The notes under the pieces are model-generated. The model was given only the letters and a program-made list of their open reading frames with translations, did not search any database and had not been told where the DNA came from. From an uncultured virus (IMG/VR IMGVR_UViG_3300028797_000153) (taxonomy: Duplodnaviria > Heunggongvirae > Uroviricota > Caudoviricetes): a stretch of 64,000 nt of DNA. Below, piece by piece: positions 1 through 64,000 of the stretch. Positions within the stretch are counted from its first letter, which is position 1. Every line of letters begins with the position of its first letter. The position numbers were made by a program, and so were the translations under genes. The stretch lies in IMG/VR virus record IMGVR_UViG_3300028797_000153; one strand, given 5' to 3'.

Positions 1-10
1 CCACCATTAT

Positions 11-85
11 GGGCCGATAGTTTAATTGGGAAAACACCCGCCCTGCAAGCGGGAGTTACGGGTTCAATTCCCGCCGTGTCCACCA
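11..85 (+). tRNA. tRNA-Ala(TGC)
   Basis: Cloverleaf, anticodon loop CC-TGC-AA (C33), G3:U70, CCA end. Confidence 0.85.
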
Positions 86-90
86 TTAAT

Positions 91-165
91 GCCCCTGTAG
101 TATAATGGCTATTACAGTTGTCTTGTAAACATCAGAAGGCCGTTCGATTCGACCCTGGGGCACCA
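91..165 (+). tRNA. tRNA-Thr(TGT)
   Basis: Cloverleaf, loop CTTGTAA, CCA. Confidence 0.9.
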
Positions 166-170
166 TATAT

Positions 171-247
171 CCGGGATTGGCTCAGTTTGGTAGAGCACTT
201 GATTTGGGATCAAGGGGTCAAAAGTTCAAATCTTTTATCTCGGGCCA
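171..247 (+). tRNA. tRNA-Pro(TGG)
   Basis: Cloverleaf, loop TTTGGGA, CCA. Confidence 0.9.
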
Positions 248-252
248 TAAAT

Positions 253-328
253 GGGGCCATAGCTCAATTGGGAGAGCGCCACATTAGCATTGTGGAGGTT
301 GCGAGATCGTCCCTCGTTGGTTCCACCA
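253..328 (+). tRNA. tRNA-Ala(AGC), A34
   Basis: Cloverleaf, loop TTAGCAT, atypical T-loop ATCGTCC, CCA. Confidence 0.85.
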
Positions 329-332
329 TTAT

Positions 333-451
333 AGAACCTGTGCTTATTTCTAATAGGGCAAGCAGGTTGTCGCTGGTTCGAATCCAGCCTTCCCAACCAT
401 TATCGGGAAGTAGCTCAGTTGGCAGAGCACCCGCAAAATATTAGCCAGGTC
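333..451 (+). ncRNA. Y-RNA-like module 1 with circularly permuted tRNA body
   Basis: ACCTG-T-GCT-TATTTCT ... AGC-CAGGT closing stem; inside: T arm, CTTCCCA-ACCA, spacer, CGGGAAG, D arm. Confidence 0.8.
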
Positions 452-456
452 AAATT

Positions 457-532
457 GCACTCTTAGCTCAGCTGGGAGAGCGACTGCTCGACGTGCAGTA
501 GGTCATAGGTCCGAGCCCTATAGAGTGCACCA
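457..532 (+). tRNA. tRNA-Val(GAC)
   Basis: Cloverleaf, loop TC-GAC-GT (atypical), CCA. Confidence 0.85.
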
Positions 533-559
533 TTAAATTCATAGAAGGAGAAAAAGATT

Positions 560-640
560 ATGATGAATTTAACCAAAAAGATTAAAAATATAAGAAAAAC
601 CAAAAGAATTGGTTTCTTTCATCATGGCTTAATTAGTTAG
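560..640 (+). CDS. Leader peptide 1 (Lys/Arg-rich, 26 aa) MMNLTKKIKNIRKTKRIGFFHHGLIS
   Basis: AAGGAG RBS; followed by terminator; 3' end complementary to terminator 5' arm. Confidence 0.75.
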   Translation: MMNLTKKIKNIRKTKRIGFFHHGLIS

Positions 641-663
641 TAAAAAACTTAAATTAATAGTTT

Positions 664-698
664 ATGCTGGGTAGTTAAGTCTGCTCAGCATTTTTATT
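664..698 (+). terminator. Attenuator terminator 1
   Basis: ATGCTGGGTAG/CTGCTCAGCAT 11-bp stem + T tract. Confidence 0.8.
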
Positions 699-703
699 AA
701 ATT

Positions 704-780
704 GCCCCCATAACTCAACTGGATAGAGTAACGGTCTTCTAAACCGTAAGTTGAAGGTCCGAGTCCTTCTGGGGGCGCCA
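704..780 (+). tRNA. tRNA-Arg(TCT)
   Basis: Cloverleaf, loop CTTCTAA, CCA. Confidence 0.92.
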
Positions 781-782
781 TT

Positions 783-841
783 AGAGCCTATACTTATTTC
801 TAGCTTCAAGCAAACAACTTTTAATTGTTCATAGTTAGGCC
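783..841 (+). ncRNA. Y-RNA-like module 2 carrying a Lys(UUU) anticodon stem-loop
   Basis: GCCTA-T-ACT-TATTTCT ... AGT-TAGGC; internal AACAA-CTTTTAA-TTGTT. Confidence 0.75.
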
Positions 842-845
842 ATAT

Positions 846-923
846 GGGTCCATAACTCAGTTGGATTAGAGTACGAAACTTTTAATTTCGGAGTCGAGAG
901 TTCGAGTCTCTCTGGACCCACCA
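846..923 (+). tRNA. tRNA-Lys(TTT)
   Basis: Cloverleaf, loop CTTTTAA, CCA. Confidence 0.92.
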
Positions 924-927
924 ATAT

Positions 928-1005
928 GCACCCTTAGCTCAGTTGGCTAGCAGCACTACACTTTTAATGTAGGGGTCCTGGGTTCGAGTCCCAGAGGGTG
1001 CACCA
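928..1005 (+). tRNA. tRNA-Lys(TTT), second divergent copy
   Basis: Cloverleaf, loop CTTTTAA, CCA. Confidence 0.9.
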
Positions 1006-1008
1006 TAT

Positions 1009-1085
1009 ACCTCCTTAACTCAACTGGTTAGAGTACTTGCCTCTTAAGCATGGAGTTCTGGGTTCGAGTCCCAGAGGAGGTACCA
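1009..1085 (+). tRNA. tRNA-Lys(CTT)
   Basis: Cloverleaf, loop CTCTTAA, CCA. Confidence 0.9.
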
Positions 1086-1100
1086 TTAAAATAAATATAT

Positions 1101-1110
1101 TGTATAATAT
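1101..1110 (+). promoter_or_regulatory. TGTATAATA -10 promoter motif (host sigma-A type); further copies near 1339, 2083, 3022, 5883, 8227, 9605, 11971, 15183, 18297, 19295, 22645, 26165, 34252, 43265
   Basis: Recurrent intergenic motif containing the TATAAT consensus, often just after a terminator and before a gene. Confidence 0.75.
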
Positions 1111-1115
1111 ATTAT

Positions 1116-1191
1116 GCCGGCTTAGCTCAGCTGTTAGAGCAACGCACTAGTAATGCGTAGGTCGGGGGTTAGAGTCCCTCAGCCGGCACCA
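1116..1191 (+). tRNA. tRNA-Thr(AGT), A34
   Basis: Cloverleaf, loop CTAGTAA, T-loop TTAGAGT, CCA. Confidence 0.88.
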
Positions 1192-1193
1192 TC

Positions 1194-1302
1194 AGAGCCC
1201 ATGCTTATTTCTTTCGGCTTCTAACCGGGTGGTCGTTGGTTCGAATCCAACCGTTCCAGTTGGAACGTAGCTCAGTGGGAGAGCACCTTATTTAGCTGGG
1301 CC
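1194..1302 (+). ncRNA. Y-RNA-like module 3: complete circularly permuted tRNA-Arg(UCU) mimic
   Basis: GCCCA-T-GCT ... AGC-TGGGC stem; order anticodon arm (CTTCTAA), T arm, loop-closed acceptor CGTTCCA/TGGAACG, D arm. Confidence 0.85.
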
Positions 1303-1355
1303 AAAACTAAAAAACTATATTATTTTAAGATTTTTCAATGTATAATATAGTGCAT

Positions 1356-1430
1356 CCTCCTGTAGCTCAACAGTTAGAGCGGGCGCCTTATAAGCGTCAT
1401 ACCTTGGTGCGACTCCAGGCAGGAGGACCA
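1356..1430 (+). tRNA. tRNA-Ile(TAT)
   Basis: Cloverleaf, loop CTTATAA, CCA. Confidence 0.85.
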
Positions 1431-1446
1431 ATAATAAAAAATATAT

Positions 1447-1460
1447 GCTAAATTAAAATG
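1447..1460 (+). promoter_or_regulatory. GCTAAATTA motif, putative phage-specific (late) promoter; also at 2114, 14832, 29248, 34777, 41389, 47883, 47979, 51501, 55207, 61929
   Basis: 11 exact intergenic copies seen, mostly at starts of virion-gene operons. Confidence 0.7.
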
Positions 1461-1475
1461 CGAGGAGAGAACAAA

Positions 1476-1562
1476 ATGATGATTAGAAGAAGTTATCAAT
1501 TGAGCCAATTATCAGGTTTATGTGGTCATAACCAATTTTTGTTTTACTCCAATCGCGATTAA
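1476..1562 (+). CDS. Leader peptide 2 (Gln/Leu codons, 28 aa) MMIRRSYQLSQLSGLCGHNQFLFYSNRD
   Basis: GAGGAG RBS; TCCAATCGC (1548-1556) complementary to terminator arm GCGATTGGA. Confidence 0.75.
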   Translation: MMIRRSYQLSQLSGLCGHNQFLFYSNRD

Positions 1563-1594
1563 ATAGAATAAGCTTAAAGTATAATATATAATTT

Positions 1595-1633
1595 AATGAG
1601 CAGCGATTGGAAAAATTGTTGCTCATTTTATTT
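1595..1633 (+). terminator. Attenuator terminator 2
   Basis: AATGAGCAGCGATT/AATTGTTGCTCATT 14-bp stem + T-rich tail. Confidence 0.8.
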
Positions 1634-1659
1634 ACAAAGCAAAAATTCTATGGTATAAT
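1631..1659 (+). promoter_or_regulatory. Sigma-A-type promoter
   Basis: TTTACA-17 nt-TATAAT with upstream TG. Confidence 0.7.
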
Positions 1660-1668
1660 ATTAAATAC

Positions 1669-1743
1669 AGGGAAGTAGCCAAGTGGTAAGGCATGAGACT
1701 TTGACTCTCACATTCGAAGGTTCGACCCCTTCCTTCCCTGCCA
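1669..1743 (+). tRNA. tRNA-Gln(TTG)
   Basis: Cloverleaf, loop CTTTGAC, CCA. Confidence 0.92.
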
Positions 1744-1745
1744 AT

Positions 1746-1830
1746 GCTCTGGTGGTGGAACTGGCATACACATGGCACTTAAAATGCCACGCCGTAAGGA
1801 TTGAGAGTTCAAATCTCTCCCGGAGCACCA
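1746..1830 (+). tRNA. tRNA-Leu(TAA)
   Basis: Cloverleaf with long variable arm, loop CTTAAAA. Confidence 0.92.
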
Positions 1831-1834
1831 TTAT

Positions 1835-1911
1835 GCTCCTCTAGCCCAACTGGCAGAGGCAATAAGCTCAAAACTTATTCAGTCTGAGTTCGAATCTCAG
1901 GGGGAGTACCA
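1835..1911 (+). tRNA. tRNA-Leu(CAA), short variable loop
   Basis: Cloverleaf, loop CTCAAAA, CCA. Confidence 0.85.
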
Positions 1912-1913
1912 TA

Positions 1914-2035
1914 AGAGCCTATGCTTATTTCTTAAGGACTGAAAATCCGCGTGTAGGTGGTTCAACTCCATCCCTTCCCGCCAAATATTTGGGAAGTGTA
2001 GCTCACCGGTAGAGCAGCGAACTATTAGCTAGGCC
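1914..2035 (+). ncRNA. Y-RNA-like module 4: circularly permuted tRNA-Phe(GAA) mimic
   Basis: GCCTA-T-GCT ... AGC-TAGGC; GGA-CTGAAAA-TCC, T arm, CTTCCC-GCCA, spacer, GGGAAG, D arm. Confidence 0.85.
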
Positions 2036-2152
2036 AAAAAATAAAAAATTTCAGAAATATATTTACAATTAATTAAAAATGTTGTATAATATATGTGAGC
2101 GTTAAAAATATACGCTAAATTATAATGGCGCAAAGCTAGGAAGGAAAAGATT

Positions 2153-2269
2153 ATGCAAAAACTATCTATCATGTCCCTTAATCGTGAACATAGTGATTCA
2201 GTATATTTCGGTTGCTGGAATATTTTTGCTACCATCGGATCATCTAGTTTTGAGCAGGTTAATGAATAA
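2153..2269 (+). CDS. Leader peptide 3 (38 aa) MQKLSIMSLNREHSDSVYFGCWNIFATIGSSSFEQVNE
   Basis: AGGAAGGA RBS; 2235-2250 pairs 16 bp with 2297-2312 (terminator 5' arm). Confidence 0.75.
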   Translation: MQKLSIMSLNREHSDSVYFGCWNIFATIGSSSFEQVNE

Positions 2270-2301
2270 ATAAATTAAAAACATTAACAAAAAATGAAAT
2301 T

Positions 2302-2332
2302 AGGTGGTCTGAATAAGATCACCTTTTATTTT
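2302..2332 (+). terminator. Attenuator terminator 3
   Basis: AGGTGGTCT/AGATCACCT stem + TTTATTTT. Confidence 0.8.
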
Positions 2333-2335
2333 ACT

Positions 2336-2421
2336 GGGTAGGTGGTAGAGTGGTCAATTACACCTGACTGTAAATCAGGCGCCACAGGCTTACGGTGGTT
2401 CGAATCCATCCCTGCCCACCA
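2336..2421 (+). tRNA. tRNA-Tyr(GTA)
   Basis: Cloverleaf, long variable arm, loop CTGTAAA. Confidence 0.92.
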
Positions 2422-2426
2422 GATAT

Positions 2427-2502
2427 GTGGACGTGAATCTGACGGTTTAGATGCTAGTCTGTGAAACTAGATTACTGAGTTCAACTCTCAGACATCCACC
2501 CA
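2427..2502 (+). tRNA. tRNA-His(GTG) with encoded G-1
   Basis: Loop CTGTGAA; G2427 opposite discriminator C. Confidence 0.85.
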
Positions 2503-2506
2503 AAAT

Positions 2507-2596
2507 GGTCTATTAGCTCAGTCTGGTAGAGCGGCCGACCAAAGTGTCGGTGACAAACAGCGCGCGAGTGCATTGGTTCAAATCCAATATAGACCA
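2507..2596 (+). tRNA. Atypical tRNA-like gene (8-nt anticodon loop CCAAAGTG, long unpaired variable region, no encoded CCA)
   Basis: GGTCTAT/ATAGACC acceptor, normal D and T arms. Confidence 0.65.
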
Positions 2597-2604
2597 TCGT
2601 ATAT

Positions 2605-2679
2605 GCTCCCATAGACAAGCGGTTAAGTCATGCGCCTTTCACGCGTATATCGCCGGTTCGAATCCGACTGGGAGTACCA
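2605..2679 (+). tRNA. tRNA-Glu(TTC)
   Basis: Cloverleaf, loop CTTTCAC. Confidence 0.9.
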
Positions 2680-2683
2680 AAAT

Positions 2684-2760
2684 GGGTCATTAGCTCAGCT
2701 GGTGGTAGCGACTGACTGTTAATCAGTAGGCCGAAGGTTCAAGTCCTTCATGACCCGCCA
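2684..2760 (+). tRNA. tRNA-Asn(GTT)
   Basis: Cloverleaf, loop CTGTTAA. Confidence 0.92.
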
Positions 2761-2764
2761 ATTT

Positions 2765-2838
2765 CCAGGCATAACTCAATGGTAGAGTGCACGACTGATA
2801 ATCGTGATATCTTAGTTCAATTCTAGGTGCCTGGACCA
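2765..2838 (+). tRNA. tRNA-Ile(GAT)
   Basis: Cloverleaf, loop CTGATAA. Confidence 0.9.
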
Positions 2839-2841
2839 TAT

Positions 2842-2915
2842 AGGAGTTTGGTATATTGGCCGTGCCTTGGTCTCCAAAACCAATGAAGTGAGTTCGATTC
2901 TTACAACTCCTGCCA
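2842..2915 (+). tRNA. tRNA-Trp(CCA)
   Basis: Cloverleaf, loop CTCCAAA. Confidence 0.88.
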
Positions 2916-2917
2916 AT

Positions 2918-2996
2918 GGCCCTGTAGCTCAGCCGTGGTGAGAGCACTGGTCTGAAAAACCAGGTGTCGGCGGTTCGACTCCGCCTGGGGCCACCA
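2918..2996 (+). tRNA. tRNA-Phe(GAA)
   Basis: Cloverleaf, loop CTGAAAA. Confidence 0.92.
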
Positions 2997-3046
2997 AATA
3001 GTTAATTTATTATAGATTAACTGTATAATATTATGTATTGCAACAT

Positions 3047-3123
3047 TGCGGGGAAGTGTAACGGTTTGCATCTGAGGCTCATAACCTCAGGGTAGTGAGG
3101 TTCAACTCCCACCCCCGCGACCA
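3047..3123 (+). tRNA. tRNA-Met(CAT), initiator-like
   Basis: TGCGGGG/CCCCGCG acceptor with weak 1:72 pair, loop CTCATAA. Confidence 0.82.
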
Positions 3124-3199
3124 GGACCGTTGGTGTAGCGGTTTACATGTCACACTGTCACTGTGAAGATGACGGGTTCGACTCCCGTACGGTCCGCCA
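3124..3199 (+). tRNA. tRNA-Asp(GTC)
   Basis: Cloverleaf, loop CTGTCAC. Confidence 0.92.
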
Positions 3200-3202
3200 C
3201 TT

Positions 3203-3287
3203 AGAGCCTATACTTATTTCTTAATGGTTATAGAAGGTTCGATTCCTTCACCGCCCTCTAACCCAGGGCAGTGATATTAGTTAGGCC
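3203..3287 (+). ncRNA. Y-RNA-like module 5 (T arm + acceptor-like hairpin)
   Basis: GCCTA-T-ACT ... AGT-TAGGC; GAAGG-TTCGATT-CCTTC then GCCCT/AGGGC. Confidence 0.75.
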
Positions 3288-3349
3288 AAAAAATTATTAT
3301 TTATAAAGGAGATTAAGTTTATGTAAGTATTAAAAAGGAGGGCATAACA

Positions 3350-3601
3350 ATGAGTTATAGCCGCAAACAATTTGATAAACATAAACTTAAAAAACTTGCC
3401 CATGATAGCTGTAATGGCTGGAAAGGCGGAGCTTATTATGACAGAAGAAAAACCTGTTATAGACGCTACTGGAAAAGTCATGGACATACTTCAAGATATA
3501 CTTATTATAAAAAGTATTATCACAAAAGAATGCGAAGATTTATTAACAAGTATGGTTGGTATTCTAAAAAGGAATTTGATATAATCTGGACTTGTTGGTA
3601 A
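3350..3601 (+). CDS. Small basic hypothetical protein
   Basis: AGGAGG RBS, 83 aa, K/R/Y-rich. Confidence 0.7.
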   Translation: MSYSRKQFDKHKLKKLAHDSCNGWKGGAYYDRRKTCYRRYWKSHGHTSRYTYYKKYYHKRMRRFINKYGWYSKKEFDIIWTCW

Positions 3602-3608
3602 AATAATT

Positions 3609-3684
3609 AGCTGGGTGGCCAAGTGGTTAAGGCACAAAGTTCATACCTTTGGGATCGTCAGTTCAAATCTGACCCCAGCTACCA
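3609..3684 (+). tRNA. tRNA-Met(CAT) (elongator Met or Ile2)
   Basis: Cloverleaf, loop TTCATAC. Confidence 0.82.
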
Positions 3685-3686
3685 TC

Positions 3687-3748
3687 AGAGCCGATACTTA
3701 TTTCTGTCTAGAGACAATTTCCTGCCACGAAATCCATATAGTTCGGCC
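3687..3748 (+). ncRNA. Y-RNA-like module 6 carrying a Gly(GCC) anticodon stem-loop
   Basis: GCCGA-T-ACT ... AGT-TCGGC; internal ATTTC-CTGCCAC-GAAAT. Confidence 0.75.
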
Positions 3749-3756
3749 AATAATAT

Positions 3757-3830
3757 GGCTTCTTAGTTTAAAAGGAAAACTGGATCCTTACAAGATCAGG
3801 ACGGTGGAGCGTTACCATCAGAGGCCACCA
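3757..3830 (+). tRNA. tRNA-Val(TAC)
   Basis: Loop CTTACAA, atypical T-loop AGCGTTA, CCA. Confidence 0.8.
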
Positions 3831-3835
3831 AATAT

Positions 3836-3910
3836 GCGGACGTAGGACAATGGTTAGTCCACTAGCTTGCCATGCTAGATATACGGGTTCGATTCCCGCC
3901 GTCCGCTCCA
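3836..3910 (+). tRNA. tRNA-Gly(GCC)
   Basis: Cloverleaf, loop TTGCCAT. Confidence 0.92.
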
Positions 3911-3915
3911 CCGAA

Positions 3916-4049
3916 GTGACTCTTCCTTATATCGTAAAGAATAAGCGGGTATTGCTTACCTGGGTCCAAAGCAACGGTTAAGCTGGCATTACCGAGAGTG
4001 CCAGAGAAGGTGTCTGTGGTTCACCTGAGGAGTTAGTCACCAAACCACA
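3916..4049 (+). ncRNA. Unidentified multibranch RNA with 3' pseudoknot
   Basis: GTGAC/GTCAC closure, four internal hairpins, loop TGTGGTT pairs with 3' AACCACA. Confidence 0.6.
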
Positions 4050-4053
4050 ATAC

Positions 4054-4128
4054 GCGGGTATCGTCCAATGGTTAGGGCCTCTGCCTTCCAAGCAGAAGAT
4101 ACCGGTTCGACTCCGGCTACCCGCTCCA
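4054..4128 (+). tRNA. tRNA-Gly(TCC)
   Basis: Cloverleaf, loop CTTCCAA. Confidence 0.92.
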
Positions 4129-4155
4129 TACTAAAAATAATTAAGGAGAAAAAGT

Positions 4156-4251
4156 ATGAAAACAATGAATTCACGAAGTCTAAGTTGTGGTCGCTGTAGT
4201 AGCAGTTGTTTTCATTCACTCAATTTTCTCCCAGTAGCTCAATCGGATTAG
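4156..4251 (+). CDS. Leader peptide 4 (Ser/Cys/Arg-rich, 31 aa) MKTMNSRSLSCGRCSSSCFHSLNFLPVAQSD, overlapping tRNA-Arg(ACG)
   Basis: AAGGAG RBS with the same AGGAGAAAAAG context as leader 1. Confidence 0.65.
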   Translation: MKTMNSRSLSCGRCSSSCFHSLNFLPVAQSD

Positions 4252-4305
4252 AGCATAACACTACGAATGTTAAGGTTGCAGGTTCAAGTCCTACCTGGGA
4301 GGCCA
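4228..4305 (+). tRNA. tRNA-Arg(ACG)
   Basis: Cloverleaf, loop CTACGAA. Confidence 0.92.
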
Positions 4306-4306
4306 A

Positions 4307-4381
4307 GCTTTGGTAGCCAAGTGGTTAAGGCCTCGGTCTGCAACACCGATATCGCGGGTTCAAATCCCACCCAAAGCTCCA
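4307..4381 (+). tRNA. tRNA-Cys(GCA)
   Basis: Cloverleaf, loop CTGCAAC. Confidence 0.92.
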
Positions 4382-4386
4382 TATTT

Positions 4387-4474
4387 GGAGGCATGGAGTA
4401 ATGGTATCTCAATACCCTGCTAAGGTATCCATCGGGCAACTGATGTCCGCGTTCGAATCGCGGTGCCTCCGCCA
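4387..4474 (+). tRNA. tRNA-Ser(GCT)
   Basis: Long variable arm, loop CTGCTAA. Confidence 0.92.
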
Positions 4475-4489
4475 AATGAAAGGATTTTT

Positions 4490-4795
4490 ATGAAAGTGTA
4501 TTTTATAGCTACAGCAAATAATATTAAAAAAGATAAGCTCGGTTGGATAGACTGGGGCAAATCACACAGAGTTGTTGGCTTTTTTGATAATTTAGAAGAT
4601 GCTAAAAAGGCTGTTGAAGATAATTGGTGTGATCTATATGAAAATGGCTACTATAAATATGCTATTATAGAAGAAAGGGAAGATGGTCTATACTCTACTT
4701 GTGATAATCCTATTTTCTATAAGTGGGAAGATGGTGGCTATAAAAAAATAAAAAGGCCAAGAGCAACTTATGGATTCTGTAATTTCACAATTTAA
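4490..4795 (+). CDS. Hypothetical phage protein
   Basis: GAAAGGA RBS before ATG 4490; the track start lies inside the tRNA. Confidence 0.8.
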   Translation: MKVYFIATANNIKKDKLGWIDWGKSHRVVGFFDNLEDAKKAVEDNWCDLYENGYYKYAIIEEREDGLYSTCDNPIFYKWEDGGYKKIKRPRATYGFCNFTI

Positions 4796-4796
4796 T

Positions 4797-4880
4797 ACCC
4801 AGATGGTGGAATGGTAGACACCCGTGGCTTAGAACCACGTGCCGAAAGGCGTGCAGGTTCAAATCCTGTTCTGGGTACCA
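4797..4880 (+). tRNA. tRNA-Leu(TAG)
   Basis: Long variable arm, loop CTTAGAA. Confidence 0.92.
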
Positions 4881-4900
4881 ATATAATAAAGGACTAATTT

Positions 4901-5653
4901 ATGTATTTTAAAATTCCAGAAGCTTTTATTAGAAACAGACGTGAATTATTTGCATTAATGGTTGCAACAGTTTCATCTATTCATGTAATTCAGCAACAAA
5001 TAGATACAACTAATTTAACTATTTCAGAAATGCAAGAATTTTTAGCTAAAAAAGGCTTTATAAAAGTTGTTCCAGATAAACCTACTACATTACAAGAGCT
5101 AATTAATAAGCTAGATATCGCAAGTACAGCTTTTGTTAAATTAGCAAATAATAAATATATTGGAATAGTTGCAAATACATATTATTATACAGAAAACTTA
5201 GACAGTATAAAAGTTGCTGAATATTATTTAAATACTGAATATGGCCACAATCTTAAATATAAATGTATAAAATGTGGAAATTGTTGTCGTGTATATGGCT
5301 CAAATGGTGGCGTAATATTTTCTGAAGAGGATATTAACAAAATAGAACAAAATACACCATATACAATTCGTGATAAAGTTGTATTGGTATCTAATAAAAG
5401 TAATAAAAAACTATATCATCTTAGCCTTAAAAATAACCAATGTGAGTTCTTAGATAAAGATAATAGTTGTAAGCTAATTAATACATTATCTGTTAATTGC
5501 CAACTACCTGTAATTTGTTATTTATTTAGAGCTGGTCGTGGTGCAGGTATTAATTTCTTTAGCTGCCCAGGTATTGGATTGCCTGATGGTGATAACTGGG
5601 ATATATTAGATGTATTTAATTGGATTGATAAATATTGTAAAGAATATCAATAA
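4901..5653 (+). CDS. YkgJ/CxxCxxCC cysteine-cluster protein
   Basis: KCIKCGNCC ... CEFLDKDNSC ... PVICYLF motifs. Confidence 0.7.
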   Translation: MYFKIPEAFIRNRRELFALMVATVSSIHVIQQQIDTTNLTISEMQEFLAKKGFIKVVPDKPTTLQELINKLDIASTAFVKLANNKYIGIVANTYYYTENLDSIKVAEYYLNTEYGHNLKYKCIKCGNCCRVYGSNGGVIFSEEDINKIEQNTPYTIRDKVVLVSNKSNKKLYHLSLKNNQCEFLDKDNSCKLINTLSVNCQLPVICYLFRAGRGAGINFFSCPGIGLPDGDNWDILDVFNWIDKYCKEYQ

Positions 5654-5654
5654 T

Positions 5655-5737
5655 GCGCAAGTGGTGGAATTGGTATACACGCAGGTCTAAGAAGCCTGTG
5701 CTTCGGCATAAGAGTTCAAGTCTCTTCTTGCGCACCA
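5655..5737 (+). tRNA. tRNA-Leu(AAG), A34
   Basis: Long variable arm, loop CTAAGAA. Confidence 0.9.
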
Positions 5738-5740
5738 TAT

Positions 5741-5827
5741 GGAGGGTTGTGATAATTGGTAGTCGGGCTGTCTTGAAAACAGTTGGGTCGCAAGGCCTTT
5801 AGGGTTCGAGTCCCTAACCCTCCGCCA
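5741..5827 (+). tRNA. tRNA-Ser(TGA)
   Basis: Long variable arm, loop CTTGAAA. Confidence 0.92.
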
Positions 5828-5908
5828 TATAAAAGTTTATTAAAAAATCATATTAAAAGTATGGTTTTTTTCTTTTTATAACTGTATAATATTACGAGGT
5901 GTTTTATT

Positions 5909-6346
5909 ATGGGATTAGATCAATATTTAAGAGCAAAAACAACTAAAAGAGAGTATCAAGGTGCTACTGGTGCTTGTAGTGGCCTTTTTGGTTTGGCACC
6001 AGATGATGAAGGAATGGTTGAAATTGGTTATTGGAGAAAAGCTTATGACCAAGATAACCTTATTTCAAGATATGCTGAAGCTGATAATGGTTGTAATAAT
6101 AGATTAATTAAAAAAGAAGATATTGATAGTATTATTAAAGAAGCTAAACATATTCTTAAAACACATAAGTTTGATAAAGAAGATGGCTTTGATATTACAG
6201 AAAGTACAGAAATTGAAGATTTTATTTCATATAGTACTTGGCAAAGTAAAAGAAAGTGGAAAGATACTATTAGGTTTTTTACAGATGCTAAAACAATTTT
6301 AAAAGAAGATCCAGAAGCAGAGATTTATTACTGCACTTGGTATTAG
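5909..6346 (+). CDS. Conserved phage hypothetical protein
   Basis: MGLDQYL ... EIGYWRK ... IYYCTW pattern; GAGG RBS. Confidence 0.8.
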   Translation: MGLDQYLRAKTTKREYQGATGACSGLFGLAPDDEGMVEIGYWRKAYDQDNLISRYAEADNGCNNRLIKKEDIDSIIKEAKHILKTHKFDKEDGFDITESTEIEDFISYSTWQSKRKWKDTIRFFTDAKTILKEDPEAEIYYCTWY

Positions 6347-6355
6347 GAGTAATTT

Positions 6356-7291
6356 ATGGTTAAAGATGCATTAGGCGATAGAATGAAAGAATACTACGAA
6401 GGAGTTACTAAAACTAAGCTTGTTCGTAGAATGCCTGTTATTATTAGATTAGATGGTTGCCATTTCCATACTTTTACGCGTGGTTTTAGAAAACCTTTTG
6501 ATGAACTTCTTAATAAAACTATGCAAGCAACTATGAAATATCTTTGTGAAAACATCCAGGGAGTAGTTTTAGGATATACACAATCAGATGAAATTACTTT
6601 AATTTTGGTTGATTATGCTAAACTTGAAACATCTGCCTGGTTTGATTATGAAATCCAAAAGATTGTTTCAGTTAGTGCTGCTCTTGCTACATATGCTTTT
6701 AATAAATATTTTAATGAATTTTATCTTTATCAACTTGCTGAAAAATGTGGGGAAACAGATGAATTTGATTTAGTTTATGATAGAGCTCGTAAAAAAGGTG
6801 CTTACTTTGATAGCCGTGCTTTTAATATTCCGAAAGAAGAAGTTACTAATTGTGTTTTATGGCGACAACTTGATGCTGAAAGAAACTCAGTTAACTCATT
6901 AGGGCAAAGCTTATTCCCACATAAAGCTCTTCAAGGATTAAGTTGTAAAGCCCTTAAAGCTAAAATTGAAGAAGAAAAAGGCATTGTTTGGGGCAATCTT
7001 CCTACCGAACAAAAACGTGGAACTTGTTGCATTAAAAACAGGACTTATACTCTTCCTGATGGCCAAGTAGTTAAAGAAAAAGAATATATTAATTATAAAG
7101 GCCACTTTGGAACTTTCTATTTTGATGGTGATGGTTATTATTTCTTTTATAGGGACAATGAATCATATGAAGTCAAAAGCATTAAGCTTGAAGTAAAAGA
7201 GCATGCTGAATGGGTTATTGATAAAGATATTCCAAGATTTATTGATAGCGGCCGTGAATATATTGAAAAACTTATTAATGTAGGAGAATAA
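6356..7291 (+). CDS. Thg1-like (tRNA-His guanylyltransferase / 3'-5' polymerase) protein
   Basis: IIRLDGCHFHTFT, GYTQSDEI, FDSRAF, WRQLDAERNS motifs. Confidence 0.92.
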   Translation: MVKDALGDRMKEYYEGVTKTKLVRRMPVIIRLDGCHFHTFTRGFRKPFDELLNKTMQATMKYLCENIQGVVLGYTQSDEITLILVDYAKLETSAWFDYEIQKIVSVSAALATYAFNKYFNEFYLYQLAEKCGETDEFDLVYDRARKKGAYFDSRAFNIPKEEVTNCVLWRQLDAERNSVNSLGQSLFPHKALQGLSCKALKAKIEEEKGIVWGNLPTEQKRGTCCIKNRTYTLPDGQVVKEKEYINYKGHFGTFYFDGDGYYFFYRDNESYEVKSIKLEVKEHAEWVIDKDIPRFIDSGREYIEKLINVGE

Positions 7292-7294
7292 TCT

Positions 7295-7513
7295 ATGGAA
7301 GATAATGTTATAAGAGTTGAATCATCAGTTTCATTTGGAACACTTAGCTGGATTGTTTGGGTAGTGTTTATGATTTTATATTATGGAACAGGAACAATTG
7401 CTCATTGGCCAGTTTTTTGGATTTGGTTTCCATTCTGGCTCCCACTTGCTATTGGTGGTTTAGGTTTATTACTTTGGCTTATATTATTTATTATTATTAA
7501 AGTAACAGAATAG
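7295..7513 (+). CDS. Small two-TM membrane protein
   Basis: Hydrophobic, W-rich, 72 aa. Confidence 0.75.
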   Translation: MEDNVIRVESSVSFGTLSWIVWVVFMILYYGTGTIAHWPVFWIWFPFWLPLAIGGLGLLLWLILFIIIKVTE

Positions 7514-7521
7514 GTAAAAAT

Positions 7522-8121
7522 ATGGCATTATTAAAACATTTACATACAGTTGGTAAACATAGAAGATACGTTAGAAGTATGTGCTTTAAAATGGGTATTC
7601 CATGGCAAGGCTTAGTTCATGATCTTTCCAAATATTCAATTAAAGAATTAAGTATAGCAAAATATTACACAGGAACAAAGAGCCCACATGCAGCTTGTCG
7701 TGAATTAAAGGGATATAGCCCAAGCTGGATGCATCATTATCATAAAAATAAACATCATTGGCAATTTTGGCTTGATATAGAAGATTGGCCAAATAATGTA
7801 GTTCCAGTTAAAATGCCTTATAAATATGTTATTGAAAGCTTCTGTGATATGGTTGGAGCAAGTAAAGCATATAATCCAAAAAGTTGGAATGAAAGTATGC
7901 CTTGGGATTATTATGAGCAAAAATGTGCAGGTAATCGCCTCATGCACAAAGAATCTGAATACTTGCTTGCGAAACTACTTTGGAATCTTAAAATCCACGG
8001 ACAAAAGAAATTTATAAAGTGGTATAAAGGCGCTAAAAAATATCTAAAAGAAAATTATATAAATGGCTCATTAGAATTTAATGATAATGAAACTTCTATC
8101 TACTTTGAAATAAGAGCTTAA
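7522..8121 (+). CDS. DUF5662-like HD-fold protein
   Basis: HDLSKYS, WMHHYHKNKHHW, MPYKYVIESFCD motifs. Confidence 0.75.
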   Translation: MALLKHLHTVGKHRRYVRSMCFKMGIPWQGLVHDLSKYSIKELSIAKYYTGTKSPHAACRELKGYSPSWMHHYHKNKHHWQFWLDIEDWPNNVVPVKMPYKYVIESFCDMVGASKAYNPKSWNESMPWDYYEQKCAGNRLMHKESEYLLAKLLWNLKIHGQKKFIKWYKGAKKYLKENYINGSLEFNDNETSIYFEIRA

Positions 8122-8251
8122 AAAGGTTGGTTTTATATACCAGCCTTTTTATTTTATTTAAAACAACTAATTATAATAAAAACTGATAAAAAGGTATGCA
8201 AATTAAGCATATCTTTTTTTATTTATTGTATAATATATATGAGGTTTTAAT

Positions 8252-9094
8252 ATGGAAAAAGCTATTGTAGAATTTGGAAAAAGAATGGATGCTGCTGAAG
8301 ATAAGGCTTTACTTGTTGATTATGCTGAAGGCGCAACAAGAGTTTTAGATTTAGGAGCTGGTACTGGTAAGATTTCACGTGATATTGCCGAAAAATGGGG
8401 GGCTCATTGTGATGCAGTTGATATTCAGTTTAAAGATAATTGTCAAAATACAGATAAAGTTACTTACTATGGTATGAGTATTATAGACTTTCTTAGAACA
8501 TATAGTAATAAAAAATATGATTGTATTATTTTGTCTGCTATTTTACATGAATTAGATGCTCACACACTTAACTTTTTGAAAGAATATCTACCAATTATGA
8601 TGATGAAGAACTGTAGAATTCTTATTCGTGAGCCATTTTATGACAGTGCTTTAGGCCCAGTTCAAAAAGAAAATGCAGAAAAGTTTATTGACTTAGTTTC
8701 TAAAAATGTTTCTGCTGATAAAGCCTTTGAATTTTATTTTGCTACAAAGTTAAGTTTAGGTTGCAGTTTATTTAGCCGCCAGATTAACTTTGCTTCATCA
8801 GTAGATTGGGCTAACCTTGCATTTACTATTTCATATGGTGAACAAAGCTGGGAACGTGAAAAACATGAGTTTAGATATGCTTATAGTTTAGACTGGTGTA
8901 AAGATTTCTTCAATTTTACTAATAAAGAATTCCATGATAGTGTAGTTAGACCATTTACAGGTTTTCAAGTTTATCCAGTTTTAGATAGAACATATAAACA
9001 ACATTTTATTAATGTAGGTATTCCAGGTGAAGCTTTTGATTTAATTCAATATACTGGAATGATTGTAATTATTGACTATTCTAAAGGGGAATAA
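8252..9094 (+). CDS. Class I SAM-dependent methyltransferase
   Basis: VLDLGAGTG, YDCIILSAILHE. Confidence 0.85.
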   Translation: MEKAIVEFGKRMDAAEDKALLVDYAEGATRVLDLGAGTGKISRDIAEKWGAHCDAVDIQFKDNCQNTDKVTYYGMSIIDFLRTYSNKKYDCIILSAILHELDAHTLNFLKEYLPIMMMKNCRILIREPFYDSALGPVQKENAEKFIDLVSKNVSADKAFEFYFATKLSLGCSLFSRQINFASSVDWANLAFTISYGEQSWEREKHEFRYAYSLDWCKDFFNFTNKEFHDSVVRPFTGFQVYPVLDRTYKQHFINVGIPGEAFDLIQYTGMIVIIDYSKGE

Positions 9095-9095
9095 T

Positions 9096-9536
9096 ATGAA
9101 AAGATTAACACCAGAAGAAATAAAATTTGTAAAAGAAACTAAATTTACTCCAACAGTTTATCAATGTGATCAATATTATTTAACTTCATTTGATGACTAC
9201 ACTGACGCTGCTAAAGTTGCTAAAGAGAAGTATGGTGTAGATTTAGATAAATTTATTGCTAAGAATATTGCAGCAAGTTTAAATGATGCTGATGCCATTT
9301 CTTTAGATTATGTTGCTATTTATTTATTATATAGCTTCTTCACAAAAGATGAACTTGAAAAAATGACACCTAAAGAAGCTCTTAGCTGGCTTATGGAGTA
9401 TAGATATTATTTCGGGTTTAGAAAATGGGCTGAACAAGATGCAGCTAATGCTATTTATGATGCTATTGCTATTTATGATGGTGCTGCAGAGTTCTATGAT
9501 CAGCCAGATGGAAATGTTTGGTGTCGTGAAAAATAA
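9096..9536 (+). CDS. Hypothetical protein
   Basis: AAGGGG RBS before ATG 9096. Confidence 0.75.
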   Translation: MKRLTPEEIKFVKETKFTPTVYQCDQYYLTSFDDYTDAAKVAKEKYGVDLDKFIAKNIAASLNDADAISLDYVAIYLLYSFFTKDELEKMTPKEALSWLMEYRYYFGFRKWAEQDAANAIYDAIAIYDGAAEFYDQPDGNVWCREK

Positions 9537-9618
9537 TTTTTTTTGAAAAATTTTAAAATTTATTAGCTAAAATAATAATCAGCAGGAAAAAATAAATTTT
9601 CTGCTGTATAATATATAG

Positions 9619-10780
9619 CTAGTTACGCAGAAATGCGTTTCTATATATAAGATATATTAAGGCCAGACCCGACATGTTGAAATATCTAGGATGAGGTCGC
9701 CAATACAGCCTTAATATATATCCGGACTTATAGCCAGTAAGCCATATGACTAGACATGAGCTTACTCTTGAAAAGGCACAACGGGGTTTGGCAAGTAATA
9801 TCCACAACTAGTTATTAAAACTTGCTGGGCAAAAATAAGCATAAGTCCATTAACAACGAGGGCACGTTGTAAAATAACGAGTTTAGCCGAGTCTTATAGA
9901 CGGTATGGAGTCTGATATAAACCCATGCAACCCACATTCTTTATAGGAGGTATGGAACGCTAGAATAAATACTTTGGGATCTAGCTTATCTGGCCGGCCC
10001 AATGGTTAGTTTGGGGTGCAACTCCTCAACTGGTCTCAAAACACCCATGCAGCAGTAACCAGGGTGAATACTAGAACGTCAAAACGTGAAAGAGCCTGCT
10101 GCATTTAGAGAGTCGGAGTATTTACCGGCTGCGGGTTCGCCCGCTTCTTATTAGAGCTTAAAAAGCACTTGCACCATTATGAACTTCCGAGAAAGCAGAA
10201 GGTGAAGCTGACGAAAAGCCTAAGCGTCTATAAATAAAGTTTATTGGTAAATTTATGAAAACATAGGGTACTCACACCGAATGTTTCTTGCAGCAATGCG
10301 CTTAACTGGTGGGTTGGGGTTAAAGTTGTCTACCAATGTGAGAAAAACAACTGCTCCCTTGGCTAATTTAGTCCGGTAGGGAGATAATATAAGTTTAGGT
10401 GGCCCAGGAGGTATTTATTATTCCCCTCTCCCCAGAAACATAGTGAGGTCACCAGCCTATAATCAGGTATAGCAATGGCACCTGGATGCTATTATCAAAT
10501 AGCATAACTTACGAGGCCGCTTTATGCCGCCGCCCTATTGAGTTTCAACTCTGATAGGTCCAGAGGACGCCGAACGAAAGTTCTACTCCCGAAGAGACGA
10601 CCTAAGCATGTCCTTAAACTGCTTATTATAGAAGGAAAACTATACAACCCGTATGCACCCACTACTACGTTAATAAATGGGTATATTTATTTCCCGGTCC
10701 CTTAACGGCAGTTTCCAGTTTCTGTGAAACTAAATAATATAAGGACTGCAGGCAAATGAAGCAATTCACACTACCTGCTT
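9619..10780 (+). ncRNA. Cluster of small structured RNAs (unidentified)
   Basis: No credible ORF, GC-richer than coding DNA, successive self-closing stems, promoter at 9605. Confidence 0.6.
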
Positions 10781-10782
10781 AT

Positions 10783-11380
10783 TAGTTCCACCACCTGGTA
10801 CTGAATGTTGTTTGATAGTGAGCTGTGGTCAATATAAAAATATTGCAAGAGAAAGACGGCATAACAGCAATAACACAAAATAATCCGTCTCTCATTAATA
10901 TGTGTGTATCTATCAAGTAAGTGGACTACCTCAGCCTATTAAACGTCAGTTTAGCCTAAAGCTATTAATTAATAGGTAATTAACCAAGATTAAAATTGCG
11001 AAAACACTTATAGAAATATAAGCTACTTGGTATAGAGAGTGATAAAGCCAGGGAACTCCAGCCGTTATGGTTGCAAGGAGGGTTGAGCCTCCCGTCTGTT
11101 AATCGAAAAAGCCGGACTTCGCTAGTCTTGACGTTAAAGAACATCGATTCCGTTATAGTGTCTGGTAAAACTACAAAGAGAGCACAGGAGTTATACGTCG
11201 ATAGCCCATTTAGAGCGTTTGTGGGAATTGGGTAAGAAACTAACCGTGGAAATGTGCAGAGTCGGTGAAAACGTATATCCCAAGGCAATGTAAGAATTAT
11301 AGTAGGCCAGCCTGGCTGTTGATCATAGTTCTCGGGTAACGTTGTCCCTGTTCACAATGTCTTGTACTAACATTGTTTTT
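10783..11380 (+). ncRNA. Large ROOL/GOLLD-like ncRNA candidate, apparently circularly permuted
   Basis: ~600 nt with multiple stems and pseudoknots; blocks CTGAATG, ATGTGTGTATC, CTCAGCCT, GTGGAAATGTGCAG resemble ROOL as I recall it. Confidence 0.45.
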
Positions 11381-11475
11381 CTAATAAAATATAATAGGAT
11401 TTATATCCATGGCGATAAATCGTAAATCCTGGTTGCCTTCAAGTCCGAAATGACGTTAAACTATGGAGGTATAGA

Positions 11476-11706
11476 ATGTTAGGATTTACACTTTATGGAA
11501 CAACAGATGTTCCACATGAATATTACGTTTATGCTGATGGTGTAGATTGTAAACCAGCTTACTTCTTAACTAGAAAAGAAGCCGAAATCTACATGAATAA
11601 TTATGCTTCTTCACATGGTATTCAATTAGAATGCACTGAATGTGATAAGCATGAGCGTAAATATTCTAATCATAAGGGTGTTAGATTTTATATTAATAGA
11701 ATTTAA
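11476..11706 (+). CDS. Hypothetical protein
   Basis: GGAGG RBS, 76 aa. Confidence 0.7.
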   Translation: MLGFTLYGTTDVPHEYYVYADGVDCKPAYFLTRKEAEIYMNNYASSHGIQLECTECDKHERKYSNHKGVRFYINRI

Positions 11707-11736
11707 TGCCCTTAACAATTCATTTATAATTAGAAG

Positions 11737-11936
11737 AGATTCTAAATAATATTTACCTGAGCAGTACGACTTATGCCTGAAACCTGATATAAAGGAATCT
11801 TGGGTATGTCAGAAACAACTGACTATGACATAAGCAAAAAGGGCGGAAACTATACTTATTTCTTCAGTGCTTTAGAACAAATGATCTAAAAAGAAATAGG
11901 CTGCAAGTTAGTTAGTTCAAATATTATTTAGAATCT
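11737..11936 (+). ncRNA. ~200 nt RNA closed by a perfect 18-bp stem, containing Y-RNA-like module 7 (11845-11918)
   Basis: AGATTCTAAATAATATTT/AAATATTATTTAGAATCT; AACTA-T-ACT-TATTTCT ... AGT-TAGTT. Confidence 0.65.
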
Positions 11937-12012
11937 TTTTTATTTTTTTATTTACTTTTAAAATTTTTATTGTATAATATTAATGTGGATGAAAACTGAA
12001 AGGATCCACAAT

Positions 12013-12067
12013 AGAGCCGATACTTATTTCTGGTTATTTATAAGAATGTGTTAAAAACAGTTCGGCC
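12013..12067 (+). ncRNA. Y-RNA-like module 8 in the leader of the TerD-fusion gene
   Basis: GCCGA-T-ACT-TATTTCT ... AGT-TCGGC. Confidence 0.75.
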
Positions 12068-12074
12068 AAGTAAT

Positions 12075-12136
12075 TAAACAGCTTTTAATGTGTTAATACT
12101 TGGGGTAACTAGCATATTAAAGGCTGTTTATTTTTT
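12075..12136 (+). terminator. Leader terminator upstream of gene 12148
   Basis: 21-bp stem + TTTTTT immediately before the GGAGG RBS. Confidence 0.8.
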
Positions 12137-12147
12137 CGGAGGTCATT

Positions 12148-14121
12148 ATGACAAACATTCAAAAAATCTTAATTTCTAGACATTACTTACTTGCAGCTCC
12201 AATTGCTGAAGAAGATAAAGTAAAAGTTGCATATTATAATGCATATCTTTTAGCTAACTTTGGTATTGTAGTTGATAAGCCACAACGTTTAAGCGATATT
12301 AGCGTTAAAGAAATTGCTGATGTTTATAAGCTTAGTGTTCCAGCATCTTTCTACAAAAACCCACAAGATACTAAATATTTTTCTTGTGCAGAATTACTTA
12401 TTGAACAATTAGTTTCTTACTTTTTAGTTGAAACTGGCACAGGTATCTATAATAGAGTCGAGATCTTTGAAAAGAATCTCCCTGAATATAAGCAAGGTGA
12501 TGAACTTAAACTTCGTGAGTTCAAGATTTTAACTGCAGAAGAAGCTGATGTTGTTTTAGCTGATATTGCTAAAGCATACTGTGCTTATACTCGCCCATGG
12601 GCTCTTGATGAAGAAGAAGAATTTATCTGGTTATTTGAACATGGTTATTATCAAAACTTTGAAGTCGCATGTGGTGATAATGCTATTAAATTACTTGAAA
12701 AAGATGCTTCTTTTGCACGCTTTTTATTCAAAAAAGATTTAGTTAAGATTTCAGTTACTCGCTGCGGTGAAAAATCTAAACTTATGCTTGATGCTAAAAC
12801 AGCTGACCTTATTAGAGCAGCTATTCCTTATGTTAAGGATTGCCCAATGTCTAAAAAGCAAGCTAAGTATTTTAATACTTTAATTGCTAAAGTTGGTGCA
12901 CAAGGCAAAGTTAAAGAAGCCTCTAATGCTCGTTCACCATATAAAGCAGCTCAAGAAGCCCTTAATAAAGGTGATGTTTTAGGTGCAGCTAAGATTTATG
13001 CAGCTAATGGTTCTCTTTTAGAAAGAAACTTAAAGATGCTTATTTCAAGAGCTGACCCACAAACAGCTTTAGATATTTTAGGCTTACTTAAAGCTAAAAA
13101 TCCACTTGTTCTTTTCCAAATTATGTCCACATTAATGGCTGATAATGGGGAAGCTCGTACCTTTACATTTACTAAAAATAGATTAGTCAAACATCATATT
13201 GAAACTGAATATGAACATACTTGGCGTAAATCTAAGTTAAATGATGCCACAAGAAAGCTTATTCATGATGCTTGCCTTGTTAAAATTGAAGAGGGCTATC
13301 GTGCCTTTGATTCTTTAGGCAAAGTCTATATTTCACCAGATTTCTTCAAGATTGGTGTCCCAGTTAATACATCAGCTACTGGTAAAGGTATTGATGTATT
13401 ACCAACAAGCTCTAGACTTCCACTTCCAACAAATAAAGTTCGTACTTTCGTTTATTGGAAAGATGCATTTGATATTGATGCTTCCTTAATTTTTGTTGAT
13501 AATGTTGGCAAATTAAGCTACATGTATTTCGGCAACTATTCTGGAAAACCATTTGGTCATGATGTCCTATTTTCTGGCGATAATAGAAATCATACTGGCT
13601 CTGAATATTATGATATTGATGTTGAAGCTCTTCATAGAAGAGGCATTAGATATGTAATTCAAGCTTTCCATGGCTTCTGCTCTAATTTAAACCAAGGCGA
13701 AATTTATTGTGGTTATCAAAATAAAGAAAACTTTAATACACAAGCCTGGGACCCAAAAAACATTGAATTAAAAATTCATGTTAAGGGTGATACAAGAGCA
13801 TTTATGGCTTTTGCCTTAGATTTAGCAACTAATGAAGTTGTTATCTTAAATCAACTTTTAGACGAAGAATTAAGAGTTGTTAACGGTAAGAACTTTGCTC
13901 CAATTGCTAAGTTACTTGACCCAGCTCAACTTGAATTAAATGCTGGCTTAATTGCTTCATTTAGAGCAAGTGAAGTTGTTGCTACACCAGAAGAAGCTGA
14001 TGTTGTATTTGATGCTAATTTCAAACCAGAAATAGCTGAAGATGGCACTGCAATTCAAAAAGTTGTTAGACCATTTGAAGTTGAAAAGATTGTTGCATTA
14101 GCTAATGGTGCAAATATTTAA
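12148..14121 (+). CDS. Helical N-terminal region + TerD domain protein; probable Ro/TROVE(Rot)-TerD RNA-binding protein
   Basis: C-terminal YWKDAFDIDAS, FSGD, SEYYDID TerD-like motifs; long helical N-terminus; flanked by Y-like RNAs. Confidence 0.6.
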   Translation: MTNIQKILISRHYLLAAPIAEEDKVKVAYYNAYLLANFGIVVDKPQRLSDISVKEIADVYKLSVPASFYKNPQDTKYFSCAELLIEQLVSYFLVETGTGIYNRVEIFEKNLPEYKQGDELKLREFKILTAEEADVVLADIAKAYCAYTRPWALDEEEEFIWLFEHGYYQNFEVACGDNAIKLLEKDASFARFLFKKDLVKISVTRCGEKSKLMLDAKTADLIRAAIPYVKDCPMSKKQAKYFNTLIAKVGAQGKVKEASNARSPYKAAQEALNKGDVLGAAKIYAANGSLLERNLKMLISRADPQTALDILGLLKAKNPLVLFQIMSTLMADNGEARTFTFTKNRLVKHHIETEYEHTWRKSKLNDATRKLIHDACLVKIEEGYRAFDSLGKVYISPDFFKIGVPVNTSATGKGIDVLPTSSRLPLPTNKVRTFVYWKDAFDIDASLIFVDNVGKLSYMYFGNYSGKPFGHDVLFSGDNRNHTGSEYYDIDVEALHRRGIRYVIQAFHGFCSNLNQGEIYCGYQNKENFNTQAWDPKNIELKIHVKGDTRAFMAFALDLATNEVVILNQLLDEELRVVNGKNFAPIAKLLDPAQLELNAGLIASFRASEVVATPEEADVVFDANFKPEIAEDGTAIQKVVRPFEVEKIVALANGANI

Positions 14122-14194
14122 TCGGCTTTAAAAAATTATTATAAAAGTAGCATTAATTTGCTACTTTTTATTTTAAAAAGCTGTATATTATATT

Positions 14195-14536
14195 ATGAGT
14201 AGAGTAAAAACACAGAACACAGATCATTCATATATACGTGCTGCTGAACGTTGTGGTTGGAGCAAAAAGAAAGCTCGTGAAATGATGCGTTTAGCTTCCC
14301 GCTATGGTACTGCTGCTGGTAATTTACAACCAGGACCTGTCAAAGATTTTATTACTGCAAGGCAAGAGTGTACCCATAGACGTATTAAATTATATCAAGG
14401 CTATGTTTTTGTATTTGCTTCTACTAGTACCAAATGTATTACTGTCTATCCGTTAGAAATAGGTAAAGAACTACAAGAAACTGAAGAAAAACAGTTAACA
14501 GAAATTGAAAAAATTGAAGCTATGTTAAGGCTATAA
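14195..14536 (+). CDS. Hypothetical protein (possible RelE-like fold)
   Basis: TDHSYIRAAERCG start and CITVY end pattern. Confidence 0.6.
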   Translation: MSRVKTQNTDHSYIRAAERCGWSKKKAREMMRLASRYGTAAGNLQPGPVKDFITARQECTHRRIKLYQGYVFVFASTSTKCITVYPLEIGKELQETEEKQLTEIEKIEAMLRL

Positions 14537-14570
14537 AAAATTAGCTATAATTATTTTGAGGATTAACATT

Positions 14571-14822
14571 ATGGAAGAAGAACTTAAATGGTTAGTTGAT
14601 GGCCTTATCAGAAATGAGCGTGTTGAAGATGGCCCAGAATTAGAAAAACCTGAATGTCAACAAATACTTAATGCAGTTGTTAAAAAATTAGGCTGTGCAT
14701 GTGAATTAATTGTAAATATTAATATAGAAAGAAATGGCATTTTTTATGATTATTTAATTGATCATGAAAATATTAAAGAAAGCCGTGTTTTAATTGAAGA
14801 GTGGGATAACAGATACCTTTAA
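14571..14822 (+). CDS. Hypothetical protein
   Basis: GAGG RBS before ATG 14571. Confidence 0.65.
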   Translation: MEEELKWLVDGLIRNERVEDGPELEKPECQQILNAVVKKLGCACELIVNINIERNGIFYDYLIDHENIKESRVLIEEWDNRYL

Positions 14823-14863
14823 AAATTGTATGCTAAATTATATATTGGTAAAGGAGTATAATT

Positions 14864-15130
14864 ATGGCAAAAGGTAAGGGTAAAAAAGCAAGCGCTGGTA
14901 GTGGACTTCGTAAAAAACATGGCCCAAAAAAGCACATGTTTAAAGAATACAAGCCAATGGTAAGAGCTTTTGCACAAGCAGGTTTATTAGACAAATATCA
15001 TAACTTTGAATCTTGGCAATTAGCTATGGCTGCAAGAGGAAGTAAGAAAGCAACTTATGCTGATTTTAAAGCATTTGTTGTCCTAAGTATGGAAGAGAAA
15101 AAAGCATACTTTGCAAACCTCAAAAAATAG
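14864..15130 (+). CDS. Small basic protein
   Basis: AAGGAG RBS, own GCTAAATTA motif and terminator. Confidence 0.8.
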   Translation: MAKGKGKKASAGSGLRKKHGPKKHMFKEYKPMVRAFAQAGLLDKYHNFESWQLAMAARGSKKATYADFKAFVVLSMEEKKAYFANLKK

Positions 15131-15223
15131 TTAAAAAACATTAAAAATATTAAAAAGAGCTGCTAATCCAGCTCTTTTTTATTGTATAATATATTGTAGA
15201 TAAAAATTTAGGAGGTTTTTGTT

Positions 15224-17494
15224 ATGCGTACCTTATTAATTACACGTGGTGCACCTGGTGCCGGAAAATCAACTTGGGTTAAAAATAATCATTTAGAAGA
15301 TTATACTCTTTGCCCAGATGATATTCGTATTATGTGTGCTTCCAGAGATCTTCAAGCTGATGGCCATACTGCTATTGCAAGAAATAATGAAGTTGAAAAA
15401 GAAACCTGGAAGATTATTTTTCAATTACTTGAATATAGAATGCAACGTGGTGAATTAACAGTATTGGATGCAACTGCCTCTAAAACAAAAGATATTCAAC
15501 AATATAAAGAATTAGCTGAACAATATAGATATAGAACCTATGTTGTTGATTTTACTGATGTTCCTCTTGAAACTTGCTTAAAACAAAATAGAATGCGCCC
15601 AGAAATGAAATGGGTTCCAGAAGAAAGCATTAAAAATATTTATGCTCGTTTTGCTACACAGCCAGTTCCAAGCAGAGTTGATGTAATTAAACCGGATGAA
15701 TTAGATAAAATCTTAGAAAAACCTATAGATTTATCTCAATATAGAAAAGTTGTTTTTATTGGCGATATTCATGGCTGTTATGATACTTTGATGCAATATC
15801 CTGATTTCAAAGAAGGACTTAAAGATGATACAGCATATATCTTTTTAGGCGATTTCGTGGACCGTGGCAATCAAAATGCTGAAGTCATGAAGTTTATCTA
15901 TTCTATTATGAATAAGCCAAATGTATGCTTGTTAGAAGGCAATCATGAACGCTGGCTTAGAGACTATGGAAATAATGTTCCAGCCAAATCAAGAGAGTTT
16001 GAAGACAAAACAAAACCACAACTTATTGCAGGCGGTTTTGACCAAAAAATGGCTAGAATATTCTATAGAAAAGTTCGTCAAATGTCTCACTTTATGTTTA
16101 ATGGTATAGAAGTTTTAGCTTGCCATGCAGGTATTCCACATATGAATAATAATTTAGTTTATTTACCAACAGAAGCTTTTATTCATGGTGTTGGAACATA
16201 TAATGACTACCAAACAATTGCTGAAACTTGGATGACTGAAACTAAAGAAAATCAATATTTAATTCATGGCCATAGAAATACACATGAAGATCCAACTGAA
16301 ATAGCTGATAGAGTTTATAATCTTGAAGGCAAAGTTGAATTTGGTGGTAATTTAAGAATTGTTGAACTTACTTCCGATACATTCAATGGTTGGGCTTTTG
16401 GTCACCCTGAAGTTGGTTTAGTTACTGGAACACACTGGAATATAGTTGAATTACATAACTGCCAACCAATTACTGAGGATGCTATTATTGAAGAAAGAAA
16501 AGTTGATACAGTTGAAGAAGCTATTGATTATCTTAGATTAAATAAATTTGTCCAAGAAAAACAATTAGGTAATGGAGTTTCTTCTTTCAATTTTACCCGT
16601 GAAGCTTTCTATGATGCTAACTGGAATAAACAAACTATTTTAGCACGTGGCTTATTCTTAGATACTGAAAATAAAAAGATTATGGCACGCTCATATGAAA
16701 AGTTTTTTAGAATTAATGAAGTTCATGAAACTGAAATGATTGCACTTAAAAATAGACTTCAATTTCCAGTCCAAGCCTATGTAAAAGAAAATGGATTTTT
16801 AGCAATAGTATCTTATGATTATAAAAATGATGATTTATTTATTGCTTCTAAGTCCACAAATAAAGGCGATTATGTTGAATATATTAAAGCTCAACTTGAA
16901 CCTTATAAAGAAAAATTATTAGACCTTTTAAGAACAAATTATAATGATGGTATTCCATGTTCAGCAGTATTTGAATGTGTTGATATTGAACATGACCCAC
17001 ACATTATTAAGTATCCAAAAAGCAAAATAGTATTATTAGATATTATTGAAAATACTTTAAATTATAAAGCTAGAACTTATTACTCATTAAAAGAGGCTGC
17101 TGCTTATATTGGCTGCCCGGTTAAAGAATTAGCATTTGAAATAAAAGATTATGATGAATTTAGAAATCTTTATAATGAAGCCCAAGATGAAGAATATAAG
17201 TATAATGGTGAATATATTGAGGGTTTCGTTTTTGTGGATGCTTCTGGTTTTATGACAAAATTAAAAACAGGTTATTATAATTTCTGGAAACATATGAGGG
17301 GCGTTGCTGATCAAACTCTTAGATGTGGAAATTATGGTAGAACTGGCGCACTTCAATCAGCCCAAGCTAATTATTTCTATGGTTTCTGTAGACAATTATT
17401 TAGAAATGATCGTGATAAAGAAACAAAATCTTATCCATATAAAACAGATATTATTTCGCTTCGTGAAAAGTATCTAGCTGAGTTTAGAAAATAA
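15224..17494 (+). CDS. Polynucleotide kinase + metallophosphoesterase + RNA ligase fusion (RNA end healing and sealing)
   Basis: GAPGAGKS P-loop, DAT; GDIHG/GDFVDRG/GNHE; ARSYEKFF, KENGFL, EGFV, KLK ligase motifs. Confidence 0.9.
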   Translation: MRTLLITRGAPGAGKSTWVKNNHLEDYTLCPDDIRIMCASRDLQADGHTAIARNNEVEKETWKIIFQLLEYRMQRGELTVLDATASKTKDIQQYKELAEQYRYRTYVVDFTDVPLETCLKQNRMRPEMKWVPEESIKNIYARFATQPVPSRVDVIKPDELDKILEKPIDLSQYRKVVFIGDIHGCYDTLMQYPDFKEGLKDDTAYIFLGDFVDRGNQNAEVMKFIYSIMNKPNVCLLEGNHERWLRDYGNNVPAKSREFEDKTKPQLIAGGFDQKMARIFYRKVRQMSHFMFNGIEVLACHAGIPHMNNNLVYLPTEAFIHGVGTYNDYQTIAETWMTETKENQYLIHGHRNTHEDPTEIADRVYNLEGKVEFGGNLRIVELTSDTFNGWAFGHPEVGLVTGTHWNIVELHNCQPITEDAIIEERKVDTVEEAIDYLRLNKFVQEKQLGNGVSSFNFTREAFYDANWNKQTILARGLFLDTENKKIMARSYEKFFRINEVHETEMIALKNRLQFPVQAYVKENGFLAIVSYDYKNDDLFIASKSTNKGDYVEYIKAQLEPYKEKLLDLLRTNYNDGIPCSAVFECVDIEHDPHIIKYPKSKIVLLDIIENTLNYKARTYYSLKEAAAYIGCPVKELAFEIKDYDEFRNLYNEAQDEEYKYNGEYIEGFVFVDASGFMTKLKTGYYNFWKHMRGVADQTLRCGNYGRTGALQSAQANYFYGFCRQLFRNDRDKETKSYPYKTDIISLREKYLAEFRK

Positions 17495-17504
17495 GAGGTA
17501 AACT

Positions 17505-18284
17505 ATGCAACAAAAATTATATGATGTGGTTATTGTTGGAGCAAGTGATGAAGGTATTGAAGCAGCTAAATACTTCTTTGCTAAAAATCTAAACATCCTT
17601 CTAATTAGCCGACACTTTGATAACTTTAAAAGAACATTTGCAAAAATTCCATACTTAACCGGCAATGTTATCTTTTCTGGTTATATGCACGGGCTTATTA
17701 TGCTCTACTTAGAAGATGGCAGCTCTATTTGTACAAAAAATGTTATTTTAGCTACAGGTACACGTCATACTCCAGTCAAAAGTGATTGTAAAAATGGTAT
17801 ATATTATAATATTAACAGTATTAAAAATACCAGAAAATATCATAAATTAGTTATTATTGATGACACAGAGGCTGGAGTAAAACATGCCTTGTTATTAGCA
17901 ACCAAATTTAAGGAAATATATATTTGTACAAAGCTTCTTAAATTGCCAATATCTGAAGAGCTTAAACAAAAGTTGCAAGAAACTCCAAATATTCATATTA
18001 TGCCACTTTGTTCAGTTAAAGAGTTTGTGCACAATAATATGAACGTCCTCTATAAAGTTATTCTTGATACATATGCTGAGGTACCATGCCAATATGTATT
18101 AGCAAGTACAAATAGAATTGCTGAAGTACCTTGTTTAAGTAAAGGCATGATTGAAATAGACCAATATGGTTATTATATTGTTAATAAGCATTATGGCTCA
18201 AAACTAGTGCCGGGTGTATTTGCGATTGGCGCTTGTACAGGCAGCAATGATAAAATAAAATTTGGCAATATTTTGCTAAAATAG
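17505..18284 (+). CDS. Degenerate thioredoxin-reductase-like flavoprotein
   Basis: YDVVIVGAS, VILATG, VPGVFAIGAC; lacks CxxC and intact GxGxxG. Confidence 0.65.
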   Translation: MQQKLYDVVIVGASDEGIEAAKYFFAKNLNILLISRHFDNFKRTFAKIPYLTGNVIFSGYMHGLIMLYLEDGSSICTKNVILATGTRHTPVKSDCKNGIYYNINSIKNTRKYHKLVIIDDTEAGVKHALLLATKFKEIYICTKLLKLPISEELKQKLQETPNIHIMPLCSVKEFVHNNMNVLYKVILDTYAEVPCQYVLASTNRIAEVPCLSKGMIEIDQYGYYIVNKHYGSKLVPGVFAIGACTGSNDKIKFGNILLK

Positions 18285-18340
18285 CTAAAAAATCATTGTA
18301 TAATATAGTAGAATATAGAAAGGTTAAAGTTGGTGATACC

Positions 18341-18919
18341 ATGTTAACAGATGAAAAGAAATATTCAAACAAAGTTAAATTTATTGAGCTATTAACGAAA
18401 CTTAATATTGATTTAACTGAACTTACAAAATACTTAGATGCTATCAATTATTTTGATAAACCATATACGGCTCAATATACAAGAGCTTATTCTGGTGGCT
18501 TATGTGAACAAGCATTAATGCTTTGTCATGAACTTGGTGTTTTATGTAATGCATATTTCCCAGGTAAGTATTCAGAAGAAGATGTAATTAAAGTTGCATT
18601 ATTTAAAGATTTATATAGAGCTGAAATGTATGAACCATATTCCAGAAATGTCAAAAATGATGAAACTGGTGAATGGGAAAAAGTGCTAGCTTATAGAACT
18701 AAAGAAGAACGCCCAACATTCGGTGATTTAGGTTTTAGTTCATTTATGATTGCAAGAAAGTTTATTGACTTAAATGATGAACAAATTGAAGCAATTTGCC
18801 ATTCATCTTTTAGGGATGTATATACAAGTGACATTCATGATATTTTAAAGTCATACCCGTTAACAACTTTAACGCATATGGCAGAAATGGTCACAAACTA
18901 TTTAACTGTAGAGGAATAA
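18341..18919 (+). CDS. HD-hydrolase-like protein with substituted metal ligands
   Basis: AYSGGLCEQAL, ALFKDLYR, EAICHS, THMAEM. Confidence 0.65.
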   Translation: MLTDEKKYSNKVKFIELLTKLNIDLTELTKYLDAINYFDKPYTAQYTRAYSGGLCEQALMLCHELGVLCNAYFPGKYSEEDVIKVALFKDLYRAEMYEPYSRNVKNDETGEWEKVLAYRTKEERPTFGDLGFSSFMIARKFIDLNDEQIEAICHSSFRDVYTSDIHDILKSYPLTTLTHMAEMVTNYLTVEE

Positions 18920-18922
18920 TCT

Positions 18923-19246
18923 ATGCCAAAAAAAGAAACAGAACATTTATTACTTGATTTAATTAAAGTAAAAGATGTCTGGGGAAAATTGAGCACACTA
19001 GTGCCTGAAGAAGGATTAGCTATTTATGCAAAGCTTCAAGATGAAGATCCTGAAATTATTGCATACATTAGACCAGACAAAATAACTAAAAATTGTTATA
19101 TTAGGACCGTTACAGATAGACTTCAAACATATATCTGTGATTATCCACGTTTTTGTGAATTCATAGAACTTGTTGATTTAGCTTATGACACATTAAACTA
19201 TGAAATTCCACTTAATGAAAATATCAAAGCAATCGTAGCTGATTAG
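18923..19246 (+). CDS. Hypothetical protein
   Basis: ORF with RBS, followed by terminator 19267-19290. Confidence 0.75.
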   Translation: MPKKETEHLLLDLIKVKDVWGKLSTLVPEEGLAIYAKLQDEDPEIIAYIRPDKITKNCYIRTVTDRLQTYICDYPRFCEFIELVDLAYDTLNYEIPLNENIKAIVAD

Positions 19247-19339
19247 CTAGCAGCTATAAATTAAATAAAGGCGAAGAAATTCGCCTTTTTATATTGTATA
19301 ATATATTGTAGTAATTTGCCCACAAGGAGGCTAATATAG

Positions 19340-20374
19340 ATGAAATGACTTTTATTTACAGATAATCATTATTCAACAAGCTCCTCAATTATTAGAACAA
19401 GAGGTAATAAATATAGTGCTAGAATTGAAAACCAATTAGATTCACTTAATTGGATTGAACGTTATGCAGAAGAACATAATATTGATGCTATTGCTTGCCT
19501 CGGTGATTTTTTTGATAAACCTGTTTTAACCGATGAAGAAATAACAGGCCTAAGAGGAATTAAATGGAGTAATATTCAACATTATTTCTTAATTGGCAAT
19601 CATGAATCAAGTTTTAATGATTTAGTTTTTAGTTCAACAACTGTTTTACAAAGAGCTAATACAAAAATTATTGATACACCTACAACAATTAAATTAGGTG
19701 ATACACAAGTACTATTTTTACCTTATATTATTGAAAGTAATAGAAAGCCTTTAACTGAAACATTATCTTTTGATGCCTCAGTTAAAAAGCATATTGTATT
19801 ATCACATAATGATATTAAAGGTGTTCAAATGGGAAGCATTACATCACAAACAGGTGTTGATATTGATGAAATTGATAAAAACTGTGACTTATTTATTAAT
19901 GGTCATTTACATAATGGTGGCTATATTACACCTAAAATTTTAAACCTTGGCAATTTAACTGGACAAAACTTTGGTGAAAATGCTTTATTATATAAACATC
20001 AAATTGCTATTTTAGACACAGATACATTAGAAATTACTCTTATTGAAAACCCATATGCTCTTAACGTTTATAAGCTTGAAATTTTTGATAAGAAAGATTT
20101 AGCTGTATTTGATCAACTTAAAGATAATGCTGCAATATCAGTAAAATGTTTAAATACACTTGTTGATGATGTCAAAGAAGCAATCGCAAAGTTTAAAGAA
20201 GCACATACAACATTAACTACAAGATTGGTTGTTATTAATAGAAGTACTGAAGTTATGGCCGATAGACTTGATGAATTAACTGTTGACCACTTAGCAAAGT
20301 TTATTGAATTCTGTAAAGATAAAATTAATAATACAACTGTTTTAGCAACTGAATTGGCTGAGGTTTGTAAATAA
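19340..20374 (+). CDS. Mre11/SbcD-like nuclease (gp47-like), 344 aa with TGA=Trp at codon 3
   Basis: AGGAGG RBS; TDNH, GDFFD, GNHE, SH, GHLH motifs in one frame. Confidence 0.88.
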
Positions 20375-20754
20375 TGAAAATATCAAAAGCATTTAGAAAA
20401 AAGTATAAAAAAATATGTAAATATTACGAAAATGCTTTTAAAGTACAAGCAAAATTGAAAAAAACATATATTTATTATAATTTGGAATATGATGCATTAT
20501 GTTTACAATATTTACGTGATTATTGCCTACTTTCTTACGACTTAACGACTGATAAAGTGAAAGCTGAGCTTGTTTCTGCCTTACAGCTTACAGTTCAAGA
20601 ATATATGATTTACTTAACACATTTACAAAACTGTGCATTTGCTGAAGAAGCTGAAGTTAGAAAGCAAGAAATGGAAGAAGCATACAAACACTTAGCAGTT
20701 ATGCAGTCAATAATAGCAGCACATATAAAGGAGTTTACATTAGCCTATGAATAG
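20374..20754 (+). CDS. Hypothetical protein
   Basis: Translationally coupled ORF. Confidence 0.75.
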   Translation: MKISKAFRKKYKKICKYYENAFKVQAKLKKTYIYYNLEYDALCLQYLRDYCLLSYDLTTDKVKAELVSALQLTVQEYMIYLTHLQNCAFAEEAEVRKQEMEEAYKHLAVMQSIIAAHIKEFTLAYE

Positions 20755-22618
20755 TTTAATTTATAATAAAATTATATTACATAACTTTGGAAGCTATGGC
20801 CATGCAGAAGTAGAATTAAGAAATAAAGGCTTCTGTTTAGTTTCAGGTAAAAATAATTATAAAAAAGATAACGCCCTTTCTAATGGTTCAGGAAAGAGCT
20901 TTTTGTGGTCTGCTATTTGTTATGCTTTAACAGGTGAAACTATTGGCGGCTTAACTTCGCATCTTAGAAACATTAATATTGAAGATGATGATACTTGTTA
21001 TGTAACTTTATATTTAACAGTAGATGGTTCAGACTATATTATTACACGCCATCATACACCAAAATCTGACTTAAAAATTATTAAAGATGGAAATGATGAA
21101 TCTGGTAAAGGTATTCGTGAAAGTGAAAAGCACTTAGGTGAATTACTTCCAGACTTAACTAAGGATTTAATTGCCTCAACTATTATTATTGGCCAAGGAA
21201 TGCCGCATAAATTTTCAGCATTTAGCCCAAGTGGTCGTAAGGAATTACTTGAAAAATTAACTAAATCTGATTTTATGATTGAAGATATTAAAAATAGAAT
21301 TCAAGCCCGTCAATTAGAATTAGATAAACAAGTTAGAACATATGAAGATAGTATTCTTGTAAATAAAACACAATTAGGAACTGCCCAAAAAGCATTAGAA
21401 ACAGCCCAAAATGAATTAGCTGAATTTAAGCCTATTGATTATAATGCTGAAATAAAAATTCATACAGATAAATTAGCAGAGCTTAAAAAAGATCTTGCAG
21501 CTAATACTAAAGAGCTTTCTGCTGCTGAAAAAATTGTAGAAGAATTAAATAAAAAGATTTTAGAGCTTACAAGTCAAAAAGCTGGTGAAGTTTCCTTATT
21601 AGCTGAAAACTATAATAAAAAATATCGCGAACTTATTGGTGAAAAGTCCCAGGTAGATGCAGAGCTTTCAAGTGTTAAAAAAGAAATTGCTCATGTAGAA
21701 GCAATGCCTGATGTTTGTCCAACCTGTAAGCGACCATTTGAGCCTGGTTATAAGCCAGATATTACAGATAAGAAAAAGCTTGTTGAAACATTAACCAAAA
21801 AAGTTTCAGCATGTAGTAATAAAATAACTGACTGCAATAAGAAAAATGCTCAATATACTACAGAAATTAACCAAAGATATGATGCAGATATTTCTGCAGC
21901 AAATACAAAGTTAACTGAAGCAAAAAAAGAAATTACAAGATTAAAAAATAATGATACTGATATTTCACACTTCATTAACTTAGAAGAAGATGAAATTAGA
22001 ACATTAAGCTTCAAAAAAGAAAATGATACAAAACATTTAACAACATTAGCTTTAAACATTAAGAAGTATGAAAAAGATATTGCTGACTTAGAAAAAGCAA
22101 TTCAAATTACAGACCAAGCTAATGCTGAAATAGCTGAACATTTAGCCGTTTTACGTAAGATGGATACATTAGTTAAACGTGATTTTAGAGGCTACTTATT
22201 AACTAATATTATTACATATTTAGACAAAAGAGCAAAAGATTATAGTGAATTAGTTTTTGGTACACGTGAACTTAATGTTTATCTTGACGGTAATGCTCTT
22301 GATATTTCCTACTGTAATAAATTAATGGAAAACTTATCAGGTGGTGAAAAACAAAGAGTAGATATTATTCTTCAATTAGCTCTTCGTGACCTATTAAGTG
22401 TATATTTAAACTATAGTGCAAATATTCTTGTTCTTGATGAAATCTTTGATAACTTAGACAGAGTTGCAACAGATAGAATTCTAAACTTAATTTCATCTGA
22501 GCTAAAAGATATTGAAAGCATCTTTATTATTTCACACCATGCTGATTCATTAAATATTGGCTATGATTCTGAAATACTTGTAGTCAAAGATGAAAATGGA
22601 ATAAGTGCAGTAATTTAG
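20747..22618 (+). CDS. Rad50/SbcC-like ATPase (gp46-like)
   Basis: NGSGKS, coiled coil, CPTC zinc hook, LSGGEK, LDE, ISH. Confidence 0.92.
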   Translation: MNSLIYNKIILHNFGSYGHAEVELRNKGFCLVSGKNNYKKDNALSNGSGKSFLWSAICYALTGETIGGLTSHLRNINIEDDDTCYVTLYLTVDGSDYIITRHHTPKSDLKIIKDGNDESGKGIRESEKHLGELLPDLTKDLIASTIIIGQGMPHKFSAFSPSGRKELLEKLTKSDFMIEDIKNRIQARQLELDKQVRTYEDSILVNKTQLGTAQKALETAQNELAEFKPIDYNAEIKIHTDKLAELKKDLAANTKELSAAEKIVEELNKKILELTSQKAGEVSLLAENYNKKYRELIGEKSQVDAELSSVKKEIAHVEAMPDVCPTCKRPFEPGYKPDITDKKKLVETLTKKVSACSNKITDCNKKNAQYTTEINQRYDADISAANTKLTEAKKEITRLKNNDTDISHFINLEEDEIRTLSFKKENDTKHLTTLALNIKKYEKDIADLEKAIQITDQANAEIAEHLAVLRKMDTLVKRDFRGYLLTNIITYLDKRAKDYSELVFGTRELNVYLDGNALDISYCNKLMENLSGGEKQRVDIILQLALRDLLSVYLNYSANILVLDEIFDNLDRVATDRILNLISSELKDIESIFIISHHADSLNIGYDSEILVVKDENGISAVI

Positions 22619-22690
22619 CTAAAAAATTATTTTTTGCATTTTATTGTATAATATAATAAATAGATATTTATTAACGGGAGTGATTAAAAT

Positions 22691-23503
22691 ATGATCTGAA
22701 AAAAACCGGGCGACTTAAAATATACTGAGCTCTGTATGTATATAGATGCTAACATCCCAAAACTTGCTGAAGAGGGCAAGTATCCTGATGTTGAAAATAC
22801 TATATATAATTATCTTTGGCTACTTGTTAAAGCATTAGCCATTAAAAAACGTATGTTCCAAAAGTTTGAAGATTATGATGGCTATGCTTTTTATTCTGCA
22901 AGTCGTTTGTTCTTCGCTATTAGAAAAAATTATCAAAACCAAGGCAAAATAATTAAAGGAAAAAAGATTAGGCCAATTAAATCTTCCTTAAACTATACAA
23001 AAGCTCTTTTATACCCAATGAAAGTTGAGTACCAAAGAAAAGAGTATAATGAAATTATTTCAGAAGAATTTACATCTAAAAAGTTTGATGCATTCAATTA
23101 CAAAGAGCAATTAAAATCATTGGCTGCTGCTTCACAAGATTCTGCTGCATTAACAGTTGAATATATCAGGGATACTGTTATAAGCTGTCCTAAGATTATT
23201 GATGAAATATTAGCCAGCTCACCATTTGCACCAGATTCATTAGACTATAAGAAACTTAAGATTTCATTATTGCTTAACTGCGTATATAGTTTAAAAACGA
23301 AAAATCAATTAACATATGATTTAAATACAATCTTCCTCTGGAAACTACCAAAATCAATGGCAAGTTATGTGAAGGTATTAATTAAAGAATTTTATACCAA
23401 GTTGAAAAATGATTTACTCGACTGCTATGAAGTTCCTGACGATCGTATTTTAGAAAGATTAATAGCCAATCCAGAAGGAGACTTTGTAGATTATGAAGAC
23501 TAG
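22691..23503 (+). CDS. Hypothetical protein, 270 aa with TGA=Trp at codon 3
   Basis: GGGAG RBS before ATG ATC TGA AAA; in frame with track ORF 22736. Confidence 0.7.
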
Positions 23504-23894
23504 TATCAGCGCAAATTTAAACAGTTTACATTTATCAGATGTTTATTCCTTAATGCTCTTCTTGCTATATAAAATTCAAGATGTTCCAGAATATGCAGTA
23601 TTAAGTGAATTATGTTATCTACTTGATGGCAGCAATATTACAAGATTATTTACATACTTTGCAGGCAAAACAATTACAATTCCAACAGAAGAAGAATTTG
23701 TAATTATGTCAGATGCACTATTATTATATCAATATATTAATGTAGATGGTTTATCATTTATAGCTGCTCATGAAAAAATTACTGGCTTAACTGCTAAACA
23801 ACGTGAAACAGTTACTGAGCTATACTTAAAAATACTTCCAATTATTAGCGAGTATAATATTAATAGATCAGGAGTTCAAAAAAATGCCTTCTAA
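23493..23894 (+). CDS. Possible Mor/C-like transcription regulator
   Basis: FAGKTITIPT motif. Confidence 0.4.
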   Translation: MKTSISANLNSLHLSDVYSLMLFLLYKIQDVPEYAVLSELCYLLDGSNITRLFTYFAGKTITIPTEEEFVIMSDALLLYQYINVDGLSFIAAHEKITGLTAKQRETVTELYLKILPIISEYNINRSGVQKNAF

Positions 23895-24120
23895 AGAATA
23901 TAAAATACAAAAGTTTGATGAAGCAAAAAGAACATTTGAAACTCGCTTATTATTTATTGAAAGTATCTTCGCAAACAAATATACTAAATATGATATTATG
24001 GCAAGCTGCATTGAACATAAGCTTGACCAATCATTTAAAGCCTATATCAAAGAGTTAGAAAATAGCTCTTGGGTATTATATGGAAAAGATCCACTTAAAG
24101 TTTTGAAAGCAATTGACTAA
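23884..24120 (+). CDS. Hypothetical protein
   Basis: Coupled ORF. Confidence 0.7.
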   Translation: MPSKEYKIQKFDEAKRTFETRLLFIESIFANKYTKYDIMASCIEHKLDQSFKAYIKELENSSWVLYGKDPLKVLKAID

Positions 24121-24132
24121 GGAGTACAAAAT

Positions 24133-24459
24133 ATGGTTACACAATCCAACATTATTGCAGATTTAAGTTCTGCCACAAAGGTTCCAAACAAAGCATTAAC
24201 AGAATTAATTAGTAAAGAAATTCTTTGTATTGGAAGTGCTGTTCATGATGCCTTAATTAATAAAGATGAAGCTATTGTGTTAAATATTGGCCTTGGAACA
24301 TTAAGTATTAGTTTAACTGATATGCAATGCAAATTTATTCCGGGCAAAGAACTAAAGGCTATAATTAAAAGGAGCATCACAGACAAAATTGACCCATTAG
24401 AATTAGTTTTAGAACAAACACTAATTGAAAAGCTAATGAAAATTTGTGATGAAAATTAA
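24133..24459 (+). CDS. HU/IHF-like DNA-binding protein with short arm
   Basis: IGLGTLSI ... KFIPGKELKAII. Confidence 0.55.
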   Translation: MVTQSNIIADLSSATKVPNKALTELISKEILCIGSAVHDALINKDEAIVLNIGLGTLSISLTDMQCKFIPGKELKAIIKRSITDKIDPLELVLEQTLIEKLMKICDEN

Positions 24460-24461
24460 AA

Positions 24462-25037
24462 ATGGCTGAAGAAGAAAAGAAAGTTGAACAAATAGAAGAA
24501 ACACCAGCTGATGTTACTACAGCATTAGTTGCTAATACAAAAAATTTAAATGAAGAATCACTTGAAATAATTAACCAAATTATTGCTGAAAATGATGTTA
24601 ATAAAGCAAAAGATTTAACTTATTTATTTAATATTAATCAAAATAAGAAAACTATTGTTAGAGTTAATAAATTAAGTGATCTCTTAGATGTAATTACAGA
24701 GCAAGCAATTACAAGATTTTCTGAACGTCCTGATGAAATTTCTAATAAAGAATTACTTGATGGCTTAAAAGTTGTCCAAGATATCATTGAGCGTGGACAA
24801 AAGCAAGTTAGTGGCGCCACAGAAGTTGCTCCATTAATTCAAATTAACCAACAAGATAACTCAGTTAATGTAAAAGATGGCCAAACAAACTTAAGCCGTG
24901 AATCTCGTGAACGTGTTAAAAATGCTGTTATGGATATTTTACATGGTATTGCAACAGGTCAAGATACAACTATAATTGATAGCTCTGAAGAAGAAGTTGT
25001 TGATGCTAATTATACTTCCAAAGAGGAGGACAAATAA
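24462..25037 (+). CDS. Hypothetical helical protein
   Basis: ORF in operon. Confidence 0.75.
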   Translation: MAEEEKKVEQIEETPADVTTALVANTKNLNEESLEIINQIIAENDVNKAKDLTYLFNINQNKKTIVRVNKLSDLLDVITEQAITRFSERPDEISNKELLDGLKVVQDIIERGQKQVSGATEVAPLIQINQQDNSVNVKDGQTNLSRESRERVKNAVMDILHGIATGQDTTIIDSSEEEVVDANYTSKEEDK

Positions 25038-25334
25038 ATGATTGATGATATTACTGCTATACTAAAAAGGCTTGACTTAAAAGCTGATGGAAAATATGAA
25101 AATCATTTTTATGTTATTCCCCTAAAAGATAGTAATGAATATGCAAGAATGTATACACTTCTTGACGAAAATGCTATCAATACAGAATATCCAAATTTTC
25201 AAACAAATAGCACAAAATCTACTACAAAAGTAACTAATTATTTTGAATTAGATGAAAGCAATGTTACTTATAATATTTTCTTAATTGCTGATTTTGATAA
25301 TGATAAATATTATATTAAAATAGGCGAAAAATAA
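25038..25334 (+). CDS. Hypothetical protein
   Basis: GAGGAGG RBS. Confidence 0.75.
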   Translation: MIDDITAILKRLDLKADGKYENHFYVIPLKDSNEYARMYTLLDENAINTEYPNFQTNSTKSTTKVTNYFELDESNVTYNIFLIADFDNDKYYIKIGEK

Positions 25335-25696
25335 TGATATTTGACTTTGATTTACGTGAACAATATGCTCAATCATTAACTATTGCAGATTTTGGAAATA
25401 CTTGTATTCAAGGTATTGATGGTGAAGGTAATGAGCATTATTTAATTCTTAAAACAGTTATGGGAAAAACTCATATTTTAGAATTTGGCCCTATCTGTCC
25501 TGATATTGAAATGCTCGTTCCAACATTTAAAATATATTATTCAAAAATGACCTATAGTGAAAAGAAGCTATTTAAAGAAATTGATCTATTCTTAAATGAT
25601 AAAAAGAAAGGTTTAACAGAAGCTAAGGAAATAGATATTGAAGAAGGGTTATCCTATATTCCAGCAATATCAATGGCATTCTTAAATAGTCTATAA
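25334..25696 (+). CDS. Hypothetical protein
   Basis: Coupled ORF. Confidence 0.75.
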   Translation: MIFDFDLREQYAQSLTIADFGNTCIQGIDGEGNEHYLILKTVMGKTHILEFGPICPDIEMLVPTFKIYYSKMTYSEKKLFKEIDLFLNDKKKGLTEAKEIDIEEGLSYIPAISMAFLNSL

Positions 25697-25710
25697 TTGA
25701 AAGGATTTTT

Positions 25711-26079
25711 ATGGCATTAATTGATGTAAAAGAATATTATCTTAAAATGTTTCAACAATATGTCGAGTTAAAAAATGATATGGCAGATTTTGAACAAGCA
25801 TTTAAAGATGGACATATTACTGAAGATAAGTTAGTTGCTGTTCAAGATGACTTAGCACAAGTTAAAATAAATTGTGATAGATTAGCTTATATCATGTTTC
25901 TTATTGAAGCACCTCGAAGAAAAGCTAAAAAAGAAAAGTATAAAAAAGCTAACAGTGATCTTGTTAAAGCCTTTGAAGAGCTACATGCTGATGAGCAGTC
26001 TGTAATTGATGAAAACACAAGCCTGTTAAAACACCTTAGAGCAGAGCTTACAAAACTAACAGAAGAGGATAAAAAATAA
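25711..26079 (+). CDS. Hypothetical coiled-coil protein
   Basis: RBS; terminator 26081-26128. Confidence 0.75.
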   Translation: MALIDVKEYYLKMFQQYVELKNDMADFEQAFKDGHITEDKLVAVQDDLAQVKINCDRLAYIMFLIEAPRRKAKKEKYKKANSDLVKAFEELHADEQSVIDENTSLLKHLRAELTKLTEEDKK

Positions 26080-26200
26080 GATTATTCTTGGGTGAAAACT
26101 AAAAACTAACCCAAGAATAATTTTTTTAATAATTTAATAATTTAATAATTTATTAAAATTTATTGTATAATAATATAGTATATAAATTGGAGTGTTTTAG

Positions 26201-26929
26201 ATGTCAAAAATTATAACAGATATTGAATCATTAAAAACACCAGTTAAACCACTTGAGTTTTTAACTGATAAGGGTGTTGAAAAAGAAGAAGGGCTTTCTA
26301 TTATTGCCCAATTAAAAGAAGAATTGAATGCAGATGAACATTTGCTTGCTTTATCTGCTCCACAAATTGGTATTAATGCAAGAATTTTTTGTATCAAATT
26401 TAATGATGTAATTAAAACTTTTATTAATCCAATTATTACAAAGAAGTCTGGAAGTATTATTGCCCCTGAAACTTGTGCTAGTATGCCTGGTAAAGAAATT
26501 GTAATTAATAGACCAGAAGAAGTTACTGTTGTTTATTATACAGATGAATTTAAATATGAGGATAACAAGCTCTTAGGGCCTGCTGCTAGAATTTTTGATC
26601 AGCAAGCACAGCTTTTAGATGGTGTTACACCAGATGAACTTGGCCTAGTTTCAGATGTTAAAGAAGATGGTTCTTTATATGATGCAACTGATGAAGAAAT
26701 GCAAGAAATTATTGCATATTATAAAGATACATATATTCCTACATTATCTAAAAAATATAAAGAAGCTATTGAAAGCCACCCAGAGCTTGCACAAAGATAT
26801 AATAATTTAAAAGCAACTGAAGAAGTTATTAATGGTCGTATTACCGTTGTTGAAGATACACCAAAACTTAATAGAGCAACCAGAAGAGCGCTAGCTAAGA
26901 GACAAAAACGTGCTGGAGGGAAGAAATAA
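26201..26929 (+). CDS. Peptide deformylase homolog lacking catalytic HExxH
   Basis: LSAPQIG, FINP, ETCASMPG, ARIFDQQAQLLDG. Confidence 0.8.
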   Translation: MSKIITDIESLKTPVKPLEFLTDKGVEKEEGLSIIAQLKEELNADEHLLALSAPQIGINARIFCIKFNDVIKTFINPIITKKSGSIIAPETCASMPGKEIVINRPEEVTVVYYTDEFKYEDNKLLGPAARIFDQQAQLLDGVTPDELGLVSDVKEDGSLYDATDEEMQEIIAYYKDTYIPTLSKKYKEAIESHPELAQRYNNLKATEEVINGRITVVEDTPKLNRATRRALAKRQKRAGGKK

Positions 26930-27150
26930 TGAAAGAAGAATACATTAAAAATTTCAACAAAGTAATTGTCGGTATTATTCAAACTGATGATGAAGGAAAC
27001 CAAACAGGTAGAATGTTTAATAGCAGAAAAATTGTTGGTTATTATACTGTAAAAGATAACCGCACAAGAAATTTTATGCTTCAAATTGTATCTGAAGGAA
27101 ATACTCTTGCCAACTTAATTTATGAAGAATTAAATAAGGGAGGCAAATAA
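26929..27150 (+). CDS. Hypothetical protein
   Basis: Coupled ORF. Confidence 0.7.
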   Translation: MKEEYIKNFNKVIVGIIQTDDEGNQTGRMFNSRKIVGYYTVKDNRTRNFMLQIVSEGNTLANLIYEELNKGGK

Positions 27151-27151
27151 T

Positions 27152-27316
27152 ATGGAAAAGAAAATTATTAGTTTAGAAATTCCAGGCACATTACGTGAAG
27201 CCCTTCGTATTGAAGCTTTTAAACGTGATGTTACTATTTCAGCGCTTATAAGGCAAATTCTTGAAGAAAAATTACAAGATACTATTAAGGAGTGCAATGA
27301 TAAAATTGCTAAATAA
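27152..27316 (+). CDS. Ribbon-helix-helix DNA-binding protein (54 aa, absent from track)
   Basis: MEKKIISLEIPGTLREALRIEAFKRDVTISALIRQILEE; GGAGG RBS. Confidence 0.7.
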   Translation: MEKKIISLEIPGTLREALRIEAFKRDVTISALIRQILEEKLQDTIKECNDKIAK

Positions 27317-27333
27317 TTATTAGGAGGTACTTT

Positions 27334-29181
27334 ATGGCAGAAGATTTAAAAAGTAAAAAGCTTCTAGTAATTGTTGAATCACCAAACAAAGTAGCCCACA
27401 TTAAAGAATATCTTAAAAATGCTGGTTATAATGTAAGTGTTACTGCTTCTGTTGGCCATATTATGCACTTAGCTGATGGCGGAAGCTACTATAACTCTGG
27501 CATTAGTCCAAGCAAAGATTTTGAACTAAACTTGGAAGTGGCCGATGATAAGCATCAAGTTGTAAATAAACTAAAAGATGCTATTAAAACTGCTGATTTA
27601 GTTTATTTAATGACCGACCCAGACCGTGAAGGGTATGTTATAAGTTGGAGCTTGGTGAAGTTTTTAAAGATCCCAAAAACTAAATATAGACGTGCTGTAA
27701 CACATGAAATTACTCCTAAAGCAGTAGTTCATGCTATTGAAAATCCTATTCCTATGGATGATAATTTAGTTGATGCTGGTTTAGCTAGAATGACACTTGA
27801 TAAAATGATTGGCTACAGACTAAGCCCAATTTCTAAAACTTATGTTGGTGCTAAATCTGTTGGTAGATGTCAATCAGTTGGCCTTAAACTTATTGCAGAT
27901 CGTGAACGTGAAATTCAAAACTTTAAGCCTGAAACATATTTTGATATTTATCTAAACTTTGTTAAAAATAATACAAAATTTAAAGCAAAATATGCTGGCA
28001 ATGAAAAAATTGGAAATATAGATCACTTAAAATCACAAAAAGAAGTTGATGCTGTTAAAAAGAATTGTACAGGCAAATATGTTATTGAAGCTATTAAATC
28101 TAAAACAAAAGAAGAGGCTCCAAAACCACCTTTCTGTACTGCAACATTCCAACAAGAAGCTGCAAGTAAATTAAACCTAAAAGTTAAAGATGCTATGGCT
28201 ATTGCTCAAAAACTATTTGAAGCTGGCTCAATTACTTATATGCGTACTGATGATACAGAATTTGCTCCTGAATTTATCCCTATCCTACAAAATTATATTG
28301 AAACTACTTATGGTAAAAAAGCATGGACTAAACCTCGTGTTGGTAAGAAACAAGAAACAGCCCAAGCTGGCCATGAGTGTTTAAGAATTACAGACCCAGC
28401 TGTTACACCAGAAAAGTATGCAAAACTTGACCCAAATGCTTTAAATCAAAAAGTTTATAAGCTTATTTGGCAAAGAACTATTGCTGCAGCTCTTCCAAAT
28501 GCTAAGATTTCTGAAACACAATACTTAATAGATAATAATGGTGAAAAATTTATCTTAACCTCTAATGAAATTACAAGTTTAGGTTATCGTGAAGTATATA
28601 GCTATAAAGATGACGATGACAAAGAGGAAAATGGAGTTGTTAAAGAAACATTTACCAAAGGCGAAGAACTTAAAAAATGTTCCCTTGATGATGTTAAAAA
28701 AGAAACTAGACCACCAGCAAGATATACAGAAGCTACTTTAATTAAAAAGCTGCAAGCTACAAATGTTGGTCGTCCATCTACATATGCCACAATTGTTGAA
28801 ACTGTTTTAAGTCAATCAAGAGGCTATGCTGAACTTCAAGATAAAGCTATTGTTCCAACTGAAAGAGGTATGCAATTAGCTGCTTTCTTAGATAGAACAT
28901 TTAATAATATTATTAACATAGATTATACTAAAAACATGGAAGAAAATTTAGATAAAATTGCTGATGGCAAGATGAAAAAGCTAGATTTTCTTAAAGAATT
29001 CTATAATACACTTGAAAATACAATTAAAAACAGCACTGAAATAAAAGCTGCTTCACAAACAACTGATGAGGTATGTCCATTATGTGGTGCACCAATGGTT
29101 ATTAGAAGAAATAAATATGGCAACTTATTCTTAGGTTGTTCAAAGTATCCAAAGTGTAAGGGCATTAAAAATATAAACTAA
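27334..29181 (+). CDS. topA: DNA topoisomerase IA
   Basis: IVESPNK, DPDREG, GRCQS, ITYMRTD, GRPSTYA, one zinc ribbon. Confidence 0.95.
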   Translation: MAEDLKSKKLLVIVESPNKVAHIKEYLKNAGYNVSVTASVGHIMHLADGGSYYNSGISPSKDFELNLEVADDKHQVVNKLKDAIKTADLVYLMTDPDREGYVISWSLVKFLKIPKTKYRRAVTHEITPKAVVHAIENPIPMDDNLVDAGLARMTLDKMIGYRLSPISKTYVGAKSVGRCQSVGLKLIADREREIQNFKPETYFDIYLNFVKNNTKFKAKYAGNEKIGNIDHLKSQKEVDAVKKNCTGKYVIEAIKSKTKEEAPKPPFCTATFQQEAASKLNLKVKDAMAIAQKLFEAGSITYMRTDDTEFAPEFIPILQNYIETTYGKKAWTKPRVGKKQETAQAGHECLRITDPAVTPEKYAKLDPNALNQKVYKLIWQRTIAAALPNAKISETQYLIDNNGEKFILTSNEITSLGYREVYSYKDDDDKEENGVVKETFTKGEELKKCSLDDVKKETRPPARYTEATLIKKLQATNVGRPSTYATIVETVLSQSRGYAELQDKAIVPTERGMQLAAFLDRTFNNIINIDYTKNMEENLDKIADGKMKKLDFLKEFYNTLENTIKNSTEIKAASQTTDEVCPLCGAPMVIRRNKYGNLFLGCSKYPKCKGIKNIN

Positions 29182-29298
29182 TATTTTATTTTAATAAAAT
29201 AAGCTGGCCATTTAGCTGGCTTATTTTTATTTTTAGGCTAAACAATCGCTAAATTAATTGATTTGAAAATGAATACTGAAGGAGTTATAGATTAATAT

Positions 29299-30342
29299 AT
29301 GGCAAAAGGATCAATTACTGCTGAAGAATTACAATTAAGTCAAGCATGGCTTAAAACAGTATTCTTTCCAGCTCTTCATGATAATACTGACTATTTAGCT
29401 AATGGTAGTAGATACACATTATGTAATGCTTGTAAAGCAATTTATAATTTTATTTGCCAAAAACAATGGATTGATATTTCAGGATATATTTCTGATTTAG
29501 CTGGCATGCACTATAAAGTTGTTGATGAACGTACCCCAGAATCAGGTAATAACTGGTATGGAAGTTGGTATAAGGTAAGTGCTTCAAAACTTTATAAATT
29601 TTTTGCAAATATCTGTCGTGTCAAACAAATTTGGTGGGAAGATGATGAACATACAAAAGAAGAAATGACAGCATTTTTAAGCACACCAATGGGAAAAACA
29701 CTCTGGGAATTTGGTTGCTTTATTAGCCAAGATGATAGTGCTACAAAAGTTAATATCAAAACACCAAGTAATTCAGCACCACGCCAACAAAGAGCTTCAT
29801 CTGGTTCCAGTAGTGGTTCAGCAGGTTCTGGCTCTAAACTTAATAAAGGTAATGCAGGTGGATTACTTGCACAAGATAAAGAAATTATTAATCAAACTGA
29901 TATGTATTGGATTTGTGGTGAATTTGCTACACCAGGAAAAACAAAACCAAGAATTCATGTTAGCCCAATTAATCAACCAGCTCCACTAAAAGTTAAATAC
30001 AATTCTGGACAAGGTTTTGATGATTGTATTTTATATTTTACTGATAAAATTGAAGCTACAGCATTTATGGCAAAATGTGATGCTGCAAAACCAAGTACTG
30101 TTGCAAACTTAGAAGTTAAACGTGTTAGTACTGATCCTAATGGTTATTTTAAAGTTAATACTGAATTTGGTGAAGCATATATTAAAGCTGCCAAATTACA
30201 TGAAATGCTTGAACAATTAGAAGAATCATCAGAAGAACATGTACTTGAAGAGATTGATGAATCTTTCACAAGCATCCCAGAAGTTACTACAGAAAAAGAT
30301 ATTATGGAAGCATATGATGCACTATGCAGATTTATGGACTAA
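29299..30342 (+). CDS. Hypothetical, putative virion-internal protein
   Basis: First gene after GCTAAATTA motif; acidic tail with LxE sites. Confidence 0.7.
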   Translation: MAKGSITAEELQLSQAWLKTVFFPALHDNTDYLANGSRYTLCNACKAIYNFICQKQWIDISGYISDLAGMHYKVVDERTPESGNNWYGSWYKVSASKLYKFFANICRVKQIWWEDDEHTKEEMTAFLSTPMGKTLWEFGCFISQDDSATKVNIKTPSNSAPRQQRASSGSSSGSAGSGSKLNKGNAGGLLAQDKEIINQTDMYWICGEFATPGKTKPRIHVSPINQPAPLKVKYNSGQGFDDCILYFTDKIEATAFMAKCDAAKPSTVANLEVKRVSTDPNGYFKVNTEFGEAYIKAAKLHEMLEQLEESSEEHVLEEIDESFTSIPEVTTEKDIMEAYDALCRFMD

Positions 30343-30354
30343 GGAGTAAATAAA

Positions 30355-31947
30355 ATGAAAATTAAGCGTGTACAAAAATTAGTTGAAGAAGCAGTTAAAG
30401 TTAATAATACACCGAACATTGAAGAAATTGCTAATGCAAGCCGCCCATGTTGGTGCCTTGAATTTATTGGAGCACAATCTGGTTTATTTTTTGATAATGA
30501 AGAAGAAGCTAGAGCTGCTTTTAAAGATTTAAACGTTCCTGAAGATATTCCAGAAAAAACTGGTGATGTTGTTCTTTGGTATCTTAATCCAGATAAAAAT
30601 GATTATGATAAAGATATAGTTCTTGATTATATTAGAAACCCACTTGGAAAAAGTGAAGAAGAGCTTAGAATGTTAGGAATTACTGAAAAATTAAATGAAA
30701 AAATAGCAATGAAAGAAGCTGAAGGCGACCAACCACTTGATATTGAAGATGCTTCAGTTAAAGATGTTACTACTGATATTATTCAAGGTGCAGAAGAAGC
30801 TGGTGTTCCTGTAAACCCAGAAGCAGCTGCTGAAGAAGCTCAAAAAGTTTTAGATATTGCTGATGCTGTTGATTTTGATCTTAATCCATATGCAAAAATG
30901 ACTGCAAAACCAAACTTAGTTACTCGTGCACTTCAAAGGTCACTTACTACAGCTATTAGAAACCGCTTATCTGGCCTTGGTAGAAAGGACTATCCAAATA
31001 TTATCATTTATGGATTAGCTGGTTTTGGTAAAACTTCTATCGTTCAATCATTCTGTGATGCCCATAAAAATGCAGCAGGTGACGCTGGCTTACACTTATT
31101 CCCATGTGATGCTAAAACACTTGACTCTGCAACTGTTGGTGGTATTCCATATCCAAAGAAAAATGATGAAACTGGTGAAACAACACAATCACCAATTGCC
31201 TCTGATTACTGGAAAAACCTTGAATTACCAAACACAATTTTATTCTTAGATGAATTAAACAGAGCTAATGCAAGAGTTAGGGGCACACTTTTAACACTTA
31301 TTAATGAGCATAAATTACCTGCCTATATTGAGGATCCAGAAACAGGTAAAGTTAAGAATGAAAAATTCTATGAAAATATCTTATTTACTGTTATTGCAAT
31401 TAACCCAGCTAGTGATGTATTTGAAGGTGCAAACCCATTAGACCCAGCTGAAGTTTCACGTGTTGTTGCAAGTATTGAACAAAAACCAGATATTAGAGAC
31501 TTCTTAAATCTTTTAGATGGTATTTATGGCAGTATTAAAAATCTTACTACTTTACACCCAAATATTAAAATGGCATATGCTGGACAATATGACATTGCAA
31601 GAGCTATTTTAACTGATAGATCATTCTCTTTTGATAACGCTGATGATGTTAAAGCTATTTATAAACGTCAACGTCAAGGACAAGTTGGAAACTACTTAAA
31701 TTATCGTACTTTCTTTGGTATTTTATTAAACTGTGATGGTACAAAGAATGACTACTTTGATGCATTAGAAATTTCTGGTATCCAAGAATCTAAGGTACAA
31801 TTAATTAAAAATATTTTAGCAACATATACTGATAAACAAACAGTCGGTAATCAAATCTTTGATACAACTGCAAGTGCTTCCCGTGTAAGAACAACTCAAC
31901 TTGATGTTGAATCTGCATTAGCTGATTTTGAAGCATCACTTAAATAA
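30355..31947 (+). CDS. MoxR-like AAA+ ATPase
   Basis: GLAGFGKT, ILFLDELNRA, AINP, LDPAEVSR. Confidence 0.85.
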   Translation: MKIKRVQKLVEEAVKVNNTPNIEEIANASRPCWCLEFIGAQSGLFFDNEEEARAAFKDLNVPEDIPEKTGDVVLWYLNPDKNDYDKDIVLDYIRNPLGKSEEELRMLGITEKLNEKIAMKEAEGDQPLDIEDASVKDVTTDIIQGAEEAGVPVNPEAAAEEAQKVLDIADAVDFDLNPYAKMTAKPNLVTRALQRSLTTAIRNRLSGLGRKDYPNIIIYGLAGFGKTSIVQSFCDAHKNAAGDAGLHLFPCDAKTLDSATVGGIPYPKKNDETGETTQSPIASDYWKNLELPNTILFLDELNRANARVRGTLLTLINEHKLPAYIEDPETGKVKNEKFYENILFTVIAINPASDVFEGANPLDPAEVSRVVASIEQKPDIRDFLNLLDGIYGSIKNLTTLHPNIKMAYAGQYDIARAILTDRSFSFDNADDVKAIYKRQRQGQVGNYLNYRTFFGILLNCDGTKNDYFDALEISGIQESKVQLIKNILATYTDKQTVGNQIFDTTASASRVRTTQLDVESALADFEASLK

Positions 31948-31965
31948 TTACGAGGTGCATAACTC

Positions 31966-32733
31966 ATGGGAATTTATGAAAAATTATTAGAAGCAAGCGG
32001 TAAATTAAATGATGCTGCTTTAACAAAACAACTTGTTATTAAAATGCTTATTGATGAAGGCTATGGCACTTATGCTAAACGCCTTAAAGAATATACATTT
32101 GTAGTAGCAGATGTTTTTCATGGTTGCCCAATTGAAGTTGCTGCAATGTTCCCAGACACTGGTGAAATTGTTATTAACCCATCATTTTTAGTTGATGCAC
32201 CAGATGGAAAAATTTTCAAGCAGTTAAGCTTAGTTGTTAGACATGAATTATTACACTTCTTACTTGTTCATGAAAAAAGATTTTATGATCATTTAAAGAA
32301 GGTTGACCCAGAATTTGAAAAAACATATAGACGTGCTTCAATCCATGAGCTTGCTAATATTGCTATGGACTGGGAGCTTTCACAACGTGGTTATGATGAC
32401 TATGATAAAGAAGTTGCTCATAACTTAACATTAAATGGCCGTGTTCTTGGTGGTTTAGTTCTTTCTATGGATAGACCTGAATGGATTGATAAGCCTATGG
32501 AAGAAATTTTTGACTTATTAAGAAAAGAACGTGAAGATGCTATTGCAGAAGCTGAAAAACTTGCTGAACAAGAAGAAATTGAAGTTACTATTCACAGAGC
32601 AAGCCATTCCCCAGAGTATATTGATGCTTATAATAAAGTAATTAAAAAGTATGATGATGAAATTTATTCTGATGCAGATCTTGAAGCTTTAATTACTGAA
32701 TTAGAAGCAGATAATGATATTAATATTGACTAA
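31966..32733 (+). CDS. Putative metallopeptidase (DUF2201 N-terminal-like)
   Basis: INPSFL, RHELLHFLLVH, NIAMD. Confidence 0.75.
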   Translation: MGIYEKLLEASGKLNDAALTKQLVIKMLIDEGYGTYAKRLKEYTFVVADVFHGCPIEVAAMFPDTGEIVINPSFLVDAPDGKIFKQLSLVVRHELLHFLLVHEKRFYDHLKKVDPEFEKTYRRASIHELANIAMDWELSQRGYDDYDKEVAHNLTLNGRVLGGLVLSMDRPEWIDKPMEEIFDLLRKEREDAIAEAEKLAEQEEIEVTIHRASHSPEYIDAYNKVIKKYDDEIYSDADLEALITELEADNDINID

Positions 32734-32744
32734 GGAGGCTTAAT

Positions 32745-34247
32745 ATGACACAAGAAGAAAGAAAAGCTGCAAAAGAAGCCTTAGCTGCAATATTAAAAGC
32801 TAGAGCAATGTCACAAATTCCAGCAGGTCCAGGTGGAGGTGGTATTCCAATTCCTCCAGGTTTAAAAGTAGATGTTGATGTTGACCCAGATTTACTTGAA
32901 CCAAAAACAACCTCAAATGGTGATAATGGTCCAAAAATGAAAATTAATGACCCTGATAATGTTTTAAAAGATAAAAATAAAAATAATCAAGGTGCTAATA
33001 ATAATCAACAAAGTGGTAGTCAACAAGGTGGTCAAGAAAGCGGCGAAGATCAGCCACAAGGCGGAAGTCAACAAGGTTCTGATGGTCAAAACCAAAATGG
33101 TTCCCAAGATGGTAGTTCACAGGGTGGTAGCCAATCTGGTGAAAAACAAGATGGTAAACAAGGTGACAAACAAAGCGGACAAGGTGGTCAACAGGGTGAA
33201 AAAGGTGAAGAAGATGCTGGCGGACCAGGAACTCCTGACTATAATGGTGGCTGGAATAAAGTAGTTGACCAACTTAATAGTGGTGAAATCGATAATATCC
33301 GTAATGCATTAGATAAATTAGGTCGTGGACAATTAGATGGTGTTGATCCTAAAAACCAACAAGAAGTTAAAGGAGCTAAGGATGCTTTAGGCCTTGCCTT
33401 AGCTGCTCAAAATAGAAAACTTAGAATGAGCAAGGAAGAAAAAGAAGCTCTTGAAGAAAAAGGATTAAAAATTCCAGCTAATGTTGAAATTGATGATGAA
33501 ATTAGGTCTGATGAGGAAGAAGAAGAGTCAGAAGAAGATAAACAAGCTAGAATTGACAGAATTAATGATCCAAGTGAAATAGAACAAGATATTGAAGATA
33601 TTATTACAGACGTTGACATCAGACAAGGCGATATTACAAGAGCTAAAGAAGATGAAAAACGTGCTATTGCTGAAAAGAACAAGCTATTAAACTTTGCTGA
33701 TTTTGAAACAGACCTATTTGATGCTGTTAGATCACAAATTGGTGAAGCTAAAACACCAGATGAAACATACTTAAAAGTTAACCCAACATATGCTGATAGT
33801 GATTTATTAATGCCTGGAATGGATTATCCAGATGTTAAAATGAAACCAATTATCTATGTTTATGTTGATCAATCTGGTTCATTTGATGATAATGATATTA
33901 AAGTTGCCGAAGAAGCAATTTCTACCCTTTGGGACTTTGAACGTAGGGGCAAAATTGAAACTAGAATGTTCTTCTTTGCTAACCACGTTTTTGATAATCC
34001 TCGTGATGCTCGTCGTGAGGGTGGAACACATGCTTTCCCAGATATTCTTAGACATATTAATGATAGTGATGCAAATAATATTATTGTCCTATCTGATGCT
34101 GATTTTGATGGACAAACAAATTGGCAAACATGCGGAAACGTTGGTGTTAGAGGTTGTGTCTGGTGGTTATGGCGTTATGGAAATAGATCATGGAAAGCCC
34201 CAGAACACTTAAGAGGTGAACTTGGCAATTTCCAATATAAACTATAA
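32745..34247 (+). CDS. VWA-domain protein with G/Q-rich linker
   Basis: YVDQSGS, GGT, LSD MIDAS-like motifs. Confidence 0.75.
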   Translation: MTQEERKAAKEALAAILKARAMSQIPAGPGGGGIPIPPGLKVDVDVDPDLLEPKTTSNGDNGPKMKINDPDNVLKDKNKNNQGANNNQQSGSQQGGQESGEDQPQGGSQQGSDGQNQNGSQDGSSQGGSQSGEKQDGKQGDKQSGQGGQQGEKGEEDAGGPGTPDYNGGWNKVVDQLNSGEIDNIRNALDKLGRGQLDGVDPKNQQEVKGAKDALGLALAAQNRKLRMSKEEKEALEEKGLKIPANVEIDDEIRSDEEEEESEEDKQARIDRINDPSEIEQDIEDIITDVDIRQGDITRAKEDEKRAIAEKNKLLNFADFETDLFDAVRSQIGEAKTPDETYLKVNPTYADSDLLMPGMDYPDVKMKPIIYVYVDQSGSFDDNDIKVAEEAISTLWDFERRGKIETRMFFFANHVFDNPRDARREGGTHAFPDILRHINDSDANNIIVLSDADFDGQTNWQTCGNVGVRGCVWWLWRYGNRSWKAPEHLRGELGNFQYKL

Positions 34248-34284
34248 TTAATGTATAATATAATATAAAAATAGGAGTTAAACT

Positions 34285-34716
34285 ATGGAAAAACAAATTC
34301 TTAAAGAAGAAGAAATTACAACTGAATTACCAAAAGAAGATTTACCAATGGATTTTGTTACATCTTTTGTTAGTAAATCATGGGATGAAGTTGGTGTATT
34401 AAAAGCAAGTATTGAAGCAATTTCAAAAGATTTCAATAATACAGAAAAAGTTGTTAGTGTTTTACAAGATTTAGCTGATGCATATTTAGTTTGTATTGGC
34501 CAATTGGAATTATTCTTACATAAAAATGATTATTTAACAAAAGAAGTCATAGCAGAACCAGAAATTGCAGCCCCAATTGAAGAGCCTGTAATTGTTGCTC
34601 CAGAAGCTCCAATTGTTTCAGAAGTTCCTGTTACAATTGAAACTCAACCACTTACAGAAAGTACTGAAGAAAAAGCTGATTTTGAGCCATTTGAGTACTT
34701 CTGTGATTTTGAATAA
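34285..34716 (+). CDS. Acidic hypothetical protein
   Basis: AGGAG RBS. Confidence 0.75.
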   Translation: MEKQILKEEEITTELPKEDLPMDFVTSFVSKSWDEVGVLKASIEAISKDFNNTEKVVSVLQDLADAYLVCIGQLELFLHKNDYLTKEVIAEPEIAAPIEEPVIVAPEAPIVSEVPVTIETQPLTESTEEKADFEPFEYFCDFE

Positions 34717-34869
34717 TTAAATAAAGTAATAGTCAAGAAAAACAACAGTAAATTACTGTTGTTTTTTATTATATTTGCTAAATTATATGATATCAAGGCT
34801 GTTGCTCTTATCCTTTCATCAGCAGCTTTGGTATCACTGAAGTAAAATATTGTAGTATTGGAGCACTAT

Positions 34870-36729
34870 ATGGAAAATAAAGAATTAATTGAAGATATGT
34901 TAGATGAAGCCTCAAATTTAAGTGCATATGAAAAAATGGACCTTTTTAATAGAGGCCAAAGAAGAGAAAATGTTAAGGCTTGTGGTGACCAAAAGCTTTT
35001 TGATTATCGTAGAATTTGTCAAAATAATAATTTTAATGTTGCACTTGACCAAATTGAAGCTGAAATGGTAGCAAGAGGATTAATTTCTACATCACAAACA
35101 AGATTAGCACAAACTTCTGCAGCACAACAATCAAATGCTCCAAAATTAATTAGTATTATTGCAGAAGATTTTTATATTCCAGATGCATTATTTGTAAAAG
35201 AACATCCAGAATCAAAAGCTATTATTGAACGCTATATGGCAGAAACAGGCACAATTAAAAAAGCTATTGTTGCCCTTATTTTTGCTCTTTGTTTAAAACA
35301 CCCACAAGAAGTTATTGATGAATTAAAAACATTTATTACTGTTAACTGTGGTATTTCTAAAAATGAATTAAAAGCAATTATTTCAAGTTGCTTATCCGAC
35401 CCAGAAATCTTAAAACGTATTGAACTTTGCGTTCGTGGTGCTTTAAGTTATCATGAAGATTTAGAAGAAGGAAAGAAAAAGAAAAAACCATATTCTTCAA
35501 TGTCAATTACAACTGGTGATATTGCTTATAATATTGCACAATTTAATAAACGCATGGGCACTAATTTCCCAGGTAATGATAATAATAACCCAAGTACTGC
35601 TGAAGCACAAGCTGCTGCTGCAAAAGCTAATAATGCAGTTAGCGATGGTGCAGGTGATGCTTCATCAAGTAGCTCTGCTGGCGAGGGCTCTGGTATAGCC
35701 TCTGGTGGTGATGCTGGAGCATCAGCTGGTGAAGGTGCTGGAATGGGTGAAAGCCTAAAAGAAGGTAAGAAAAAATTTGCAGATGTTTTAATTAAAGTTG
35801 CTAAAGAAGCTGCTAAAAAATATAATGAACTTGACCAAGCAGAAAGAGACTGGCTAGAACAAGCTGGAACCTCTATGATTTTTGAAGATCAACCAGAATA
35901 TTCAGAAATTCTTGACCCATTAAATCATTTTGATATTGAAGATTTAAAAGCTAATGGCATTAATACTGAAGATGAAGATTCAGCTTCTGATGATGCCTTC
36001 TGAGCTTTAGATAATAATTTCTGGGAATTTACTAAATCAGCAACTGAAAGCTTAGAAGCAACTGTTGACCAAGATTTAAATGATAATAGACAACCAGAAA
36101 ATGAGTTTGATTTAGAATTTGATAAACCACTTGATGCGAATGAAGTTAGAAAACATGAGGCTGGAATTGAAGAAGATTTGGACCCAATGAAAGCTTGGTA
36201 TGATGCTGCTCTTGCTATTGCTAAACAAAATAATAAACCTGTTATTTATGGTTATTTTTCAAAAGGTAAATATAATCAAGTAGACCCAATTATTTGTGAT
36301 GATATGATTGCTTGTAATAGAGAATTTATGAAAAAATATCATCCAAGTGGAAGTATTTTAATTGCATACCCAGATAAACCATTTGTTGAAGAAGTTAATG
36401 AAGGCTTAAAAGAAGAGCTTAAAAAAGTTACTACTGAAGAAGATTTATTTGACTTATACTATAATAACTGGCTTGACTGCGATGTAGACATTGATGATTT
36501 GCATGGTAGTTTTGAAGATGGTTTAAGTGGTAATGAATTTGATGAAGATGCAGCTTTAGAAATTTATGGCTGGAGTGATGCTTATGATTATCTTGAATCT
36601 ATGTATGATTTAGGTAAAGATATTCATGATAGAGGTTTACAAGCAGTAGTTGCAGATGAAATTGCAAATAGAGACCCAAATGATCCAGATGATAAAGAAT
36701 TACTTGAAGATACAGATATTATAAAATAA
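34870..36729 (+). CDS. Acidic multi-module protein, 619 aa (one TGA=Trp at 36001)
   Basis: Track ORFs 34858 and 36178 are in frame and joined by an open stretch. Confidence 0.75.
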
Positions 36730-36749
36730 AGTATAGAGGAGCATATAAG

Positions 36750-39700
36750 ATGAAAAAAGAATTACATACTTATTACTATATTACAGACCCACATAAATTA
36801 GAAGGTACTGTTGTAGCAGCTAATCAAGAAGAGGCATATGTATTAGCTGAATTAGATTGTGCTGAAAACGGCATTTATGTAGCTGATGAAATTATTACTC
36901 TTGAATTATTAGAAAATAAGCAAGAAGAATTAAAAGAAGAAGCACATGAAGAAATGCCTAATACTCTTTCAGCTATTTTAGACTATTTAAATAGCGATGA
37001 AGATGAAGCTATTGATGGCTATGAAAAAGCTATTGAAAAAATTGAAAATAAAACAGCAGAACTTAACAATGAACTTGATGCTTTAGAAGAATTAACAGAC
37101 ATTGATAATCCTAAAGATGAAGATTTAGATAGACTCGAAAATGTTGAAGCTGCTATTGATACACTTGAAAATATTGCTTCAGAGTTAGACCATATTGAAG
37201 TTGAAGAAGAAGAGCATAAAGCTGAATTAGAAGATGCTAAAGATGATGCTAGACTTGCTAGTATTGATGATTTGAAACTTGAAGAAGCATTAACAGAAGC
37301 TATGGCTGATTTAGTTGATGAGGAAATTGAATTTGACCTTGAAGGTGAAGCTCTTGAAGAAGCAAAACGTAATGTCAAACGTTATTATATTAGACCACAA
37401 AATATCTACTGCTCCAATAAAACAGAAATTATTAAAAACTTAATTAAACTTGCTGACCAAAACTGCTCTATTTATACTTTAAAAAATTTACCAGATAATA
37501 AAGATTTACACTTATTAACTAATAAAGATATTATTTATTACTATGATGATGGTATTCTTTATGATAAAAACCACGTTAAAGTAATGGATTATGATTTATA
37601 TATTAAGCATGAAGAAGAACGTAAAAAATTCCCAGGTGAAAATGGTGAAGGTGTTTCCGATACTACTTTTGCTGATGAATATGATGATAGAATTACTGAT
37701 GCTGATTTAGATATGGAAGAAGCATTAGAATTAGATGAAGATAAAATTTATGTTGGTAAAATTAAGCAAGAAATGGAATTACCATCAGAAATTCACTTAC
37801 TTTCACAAGATGAAGTTGAACAATTAATTGATTTACTTGAACCTGAAGAAGAATTTGAAGTCGGCTATGTTAGCCCATTATACTTCTATAAAGAATTATG
37901 GGATATCTTGCCAATTTTCAAATGTACTGAAATGTCTGGTTATACTGGTGTTGACTTTTCACAAAGTGAAGATAGCGTCCATACTGATGCAGCACAAAGA
38001 GTAAAAGATGCACAAGATCAAATTGCTTTGGCTAAAGAAACAGGCAAACAAGTGTATGTTGGAGCAGATGTTAATTACTCAAATCAAAATAAATTAGTTC
38101 ATCAATTTAAGAGAACTGATGCTATAGGTAGCAATGTAGTACAAAGTACAATTTTATTCTACCCAACATCAGAAGCTAAAGTTTGTTATTTCACAAAGCT
38201 TCCTGGCCAATCACAGTATCTTAAACTTACAGCTGAACAACTTGAAAAACATATCTATGATAATTTAGATAAGATTACAAGAAAATTCGATCTAGCAAAA
38301 GCTAAAACAAAAGTTTATGATACACTTTATGGTAAATCAGTACAAGATATTGATAGAGATACCCGTGGTGCTGCAGCATTAGACCCAAAATATATTTATA
38401 AATATGAAAGAGATAAACATTCAGTTAGAGCTCTTTATACAACACAACTCTATATGTTAAATATTTCAGGAGCTTCTAGACGTGGCCATTCACTTGTTGA
38501 GTGTTTAAAAGAAGATTTAGACTTAAATGAAAATACAACTACAGGCCTCCCAGATTGGACTGAACTTTCTGATAAAGAAGAAGAAAAAGCATTAAATCTT
38601 AAATGGGCTGCTAATTTAAACGGTGAAGTTAATGGTATTTCTGGCGTTAAAGGTGCTCATGTTGATGTTATGTTTAAGTCCGGAAGAAGCTATGTAAAAC
38701 GTTTTGGTGGTGAGCTTGTTAGAGTTGTCTATAATGATAAGTCTGAAAGATTAAATGCTAAAATTGCAAAAGATGGCGACTTAAGTAATATTAAAACATA
38801 TAAATTTGCTGGTTTCTTTGAGCCACAAAAATTCGAAAGCAAAACTAGTGGCGAAATAATTACCTACTATTTAGCTACAAAAGATCCAACATTAACATCA
38901 AGGCTTGAAACTTATATTGAAGATAAAAAAGATAAAAAAGCAAAAGCTAAAACTGCTGCTTATAAAGGCGCAAGAGCTGTTAGTAGCTTAACCCCTGAAG
39001 AAAAAGCTGAGGCACTTGACTGGTTTGCTAAAAATATAAAGAGTATGGATATCACATGCCCAATCGGAAGCCCAACTTATACTGAAGAAGAGGGTGTTGT
39101 TGATAGCAGTAACCCAAAAGTCAAGAAAATTACAGATAAATTTATTAAAATTAGTAAAGCTTTCCACAATGATTTTGATATTCCAGAAAGTGAACAAGAA
39201 GGCTACTTAGATGCAGCTCATAAGGTTCATTTTGGTGTTCGTGATGCTGAAAAAGTACATGAAAAAACATTAGAATATTATACTTTCTGGGGATTAACAT
39301 GTGAAATTGAATTTGCAACAAGCTTAAAAGATGCTAATGGTGTTGTTTTAGGCTTAATTGAACAAGCCAAGATTGATAGTATCAGAGCAAAGAATTCTGT
39401 CACTCCTTGGAAAGAAACAGATACAAGCATTAGTAGTATCTTCTTATGCTACTCCATTAAAGAATTAGTAAATGATGACTGGAATTTACTTTCAAAGCCT
39501 GGACAAGATCCAATTGCCCCAGAAGCAGCAAAAGTCATAGATAATACAGAAGAAAACCCATTTGACCAAGAATTTGAGGAAGTTAATGCTTATGGTGAGG
39601 CTTTAACTGAAGGCAAGGTTAAAGGTGGAGTTTGCTGCATTTGTGGTGAAGAAATTGAAGGCTATGGAAATAACCCAGAACCAATTAAGCATGATGGCAG

Positions 39701-39782
39701 ATGCTGTGATGCTTGTAACTTAAAATTTGTTATTCCTGCAAGATTAGAAGGTATTGAAGGCGAACAAGAAGAAGAAGAATAA
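36750..39782 (+). CDS. Large acidic protein with ferritin-like helices and C-terminal zinc finger
   Basis: DEDEAIDGYE ... EEEEHKAEL; CCICG ... CCDAC. Confidence 0.75.
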   Translation: MKKELHTYYYITDPHKLEGTVVAANQEEAYVLAELDCAENGIYVADEIITLELLENKQEELKEEAHEEMPNTLSAILDYLNSDEDEAIDGYEKAIEKIENKTAELNNELDALEELTDIDNPKDEDLDRLENVEAAIDTLENIASELDHIEVEEEEHKAELEDAKDDARLASIDDLKLEEALTEAMADLVDEEIEFDLEGEALEEAKRNVKRYYIRPQNIYCSNKTEIIKNLIKLADQNCSIYTLKNLPDNKDLHLLTNKDIIYYYDDGILYDKNHVKVMDYDLYIKHEEERKKFPGENGEGVSDTTFADEYDDRITDADLDMEEALELDEDKIYVGKIKQEMELPSEIHLLSQDEVEQLIDLLEPEEEFEVGYVSPLYFYKELWDILPIFKCTEMSGYTGVDFSQSEDSVHTDAAQRVKDAQDQIALAKETGKQVYVGADVNYSNQNKLVHQFKRTDAIGSNVVQSTILFYPTSEAKVCYFTKLPGQSQYLKLTAEQLEKHIYDNLDKITRKFDLAKAKTKVYDTLYGKSVQDIDRDTRGAAALDPKYIYKYERDKHSVRALYTTQLYMLNISGASRRGHSLVECLKEDLDLNENTTTGLPDWTELSDKEEEKALNLKWAANLNGEVNGISGVKGAHVDVMFKSGRSYVKRFGGELVRVVYNDKSERLNAKIAKDGDLSNIKTYKFAGFFEPQKFESKTSGEIITYYLATKDPTLTSRLETYIEDKKDKKAKAKTAAYKGARAVSSLTPEEKAEALDWFAKNIKSMDITCPIGSPTYTEEEGVVDSSNPKVKKITDKFIKISKAFHNDFDIPESEQEGYLDAAHKVHFGVRDAEKVHEKTLEYYTFWGLTCEIEFATSLKDANGVVLGLIEQAKIDSIRAKNSVTPWKETDTSISSIFLCYSIKELVNDDWNLLSKPGQDPIAPEAAKVIDNTEENPFDQEFEEVNAYGEALTEGKVKGGVCCICGEEIEGYGNNPEPIKHDGRCCDACNLKFVIPARLEGIEGEQEEEE

Positions 39783-39802
39783 AAGTAAAGGAAGTAAGTA
39801 AA

Positions 39803-41326
39803 ATGCATTATACTGATGAATTACTCGAATCAATTTTAGATGCTGAACCTACTACTTCAATAGTTACTGCATTAGATAAAACTACTCCATATATGTTAAG
39901 ATCTGATGGGGCTTTACTTGAATGTAGCACCATCCATCCATATATTAAAATGTTTTATAAAGATGACTTTGAAGTAAATTATAATAATCTTTTAGAGCAT
40001 CCACAATTTTTAGTATGGTTTTATAATAATACTTTACTTCCAGAAACTAAAGAAGCTATTGCTGAGTTAATTTATTTATCACCTGAGTTAAAAGATTTAA
40101 TTTCTGAATTAAATATATCAAATCCTAAGCATTTTGATGAAATTATAGCTGTTTTTGATAGATTAAATTACCTAACAAATCAAGAATTCTGTCGTGTAAG
40201 AACATCAAACTTTAAATATGCTTATGGTGGTGATAATGGTGAAATCTACTTTAGAATAAGCTCAACAGGATTTAATTGGTTTGATTTAATCTGAAAAATA
40301 GTGTTAAAATTTAAGTCAGCTATTAAATATGTTACTATAATGAGTGATTATGCAACATTTGGAAAACAATTTGACTATTATAGATATAAAAATATAGTAT
40401 TCAATAAACTTCCAATTGATGAATTCTTAACACTTCCTGGAAACCCAATACTTGAATGTATGTCAAAAGATACTATTGTTGAAACTATTATCAATGAAGC
40501 ACCTGAAAAACATGATACATTAAATCCTAAATTATTTGGTGAAGATGAAAAATTAAAACCAGAAGTCCACGCAAAATTATTAGAAATTGCTGATGATTTT
40601 ATGGACGGACTAACTGAAGATGATATTAAATTTGACTTAGAAGATATTGTTATTGTTGGCTCTAATTGCTCTTATAATTATAACTCTAAATCTGACCTTG
40701 ATATGCATCTTAGATTTAATACAGAAAGTTTAACATGCCCAGATAATTTATACCCACTTATCTATAGTGCTTATAGAAGTATCTGGAATAAAAATCATGA
40801 CCTTTCAATCTATGGCATCCCTGTTGAAATCTTTGTTGAAACAGACCAAGATGTTGATCAACAAGAGCTTATTGCTGCTGACGCTGAAAATGACTTACTA
40901 ACAGACAATGAAACGCCTCTTACTGAAGCTGCACCTGTTGGTAAATTGGTTTCAAATGGTATCTATTCAGTACTTCATAATGATTGAGTAAAGCATCCAG
41001 TAAAAGAAGATATCCCAGATATTGATATCGATATGTTTAATAGGATATATGATAAATGGGATGCTGCTTATGCTGAAATTGCAGAAAACCCAACCATTGA
41101 AGATATTGATGATTTCTTAACAGATTTATATGATTTAAGAAAACAAAGTATTGCCCGCGAAGGTGAATATGGTATTGGAAACTTAGTATTTAAAGAATTA
41201 AGAAACCGTGAATACCTTGATAATCTAAGAAATATTAAACGTGAACTTCGTGATAAAGAGCTATCCCTTGAAAGCTTAGACAAAAAAGAAATTACTGAAG
41301 ATTACGAAATTTGATTTCAGGACTAA
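39803..41326 (+). CDS. Pol-beta-family nucleotidyltransferase, 507 aa (3 TGA=Trp)
   Basis: GSNCSYNYNSKSDLDMH, PVEIFVE, GIYSVLHND-W-VKHP, GEYGIGNLVFKELR. Confidence 0.8.
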
Positions 41327-41419
41327 AAATTAATTATAAAAAGAAGGCAAAAACTAACTGCTTTCTTTTTTATTTTACTTCTGCATTTGCTAAATTATAT
41401 GATTATTGAGGCGAATGTA

Positions 41420-43252
41420 ATGACTAATGAATTAATGGAAAAAATAGTTAAAATTGGTTCAAAATGGCAAGTTCAGTCAGAAAATGGTAGAAATATGGGA
41501 ACATATGATACTAAGGCTGAAGCTGAAAAAAGGCTCCAACAAGTCCATTATTTTAAATATGCTAATGAAGAACTAAATGAAGCAGGTAAAAATATTAGGT
41601 CAACCTATAGTGATATTAAAAATATTACTAATAAATTTGATAGCACACACATTTCTAAAAATGATATTGTAATAAATCTACCTGATCCAGTTAAAGAACA
41701 GTATGTAGCTGAAATAAATGCTTTAATTGATAGTCAAGGCAGGCTATTAAATTATTTAGATGATACCACTGGTAAACAAATACATCATATTAATTTAAAA
41801 TCACTAGGTGGTGCAGTTAATGACCTTAATAACTTTATAGTAGTTTACCCAAAAGATCATCTAAATATACATCGTAATCTTAGTAAAAATTTACATGATT
41901 ATTTAGAAGCTCATCCGAAAGAAATAGCTAAATATAAAGATGCTGTAAGAGAAACAAGCAATGCTACATCAGTTTTAGCATTAAATGCAGAGGTACCACA
42001 AGAAGAATTTATTCGAGAATTTTATAATATGAGTAAATCTCAAAGTCAAAATAGGCTTCAAATACAACAAAGTTATTCAGAACGTAGATTAAATGCAAAT
42101 AATACTATTATTAATGATGCTAATGCTAGAGTATTAATTAATTTTATAAAAGATCAGGCTGGAAATATTTTACCAGATTATGATCATCCAGTAATTAAGT
42201 CTACTCGTCAAGCTGCTGCATTTTTATTAACAGATGAGCCAATTACAAAAAATATGGCACCAGAGTTAGTTAAAAAAATAGACAATAAAAGAGTAGATAT
42301 TAGAGACACTGCAAATAAAAATACTAGTTGAATACAATGAGGTTTTGCTCCTTTTAATGGGGCAGATGATTTTGAAGGCCAGGCATGACTAATTTTAAAT
42401 AAAAAAGATTTTGATAATCTTGCTATAACAACAGAATCCCTTTTAGAAGATACTCGTACTCAATTAATTAGTAAATCAAGAAGTGCAGGTCAATATAAAG
42501 ATCAAAGTCGTGGTAAAAATAGATTTGAAAGAAAGAAACATTCACATATAGCTAATCAAGTAAAAAGCTATAATCAAATTGATATGAATGACTTCTTCAA
42601 AAAAGATTTATTAGAAGTTAAAATTCCTGTTACTGGCGAAACAAATCAATATATTGTTACTATTAAATTAGATGGCATTTGTACAGAAATTCAAAAAAAT
42701 ATTAAAAATAATAAGAATAAATTAGAATATAGAACAATTATACAAGCAATTACGAAAGTGTTTAACACAAGTGATGTTTATGTCAAATGCACTTGTGCTG
42801 ATTTCCAATATCGCTTTAATCACTGGTCAATTGTAAATAATTATGGTGTTGATGATAGTGCTCATGACCCAGGACCAGGAAAAGGAATTGCTAATCCAAA
42901 TAATGATAAAGGTATTGGCTGTAAACATATCCTATTAGTATTAGCTAACTGCGATTGGATTATGAAAGTTGCGTCGGTCATTAACAACTATATTCACTAT
43001 GCTGAAGAGCATATGCAAAAACCATTCTTAAAAGTTATATTCCCGAAACTTTATGGAATTCAAGCTGAAGAAATGGTTGAACAAGATTTAATTGATGATG
43101 ATAAATACTTGGATTCTTCTGTTGGCCTAATTGATGCTATTAATGAGTATGGAAAAACTCGTGGTAGATATAAAGCTGGCACAAATAAAAACCCAGTTAC
43201 TGGAACAGGCGGTAGGACTAAAAAAGCTGCTGAAGAACCAGAAGAAGAATAA
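41420..43252 (+). CDS. HNH-like + SWIM zinc-finger protein, 610 aa (3 TGA=Trp)
   Basis: HHINLKSLGG..NNF..HLNIH; CTCADF ... GCKH; one open frame under code 4. Confidence 0.7.
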
Positions 43253-43295
43253 TTTATAAATTATTGTATAATATAAAAGGAGAGTGGACGAATAG

Positions 43296-45350
43296 ATGAT
43301 ATCTAACGTTGAAAATATATCTCAAGCATTAAATAACTTATCTGAAGAAGAAAAGCAGGCTGCTCTTGAAATTTTAAAAGAAATGGCTGCTCAAGGTAAA
43401 TCAGATCTTTTAGATAGTTTAAAATATAGCGATTTTGCTGAAATACCTGTTGGTATTGAAGAGTTTTTAGATAACGATTTATACTTAGGTAAGGGTATTT
43501 GAGAACGTGATGAAGTTACGGGTGAACGTAGATGCACCCTTTTTCCATATTGACGTGATACACTTAAAAAAGTATTTCCAGATAATTTAACAACCGCCTA
43601 CAATACATTGATATTGACAGGCTCAATTGGTTTAGGTAAAACTTTGTGTGCTGTTTTATGCATGCTTTATTTATTATACAGAATGTTATGCTTAAAAGAT
43701 CCATATTCTTATTATAGAATGATGCCTTCTGATAAGATTTCATTTTCAATGTTAAATATTACCTTAGATACAGCTCAAGGTGTTGGTTGGGATAAGCTAC
43801 AGCAGCTAGTTCAAAATTCACCATGATTTTTAGAGCATGGTGCTATGAATGCTAGCAGAACAAATCCTATGTGGCAACCAGATAAACATATTGAGCTTAT
43901 TTTTGGTTCTAGTAATAACCACGTCGTAGGCCGTGCACTATTCTGCAATTTTACAGATGAAGTTAACTTTGGTATCGGCGGCGATGTTGAAAAGAAAAAA
44001 GCAAAGCAAAAGAAACTTATTGCCCAAATCGATGCTCGTATGAAATCACGTTTTGGTAAAGGAACATATCTACCAACTCTAAATATTATTGCATCATCTA
44101 AAGATACAGAGCAAGCATTCTTAGATTCATATATTAATACTAAGAGGCAAAATGAAAGTAAAACGACTCTTATTATTGATGAACCACAATGGGTTGTTAG
44201 AAATGATAAAGGAACACCAAATGACCCTGGTTCATTCTGGGTTGCTGTTGGTGGTAAATTCTTAGCTCATGAGCTTCTTCCAGTTGGTGCTGATGAAGCA
44301 ATGGTTGATAGCTTCCGCGATAAGGGCTATCAAATGCTCAAAGTCCCACCTATATTCCGTGAAGATTTTGAAACAAACCTAGAACAAGCCTTAATGGATA
44401 TTGCTGGTTTATCAAGTGCTTCAAGTACAAAATATATTTCTGGTATAAGATTAAATCAGGCAAAAGTTGATACATATGTAAATCCATTTACAAAAGATAT
44501 AATTGAAGTTGGTAATAATCCTGATGATCACTATCAATATGCTAACTTCTTCGATTTATCTGCAGTAAGTGGTGATGACTTAGCAAAACCACTATTTATT
44601 CATCTTGATATGTCGTTATCAGGGGACAAAACTGGTATTGCTGGAGTCTGAATTACTGGAAAGCGACCAACACGTGAAGGTGAAGAAGCATCCAGGGAAT
44701 TACAATATAAACTAGCATTTTCTGTATCAGTTAAAGCACCTAAGGGTTTCCAAGTTAGCTTTGAAAAAAATAGAAACTTTATTAGATGATTACGTGATAG
44801 AGGATTTACTATTAAGGGTATTTCATCTGATACCTTCCAATCAGCACAAATTCAACAAGATTTAAAAAGTGATGGATTTGATACACAAATTATATCTGTT
44901 GACCGTGTTGACACTCAAAGTAAGATTTGTATACCATACCATTATTTACAGTCAGCTATTTATGAACGACGTATACAAATATATAAAAAATGTGATTTAT
45001 TAACAGATGAATTAATTGGCCTTGAGCGACTATCAAATGGTAAAATTGACCACACACCTGATGGAATTAACTCAAAGGACCAAGCTGACGCAGTGTGTGG
45101 TGCCCTATATCTGGCTAGTAAGTTTGCTGAAGAATACGCCTATGATTATGGTGAAAGCTTAGAAGCAACAGTAGATGCAAATACTGAACTTACTGAAGAA
45201 GATAGAAGAAAACAGATGATTGCAGATTGACAGACTGAATTGGCTAAAATATATATGGCCGAACAGAAAGCAATTGATGCAGAAACGGCTAAGAAAAAAG
45301 CCGATTATGAGTATTATAAGGACCTAAGTGATGGTATTATAATTATATAA
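43296..45350 (+). CDS. Terminase large subunit, 684 aa (6 TGA=Trp)
   Basis: TGSIGLGKT Walker A, FTDE Walker B, HLDMSLSGD and SKDQADA nuclease motifs. Confidence 0.9.
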
Positions 45351-45366
45351 AGAATAGGAGAATACT

Positions 45367-47307
45367 ATGGCAAATACAAAACCAAAAAATACCAAAAGTA
45401 AAAGCCCATTAGTTGGAAATCAAGCAAAACCAACAGTATTAGACTCTACAACAAAATTAGATATTGATACCAACAAAGTATTTATTGATAATATTATTGA
45501 TGCTGGTATTAATGGCGGTTTGAATTTAGGAGCATTAGAAAACTTTACCTCTATTTCAAATAACAGAGACCAAATTTATACGTTGATTGACACTATGGCA
45601 GCCGACTCTTCTGTTTCAGCTATTGTTAGAACTTATGCTGAAGAAGTTTGTGAAACCAGTGATAATGGCCATGTTGTCTGGTGTGAATCTCAAGATCCAA
45701 AAGTTAGTAAGTTTATTAATTACTTATTAAATGTTATGAATGTTGATAAAAATATTTATAACTGGACCTATAACTTAATTAAATATGGTGATGTTTATCT
45801 AAGATTATACCGTGAATCTGACTATGAAGATAAGCTTTTCAAAAAAGATAATATTGGTAAAGCTGATATGGGTAGAAAATTACATGAAGGTGCTGAAGAT
45901 GTAAATGAAAGTGTTACATTAAATATGCATACAGCAAATGACCCATATTCATACTATGTTGAAATGGTTCCAGATCCAAGCACAATGTTTGAATTAACTA
46001 AATATGGTAAAACATATGGCTACATTGAAACACCAAATGCAGACATTCAACAAAATTATCTTCAAACAATGCAAACAGAAACTCAAAACTATTTAAGTTA
46101 TAGAATGAAATCGTCTGATGTTAATGTTTATCAAGCTGATGATTTTGTACATGCTTGCTTAGAAGATAATGTTTCAAGATATCCAGAAACTGTAGAAATA
46201 TTTACAAACCAAGATGATTACACTAATTCTAAAAATGCATTAACATATAAAGTTAGACGTGGTAAATCACTTCTTTATGACTCATATAAAATCTGGCGTG
46301 AAAAACAATTACTTGAAAATGCTGCACTATTAAATAGAATTACAAGATCAAGTATTGTTAGAAATATTCAAGTTGAAGTTGGAAACATGCCAAAAGAGCA
46401 AGTCCAACTAACATTAAGAAGAATTAAAGAATTATTTGAACAAAAATCAAGTGTCAATGTTGGAAATGGCATGACAGAATATACTAACCCAGGTGCCATT
46501 GAAAATAATATCTTTACTGCTACACACAATGGTCAAGGTGCTATTACAGTAAATAGTGTCGGTGGTGATGTTGATGTTAAAAACCTTGCTGACTTAGACT
46601 GGTGGAATAATAAATTCTATTCATCTTATGGCATTCCAAAACAATACTTTGGCTGGACAGATGATAGCACAGGTTTCAATGGTGGCTCTTCATTAACAAT
46701 TTTATCAAGTGTATTTGCTAAAGGCGTTAAAAGAGTACAAAATGCTATTCTTCAAGCAATTACCGATAGTATTAATTTAATTTTAGTTAATAAAGGACTT
46801 AAAGCATACCTTAATAACTTTGTTCTTAAAATGCGTGCCCCATTAACTCAAGAAGAAGTTGACTATCGTTCAAATCTTACTGATAGAATTAATGCAATTA
46901 GTAACTTACAAAGCTTATTCACTGATGTTGAAGATAAAGTTAGAAGATTAGAAATCTTAAAATCTTTAGTTGCTACATTAAACTATGGTGATGATATTAT
47001 TGAAGAAATAGAAAAAGAAATTGAAGCTGCAAAGCAAGCTAAGAAAGAAAAAGCTGAAAAAGAGGCAGAAGAAGCTAAAGCTGCTGAAGCTGAAGCTGCT
47101 AGCGGTGAAGCAACAGAAACAACTGAAGAAGCACCTGCTGAAGAAAGCGATGAAGAGCTTGACTTAGGCATGGCTGAAATTGCTACAGAAGGCATTAAAG
47201 AAAAAACAGGTGAAATCTTATTAGAAGATACAATTGTTGAAAGTGATGATGACCTTCCAACTCCAGAAGAAGTTAATGAAAAAATTGACTTTTCTAAAAA
47301 TAAATAG
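45367..47307 (+). CDS. Portal protein (T4 gp20-like)
   Basis: Follows terminase; LIKYGD, LLENAALLNRITRS, VEVGNMP motifs. Confidence 0.88.
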   Translation: MANTKPKNTKSKSPLVGNQAKPTVLDSTTKLDIDTNKVFIDNIIDAGINGGLNLGALENFTSISNNRDQIYTLIDTMAADSSVSAIVRTYAEEVCETSDNGHVVWCESQDPKVSKFINYLLNVMNVDKNIYNWTYNLIKYGDVYLRLYRESDYEDKLFKKDNIGKADMGRKLHEGAEDVNESVTLNMHTANDPYSYYVEMVPDPSTMFELTKYGKTYGYIETPNADIQQNYLQTMQTETQNYLSYRMKSSDVNVYQADDFVHACLEDNVSRYPETVEIFTNQDDYTNSKNALTYKVRRGKSLLYDSYKIWREKQLLENAALLNRITRSSIVRNIQVEVGNMPKEQVQLTLRRIKELFEQKSSVNVGNGMTEYTNPGAIENNIFTATHNGQGAITVNSVGGDVDVKNLADLDWWNNKFYSSYGIPKQYFGWTDDSTGFNGGSSLTILSSVFAKGVKRVQNAILQAITDSINLILVNKGLKAYLNNFVLKMRAPLTQEEVDYRSNLTDRINAISNLQSLFTDVEDKVRRLEILKSLVATLNYGDDIIEEIEKEIEAAKQAKKEKAEKEAEEAKAAEAEAASGEATETTEEAPAEESDEELDLGMAEIATEGIKEKTGEILLEDTIVESDDDLPTPEEVNEKIDFSKNK

Positions 47308-47334
47308 TAGATAATTTGAAAGGAAATACTAATT

Positions 47335-47805
47335 ATGATTACAAAAAATGATTGTTTATCAATTTTAGTTAAATTAGAAGATCAAGGTGTTAATATTGAT
47401 TTGCCTATGCGTAAATTAGTTGTTAGCAAAGAAGTACCAATTGAAGTTTTAAAATTTATTTCAGAACATCGTGGTATTGAAGTAAGTAATTTCTATGAAA
47501 TGCTTAGAAAAAGGCATAATCAAAAGAAATCACCATTATATACTAATATTTTAAAAGAAATTTCAGATATGGATGACGTTATTACTACATTATCTTGCTT
47601 CTTAACTCAAATTATTCTATATAGTTCAAAACTTCAAGCACGTGATAGCTTCATTAAAGAGGTTAGAGCTGAAGAAGTTACAAGAGTTTTAAATACTTAT
47701 TTTAAAACTGGTGATGGCTCTGCCTGTATTGCACTTTTAAAACTAATTAAATCTGATTTATTGGTTTTAGAATATATAAGTGGTAGACGTGAACTAGCTG
47801 CTTAA
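47335..47805 (+). CDS. Hypothetical protein
   Basis: RBS; terminator 47829-47855. Confidence 0.75.
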   Translation: MITKNDCLSILVKLEDQGVNIDLPMRKLVVSKEVPIEVLKFISEHRGIEVSNFYEMLRKRHNQKKSPLYTNILKEISDMDDVITTLSCFLTQIILYSSKLQARDSFIKEVRAEEVTRVLNTYFKTGDGSACIALLKLIKSDLLVLEYISGRRELAA

Positions 47806-48094
47806 TATATAAAAACATTTAGAACATTAAAAGCCCAAAGTTAATTGGGCTTTTTATTTTTATACTACTTTTATTTTTATATGCTAAATTAATTGGTTTT
47901 TTGCAGTATATTGATTACTTGCAAATACTATTTATAAGCATTTTTAATAAATTATTAAATTATTAACGATGTTTATTCGCTAAATTAAAATGATTGGAGC
48001 ATTCCTCTAATCTAATTTATGATAACTTGCCTGGTAATGGTCGACCTGCTAGTTATCAGGTAAGTTTGTAAATTTGGAGATTGGAAAGATACGC

Positions 48095-50023
48095 ATGATG
48101 AAAAACAAAAAAGTTATTAAAGAAATGCTTAACTTTCAAGACTTAACTGAAGAAGAAAAAAAGTCTAGAGGTATATTGGGACGTTTATACGGACCATGTG
48201 CTTCTATCATCGCCCCGACAAGAAACGGACGTAAGTATTCTGATGAAGTCTGGGAAAAAGTATTTAATGAAAATGAAATTGTAAAGGAAATGTTTGCAAA
48301 TGGTGGAATTCCTATGGAACTTGACCATCCAGCAGACAGGGAAGAAACTTGTAGTGAAAAAATTGCTGCTATGCTTCCTGAGCCACCAAAGAAAGATAAT
48401 GATGGCCACTTAATTTGTTATGTTGACCTCATTGATACTCCTTGTGGTAGAATTGCTTATCAATTAGCAAAGTACGGTTTCAAGCTCGGAATTAGTTCTA
48501 GAGGCACTGGTGATTTATATACTGATGCTGATGGAAATGAATCCGTTGACCCAGATACCTATGACTTTACAACATTTGACCTTGTTCTTCTACCAGCAGT
48601 TAAAGATGCTAGATTAACAATGACTGAATCATATAAGCCTTCTAATGAAGCTGGATTCAAAAAAGCCCTTGTTGAATCTCTTGAAGTTGCATCTGATGCT
48701 GATAAAAGAGTTATGGAAGAAACTTTAAAGGACTTAAATATCAGTTTAACTGAAGAAGTCTGCGTTGAAGATGTTCCATATGAAGATCCAGAAGAACCTA
48801 TTACTGATTTATTAATTGAAGAAACCAGTGAAGAGACTCCTGTGATTGAAGAAACCGAATCTACTGAGGAGGCCAATGAACCTTCTGAGGAAACTAGCAC
48901 TGAAGCTCCTGTTGAAGAAGTGTCAGAAGAACCATCTGAAGAAGAAAACATTGAGCCTGAAGTAGAAGCTGGTGAAGAAGCAGTTGTAGAAGCTCCAAAA
49001 GCAGAAACAATTGGCGACTTAGTTAAAGAATTAACTGAATATAATGACGATTTAAGTGTAGAATTTAAACCATTAGTCATTGAAGATAAAGAATACGAAA
49101 TTGCTGGATTAGAGTTTGATAATTCTGAAGAAGGTAAAGTCGTAATTACAATTGGTTATAACTCTGAAAAGGGTGATAATATAGATAGTAGCGAAGAAAA
49201 GGTTGAAGGTGAAGAACCTGCAGAACCTGCTACAATTGCTGATGATGAAACTTCCACAAGTGAAGAAGTTGCCTCTGAAGAAGCTGTCGATGACGGGAAC
49301 GAAGAAGTAATTGAAAGCCTTAAAGAAATGATTCGTCAGAAGAATTTACTTGAGCAAACAGTTAGTGATCTTAAAGCTGCTAAAACAGTTGGCGATGCCG
49401 AGGTCGAACATCTGAAAGAGGAACTTAACAAATACAAAACATCATTTGCAAGAGTAAGCGAGTTGGCCGCAGATTCTAAACGCTTTGAAAAAGAAGTTCA
49501 ATCCTTAACTGAACAATTATCTAAGAAAGATTCCGAAATAGCGGAATTAAAACAAGCACATAAAGTTAGCTTGACAGAAAGTGCAAAAGCTAAAGCAGAT
49601 GAAGTTAAAGTGCTTACTGAAAAACTTGCCACTAAGGCACAAGAAGTTGAAGATGTTAAAGTACAAGCAACTGAAAATGCTACCGCACTCAGAAAAACTA
49701 TTAATGAACGCACAGAAATTGCTAAGAAATATAAAGCAAAATATGAAAGCGTTGTTAGACGTTATATTGAGTCAAAAGCTTCTATGCTCGGTGTCAGACC
49801 AACTGAAATTACCAGCAGATTAAATGAACATTATTCTTTAGATGATGTTGATAAAGTCTGTGAAGAATTATTAGATATTAATTTCAATACATTACCATTT
49901 AATACTGGTCGTGGTGCGAAAGTAAATATCAAAGAGTCTAATGAACGTAAGGTTCAAGCCTCTGATCCTGATAATGGTTATGAAATCGATGATGATTTAT
50001 TAATCTTAGCTGGATTGAAATAA
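48095..50023 (+). CDS. Prohead protease (gp21-like) fused to acidic/coiled-coil scaffold
   Basis: NGRKY, ELDHP, DTPCG, GISSRGTG, FDLVLLPA. Confidence 0.9.
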   Translation: MMKNKKVIKEMLNFQDLTEEEKKSRGILGRLYGPCASIIAPTRNGRKYSDEVWEKVFNENEIVKEMFANGGIPMELDHPADREETCSEKIAAMLPEPPKKDNDGHLICYVDLIDTPCGRIAYQLAKYGFKLGISSRGTGDLYTDADGNESVDPDTYDFTTFDLVLLPAVKDARLTMTESYKPSNEAGFKKALVESLEVASDADKRVMEETLKDLNISLTEEVCVEDVPYEDPEEPITDLLIEETSEETPVIEETESTEEANEPSEETSTEAPVEEVSEEPSEEENIEPEVEAGEEAVVEAPKAETIGDLVKELTEYNDDLSVEFKPLVIEDKEYEIAGLEFDNSEEGKVVITIGYNSEKGDNIDSSEEKVEGEEPAEPATIADDETSTSEEVASEEAVDDGNEEVIESLKEMIRQKNLLEQTVSDLKAAKTVGDAEVEHLKEELNKYKTSFARVSELAADSKRFEKEVQSLTEQLSKKDSEIAELKQAHKVSLTESAKAKADEVKVLTEKLATKAQEVEDVKVQATENATALRKTINERTEIAKKYKAKYESVVRRYIESKASMLGVRPTEITSRLNEHYSLDDVDKVCEELLDINFNTLPFNTGRGAKVNIKESNERKVQASDPDNGYEIDDDLLILAGLK

Positions 50024-50043
50024 AAATTTAATTTATAAAGGAA

Positions 50044-51417
50044 ATGATTATGAGACAAAATTTACTTGAAACTTATTCTCGTCAATTAAAAGTCGCAGAA
50101 GCTTATGTCGCAAAGAATTTCGATAAAACAGTCTCTGCTAATACAAAATTGACAACTGCTGTCTTATTAGACAACACAAACAGATGGATGACAGAAGCTT
50201 TCAGTACAACCGCAACTGCTAGAGCAGATATGGGCGATTGGAAGAAATTCTGCTTAAACCTCACAAACATCGCTGTTCCATCATTAATCGCTAATGATTT
50301 AGTCATCGTTCACCCAATGACTTCTTACAGCGGATCTGTTGCATACTTAAAGTATGTCAGCAAAACTGATAAGGGTGGAGTCGTTAAAGGACAAGAATTC
50401 AACTCTGTTTTCGGTCTTGGTGAAATGAGCCCAGCTCGTGAAAAATTCACAAGCCAAGTCATCGTTGAAGAAGTCGGTTCTAACGGCGAATTACTTTTAC
50501 ACCCAGTTAAGAACGGTCGCTTCGTTAACCCAGAAGATGAATCAAAACATGACGCTAAAGTCAAACGTGATGGTAAAGATGTTTACCTTGATGTCATCGG
50601 TGAAGGCGAAGAAGCTCACCTTGATGTTGCAGCTGGTGAAAAAGTTGCTTACATTGCTGCTGAATTCCAAATGGAACAAGTTCCAGCAATCGACATCCCA
50701 ACAATTGGTCCAAAACTCGAACACATCGCTTTAGTTGCAGAACCAAGACGTATTGCTGTCCGTTATGACCAAATCACTGCTTTCCAAGCAAAAACTGACT
50801 ACGGCTTCTCACTCGATAAACAAATCGCTGAACAAGCTTGTGGTGAATTAGCATACGAAATCGATACAGAAATCGTTGCAATGTTAGCTGAAGGTGCTGG
50901 TAAAGCTCTTCCAGAATTAACATGGTCCAAAGTTCTTCCTGTTGGCGTTAGCAAATTCGAACACTACAATGGCTTCTTAGAAGTTATTGAAAAAGCTCGT
51001 GCTATCATCTACAAGAGAACACAAAAATTCCATCCTAACTATATGGTCATCTCTTCTGACGTTCTTCCAGTTTTAAGATTCGTTAATGGATTTACAGCTG
51101 TCAAGAATGCTAAGATGAATGGTCCTTATAAAGTTGGTGAATTAGATGGTTTATCAATCTATGTTTCCCCAATCCTTAAAGATGGCGAATTCTTCTTTGG
51201 ATTAAACGGCTCTGACATGATGTCATCTGCTGGTGTCTATGCTCCATATATGGCTATCGTTCCAACACAATTACTTGGAACACCAGATGGTGGTTTAGCA
51301 CAAGGCTTCTCAACTTGGTATGCCAAAGCCTTACTCAACACTAATTTATTAGTTGCTGGTAAGATCATTGGTGGCGAACCATTCGAAGGCACCACTTACG
51401 GTGTCATCAATGGCTAA
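50044..51417 (+). CDS. Major capsid protein (gp23-like)
   Basis: LIANDLVIVHPM, LAYEIDTEI, VYAPY; distinct high-expression codon usage. Confidence 0.92.
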   Translation: MIMRQNLLETYSRQLKVAEAYVAKNFDKTVSANTKLTTAVLLDNTNRWMTEAFSTTATARADMGDWKKFCLNLTNIAVPSLIANDLVIVHPMTSYSGSVAYLKYVSKTDKGGVVKGQEFNSVFGLGEMSPAREKFTSQVIVEEVGSNGELLLHPVKNGRFVNPEDESKHDAKVKRDGKDVYLDVIGEGEEAHLDVAAGEKVAYIAAEFQMEQVPAIDIPTIGPKLEHIALVAEPRRIAVRYDQITAFQAKTDYGFSLDKQIAEQACGELAYEIDTEIVAMLAEGAGKALPELTWSKVLPVGVSKFEHYNGFLEVIEKARAIIYKRTQKFHPNYMVISSDVLPVLRFVNGFTAVKNAKMNGPYKVGELDGLSIYVSPILKDGEFFFGLNGSDMMSSAGVYAPYMAIVPTQLLGTPDGGLAQGFSTWYAKALLNTNLLVAGKIIGGEPFEGTTYGVING

Positions 51418-51451
51418 TTAAACGCCAAGTCGATAAAGCAATAAAAAAATT

Positions 51452-51478
51452 AGAGGTTCCTTCGGGAGCCTCTTTTTT
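51452..51478 (+). terminator. Intrinsic terminator after capsid gene
   Basis: AGAGGTTCC-TTCG-GGAGCCTCT-TTTTT. Confidence 0.9.
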
Positions 51479-51538
51479 ATATTAAATCTTAGCTGAATTT
51501 GCTAAATTATACAAAGAGTAAAGGAAAATTATTTTAAT

Positions 51539-54367
51539 ATGACTACTTATGCAGCATATAATTTAAATGAAGATATTAGAAAAAAGAGTTCCTCAGGGGG
51601 AGTTTTTTACGAATTAGCTAAATATACTATTGAACATGACGGCTATGTTTTTGGAGCAGCTTGAAATAAAGATTGATTTGTTGATATATGTTATATTAAG
51701 AAGCTAGAAGACTTACCAAAATTAATGGGGTCTAAATATGTAAAAGCTGATAATAAAAATACTTTTAAAGAATGTAAAGAATTTTTAGATTCTGGAAAAC
51801 AAGTTTTATATTCTGGTACTCCTTGTCAAATATATGCATTAAAATTTTTCCTTAAAAAAGATTATGATAATTTATTAACTGTTAGTGTTGCTTGTTTTGG
51901 GACTACTCCGCTTGTTGTTTGAAAAGACTACTTAGAAACAATTAAAAGACCAGATGCTGAAATAACAGAAATAAACTTAAGAGATAAATCTGATACTAAT
52001 TGAAATAATTATAAATATACTATTAAATATTCTGATGGAAAAATAATCTCAGAAAACCATTTAAATAATAAATATTCAAAAGCATATATAAGTGCTGGTT
52101 ATTTTAATAAACCATGTTATAATTGTATAGCCAAAAAAGAGTTAAAATCTGATATTTCTATTGGTGATTTTTGAGGAGTTCAAGAAGCTTTGCCAAAAAT
52201 TGATGCAAAGCTTGGAGTTAGTTTTATTATCTGTAACTCAAACAAAGGTGAAAAGATTATTAAAGCTCTTAATAATCTAAAGCTTGAAGAAATTAAAGAT
52301 ATAAATAAAGTTAAAAAATTTAACCGTGGAATTCAAGAGACTCCAGGAACTAAAGAGACTACTTATAATAAAAATATTTTTAGGAAAAAAGTAGCAATAG
52401 TTACAATGAATTTACATTTTAATATTGGAACAGCTTTACAAGCTTATGCCTTACAAAAAGTTATTTTAGATAATGGTTATGATTGTGATGTAATTACATG
52501 AGCTCGTAAAGATAGACTTCATTTTTGTGATACCTATATTAAAATGAGAATTTTACCTACTGCACAAGATTATGATAAAATAAAAGAATCTGACTATGAT
52601 ATATTTGTAGTTGGTAGTGACCAAATTTGGAGAAAAAACACTAGTTTAAAAGACTATAAAGAAAACTATATTAATTACCCATTTTTAGGATTTACTGCCA
52701 ACTGAAGCAAAGTTAGATTTTCATATGCAGCTTCATTTGGAACTTCTTGACAATATGATAAAGCAGAAGACGAAAAAATAACAAATATTTTAAAGCAATT
52801 TAATGCACTATCTACCAGAGAATTAAGCTCAATTATAGACTGCGAAGATAAGCTTGGCCTAAATTTTGAGCAACATATTGACCCAACTATGTTGCTAAAC
52901 AAAGAAGACTACCTAAAGCTTTGTTCAAATATTACTGCAAATCATAATAAAAATATTTTTAAATATATTTTACATGAGACAACAGATAAAACTAATTTTA
53001 TTAATGAAAAAGCAAAAAAATTAGGATTACCAATAACTACACATAATAAACTATATGTGGTAGACTGGCTTGCTAAGATGCGTGATACTAGTTTAGTAAT
53101 TACAGATTCTTTCCATGGTGTGATTTTTTCTATTATTTTTAATAAACCATTTATTTACTGAAATACTAGAGACAGTGGTAAAGCTCGTTTTGAAACTATT
53201 GAAAAATTATTTAATATCCAGAATAGACAAATTAAAGATAATTTTACTATTACTGATGAATTGCTTAAACCGGCTAATATTAATTTAAATAATAACAGAC
53301 AAAAAAGTTTGGATTATATATTAAAAAATTTGGCCGCTGTACCACAACAATTAACTATTAACCTTTCACAAAATAAATTAAACTGGCAAAAAAATAATAA
53401 ACAAGCCTGAATGTTATTTTTAAGCTCAGATAACTATATTTATTATGTATTAAATGTTTATAAAAATTTATTAGATCACAATACTAAATATGCAGTATGC
53501 TGTGGTTATACAGAAGATGTTAGTCAAACAACTGTTAATATATTAAATAAATGTGGGATTATTACCTTTAAACTTGATACTAAAGCTATTTTGCATGAAA
53601 ATATTAAACTTAGGGGCATATCTAATTGAATTAAAGCTTTTACAAAACTTGGCTTATTGAAGAACCAGCTTAATTTAGATAAAATGATCTATCTAGATTC
53701 TGACTTAGGAATTTATGATAATATTGATGAATTATTTAATAAGCCACATATGAGTGCAGTGCTAGATGGTGCGCCACTTCCAAATAGAAAACCTGGACCA
53801 TATCAAATTGGAGATTCTATTTTTTGTTCTGGTCTGTTTGTTTGAGATTTTAAGAATAATAATAATGATGCTAATAAATTATTACAATTATTACCAAAGC
53901 TTCCAAAAGATGTAGAATGACATGACCAAAATGTTTTAAACTACTACTATAAAGACTGACAAAATCAAAAAAATTTACATTTAGATTATACATATGGTCT
54001 TATGACTACTATTCCTAAATTTAAATTTGTTAACCCAGTTAGAGGTAAAAACTGACCTAAAGTTATACACTATATAGCTGGCCAAGGTGAGAAAACAAAA
54101 ATACCATTTATAAATCAAAAATTTAATCTTCAAAGTTGATGTGATATGCTATTAATAGATGATTACTATACTGAAATAAATAATAGCATTATTGCATTAA
54201 AACAATTATATGATTTTGATTTGCCTCTTATTAGTACTCAAAATATTGTACATAAAAAAGCAGATAAAATTGCAGCCAAAGAAGAAACTATAAAGTGAGC
54301 AGAAATAGAACAAAAGAAAAAAGATATACGTGCAGATGGCAGACCAAATACTTACCTATATTTTTAA
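51539..54367 (+). CDS. Fusion of FrhB-like (F420 hydrogenase beta) + polysaccharide pyruvyltransferase + GT8 glycosyltransferase, 942 aa (17 TGA=Trp)
   Basis: SSSGGVF, GSKY, SGTPCQI, SDISIGDF-W-G; VGSDQIW, SYAASFG, TDSFHG; YLDSD, DQNVLN, VIHY; one open frame under code 4. Confidence 0.88.
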
Positions 54368-54376
54368 GGAGATTAT

Positions 54377-55165
54377 ATGATAAAAAAATACTTCGGAATT
54401 ATTTCTTGGTTCCCAGATGATGAACCGCATAGGGGCCAAAGACTCAGTAGACTAAATCAAACATTTAAACATTTAACTGATTTATTTGGAACAGAAATAG
54501 AATTTTTAATTATTGCTCAAAACTGGAAAGATTATAAGGTTCCTGAATTTGTTAAGCACACTATAATTCATAAATTTGATAAGCTTGGTATTCTTGGAGC
54601 CAGAAAAATGCTACGTGAAAAATTCTTAGAAAGTGACTATGATTATCTAATTATGTGTGATGATGATATTGTATTAAAACCAGAGATTGAAAATGCACCA
54701 CAAAAATATATGGAAGAATTAGACAAATATCCACAAGGTTTTTCATTTGTTAGATATGGCTGGTCGCTAACTTTTTGTGCAATTTCTAAATATATTTATG
54801 AAAAAGAGCCTATGGTTGATGTAGACCCAGAAAAGAATGAAGGATATGAAGATATGGTATTTCCTTTACTTCTTCATTATAAATACCCACAAAATGAATT
54901 CAAAACAAGTAATTTATTTAGTTTCCACCAACATGAGGCAAAATTCAAAAAAGATCACAAGTCTACATGGATGGTAAGAGGTATTGATTATAATGAAATA
55001 CAAATAAATACTGATACCTATACTAAAAATTTTAAAGAGGGTAATTTTAATATCGAAAAAATCAAAGAGGATATTAATAAATACTGGGCAGAAAGAAAAG
55101 CACAAAACAGTTATAACCCAAAACATGTTGCTGATGGACAAGATAATTGTTTCTTATATTTCTAA
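54377..55165 (+). CDS. GT-A fold glycosyltransferase (GT2-like)
   Basis: GILGAR, YDYLIMCDDD, GYED. Confidence 0.75.
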   Translation: MIKKYFGIISWFPDDEPHRGQRLSRLNQTFKHLTDLFGTEIEFLIIAQNWKDYKVPEFVKHTIIHKFDKLGILGARKMLREKFLESDYDYLIMCDDDIVLKPEIENAPQKYMEELDKYPQGFSFVRYGWSLTFCAISKYIYEKEPMVDVDPEKNEGYEDMVFPLLLHYKYPQNEFKTSNLFSFHQHEAKFKKDHKSTWMVRGIDYNEIQINTDTYTKNFKEGNFNIEKIKEDINKYWAERKAQNSYNPKHVADGQDNCFLYF

Positions 55166-55252
55166 CCTAAATATGCTATAATACATAGTATTATTTACTT
55201 TTATTTGCTAAATTAATTGATATGAACGCCAATAGGAGGAGTTTTATAGAAG

Positions 55253-55978
55253 ATGACTAAAAAAGATGTTGCCGATGAAATAAAACTTGAACTTACTGGC
55301 CAAATCTTAGAACTTGAAATCGATGACTCAACAATTGACCTTATAATTAGTAAGGGATTACGTGAGCTTCAAAGATTCTGGGATGAGTCATCAATGATAA
55401 GCGTTCCATATGCTTCTTGTATTGATTACTCAGGAACACCATTAGAAGATTCAAGCTCAATTGTTAAGGTATATAGAACGCAAGGCTTAGGTGTTGCAGG
55501 TGGTACAACTGATATATCTGTAAACTCTGACCCACTATATATGCAACAATGAATGATCTTCAGTAATGGTGGAACAATGTATAATTTAAATGATTATGTA
55601 ATGAATTATGCAGCTTGGAGTACCTTATCCCAAATCAAAAATACAATTTCTACAGATATGGCATTCAGAGAGGACAAGCACAATCACAAGCTCTATATTA
55701 ATTGTGCTATGGGAGCTCCTAGCGGAATTACAATAGAGTATATACCAAAATTACAAAAAGTTGAAGATATTAAAAGTGATTATTGAATTGATATACTAAT
55801 TAAATTATGCTTAGCGTTAACAAAAATAACACTTGGCAGAATTAGAACCAGATTTACCCAATCAAATACACTTTGGGCACAAGATGGTGAAACAATGCTA
55901 AGTGAAGGAACCACTGAGCTTAAAGAATTACGTGATATGCTCACATCGAATTCTAATTTAATTTATCCAATTGATTAA
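55253..55978 (+). CDS. Neck/head-completion protein (gp13-like), 241 aa (2 TGA=Trp)
   Basis: Position; LELEIDD, W-IDILIKLCLALTKITLGRIRTRF, DGETMLSEG. Confidence 0.75.
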
Positions 55979-55997
55979 TAAGGAGAGTTGAATACCT

Positions 55998-58511
55998 ATG
56001 GAAAAACAACCAATTACAAAATTTGACCTTGAGGCTGCATTCAAAGCTTTAGACGAAATTGAAGTGCCTGCTGTTGAAGGTGGAATTATCGCTAATAAAC
56101 CAGCTGTTTTATTTGAAGATATTAAAAGAGCTGATAAAACTTCATTATTACTTGAAGATTACTATGATTTAGGCAGTAATGAAGATTTAGAACAAGCTAA
56201 AGAAGATCGCGAAGCAGAAGTTGCAAAAGCTAAACTTGCTAAGATTGAAAAAATCGTTGACCTTGATGCTGAAACAGAAGATGACATACAACCTTCATAT
56301 GTTGGCAAAGTTATTATTCAATGCCCACAATGTATGACACTCTTCTACAAAAACCCAGAAGATATTGAATATTCTGAAGAAAACCCAGATGTTGTTAATA
56401 TTAATGAAACATGCCAACACTGTGGAAATAACTCAGGCTATACATTAATCGGTAAGGTTGATAATGTTTCTGAAGAAGAAGCTGATAAGTATGAAGGTGG
56501 CGAAGAAGCTGCTGAAGAAGATGACCTTGACCTTGACTTTGGTGAACCAACTGAAGAAGTTGATGCTGAAGGAACTGGCGAGGCTGAAGTTGACGAAGAA
56601 GATGCTTTTGATTTAGATATTGAAGAAGAACCAGAAGAAGAGGCTGAAGAAGAAGTTAAAGAATCACTTAATGAAGATGCTGAAAGTGATGCTGAAGAAG
56701 AAGTTGAAGAAACTGCTGAAGCTGAAACCCTTGGTGAATTAGTAGATGAATTAACAGTTGCCGAAGAAGAAACACCTGTTGAATTTAAGCCAGTTGAAAC
56801 ACCAGAAGGTGAGGAGCTTGAAGTTAAAGGTTTAGAAATTGAAACAGAAGAAGATCCAGAAAAGGTTGTTATTTCTGTTGATGTTGAAGCTAAAGAAGAA
56901 GGCTCTGAAGAAGCTAATGAAGAAGCAGCTGAAGAAGAAAAAGAAGAAGAAGAAGAACCTGTTGAAGAAAGCTTAAATGCTTCTGAAGAACAAAAAGATG
57001 CTGAAGAAGGTTCTGAACTTAAAACTGAAAATGAGTCTGAAAATTTAACACTTAATGAAGAAACTGTTAATGAAGGTGTTGATAAAGATTTAGATGCAAA
57101 ATTAAAAGCACATAATGATTATATTGCTTATCTTCAACAAATGATTAAGCAAGAAGAAGAAGCTTTAGCAAAAGCAGACAATGAAGAAGTTAAAGCAGCT
57201 ATTCAAAGAAGATTAGATGCTTTTGAACAAGATTTAAAAGATGCTTTGCCAGAAGCTGTTAAAGAAGAAGCTGAAGTTGAAGAATTACCAACTCCAGAAG
57301 AAGCCGGAGCAGAAGAAGTTAAAGAGGAAGAAAAAGTAGAAGAAAGCTTAAATGAAAGTTTAAATAATTCAGAAGTCCAAGCAGAAGCTAAAGAAGAAAG
57401 TGAATTAGCAACTGAAAATGAATCTGAAGAAAAAACACTCAATGAAGATGTTTCTGAAATTGAATCAGCTCTTACACAATTCTGCAACAGTTTAGATGAA
57501 AGCTGCGAAGGTGAAGAGTGTAAAGAATGCAAAGAAGATCTCAGCACTGAAATGAAATTAGCTGAATACGAAGCATCATTACCAGAATCATGTGCAGAAG
57601 GTAAAGACTGTAAAGAAGAAGTTTGCCCAAAATGTGGTAAAGCTCCTTGTGAATGTGAAAGCTTAAAAGAAGCTTCTGCTAGTGAATTTGAAGTTTCTGA
57701 TGCTGATTTTCACAAGATGATTAACAGCCAATCATTTAAAGATTTTAGTGAAGAATTAGAAGAACATATTAATGAAGAACATCCAGCAATTGAAAGTGAA
57801 CAAGAATATCAAGGTGTTGATAATCAAGTAGTTCCTTGTGAAACAGAATTATTAATGACTCACTCTGAAGATGAAAAACCATTAGATTGCAAAATGGAAA
57901 AACCAGCCCTTGAAGAGCCAGTTGCTGGTGAACAAATTGATGTTAAAATTACTGAGGATACATTAACTGAATCTCCATCTGATATCTGCAATATGGCTGT
58001 TTATAAAGATGTTATTAATAGAATTGAACATGCTGGTGAAAGTGCTGTTGAAGAAGATTTAGAAGATAAGCATGATGAAACAGCTGAAAAAGAAGAAACA
58101 GATAGTGCAGAAGAAGTTGATAAAGTTATTAAAACTTGGGAAAGCTTAGAAGATTTACATGAAGCTTCATTAGATGATCATATTTCTGATTATTTAACTG
58201 AAGTATATTCTAATGTTGATAGCTTCCAAACAACAGCTTGCTCCCAAGAAGATAATAAATTAATTGTTGAAGGAAATATCTTATTCAAATCAGGCAATTC
58301 AAGAAAAACAACATTTGAATTTACCGAAAATAAAGAAGCTGAAAAAGAAAATGCCTCACAAGTTATTTATGAAGGCTTAAATAAAGATTTCGCTGATGCT
58401 CCAGCATTTACTTTAAAAGGTATTGCTGAAGAAAACGGAAAAATTCTTGTTACAGAAAGCTTTGGCTATAAATATACAATTAACAATACTTTAGTTGAAG
58501 GTTTAAAATAA
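55998..58511 (+). CDS. Very acidic protein with CxxC motifs, putative head core/internal protein
   Basis: E-rich, repeated ESLNE/LxE motifs. Confidence 0.75.
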   Translation: MEKQPITKFDLEAAFKALDEIEVPAVEGGIIANKPAVLFEDIKRADKTSLLLEDYYDLGSNEDLEQAKEDREAEVAKAKLAKIEKIVDLDAETEDDIQPSYVGKVIIQCPQCMTLFYKNPEDIEYSEENPDVVNINETCQHCGNNSGYTLIGKVDNVSEEEADKYEGGEEAAEEDDLDLDFGEPTEEVDAEGTGEAEVDEEDAFDLDIEEEPEEEAEEEVKESLNEDAESDAEEEVEETAEAETLGELVDELTVAEEETPVEFKPVETPEGEELEVKGLEIETEEDPEKVVISVDVEAKEEGSEEANEEAAEEEKEEEEEPVEESLNASEEQKDAEEGSELKTENESENLTLNEETVNEGVDKDLDAKLKAHNDYIAYLQQMIKQEEEALAKADNEEVKAAIQRRLDAFEQDLKDALPEAVKEEAEVEELPTPEEAGAEEVKEEEKVEESLNESLNNSEVQAEAKEESELATENESEEKTLNEDVSEIESALTQFCNSLDESCEGEECKECKEDLSTEMKLAEYEASLPESCAEGKDCKEEVCPKCGKAPCECESLKEASASEFEVSDADFHKMINSQSFKDFSEELEEHINEEHPAIESEQEYQGVDNQVVPCETELLMTHSEDEKPLDCKMEKPALEEPVAGEQIDVKITEDTLTESPSDICNMAVYKDVINRIEHAGESAVEEDLEDKHDETAEKEETDSAEEVDKVIKTWESLEDLHEASLDDHISDYLTEVYSNVDSFQTTACSQEDNKLIVEGNILFKSGNSRKTTFEFTENKEAEKENASQVIYEGLNKDFADAPAFTLKGIAEENGKILVTESFGYKYTINNTLVEGLK

Positions 58512-58581
58512 AAAGATACTTATATAGGACCGATACACAGTATTAGGCCCTATTTTATTAAGAAGCAATGGGAGGCTATGT

Positions 58582-59091
58582 ATGTCTGATACACCAAATA
58601 ACTATGGCATATTATTAAATAAAAATATTAAATTGCATAGAAACTGGTTTAAGCAAATGACAAAGCTTATCGGTATCAACTGCATTTATAAAGCTCCACT
58701 ACCTGGAAAACATTTTGACACACATGGTGATTTAGATGCTGACTACTTCCCAGGAAAATTAGTTGGCTGCATTTTTCAAGATCATCCAGACCAAAAAACA
58801 TTAAAGAAAATGGGATGGGTCGCTGAATTACAAGAAGGCTCATCTGTTATCCATGTTCCATATGATTTACCAGATTTACAAGTAGGCGCGCTTTTTATCG
58901 TACCTAGCGGAATAGACAATGCACAAGGCCGTGTTTTCCGTGTAATTAGTATGCAAAATATTATGGTTTATCCTGCTTCTATTGCCTGTGAAATTGCTCC
59001 TGAATATATTGATGATGTTGAACCAGTACTAACAAGAGACTTTGAAGATACTAATTTTACAATGCTTGTAGACCATGAGGAGGATGACTAA
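58582..59091 (+). CDS. Putative head-closure/neck protein
   Basis: Position between head and tail genes. Confidence 0.55.
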   Translation: MSDTPNNYGILLNKNIKLHRNWFKQMTKLIGINCIYKAPLPGKHFDTHGDLDADYFPGKLVGCIFQDHPDQKTLKKMGWVAELQEGSSVIHVPYDLPDLQVGALFIVPSGIDNAQGRVFRVISMQNIMVYPASIACEIAPEYIDDVEPVLTRDFEDTNFTMLVDHEEDD

Positions 59092-59092
59092 T

Positions 59093-60877
59093 ATGAATAA
59101 ATTTATATTAAGTGAATTAGCCTCAAAGTTTATTTTAGCTGAAAAGTATATTTTAACTGAAGCGACTGCTGAAGAAAAAAATAAAGCTAAAGAAGCATAT
59201 TTAAAAGCTAAGGATGCCTTTAATAAAATATATCCAAATGCAAAAACTTTCCTAGAAGAAGCAAACGGCTCTAAAGAATTAACTACTGATGAAAAGTTTA
59301 TTAATGAAATTAAACCATTAGAAAAAGAAATTGCTGCTGGAACTATTACTGATGTTCTTGATTTAAAGAATAAAGGCAAAGAATATATTGATAAAGTATC
59401 AGCCAAACTAGATAAAATCCCAAACTTTGAAGAAAAATACCCACAAATTGACCAACTAGTTTTTGATATTAAAAACCTTATTGAAAAAGGTAAAGATGAA
59501 GATATTAAAGGTAGACTTGGTAGTGAGGTTGAAAAACTTGGTGCAACTGTTGATGAAGTTTTTGGTAGCAGTGAAAAAGCTGATGCTGATAAAACAGTTA
59601 GCGAAAATGCATTAAAAAATCTTAATAATATAAATGATTTTGACATTTCTGCAGCATTAGAAGCTATGGATAATGGTGATGAAAAAGATGAATTAGCCAA
59701 TGCTGTATATGGTGAATTAGGAAATATTACTACTATATTAACTGATATTACTAAAACTATTACTGATGCTGTTGGTAAAAAAGATACATCTGATGCTGCT
59801 TTAGCAGCTTTAAATGATGCACTTACTGACGCATATGATAAATTAAAAGAAAATAAAAAAGCCGCATCATTAGCAGATTTAAGTAATAAAAATAAGAGTG
59901 CTGAGGAAAGTGAAGATGCTGCACACCTTATAGACCTATTAAAAGCTGCAAAGAATGATCCAAAAGCATTTGAAGCTGCACTTATGTCAATATTAAAATT
60001 AGCTTTTGGTTCTAATGATGACCTAATTAACGCTATTTTAAAATTAAATGTTGATGGTGCTATTGCTGATGAAATTATACATTATGGCCCAGATGCTAAA
60101 CAAAATCCATTTTTATATTTCTTAGATAAAAACCAAGATTTATTAAAAAATGGTAGTATAACGCCTGAAAAATATAAGATAATTCATAATGCTTTTGTTA
60201 AAGGTAATGCTTCTGGAGTATTTGGTGATGCTGATTTAAGAGGTACTGGTAGATTTGGAAACTCTGATATTATTTTTAGCGGTTCACTTTATGACTATGG
60301 CCCAGATGATATTACTAAGTACTTTAATTTAAGGGAACAAGTAATTAACCTATTTAATGGCTCAACAAAATTTAGTAATGATTTATTAGCTGAAAAATAT
60401 CAAAATAATATTAAAAACTTCTTTGCTGATTTAATGTATGAAGGCGGCGATTTATTTAACCCAAAAGGTAGTGCTGCTGGACCTTCTGCAAATAGACAAC
60501 TTAAAGGACTTAAAGCAATTGAAGATGAATTAAAAAATTGTTTTGATGAAGAAGCACTTAAAAATAGCAAACCAAAAGGAACAACAGCTGTTAATGAAAA
60601 AGTTGTTAAAAGCTGGATTGAATCTCTTGGTGGTGATAAGAGAAAAGTTGGTCAACTTATCATCTACTTAGCAACAAGATTTGTTTCTGCTTCAAGTGCA
60701 AAAGCTGTTCAAGAACTTTTGGATAAATATGCCGAAACAAGAAAAGTCCCGCTTGATGCTGCTAATATTGTACCACTTAGTACAACAATTGGGAAACCTG
60801 ATATTACAGATAAAAATCTTGCTGATGTAATTAAACAGATTGCAGAAGCAGCAGGACTAGAAGGTGCTGGAGCTTAG
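59093..60877 (+). CDS. Helical hypothetical protein (putative virion protein)
   Basis: N-terminal repeated KFIL(S/A/T)E motifs. Confidence 0.75.
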   Translation: MNKFILSELASKFILAEKYILTEATAEEKNKAKEAYLKAKDAFNKIYPNAKTFLEEANGSKELTTDEKFINEIKPLEKEIAAGTITDVLDLKNKGKEYIDKVSAKLDKIPNFEEKYPQIDQLVFDIKNLIEKGKDEDIKGRLGSEVEKLGATVDEVFGSSEKADADKTVSENALKNLNNINDFDISAALEAMDNGDEKDELANAVYGELGNITTILTDITKTITDAVGKKDTSDAALAALNDALTDAYDKLKENKKAASLADLSNKNKSAEESEDAAHLIDLLKAAKNDPKAFEAALMSILKLAFGSNDDLINAILKLNVDGAIADEIIHYGPDAKQNPFLYFLDKNQDLLKNGSITPEKYKIIHNAFVKGNASGVFGDADLRGTGRFGNSDIIFSGSLYDYGPDDITKYFNLREQVINLFNGSTKFSNDLLAEKYQNNIKNFFADLMYEGGDLFNPKGSAAGPSANRQLKGLKAIEDELKNCFDEEALKNSKPKGTTAVNEKVVKSWIESLGGDKRKVGQLIIYLATRFVSASSAKAVQELLDKYAETRKVPLDAANIVPLSTTIGKPDITDKNLADVIKQIAEAAGLEGAGA

Positions 60878-60880
60878 TTT

Positions 60881-61210
60881 ATGTTATTTATTGCACAAAG
60901 CCATAAATATACACCAAAAGGACTTGTTAAAATAAAGATAAAAAGAATTGCTAAATATCATGTCTACCATTGAAAATTATCTGGAAATGATATAGCAGTT
61001 GATAATTATTGTAAACAAAAATATAATAAATCATTAAAAGAAGTTTGTTGATATATTATTGATAAAATAAAAGTATTTATAAGCAATGATGAAAATCAAT
61101 ATATTATAATACTTGAAGATAAAAATTTAGATAAGCTTGCCCATATAATCACTTATGGTAATGGTGAAATTGGTGGAAGTCAAATATTACAAAAAGCATT
61201 TATATTCTAA
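60881..61210 (+). CDS. Hypothetical protein, 109 aa (2 TGA=Trp; absent from track)
   Basis: Open under code 4 and fills the gap exactly. Confidence 0.7.
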
Positions 61211-61228
61211 GAAAGGGAGTAATCAAAT

Positions 61229-61906
61229 ATGGCAATAAGATATTATGATGATGCTATTATAAAAAAATTACTACGCTGGGTACCAGAAAACCAGGGCCTA
61301 CGTGTTTTAAAGCCAGATGAAACAAAAAGATTATTTGAAATAATTGCTGATGATACTAATGACAAACCAATTAGACTTCCATTCATTGCCCTTTCAAGAA
61401 ATACAGATATTGAACTATTATCAAACATTAAACAAAACAAATCTTTTGATGGTTTATGATTAAATAACAACAAACTTGACCTCAATAATAGAGTAATTGA
61501 AGAAAGTTCAAGCACAACAATATTCAATGTTATTCCAATTCTTCCACAATATCAACTAGATATTTATACTAAAACTTATGAAGAAGCGGATGAATTATTA
61601 AGAAATATACTATTTAAATTAATTAATAATCCTGCAATTTATATTTCAATTCCTTATAATGGACAAAATATAACGCACATTGCAAATATCAGAGTTTTAA
61701 GTGGTTTAGCTGATAATAGTGGTATTAATGAGCGTATATTTTCTGGCCAATTTACTAGATGAACAATACAGCTTGAAATTCATGACGCCTTCCTATTCAG
61801 CATACCATATAGAAATAACTGAAGAATTGGTGAAAGTGCCCTCGAAGTGTCTGAAAAAATGGACTTAGATGGCGAAATTGAAGTTGCATATAGCAATAAA
61901 AATTAA
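61229..61906 (+). CDS. Tail terminator/sheath stabiliser (gp15-like), 225 aa (3 TGA=Trp)
   Basis: YDDAI, RLPFIALSR, YQLDIYTK; precedes sheath. Confidence 0.7.
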
Positions 61907-61999
61907 TTAAAAGCAATTTAATAAATATGCTAAATTAATTGAGTTATGAAAATATTATAACTTTTTAGAGACAGAAGTTAACAATAAGGAGAAATACAC

Positions 62000-63655
62000 A
62001 TGCCACAAATTGTTATTAGAGAACATGATAAAACAAAAGCCGGCCTTGGTACCTACTCAAATTTTTCTGTTTTAATTCCAGGATTTATCAGTTCAACTGC
62101 AGTTGCTACTGATTTATGGGATGATAACGATATTCTTGAGTTAAATAACCAAGCTGATTTTGAAAAATATATTGGCAAAGTTGCTGCTGATGTAAATCCA
62201 CAAACTGCTGAAGCACCTGTATTCACATATCCAGAAGCATGGAGGGTGGAAGAAAAAGATGGTGACGTCGTTACCGCAGTTACATATAACATTACAGGAA
62301 AATTAACTGCTGATGAATTTTATGGAACATTCGGTGGAAGAGTTTATGAAAAAGTAGCTTGGGAAGCTGGTATAACACCATATGATGGTGAATTAGCTGT
62401 TGCAGCCACTGCTGAAGATGAAGTTGAAACTGATCCAGAAACAGGCGTTGTAACTACACATAAAGGAGCCGAACAAGGCCGTTATGTTAAAAGAACACAA
62501 GGTTGGAATGCAAATACAAACTATTGTATTATTGAGCCAGAAAATATTGGCCGTGATGCAAGAAGCGTTACACCACAAATTGGTAACCAAATTGCTTATG
62601 AATTATTAGGATTAGGTTATACTGTATTATATAAGAAAATTATTGCTGAAAATATTGCATTTAGTAATAATGATGAAGAGTCAAGTGGCATTCAAATGTC
62701 AGAATATGATTTCTGGAGACCATTTGAAGATAAAGCAACCTATGATTTCAGATATGTAGTTACTGGATTCTGCGGTGAAGATGATACTCAACCATATAAA
62801 GATGTTAATAGCAGAATTAGTGAATTAGCAAATGCTCGTGGCGATTGTATTGCTCTTGTTGATATTCCAAAAGAAGTTTATAAAACATACAGTAGCTGGA
62901 AATCCGATGTTATTGCTTATGCTAATGCATTAAGTAATGCTAATAAGTATACAGCTTTATTTATGCCAGTTGTTACATATGACATGAATAGTGATGCAAC
63001 ATATCAAAATGATACATTCCCAGCATACTTCCATTATTTACTTTGTGCAAGTGATGCATTTGTTAACTATCCAGAATGGTTTGCTGTTGCTGGATATACT
63101 CGTGGTATTTCTTCTGTCTATAATATTAAGAGCACACAAATTAAACTTGGTGATGCTGCAATTAATGCACTTGAACCAAGAAGCACAAGTGGTACTGGCA
63201 GATTAACAAAGGCTATCAATGTTGTTGCAAATATTAAAGGTACTTACTATTTATGGGGCAATAGAACTGCTCACTTACTTGGTACAACTGGTGATCCTGT
63301 TAATGGTGATCTTGTTGCAAGCCACTTCTTAAATATTAGACAACTTTGTACTACATTAAAGAAACAACTTTATGTTGCATGCCGTAAGTTCACATTTGAT
63401 CCAAATAGTGATACATTATGGGCAAACTTCTGTAATGCAATTACACCAACCCTTGATAAAATGAAAGCAAATCAAGGTATTGATGATTATAAAATTATCA
63501 AAGTTCCAACAGATACTAAAGCATTATTACAAGCTAAGATTAGAATTGTTCCAATTGAAGCTGTTGAAGATTTTGAAATTGACTTATACTTAGAAGATTC
63601 AATTTCTGGTGCTGATGTTGAAATTGATGAAGGAACTGTTGGTACAAATAACTAA
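62000..63655 (+). CDS. Tail sheath protein
   Basis: RGDCIALVD, WFAVAGYTRG, WGNRT, LNIRQL, FDPNSDTLW. Confidence 0.92.
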   Translation: MPQIVIREHDKTKAGLGTYSNFSVLIPGFISSTAVATDLWDDNDILELNNQADFEKYIGKVAADVNPQTAEAPVFTYPEAWRVEEKDGDVVTAVTYNITGKLTADEFYGTFGGRVYEKVAWEAGITPYDGELAVAATAEDEVETDPETGVVTTHKGAEQGRYVKRTQGWNANTNYCIIEPENIGRDARSVTPQIGNQIAYELLGLGYTVLYKKIIAENIAFSNNDEESSGIQMSEYDFWRPFEDKATYDFRYVVTGFCGEDDTQPYKDVNSRISELANARGDCIALVDIPKEVYKTYSSWKSDVIAYANALSNANKYTALFMPVVTYDMNSDATYQNDTFPAYFHYLLCASDAFVNYPEWFAVAGYTRGISSVYNIKSTQIKLGDAAINALEPRSTSGTGRLTKAINVVANIKGTYYLWGNRTAHLLGTTGDPVNGDLVASHFLNIRQLCTTLKKQLYVACRKFTFDPNSDTLWANFCNAITPTLDKMKANQGIDDYKIIKVPTDTKALLQAKIRIVPIEAVEDFEIDLYLEDSISGADVEIDEGTVGTNN

Positions 63656-63675
63656 GGTAAAGGAGAAAATAAATT

Positions 63676-64000
63676 ATGGCAAATTACGAACCAAGTTTAT
63701 CAGGACAACACATTAGCTCAAATCTTGCTAATTATGAAGCAGCAAGAACTGGCTTCTTCTCATTCTTAGTAAATGATATCGACAATATTATCAGAGCAAC
63801 TTATACTGGTGATAGAACAAAAGATATTCCAGCAAGTGATAAAATTGCAAATGCTCAACAATATCTTAAATTAAACGTTGTTAAAGCAGATGTCCCACAC
63901 TTTAGCTTAGAACCATTACAATACAAACGTGGTAATGACACAATCAAGTTTGCTGGTACTCCAACATTTGATGCTGGTACAATTACAGTTGATGATGTCA
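63676..64000 (+). CDS. Tail tube protein (partial, runs off window)
   Basis: Follows sheath; RGNDTIKFAGTPTFDAGTITVDD. Confidence 0.8.
   Translation, partial: MANYEPSLSGQHISSNLANYEAARTGFFSFLVNDIDNIIRATYTGDRTKDIPASDKIANAQQYLKLNVVKADVPHFSLEPLQYKRGNDTIKFAGTPTFDAGTITVDDV

Follow-up and report, generated by a model that had tools for sequence, protein, structure and literature searches.

A short open reading frame (ORF) in the tRNA array of an uncultured phage starts behind a Shine-Dalgarno (SD) sequence, carries codons that match the tRNAs encoded downstream, and ends inside the gene for tRNA-Arg(ACG) with no terminator on the way. This element, leader ORF 4, is a real and conserved feature. We propose that it is a leader-peptide sensor whose output would be tRNA folding and 5' maturation rather than termination, a reading built on sequence and modelling to which we give an even chance of being right. 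Maturation of the tRNA-Arg would then probably depend on ribosomes that stall because cognate tRNAs are scarce. To judge from sequence, many unrelated phages have a similar mini-gene that runs into a lysine tRNA, and a ribosome path that ends on a tRNA 5' end is the common core of such overlap leaders.

Leader ORF 4 and the tRNA array around it

The stretch of DNA analysed here (the window; 64,000 nucleotides) is part of a large tailed phage, with genes for portal, head protease, major head and tail sheath proteins, Thg1 and RNA ligase, and a terminase is found in it when it is read under genetic code 4. The best sequencing-run matches for this phage are bovine gut metagenomes. TGA encodes Trp in several long genes, and code 4 joins ORFs between 19340 and 61906 (terminase, an SbcD-like protein, a head-tail adaptor and others). 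There are 17 TGA codons within 51539-54367, and many other genes have none. CGG is absent from the long genes of the phage, and a tRNA with anticodon TCA is present in the related loci L002, L016, L023 and L108.

The tRNA array fills positions 1-5827, where ARAGORN finds 30 genes and Rfam 32 tRNA matches. All 32 Rfam matches are tRNAs, and no T-box or other Rfam riboswitch was found in the window. The array contains four short SD-led ORFs (Table 1), of which leader 4 alone lacks a terminator. Leaders 1-3 have one each, whereas no terminator-like site was found within 4129-5900 or in the homologues of leader 4, which bears out what an earlier note on this DNA had said of the window. A near-identical contig of 273 kb carries one further terminator-type leader just 5' of the window. 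In leaders 1-3, an antiterminator appears in RNA of nascent length only and is weakened or lost once a modelled ribosome passes codon 22-26 (in leader 3 it falls from 1.0 to 0.04 past codon 26); at equilibrium these leaders do not switch, with a terminator probability of at least 0.85. As the earlier note had also stated, leader ORF 4 (product MKTMNSRSLSCGRCSSSCFHSLNFLPVAQSD) ends within the D arm of the tRNA. Its TAG stop (4249-4251) forms nucleotides 22-24 of tRNA-Arg, at the border of the D loop and D stem. Among contigs of the sequencing runs X3, X4, X5 and X20, one of 160 nt (X4) spans 4181-4325 with 4 differences. The single RNA run gave contigs of other tRNAs and nothing at the leader, and like the other small-share runs it carries no weight as evidence.

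Table 1. Positions of leader ORF 4, its hairpin, the neighbouring tRNA genes and the sibling leaders in the window
Feature	Position	Strand	Remarks
Sibling leader 1	560..691	+	ORF 560-640, terminator 664-691
Sibling leader 2	1476..1627	+	ORF 1476-1562, terminator 1595-1627
Sibling leader 3	2153..2324	+	ORF 2153-2269, terminator 2302-2324; heads the block that holds leader 4
tRNA-Gly(TCC)	4054..4128	+	delimits, with its 3' end, the 99-nt leader of pre-tRNA-Arg; type B has the same neighbour
Shine-Dalgarno AAGGAG and A run	4143..4152	+	AAGGAG at 4143-4148, 7 nt 5' of ATG
Leader ORF 4	4156..4251	+	31 codons, no terminator; last 8 codons within tRNA-Arg
Start-codon hairpin, 5' arm	4156..4165	+	ATGAAAACAA
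Sensor codons 6-22	4171..4221	+	14/17 are Ser AGY/TCA, Arg CGA/CGC, Cys TGT, Leu CTA/CTC
Start-codon hairpin, 3' arm	4206..4215	+	TTGTTTTCAT, 10/10 pairs; type B differs by one A>G wobble change
RNase P site region	4224..4231	+	leader -4 to tRNA +4; complementary to SD
tRNA-Arg(ACG)	4228..4305	+	overlapped by leader ORF 4
tRNA-Cys(GCA)	4307..4381	+	1 nt 3' of tRNA-Arg
tRNA-Ser(GCT)	4387..4474	+	
tRNA-Leu(TAG)	4797..4880	+	matched by leader CTA
tRNA-Leu(AAG)	5655..5737	+	matched by leader CTC
tRNA-Ser(TGA)	5741..5827	+	matched by TCA twice; final tRNA of the array

The codons of leader ORF 4 match the downstream Arg, Cys, Ser and Leu tRNAs, as had been noticed earlier, and the match extends further, to Leu(AAG) through CTC and to Ser(TGA) through two TCA codons. 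Six tRNAs, Arg(ACG) and all those that follow it in the array, together read 14 of the 23 codons that precede the tRNA, against a background of 9.3% for these codons among 15,190 phage codons (binomial p 1.3e-9). The match was reached by 0/100,000 base shuffles, and the other two frames of leader 4 hold only 1/22 and 3/22 matched codons. If only tRNA-Arg were controlled, the Cys, Ser and Leu codons would be left without an explanation.

A diverged form of the leader, type B, is 74% identical to the window type over the leader region and occurs in L032, L025, L108, L109 and L111. Its peptide, MKTMKLSRLSCRSCKACFRCLSINTALAQLD, again has 31 codons with the stop at tRNA nucleotides 22-24. The length of the frame is preserved by compensating 3-nt indels, the start hairpin is kept with one wobble pair, the body of tRNA-Arg is different, and there is no terminator. 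Here 16/23 codons are matched (p 3e-11), and of 42 SD-led short ORFs from 57 loci with at least four tRNAs, the leader-4 types take the top two ranks. The codons track cluster content, in a comparison of two types only: type B has tRNA-Ile(TAT) in its cluster and ATA in its leader, and has neither tRNA-Ser(TGA) nor TCA. Of the metagenome loci located through the Cys tRNA, 5/5 have the Arg-Cys pair with the leader and 0/5 a terminator; one of the five is truncated by a contig edge, and another is almost the same as the window. Leader 4 was found in two sequence types only. In viral contigs, the Cys-tRNA pattern gave 4 matches (1 real) and a leader-start pattern 8 matches (2 real).

The test of conservation that the earlier note had put forward thus shows leader ORF 4 to be conserved, the diverged relative keeping its frame and length. 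The same note had offered a deletion of the terminator, leaving a constitutive allele, and had suggested comparing relatives for a lost segment. As a recent or neutral event, such a deletion is not supported: the diverged relative keeps the length, the stop, the start hairpin and the absence of a terminator, and the comparison of relatives gave 0/5 loci with one. We also considered an intrinsic terminator hidden in an alternative fold, and rejected it: the only candidate is a weak 6-bp hairpin 3' of the Cys tRNA in type B, which is absent from the window.

Several other observations concern the array and its relatives. Repeated AGAGCC...CTTATTTCT...GGCC elements, which served as a search anchor, lie at 331, 783, 1194, 1914, 3203 and 3687, and some contain tRNA halves in swapped order with the 3' half first (e.g. 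1914-2035). A scan of genome contigs for the handle element gave 49 loci, 2 of them with at least four tRNAs and no host among them. The motif GCTAAATT (at 1447, 2114, 14832, 29248, 34777, 41389, 47883, 47979, 51501, 55207 and 61929) precedes leaders 2 and 3 and several late-type genes and is a candidate phage-specific promoter; sigma-70-like TGTATAAT sites occur within the array, and a promoter-like site at 1631-1659 lies directly 3' of the leader 2 terminator. A tRNA-like gene at 2506-2598 has an abnormal anticodon loop and receives no assignment from ARAGORN, and similar unassigned genes occur in related loci. Between two Gly tRNAs, the 143-nt non-coding stretch 3911-4053 is without an Rfam match at gathering score, and type B has other sequence at the same place. 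An A at the tRNA wobble position is unusual in bacteria; such tRNAs are found at 253 (Ala AGC), 1116 (Thr AGT) and 5655 (Leu AAG), with Ser(AGA) additionally in type B. In L108, a putative tmRNA gene (11166-11547; recognised by eye) lies within the tRNA block behind the leader 4 variant. A blastn search of 3600-4900 against cultured phages returned tRNA-sized matches only (44 records), and a pattern for the protein encoded 3' of Ser(GCT) gave 10 matches and 0 confirmed relatives.

Predicted pairing over the RNase P site and modelled ribosome positions

The perfect pairing of 4156-4165 with 4206-4215 that the earlier note had pointed out is confirmed: ATGAAAACAA is the exact reverse complement of TTGTTTTCAT, and both arms (10/10 pairs) are paired in the computed fold. 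In ribosome-free RNA the stem is predicted to run on 5' of the start codon, where GGAGAAAA (4145-4152) pairs with 4224-4231. The SD would thus pair with leader -4 to tRNA +4, so that SD, AUG and RNase P site are predicted to be buried together. This modelled invasion of the acceptor strand by the hairpin itself had been overlooked. The fold of 4129-4234 has a z score of -3.4, with 0/200 shuffles equally stable, and a hairpin covering leader nucleotides -1 to -4 is predicted in both the window and type B. In type B, too, the predicted stem spans the RNase P site, with other letters and from a position 5' of the SD (z -4.9).

Pairing over the RNase P site gains -9.3 kcal/mol in the window, and -8.1 in type B, when tRNA nucleotides 1-7 are added; exchanging leader and tRNA between the two types drops the gain to -2.1 and -2.0 kcal/mol. 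Compared with 431 other tRNA 5' ends, 3 are as good for the window leader and 19 for the type B leader. For the type B leader, three further tRNA starts give pairing of equal strength (-7.9 to -8.8), and its leader-to-tRNA pairing is not very specific.

We then placed ribosomes, with a footprint of 30 nt, on the leader in an energy model that has neither a tertiary term nor kinetics. When the modelled ribosome has moved past codon 20, the acceptor strand is covered; with the ribosome on codons 2-7 or 16-20 the strand remains free, and for codons 2-7 the acceptor stem is free with a probability of 0.75-0.93. On codons 8-14, which are the main sensor codons, a single ribosome leaves the window acceptor stem invaded (0.07-0.2), and the stem recovers (0.94) when codons 8-14 and the SD are both occupied, as by a queued ribosome. 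The one-ribosome model therefore fails at codons 8-14, which is a real gap in the reading that we favour. In addition, the matched codons 21-23 adjoin the tRNA, so that a stall there would cover it. In type B, L023 and L016, the complete tRNA fold prevails at ribosome-free equilibrium (0.76, 0.96 and 0.86), and the off state in these would need to be kinetic.

The mechanism that we envisage is as follows. With no ribosome on the leader, the stem would form before the 3' half of the tRNA is made, and the cleavage site would be hidden (off). With cognate tRNAs plentiful, ribosomes would travel as far as the D-arm stop, mask the cleavage site and unfold the acceptor and D stems (also off). If the Ser, Cys, Arg or Leu codons become slow, through starvation or a host anticodon nuclease that cleaves tRNA, ribosomes would stall and queue on codons 2-20. 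These stalled ribosomes would occupy the 5' arm and set the tRNA free, and RNase P could mature tRNA-Arg (on). The net effect would be negative feedback of the tRNA on its own maturation. More tentatively, the off state might spread to the adjacent Cys and Ser tRNAs through mispairing. Local processing leaves unexplained the codons for the distal tRNAs (two Leu and Ser(TGA), at a distance of 0.5-1.5 kb).

The earlier note had named, as its second option, ribosome passage that blocks tRNA folding or RNase P processing. This has become our favoured reading on the strength of the codon match, the overlap and the conservation, and the mechanism is a step that we infer. Feedback on maturation is favoured because CGA, one of the leader codons, is slowly decoded in Salmonella (PMC4046918) and because a buried leader blocks RNase P in an engineered switch (see below).

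Overlap leaders in related and unrelated phages

Three further ORFs in the 57-locus scan reach into a tRNA, namely the Lys leaders of L002 and L023 and the Phe leader of L016. All three lie directly 3' of another tRNA, lack a terminator and stop in the D arm, and their SD-AUG spacers are complementary to the acceptor strand (13 bp in L002); in L023, spacer and acceptor strand change together. Ranked against 431 tRNA 5' ends, L002 stands at about 2-3/431, L016 at 0/431 and L023 at 16/431 as a duplex, the L023 pairing being weak in the full fold (72/431). The duplex ranks of 12 terminator-type leaders range from 22 to 398 of 431, none clearly below 5%. The codon match of L016 alone is not significant (p 0.087), and other tRNA-stopping ORFs in the scan show no codon match (p 0.49-1). 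Behind a homologue of leader 1 in L018, an atypical tRNA with a CCT anticodon (11960-12035) has a 5' end complementary to the leader SD (22/431).

An initial search with the start of the Lys leader gave 12 matches, 5 of which run into tRNA-Lys. A looser viral pattern (ATG, then Lys, Arg and Lys codons, 40-70 nt and a Lys anticodon arm, by which the MKRK start is imposed) gave 42 viral loci, with tRNA-Lys(UUU) at the match in 40/42. After removal of duplicates and of 2 tRNA-less loci, 31 distinct MKRK leaders were left. An SD is present in 29/31, and the stops lie at tRNA nucleotides 1-39 in 25 leaders, at -5/-6 in 2 and at -26 to -33 in 4. The same pattern with a tRNA-Asn arm, used as a control, yielded 5 matches and 0 SD-led intergenic ORFs. 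The SD-led MKRK starts are 32-50 nt 5' of the tRNA. None falls in the range of 23-31 nt, which by our reckoning the pattern also permitted; this spacing fits a ribosome that is stalled at K2-K4 and leaves the RNase P site free. The unit of MKRK leader and tRNA-Lys(UUU) was found in contigs of 30-64% G+C, and a leader-tRNA unit measures about 130-180 nt. Several MKRK-led tRNA-Lys genes have no close downstream tRNA (1415 and 2226 nt), and control of such isolated genes must be local.

A general leader-to-tRNA pairing in the Lys leaders was rejected, since only 2/31 distinct leaders rank below 5%, both of them from the related phages, and the median rank of the whole-tRNA duplex is 0.6. In-frame stops in the Lys spacers (7, versus 4 and 37 in the other frames) are not clearly depleted. 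Among unselected Lys(TTT) genes, an MKRK-type leader precedes 2/20, and none was found in T5 or in 10 hand-picked cultured-phage tRNA loci out of 679 records matched. Unlike the MKRK phages, T5 has a 55-codon gene that ends directly 5' of its tRNA-Lys (T5.065; L220 12241-12408), and a ribosome terminating at its abutting stop would cover the RNase P site. Other arrangements include a 9-codon ORF that ends at -1 of tRNA-Lys in Mycobacterium phage Colt; MKRKC or MKRKR ORFs with the stop 26 nt 5' of the tRNA in L179, L194 and L201; and a third Lys leader layout in L164 and L166, where ORFs for MKRKSAKL and MKRKSGKH are followed by a long hairpin, tRNA-Lys(CTT) and tRNA-Lys(TTT).

The codon CGA recurs in these leaders. 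It accounts for 7/10 Arg codons in five overlap leaders versus 0/23 in terminator leaders, although these sequences are not independent, and for 5/15,190 phage codons overall. CGA is found in both leader-4 types and in L016, and it is codon 3 in 27/31 Lys leaders, where a second CGA tends to lie no more than 15 nt from the tRNA (13/110 codons there versus 2/127 farther off). The idea that CGAA pairs with the T loop was dropped, as inspection by eye showed no TTCG in the T loop of either Arg type.

We give slightly less than even chances to the broader proposal that phages widely use terminator-less mini-ORFs overlapping tRNA 5' ends as ribosome-operated maturation switches, in which RNase P would cut only upon a stall at the tRNA's own codons. 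Leader 4 would be the Arg/Cys/Ser/Leu version of such a switch, and MKRK-tRNA-Lys(UUU) a minimal sensor of attack on lysine tRNA by a host anticodon nuclease.

Alternative explanations and known systems

A polar step is what the distal Leu and Ser codons would require, and no terminator was found. Control of the whole six-tRNA block could nevertheless be polar if ribosomes unfold tRNA-Arg and Rho or RNase J, a 5'-to-3' exonuclease, then acts, with loss of transcription or of RNA further downstream, unless a stall prevents it. We consider this main rival unlikely, although it would account for codons that match all six tRNAs, with CTA, CTC and TCA fitting tRNAs up to 1.5 kb off, and that follow cluster content in type B. 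In L193 and L205, leaders ahead of Lys, Arg, His and Phe tRNAs likewise contain His and Arg codons, together with Phe codons in L205, and a stall at any codon, including the tRNA-proximal ones, would protect. Mispairing might also pass along the block like dominoes, as the 3' half of the first tRNA pairs with the next tRNA at a rank of at most 0.125 in 10/15 overlap-leader pairs versus 3/30 controls. However, this comparison is confounded by same-isotype pairs, and the Arg-to-Cys ranks are only 0.05-0.11. The host may lack Rho: the phage reads TGA as Trp, a code that points to lineages often without it. Rho was missing in all 100 Mycoplasmatota and 30% of Bacillota examined (PMC11347177), and its RNA-binding domain is absent in 3/3 related phage records searched. 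Moreover, C and G are about equally frequent downstream (59:57), promoter-like sites precede the distal tRNAs (4858-4887 and 5625-5654; in L108, the Cys and Ile tRNAs flank a TTTACA...TATAAT element), and isolated tRNA-Lys genes have such leaders too.

It is improbable that the leader is an unregulated helper, in which ribosome loading merely opens the inhibitory stem or shields the precursor 5' end and the codons are irrelevant to output. The predicted stem of SD and AUG does cover the RNase P site, and in the model any ribosome on codons 2-7 frees the acceptor to the extent given above. Yet such a helper has no need for a codon match at p 1e-9, for the synonymous choice of AGY, CTA/CTC and CGA, or for the specificity of MKRK to Lys over Asn tRNAs.

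We regard as a little more improbable still a relic of a terminator-type attenuator, its terminator deleted and the block now constitutive. The ATG-to-tRNA distance is 144-206 nt (terminator included) in the siblings versus 72 nt in leader 4, and the 5' end of a type B terminator-type leader weakly resembles leader 4 (10/300 shuffles equal, for the best of 7 compared). This likeness hints, weakly and at the level of sequence, at a possible ancient origin of leader 4 from a terminator-type leader. A relic is at odds with the survival of frame, length, stop and hairpin at 74% identity beside a replaced tRNA-Arg body, with pairing re-matched to each tRNA, with the 0/5 homologous loci that have a terminator, and with the existence of separate overlap leaders. 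Finally, it is very improbable that the peptide itself is the product, as a Cys-rich metal binder or basic peptide, or that the ORF is a chance occurrence: type B has CxxCxxCxxC, but Cys spacing differs in the window type, selection is seen on synonymous codons, the C-terminus is set by the tRNA sequence, and chance did not reproduce the codon match in any shuffle.

If maturation control by a leader peptide is correct, it would be a third output of such control besides termination and translation initiation, one that acts on RNA folding and processing, and a tRNA gene would double as an mRNA that gauges the supply of its own product. It would also bear on why phages carry tRNAs, as slow-codon feedback fits the replacement of depleted or cleaved host tRNAs over steady codon compensation. 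A literature search, with most subscription journals outside its scope, found no natural case of such a leader. The output of leader 4 (tRNA folding and processing) is probably new, and its mechanism is one that we infer.

Multivalent leader-peptide attenuators include the trp, his, thr and ilvGMEDA leaders, with tnaC as a Rho-dependent type. Leaders 1-3 of the phage have their full anatomy. Leader 4 shares with them an SD-led ORF rich in supply-relevant codons (as described for the his leader; PMC4046918), a 5' hairpin predicted to form without a ribosome and, as proposed here, a stall that means on. It is thus attenuator-like on the input side and falls outside the class, having neither terminator nor antiterminator; its ORF ends within a tRNA gene, its products are tRNAs, and the competing fold appears to be the tRNA's own acceptor stem. 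One of its two nearest analogues on the output side is the rbfL leader of Staphylococcus aureus, a tiny upstream ORF with slow Arg codons that senses tRNA supply via ribosome occlusion and needs no terminator (PMC13009471). There the ribosome-binding site is occluded and a stall means off, whereas in leader 4 the tRNA 5' end is occluded and an early stall should mean on. The T5 tRNA-Lys counters the PARIS defence (PMC11464382), which offers a reason for sensing when tRNA-Lys(UUU) is lost, and it is this tRNA that the widespread MKRK leader precedes. The other analogue on the output side is a synthetic theophylline riboswitch in which a hairpin that buries the proximal pre-tRNA leader (nucleotides -1 to -4) blocks RNase P (PMC7897497). 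Common to both is a hairpin over the proximal 5' leader, which decides cleavage of the pre-tRNA in the synthetic switch and is proposed to do so in leader 4. The theophylline switch is engineered and driven by a ligand, whereas leader 4 is natural, would be driven by ribosomes, and has a stem predicted to enter the acceptor strand.

What the first reader, a model, noticed from the sequence alone, without database searches (positions are those of the whole stretch)
10783..11380. Candidate circularly permuted ROOL/GOLLD-like giant RNA
Seen: TAGTTCCAC/GTGGACTA and TTGATAG/CTATCAA close a domain (10783-10928), with a possible pseudoknot GCTGTGG/CCTCAGC. Next, CCTATTAA pairs with TTAATAGG (10936-10976) as a local hairpin, followed by ~400 nt of further structure ending in a hairpin plus T tract. 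From memory of ROOL RNAs (phage- and tRNA-associated, ~600 nt), blocks like CTGAATG...ATGTGTGTATC...CTCAGCCT are at the 3' end and AGGTAAT..CCAAG...CTTGGTATAG and GTGGAAATGTGCAG are in the 5' half. Here the order is reversed and the terminal P1 helix appears loop-closed. The family assignment is tentative.
Basis: inference. Interest (0 to 1): 0.75.

Follow-up and report, generated by a model that had tools for sequence, protein, structure and literature searches.

The report
New pseudoknotted phage RNA, not ROOL
This 600-base stretch of a large phage encodes a real, elaborately folded non-coding RNA, but it belongs to a family absent from the RNA catalogue searched and found among phage tRNA genes, not to the ROOL or GOLLD families.

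Summary
Comparative data support four of the five proposed helices. The pseudoknot GCTGTGG/CCTCAGC is not supported. The ROOL/GOLLD assignment fails. Rfam gives no ROOL or GOLLD match even at E<=10, although the same models find a true ROOL on pMP118 (130 bits) and GOLLD in two related phages. A true ROOL has none of the core strings or recalled ROOL strings tested. What is there instead: window 10783-11092 is an expanded member of an RNA family absent from Rfam 15. Its core is CCACCACC-NN-GUAC ... GUGGA ... AAAGC-NN-GGGAACUCCAG, a hairpin, CUGC, and a hairpin with loop GUUGWG. I found 44 distinct sequences on phage and metagenome contigs. Covariation is strong: 98.5% of cells pair versus 28-51% in slid controls, and 0 of 500 shuffles reach it. 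The core varies from about 80 to 335 nt through insertions. It often sits among tRNA genes or has its own promoter and terminator. In the window a second structured domain (T, 11094-~11345) and a terminator (11354-11382) follow. A related phage has T, then a tRNA, then the core: a swap of modules, not a circular permutation. Function is unknown.

The parts
10783..11382 (+). Whole inferred transcription unit: pseudoknotted core RNA with expansions, T domain and terminator
   Evidence: Similarity to relatives begins at 10780-10783. There is no terminator between the core and T. A hairpin plus T tract lies at the end.
10783..10791 (+). P1 5' strand TAGTTCCAC (contains the invariant CCAC)
   Evidence: Pairs with 10921-10928. 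The core is invariant and the outer pairs covary across members.
10794..10798 (+). P2 5' strand CCTGG
   Evidence: Pairs with 11048-11052. The two middle pairs show 12 and 13 of 24 sequences changed on both sides. P2 interleaves with P1, which makes a pseudoknot.
10799..10920 (+). P3 domain: conserved ACTGAATGTTGTTTGAT, helix 10812-10818/10910-10916, variable insert 10819-10909
   Evidence: Helix: 70 of 77 cells paired. The insert ranges from 12 to 108 nt among members. It is replaced by a shorter stretch in G001.
10921..10928 (+). P1 3' strand GTGGACTA
10929..10934 (+). Conserved CCTCAG with no supported partner
Evidence: Nearly invariant in the expanded class.
10935..10976 (+). P6 hairpin CCTATTAA/TTAATAGG closing a variable loop
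   Evidence: 84 of 88 cells paired, 8 distinct strands.
10975..11030 (+). Invariant GGTAATTAAC, then P7 hairpin CCAAG (10984-10988) / CTTGG (11026-11030)
   Evidence: Invariant columns in A2. P7: 45 of 66 cells paired against a 48.9% control.
11031..11047 (+). Conserved joiner TATAGAGAGTGATAAAG (ends in the family-wide invariant AAAG)
11048..11058 (+). P2 3' strand CCAGG, then invariant GGAACT
11059..11073 (+). P4 hairpin CAGCC/GGTTG
   Evidence: 100% of cells paired in 24 sequences, 2 pairs with changes on both sides.
11077..11092 (+). P5 hairpin GGAGG/CCTCC with conserved loop GTTGAG
   Evidence: 5 of 6 pairs have changes on both sides. The model R1 match 11012-11102 scores 42.4 bits.
11094..11345 (+). 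T domain, a second structured module; conserved with G004 over 11094-11272
   Evidence: nhmmer 57 bits to G004. 6 of 31 predicted pairs are compensatory between the two sequences. It is the only true match among 37 IMG/VR stretches.
11354..11382 (+). AT-rich intrinsic-terminator-like hairpin ACAATGT/ACATTGT plus T tract
   Evidence: Read from the sequence. Not flagged by the scan, which demands 3 G-C pairs.
11367..11395 (+). Promoter-like site (CTAACA, 17 nt, TATAAT) for the next gene (ORF 11476-11706)
   Evidence: 10 of 12 matches. Six other members show the same order of terminator then new promoter.

Best explanation
Window 10783-11382 (+) is one transcription unit for a large structured non-coding RNA.

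Its first 310 nt (10783-11092) are an expanded member of an RNA family that is not in Rfam 15. The family core is an H-type pseudoknot followed by two hairpins:
- P1: UCCAC pairs with GUGGA.
- P2: CC-NN-G pairs with C-NN-GG and interleaves with P1.
- P4: CAG...CUG.
- P5: a hairpin with loop GUUGWG.
- Invariant single-stranded stretches: CCACCA, AAAG, GGGAACUC.

Insertions at two permissive sites enlarge the core from about 80 nt to about 335 nt. One site is the P3 hairpin inside P1. The other is the joiner between P1 and P2, which in the window holds P6 and P7.

A second structured module (T, 11094-~11345) follows, and then a terminator.

Shown: the family is real, the fold is conserved, the RNA is on the + strand, and it is not ROOL or GOLLD.

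Inferred: the RNA is a stable trans-acting molecule. It is made either from its own promoter and terminator or by excision from tRNA-array transcripts by the enzymes that trim the flanking tRNAs. Its invariant unpaired nucleotides would form a binding surface for a partner in tRNA, translation or RNA-repair metabolism during infection. That role is like the one proposed for GOLLD, ROOL and Y-like RNAs. Whether the core and T stay joined after transcription is open.
For: Family and fold:
- 56 of 77 fetched loci carry S, M and the P5 hairpin. They give 44 distinct sequences, one of which (L139) is identical to the window and is not independent.
- On 24 of the 28 compact members, 17 pairs in P2, P4 and P5 are 98.5% paired, against 28-51% when the partner is slid.
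- 76 cells have changes on both sides, against 22 +/- 4 in shuffles. 0 of 500 shuffles reach the covariation score.
- G-U pairs are common, which fixes the strand as +.
- Model R1 scores the window's 3' half at 42.4 bits (E about 1e-10) and its 5' half at 21.1 bits.
- P1, the P3 extension, P6 and P7 are supported in the expanded class.

Autonomous gene:
- L032 has an extended -10 promoter just upstream.
- L032, L090, L112, L122, L039 and L042 have a terminator right after P5 and then a new promoter.
- The window has a terminator-like hairpin at 11354-11382 overlapping the promoter-like site 11367-11395.

tRNA context:
- 23 of 43 distinct loci have tRNA or tmRNA genes in the flank, always on the same strand.
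- 9 loci abut one within 3-21 nt.
- The window has 32 tRNAs at 11-5824.

RNA-repair genes nearby:
- Thg1-like and Pnkp-like genes in the window.
- cREC_REC, AAA_33 kinase, cytidylyltransferase-like and metallophosphatase genes in the L030/L039/L042/L047 lineage.

Other:
- Not coding: no Pfam or PHROGs family matches any ORF in the gap.
- GC is 40-45% against about 30% in the flanks.
- T is structured: 6 of 31 pairs are compensatory against G004.
Against: - No direct evidence of transcription, ends or stability.
- The MFE z-score of the region is not significant.
- No promoter was found directly upstream of 10783. A CTKCTTATTAG repeat at 10144, 10619 and 10775 may instead mark processing sites.
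- The function is inference from context only. The link to RNA-repair genes rests on two or three lineages and may simply reflect clustering of RNA genes in large phages.
- P1 is weak or absent in some compact members (L089, L030 type), so the pseudoknot may not be universal.
- T has only one homologue, so its structure rests on two sequences.
- The family could already be listed without a name in a catalogue whose supplements I could search only in part.
Confidence: 0.75

Rival explanations
1. It is a cis-acting leader (riboswitch or attenuator). The core is a sensor domain, and the terminator after P5 is the expression platform that controls the downstream genes.
For: In L032, L090, L112, L122, L039 and L042 a terminator follows P5 within about 10 nt, and an ORF on the same strand follows. 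In the L039 type the downstream genes form an RNA-repair cassette. The core has riboswitch-like complexity, with many invariant unpaired bases.
Against: A new promoter (-35, 17 nt, TATAAT) lies between the terminator and the ORF in those same loci. Nine loci abut tRNA or tmRNA genes with spacers of 3-21 nt and have no platform. Downstream genes differ between lineages. In the window about 290 nt of T lie between P5 and the terminator.
Confidence: 0.1
2. It is a self-cleaving or processing ribozyme that helps mature tRNA-array transcripts, in the manner of the HDV-like theta ribozymes of gut phages.
For: P1 and P2 interleave around a small hairpin, and the optional insertion site between P1 3' and P2 3' recalls the P4 position of HDV-like ribozymes (fold recalled and from passages of PMC10879173). 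The RNA starts 3-7 nt after a tRNA 3' end in L034, L046, L120 and L132.
Against: The joiner that would correspond to J4/2 has an invariant AAAG and no conserved cytosine. P1 and P3 are weak or absent in some members. The most conserved part lies 3' of the pseudoknot. Many members are stand-alone genes with their own promoter and terminator. No ribozyme family of Rfam matched.
Confidence: 0.08
3. It is a highly diverged or circularly permuted ROOL or GOLLD RNA.
For: The size is similar (598 nt; ROOL averages 581 nt, PMC5737381, passages seen). The setting is a phage near tRNAs. Runs labelled bovine gut hold the stretch. Short strings resemble the GOLLD 3' consensus. Two related phages carry GOLLD, and none of 10 related records has both RNAs.
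Against: No ROOL or GOLLD match at E<=10 in either half of the region or in relatives with the other block order. Both models work on controls. A true ROOL has none of the core or recalled ROOL strings tested, aligns at shuffle level (30 against 29.5) and gives no nhmmer hit. R1 scores 8.2 bits or less on loci holding a true ROOL and a true GOLLD. The L003 GOLLD lacks the core strings.
Confidence: 0.04
4. It is decayed protein-coding DNA or foreign DNA without function. The helices are chance.
For: ORFs of 102 aa (10980-11288, -) and 54 aa overlap the region. Helices in the single sequence are not above chance.
Against: Strong compensatory covariation across 24 sequences. Conserved blocks are separated by insertions of very different lengths. 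No protein family matches.
Confidence: 0.02

Closest known systems
GOLLD RNA (Rfam RF02032)
   Same: A large ornate RNA of phages placed in or near tRNA arrays. Its domains can be separated by a tRNA: passages of 10.1101/2024.12.08.627333 say tRNAs sometimes lie in the GOLLD linker, and G004 has T, tRNA, core. GOLLD occurs in two phages of the same group.
   Different: No covariance-model match. The conserved core sequence and fold differ, and the GOLLD of L003 lacks the core strings. The new family also has minimal forms of about 80 nt.
ROOL RNA (Rfam RF03087)
   Same: Similar size, phage and tRNA context, and pseudoknots (passages of PMC5737381).
   Different: No model match, although the model finds the pMP118 ROOL at 130 bits. 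No shared strings or alignment. The paper reports only 10 highly conserved nucleotides for ROOL; this family has 31 invariant columns in 24 sequences.
Phage T4 stable RNAs rnaC and rnaD (species 1 and 2)
   Same: Small stable RNAs annotated directly after tRNA-Arg in a phage tRNA cluster. That their function is unknown is my recollection. The new RNA abuts tRNA-Arg in 3 loci.
   Different: R1 with filters off gives under 3 bits over rnaC and rnaD, and the core strings are absent from their sequence. The likeness is one of context only.
HDV-like theta ribozymes of gut phages (PMC10879173)
   Same: Pseudoknotted RNAs next to phage tRNAs. The order of interleaved helices is similar.
   Different: Theta ribozymes are minimal HDV-like ribozymes that lack P4 and depend on a catalytic cytosine (passages). 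Here no conserved cytosine lies in the matching joiner, and the strongest conservation is outside the pseudoknot.
Y RNA-like YrlA (Rfam RF02553)
   Same: A modular structured RNA linked to RNA-repair genes. Weak YrlA-like matches occur elsewhere in these phage loci.
   Different: Those matches are not at the position of the new RNA, and no YrlA match covers it.

Membership tests
ROOL (RF03087) | Match to the Rfam covariance model at or above 99.1 bits | tested here: not met
   No match at gathering score or at E<=10 over 9000-12200. The model is sound: it scores 130.4 bits on pMP118.
ROOL (RF03087) | Sequence blocks shared with a canonical ROOL, in any order | tested here: not met
   Of 18 strings tested, only the generic GTGGA occurs in the pMP118 ROOL. 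Local alignment scores 30 against a shuffle mean of 29.5. nhmmer finds nothing.
As a proxy, G004 with its natural T-first order gave no ROOL match at E<=1.
ROOL / GOLLD | Phage-borne and near tRNA genes | tested here: met
   32 tRNAs at 11-5824 on the same strand. The relatives are IMG/VR viral contigs.
GOLLD (RF02032) | Match to the Rfam covariance model at or above 150 bits, in particular its conserved 3' domain | tested here: not met
   No match. The model finds GOLLD in L003/G002 (156.3 bits) and G006 (155.3 bits).
HDV-like / theta ribozymes | Nested double pseudoknot with an invariant catalytic cytosine in J4/2 | tested here: not met
   The equivalent joiner is invariant AAAG preceded by a variable base. 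P1 and P3 are missing in some members.
tRNA / tmRNA | Cloverleaf or tRNA-like domain detected by ARAGORN or Rfam | tested here: not met
   ARAGORN finds none after 5827 in the window. Rfam tRNA and tmRNA models give nothing at E<=10.
New family (CCACCA-GGGAAC pseudoknot RNA, model R1) | S block CCACCACC-NN-GUA upstream of AAAGC-NN-GGGAACUCCAG, with NN/NN complementary | tested here: met
   Window: CCTGG 10794-10798 pairs with CCAGG 11048-11052.
New family (CCACCA-GGGAAC pseudoknot RNA, model R1) | P4 hairpin CAG...CUG and P5 hairpin with loop GUUGWG; significant R1 score | tested here: met
   Window 11012-11102 scores 42.4 bits, E 1.4e-10. P4 is 11059-11073 and P5 is 11077-11092.

The most novel reading that the evidence does not exclude
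The core and the T module are two domains of a new class of giant multi-domain phage RNA. Like GOLLD, it tolerates a tRNA between its domains. It assembles, in cis or in trans, into a higher-order RNA particle, or it acts as a new catalytic or adaptor RNA for tRNA processing or repair. The same 1.9-kb gap holds further large structured RNAs (module B, 10149-10553), so this phage would carry a whole island of unknown ornate RNAs.
Probability: 0.12. Interest if true: 0.85.

Novelty: new variant of a known kind. Interest (0 to 1): 0.62.

Why it matters
Large, highly structured bacterial and phage RNAs are rare. The known ones (GOLLD, ROOL, OLE, raiA) proved to have remarkable architectures, yet their functions remain unknown. 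This is a further family in the same genomic niche, phage tRNA arrays. It has a compact conserved core of about 80 nt, natural size variants up to about 600 nt, strong covariation and dozens of natural sequences. That makes it a tractable system for asking what phages do with ornate RNAs next to their tRNAs. It is small enough for probing, crystallography or cryo-EM, and it has clear permissive insertion sites. It also shows that sequence strings recalled from memory can point to a real RNA while naming the wrong family.

Tried and rejected
- Flanking small proteins (154 aa and 76 aa) found no relatives in IMG/VR.
- The gap found nothing in 50,697 GenBank phages. Two compact representatives also found nothing at E<=1.
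- The gap found nothing within +/-8 kb of the homologues of the 657-aa and methyltransferase genes, because gene order is shuffled. Homologues appeared only when whole records were searched.
- The GC-rich gaps beside the 657-aa gene in the relatives are homologous to each other but not to the window.
- A hidden second copy of T or of S/M in G004 (the tandem-copy explanation) is rejected: local alignments are below shuffles.
- A CCTATTAAACG string after P5 in G004 is at chance level.
- The scan with the T motif gave 37 stretches, of which 36 were chance matches in coding sequence.
- The six matches in bacterial genomes are either a different element (GTGTCCACNAAAGCGGGGGAACTCCAG, no hairpins) or chance. 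Rfam finds nothing there.
So there is no read-level evidence. The ten RNA runs with small shares (0.10-0.18) are not evidence.
- Earlier notes of the scan: nothing to show.
- A literature search for the motif string returned 23 papers. The 15 listed are unrelated by title, so the string is probably a primer there; I did not open them.
- The contig ids of six motif-bearing loci were not found in the searched supplements of PMC10690425. Three files were not searched.
- No record has both GOLLD and the new RNA (0 of 10), but the numbers are too small to test.
- Accession CP000234 is not in the plasmid collection. NC_007930 was used instead.

Full report
**Setting.** The window is AT-rich DNA (32% GC) with 32 tRNA genes at 11-5824 on the + strand. 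Downstream lie:
- a Thg1-like gene (6356-7291), a DUF5662 gene and a methyltransferase;
- a stretch with no long ORF (9537-11475);
- a 76-aa ORF and a 657-aa ORF;
- a Pnkp-type kinase-phosphatase-RNA-ligase gene (15224-17494).

GC rises to 40-45% over about 9650-11450, against about 30% in the flanking genes. Relatives of the 657-aa protein lie on IMG/VR viral contigs of up to 233 kb, so this is a large phage. No whole genome is held for the window.

**The observation.** All quoted strings are at the stated coordinates. Alone they prove nothing:
- Inverted repeats of 7 nt or more are no more frequent than in shuffles (9 against 12.0 +/- 4.2).
- The MFE z-scores are +0.33 and -0.82.

**The family claim.** Rfam 15 gives only tRNAs at gathering score. 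At E<=10 over 9000-12200 it gives nothing for ROOL or GOLLD in either half of the region. The models are sound:
- GOLLD is found in a related phage (L003, 156.3 bits) and in G006.
- ROOL is found on pMP118 (130.4 bits, full length).

That canonical ROOL carries none of the core strings and none of the six recalled ROOL strings tested; of the 18 patterns only the generic 5-mer GTGGA occurs. It aligns with the window RNA at shuffle level (30 against 29.5) and gives no nhmmer hit. Two recalled strings resemble the 3' end of the GOLLD consensus, but the L003 GOLLD has none of the core. ROOL is absent from five related phage records. I could not submit the rearranged sequence.

**Finding relatives.**
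- Synteny failed because gene order is shuffled.
- A search of whole related records with the gap DNA showed that the gap is modular:
  - 9739-10103 is 90% identical to a stretch of G001.
  - 10149-10553 is 82% identical to another stretch of G001, in the opposite order.
- I named the blocks S (10783-10816), M (11036-11092) and T (11094-11272).
- In G004 the order is T, tRNA-Arg, S, M, with spacers of 10 nt or less and no hidden second copies.

**The family.**
- A scan of IMG/VR with the M motif gave 20 stretches, of which 14 were real by eye.
- A stricter composite pattern gave 57 metagenome stretches and 6 bacterial-genome stretches. The bacterial ones are another element or chance.
- S lies 23-281 nt upstream of M in 56 of the 77 loci. 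These give 44 distinct sequences: 28 compact and 16 expanded. One of them, L139, is the window's own sequence.
- I aligned 24 of the 28 compact sequences. I left out L091 and L135 (near-duplicates) and L102 and L108 (an extra hairpin).
- P2 (S with M), P4 and P5 give 98.5% paired cells, against 28-51% when slid. There are 76 double-change cells against 22 +/- 4, and 0 of 500 shuffles reach the observed score.
- P1 (UCCAC/GUGGA) has covarying outer pairs. It interleaves with P2, which makes a pseudoknot.
- Model R1 scores the window at 42.4 bits (3' half) and 21.1 bits (5' half). The 256-nt insert splits the match.
- R1 finds one copy in 4 of 10 related records.
- Rfam has nothing at the motif in 8 loci at E<=0.1.
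- GenBank phages have no BLAST match.

**The expanded class.** I aligned 11 of the 16 expanded sequences, leaving out the five of intermediate length.
- The alignment shows extra invariant blocks: ACUGAAUGUUGUUUGAU, AUCAAGUAAGUGGACUACCUCAGCCU, AUAGGUAAUUAACC and GGUAWAGAGAG.

**Gene structure and context.**
- L032 has its own extended -10 promoter.
- Six members have a terminator right after P5 followed by a new promoter. These are autonomous RNA genes, not leaders.
- The window repeats this layout after T: a hairpin and T tract at 11354-11382 and a promoter-like site at 11367-11395.
- 23 of 43 distinct loci have tRNA or tmRNA genes in the flank, all on the same strand.
- Nine loci abut one within 3-21 nt, one of them a phage tmRNA.
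- One lineage has an RNA-repair cassette just downstream.

**The T module.** T has one homologue (G004), with 6 compensatory pairs of 31 predicted, around a conserved loop UGGAAAU..GCAGAGU.

**Comparison with known RNAs.**
- GOLLD and ROOL share the niche but not the sequence or the fold.
- T4 rnaC and rnaD share the position after tRNA-Arg but not the model.
- Theta ribozymes share a pseudoknot beside tRNAs, but they depend on a catalytic cytosine for which there is no counterpart here.

**Literature.**
- I saw passages of 10.1101/2024.12.08.627333, PMC5737381, PMC10879173, PMC10690425 and PMC9241854.
- I saw only the search listings of the other papers returned.
- PMC10690425 lists thousands of unnamed candidate RNAs. 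I searched six of its supplementary files for six contig ids without a match, and three files were not searched. The family may therefore be listed there without a name.

**Verdict.** It is not ROOL or GOLLD and is not shown to be circularly permuted. It is an expanded member of an uncatalogued pseudoknotted family from phage tRNA arrays, joined to an accessory module whose order is swapped in a relative. Its function is unknown. The most likely role is a stable trans-acting RNA in tRNA or RNA-repair biology.

Noticed in passing
window 10149-10553: Module B of the same gap is 82% identical to a stretch of G001. It folds with 98 predicted pairs, 12 of which carry compensatory double changes and none of which is broken (two sequences only). 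It is probably another structured RNA of about 400 nt, and Rfam has no match for it.
   Followed up: partly
window 9739-10103: Module A is 90% identical to G001, where it lies after module B rather than before it. It ends in a GC hairpin (GCGGGTTCGCCCGC, 10131-10144). It has no Rfam match and no ORF.
   Followed up: partly
window 10144-10154, 10619-10628, 10775-10785: The motif CTKCTTATTA(G) recurs three times. At least two copies (10144, 10775) lie just before a module start (10149, 10783). It may mark processing sites or promoter elements.
   Followed up: no
L003 10623-10774, 11848-11981, 12484-12679, 12898-13057; L012 11594-11742; L006 14038-14197; L048 1165-1281: Several tRNA matches in related phages span 117-196 nt, so these tRNA genes carry long inserts (introns or embedded elements).
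   Followed up: no
L003 9981-11274, L006 9984-10503 and 11023-11642, L008 10564-12061, L014 9984-12133: A different conserved, GC-rich non-coding block with internal repeats of about 75 nt lies between the 657-aa gene and the tRNA array in other relatives. It is not similar to the window's gap.
   Followed up: partly
L089 (upstream of the RNA); L095 and L117 (downstream): ARAGORN calls a phage-encoded tmRNA (tag AKNNNRGYSLAFAA) 21 nt upstream of the new RNA in L089. In L095 and L117 a sequence resembling a tmRNA 5' end follows the RNA.
   Followed up: no
G002 (L003 16531-17044) and G006 (L157): Canonical GOLLD RNAs (156 and 155 bits) lie in the tRNA arrays of two related phages. None of the 10 related records carries both GOLLD and the new RNA.
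   Followed up: partly
L030, L039, L042, L047: Just downstream of the compact RNA lies a cassette of a cREC_REC (cyclic-phosphate processing receiver) protein, an AAA_33 kinase, a cytidylyltransferase-like protein and a metallophosphatase. It is a putative phage RNA-repair module.
   Followed up: partly
L144, L146, L147, L148, L093, L106: A separate repeated element, GTGTCCACNAAAGCGGGGGAACTCCAG, occurs in genomes labelled Thermoleophilaceae, Solirubrobacteraceae and Polyangiales and in metagenomes. It shares an 18-nt string with the RNA but has no hairpins, and its nature is unknown.
   Followed up: no
window 9946-9975 and 11465-11494: A 30-nt direct repeat (77% identical) copies the ribosome-binding site and start of the 76-aa ORF into the gap, where it opens only a 3-codon frame.
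   Followed up: no
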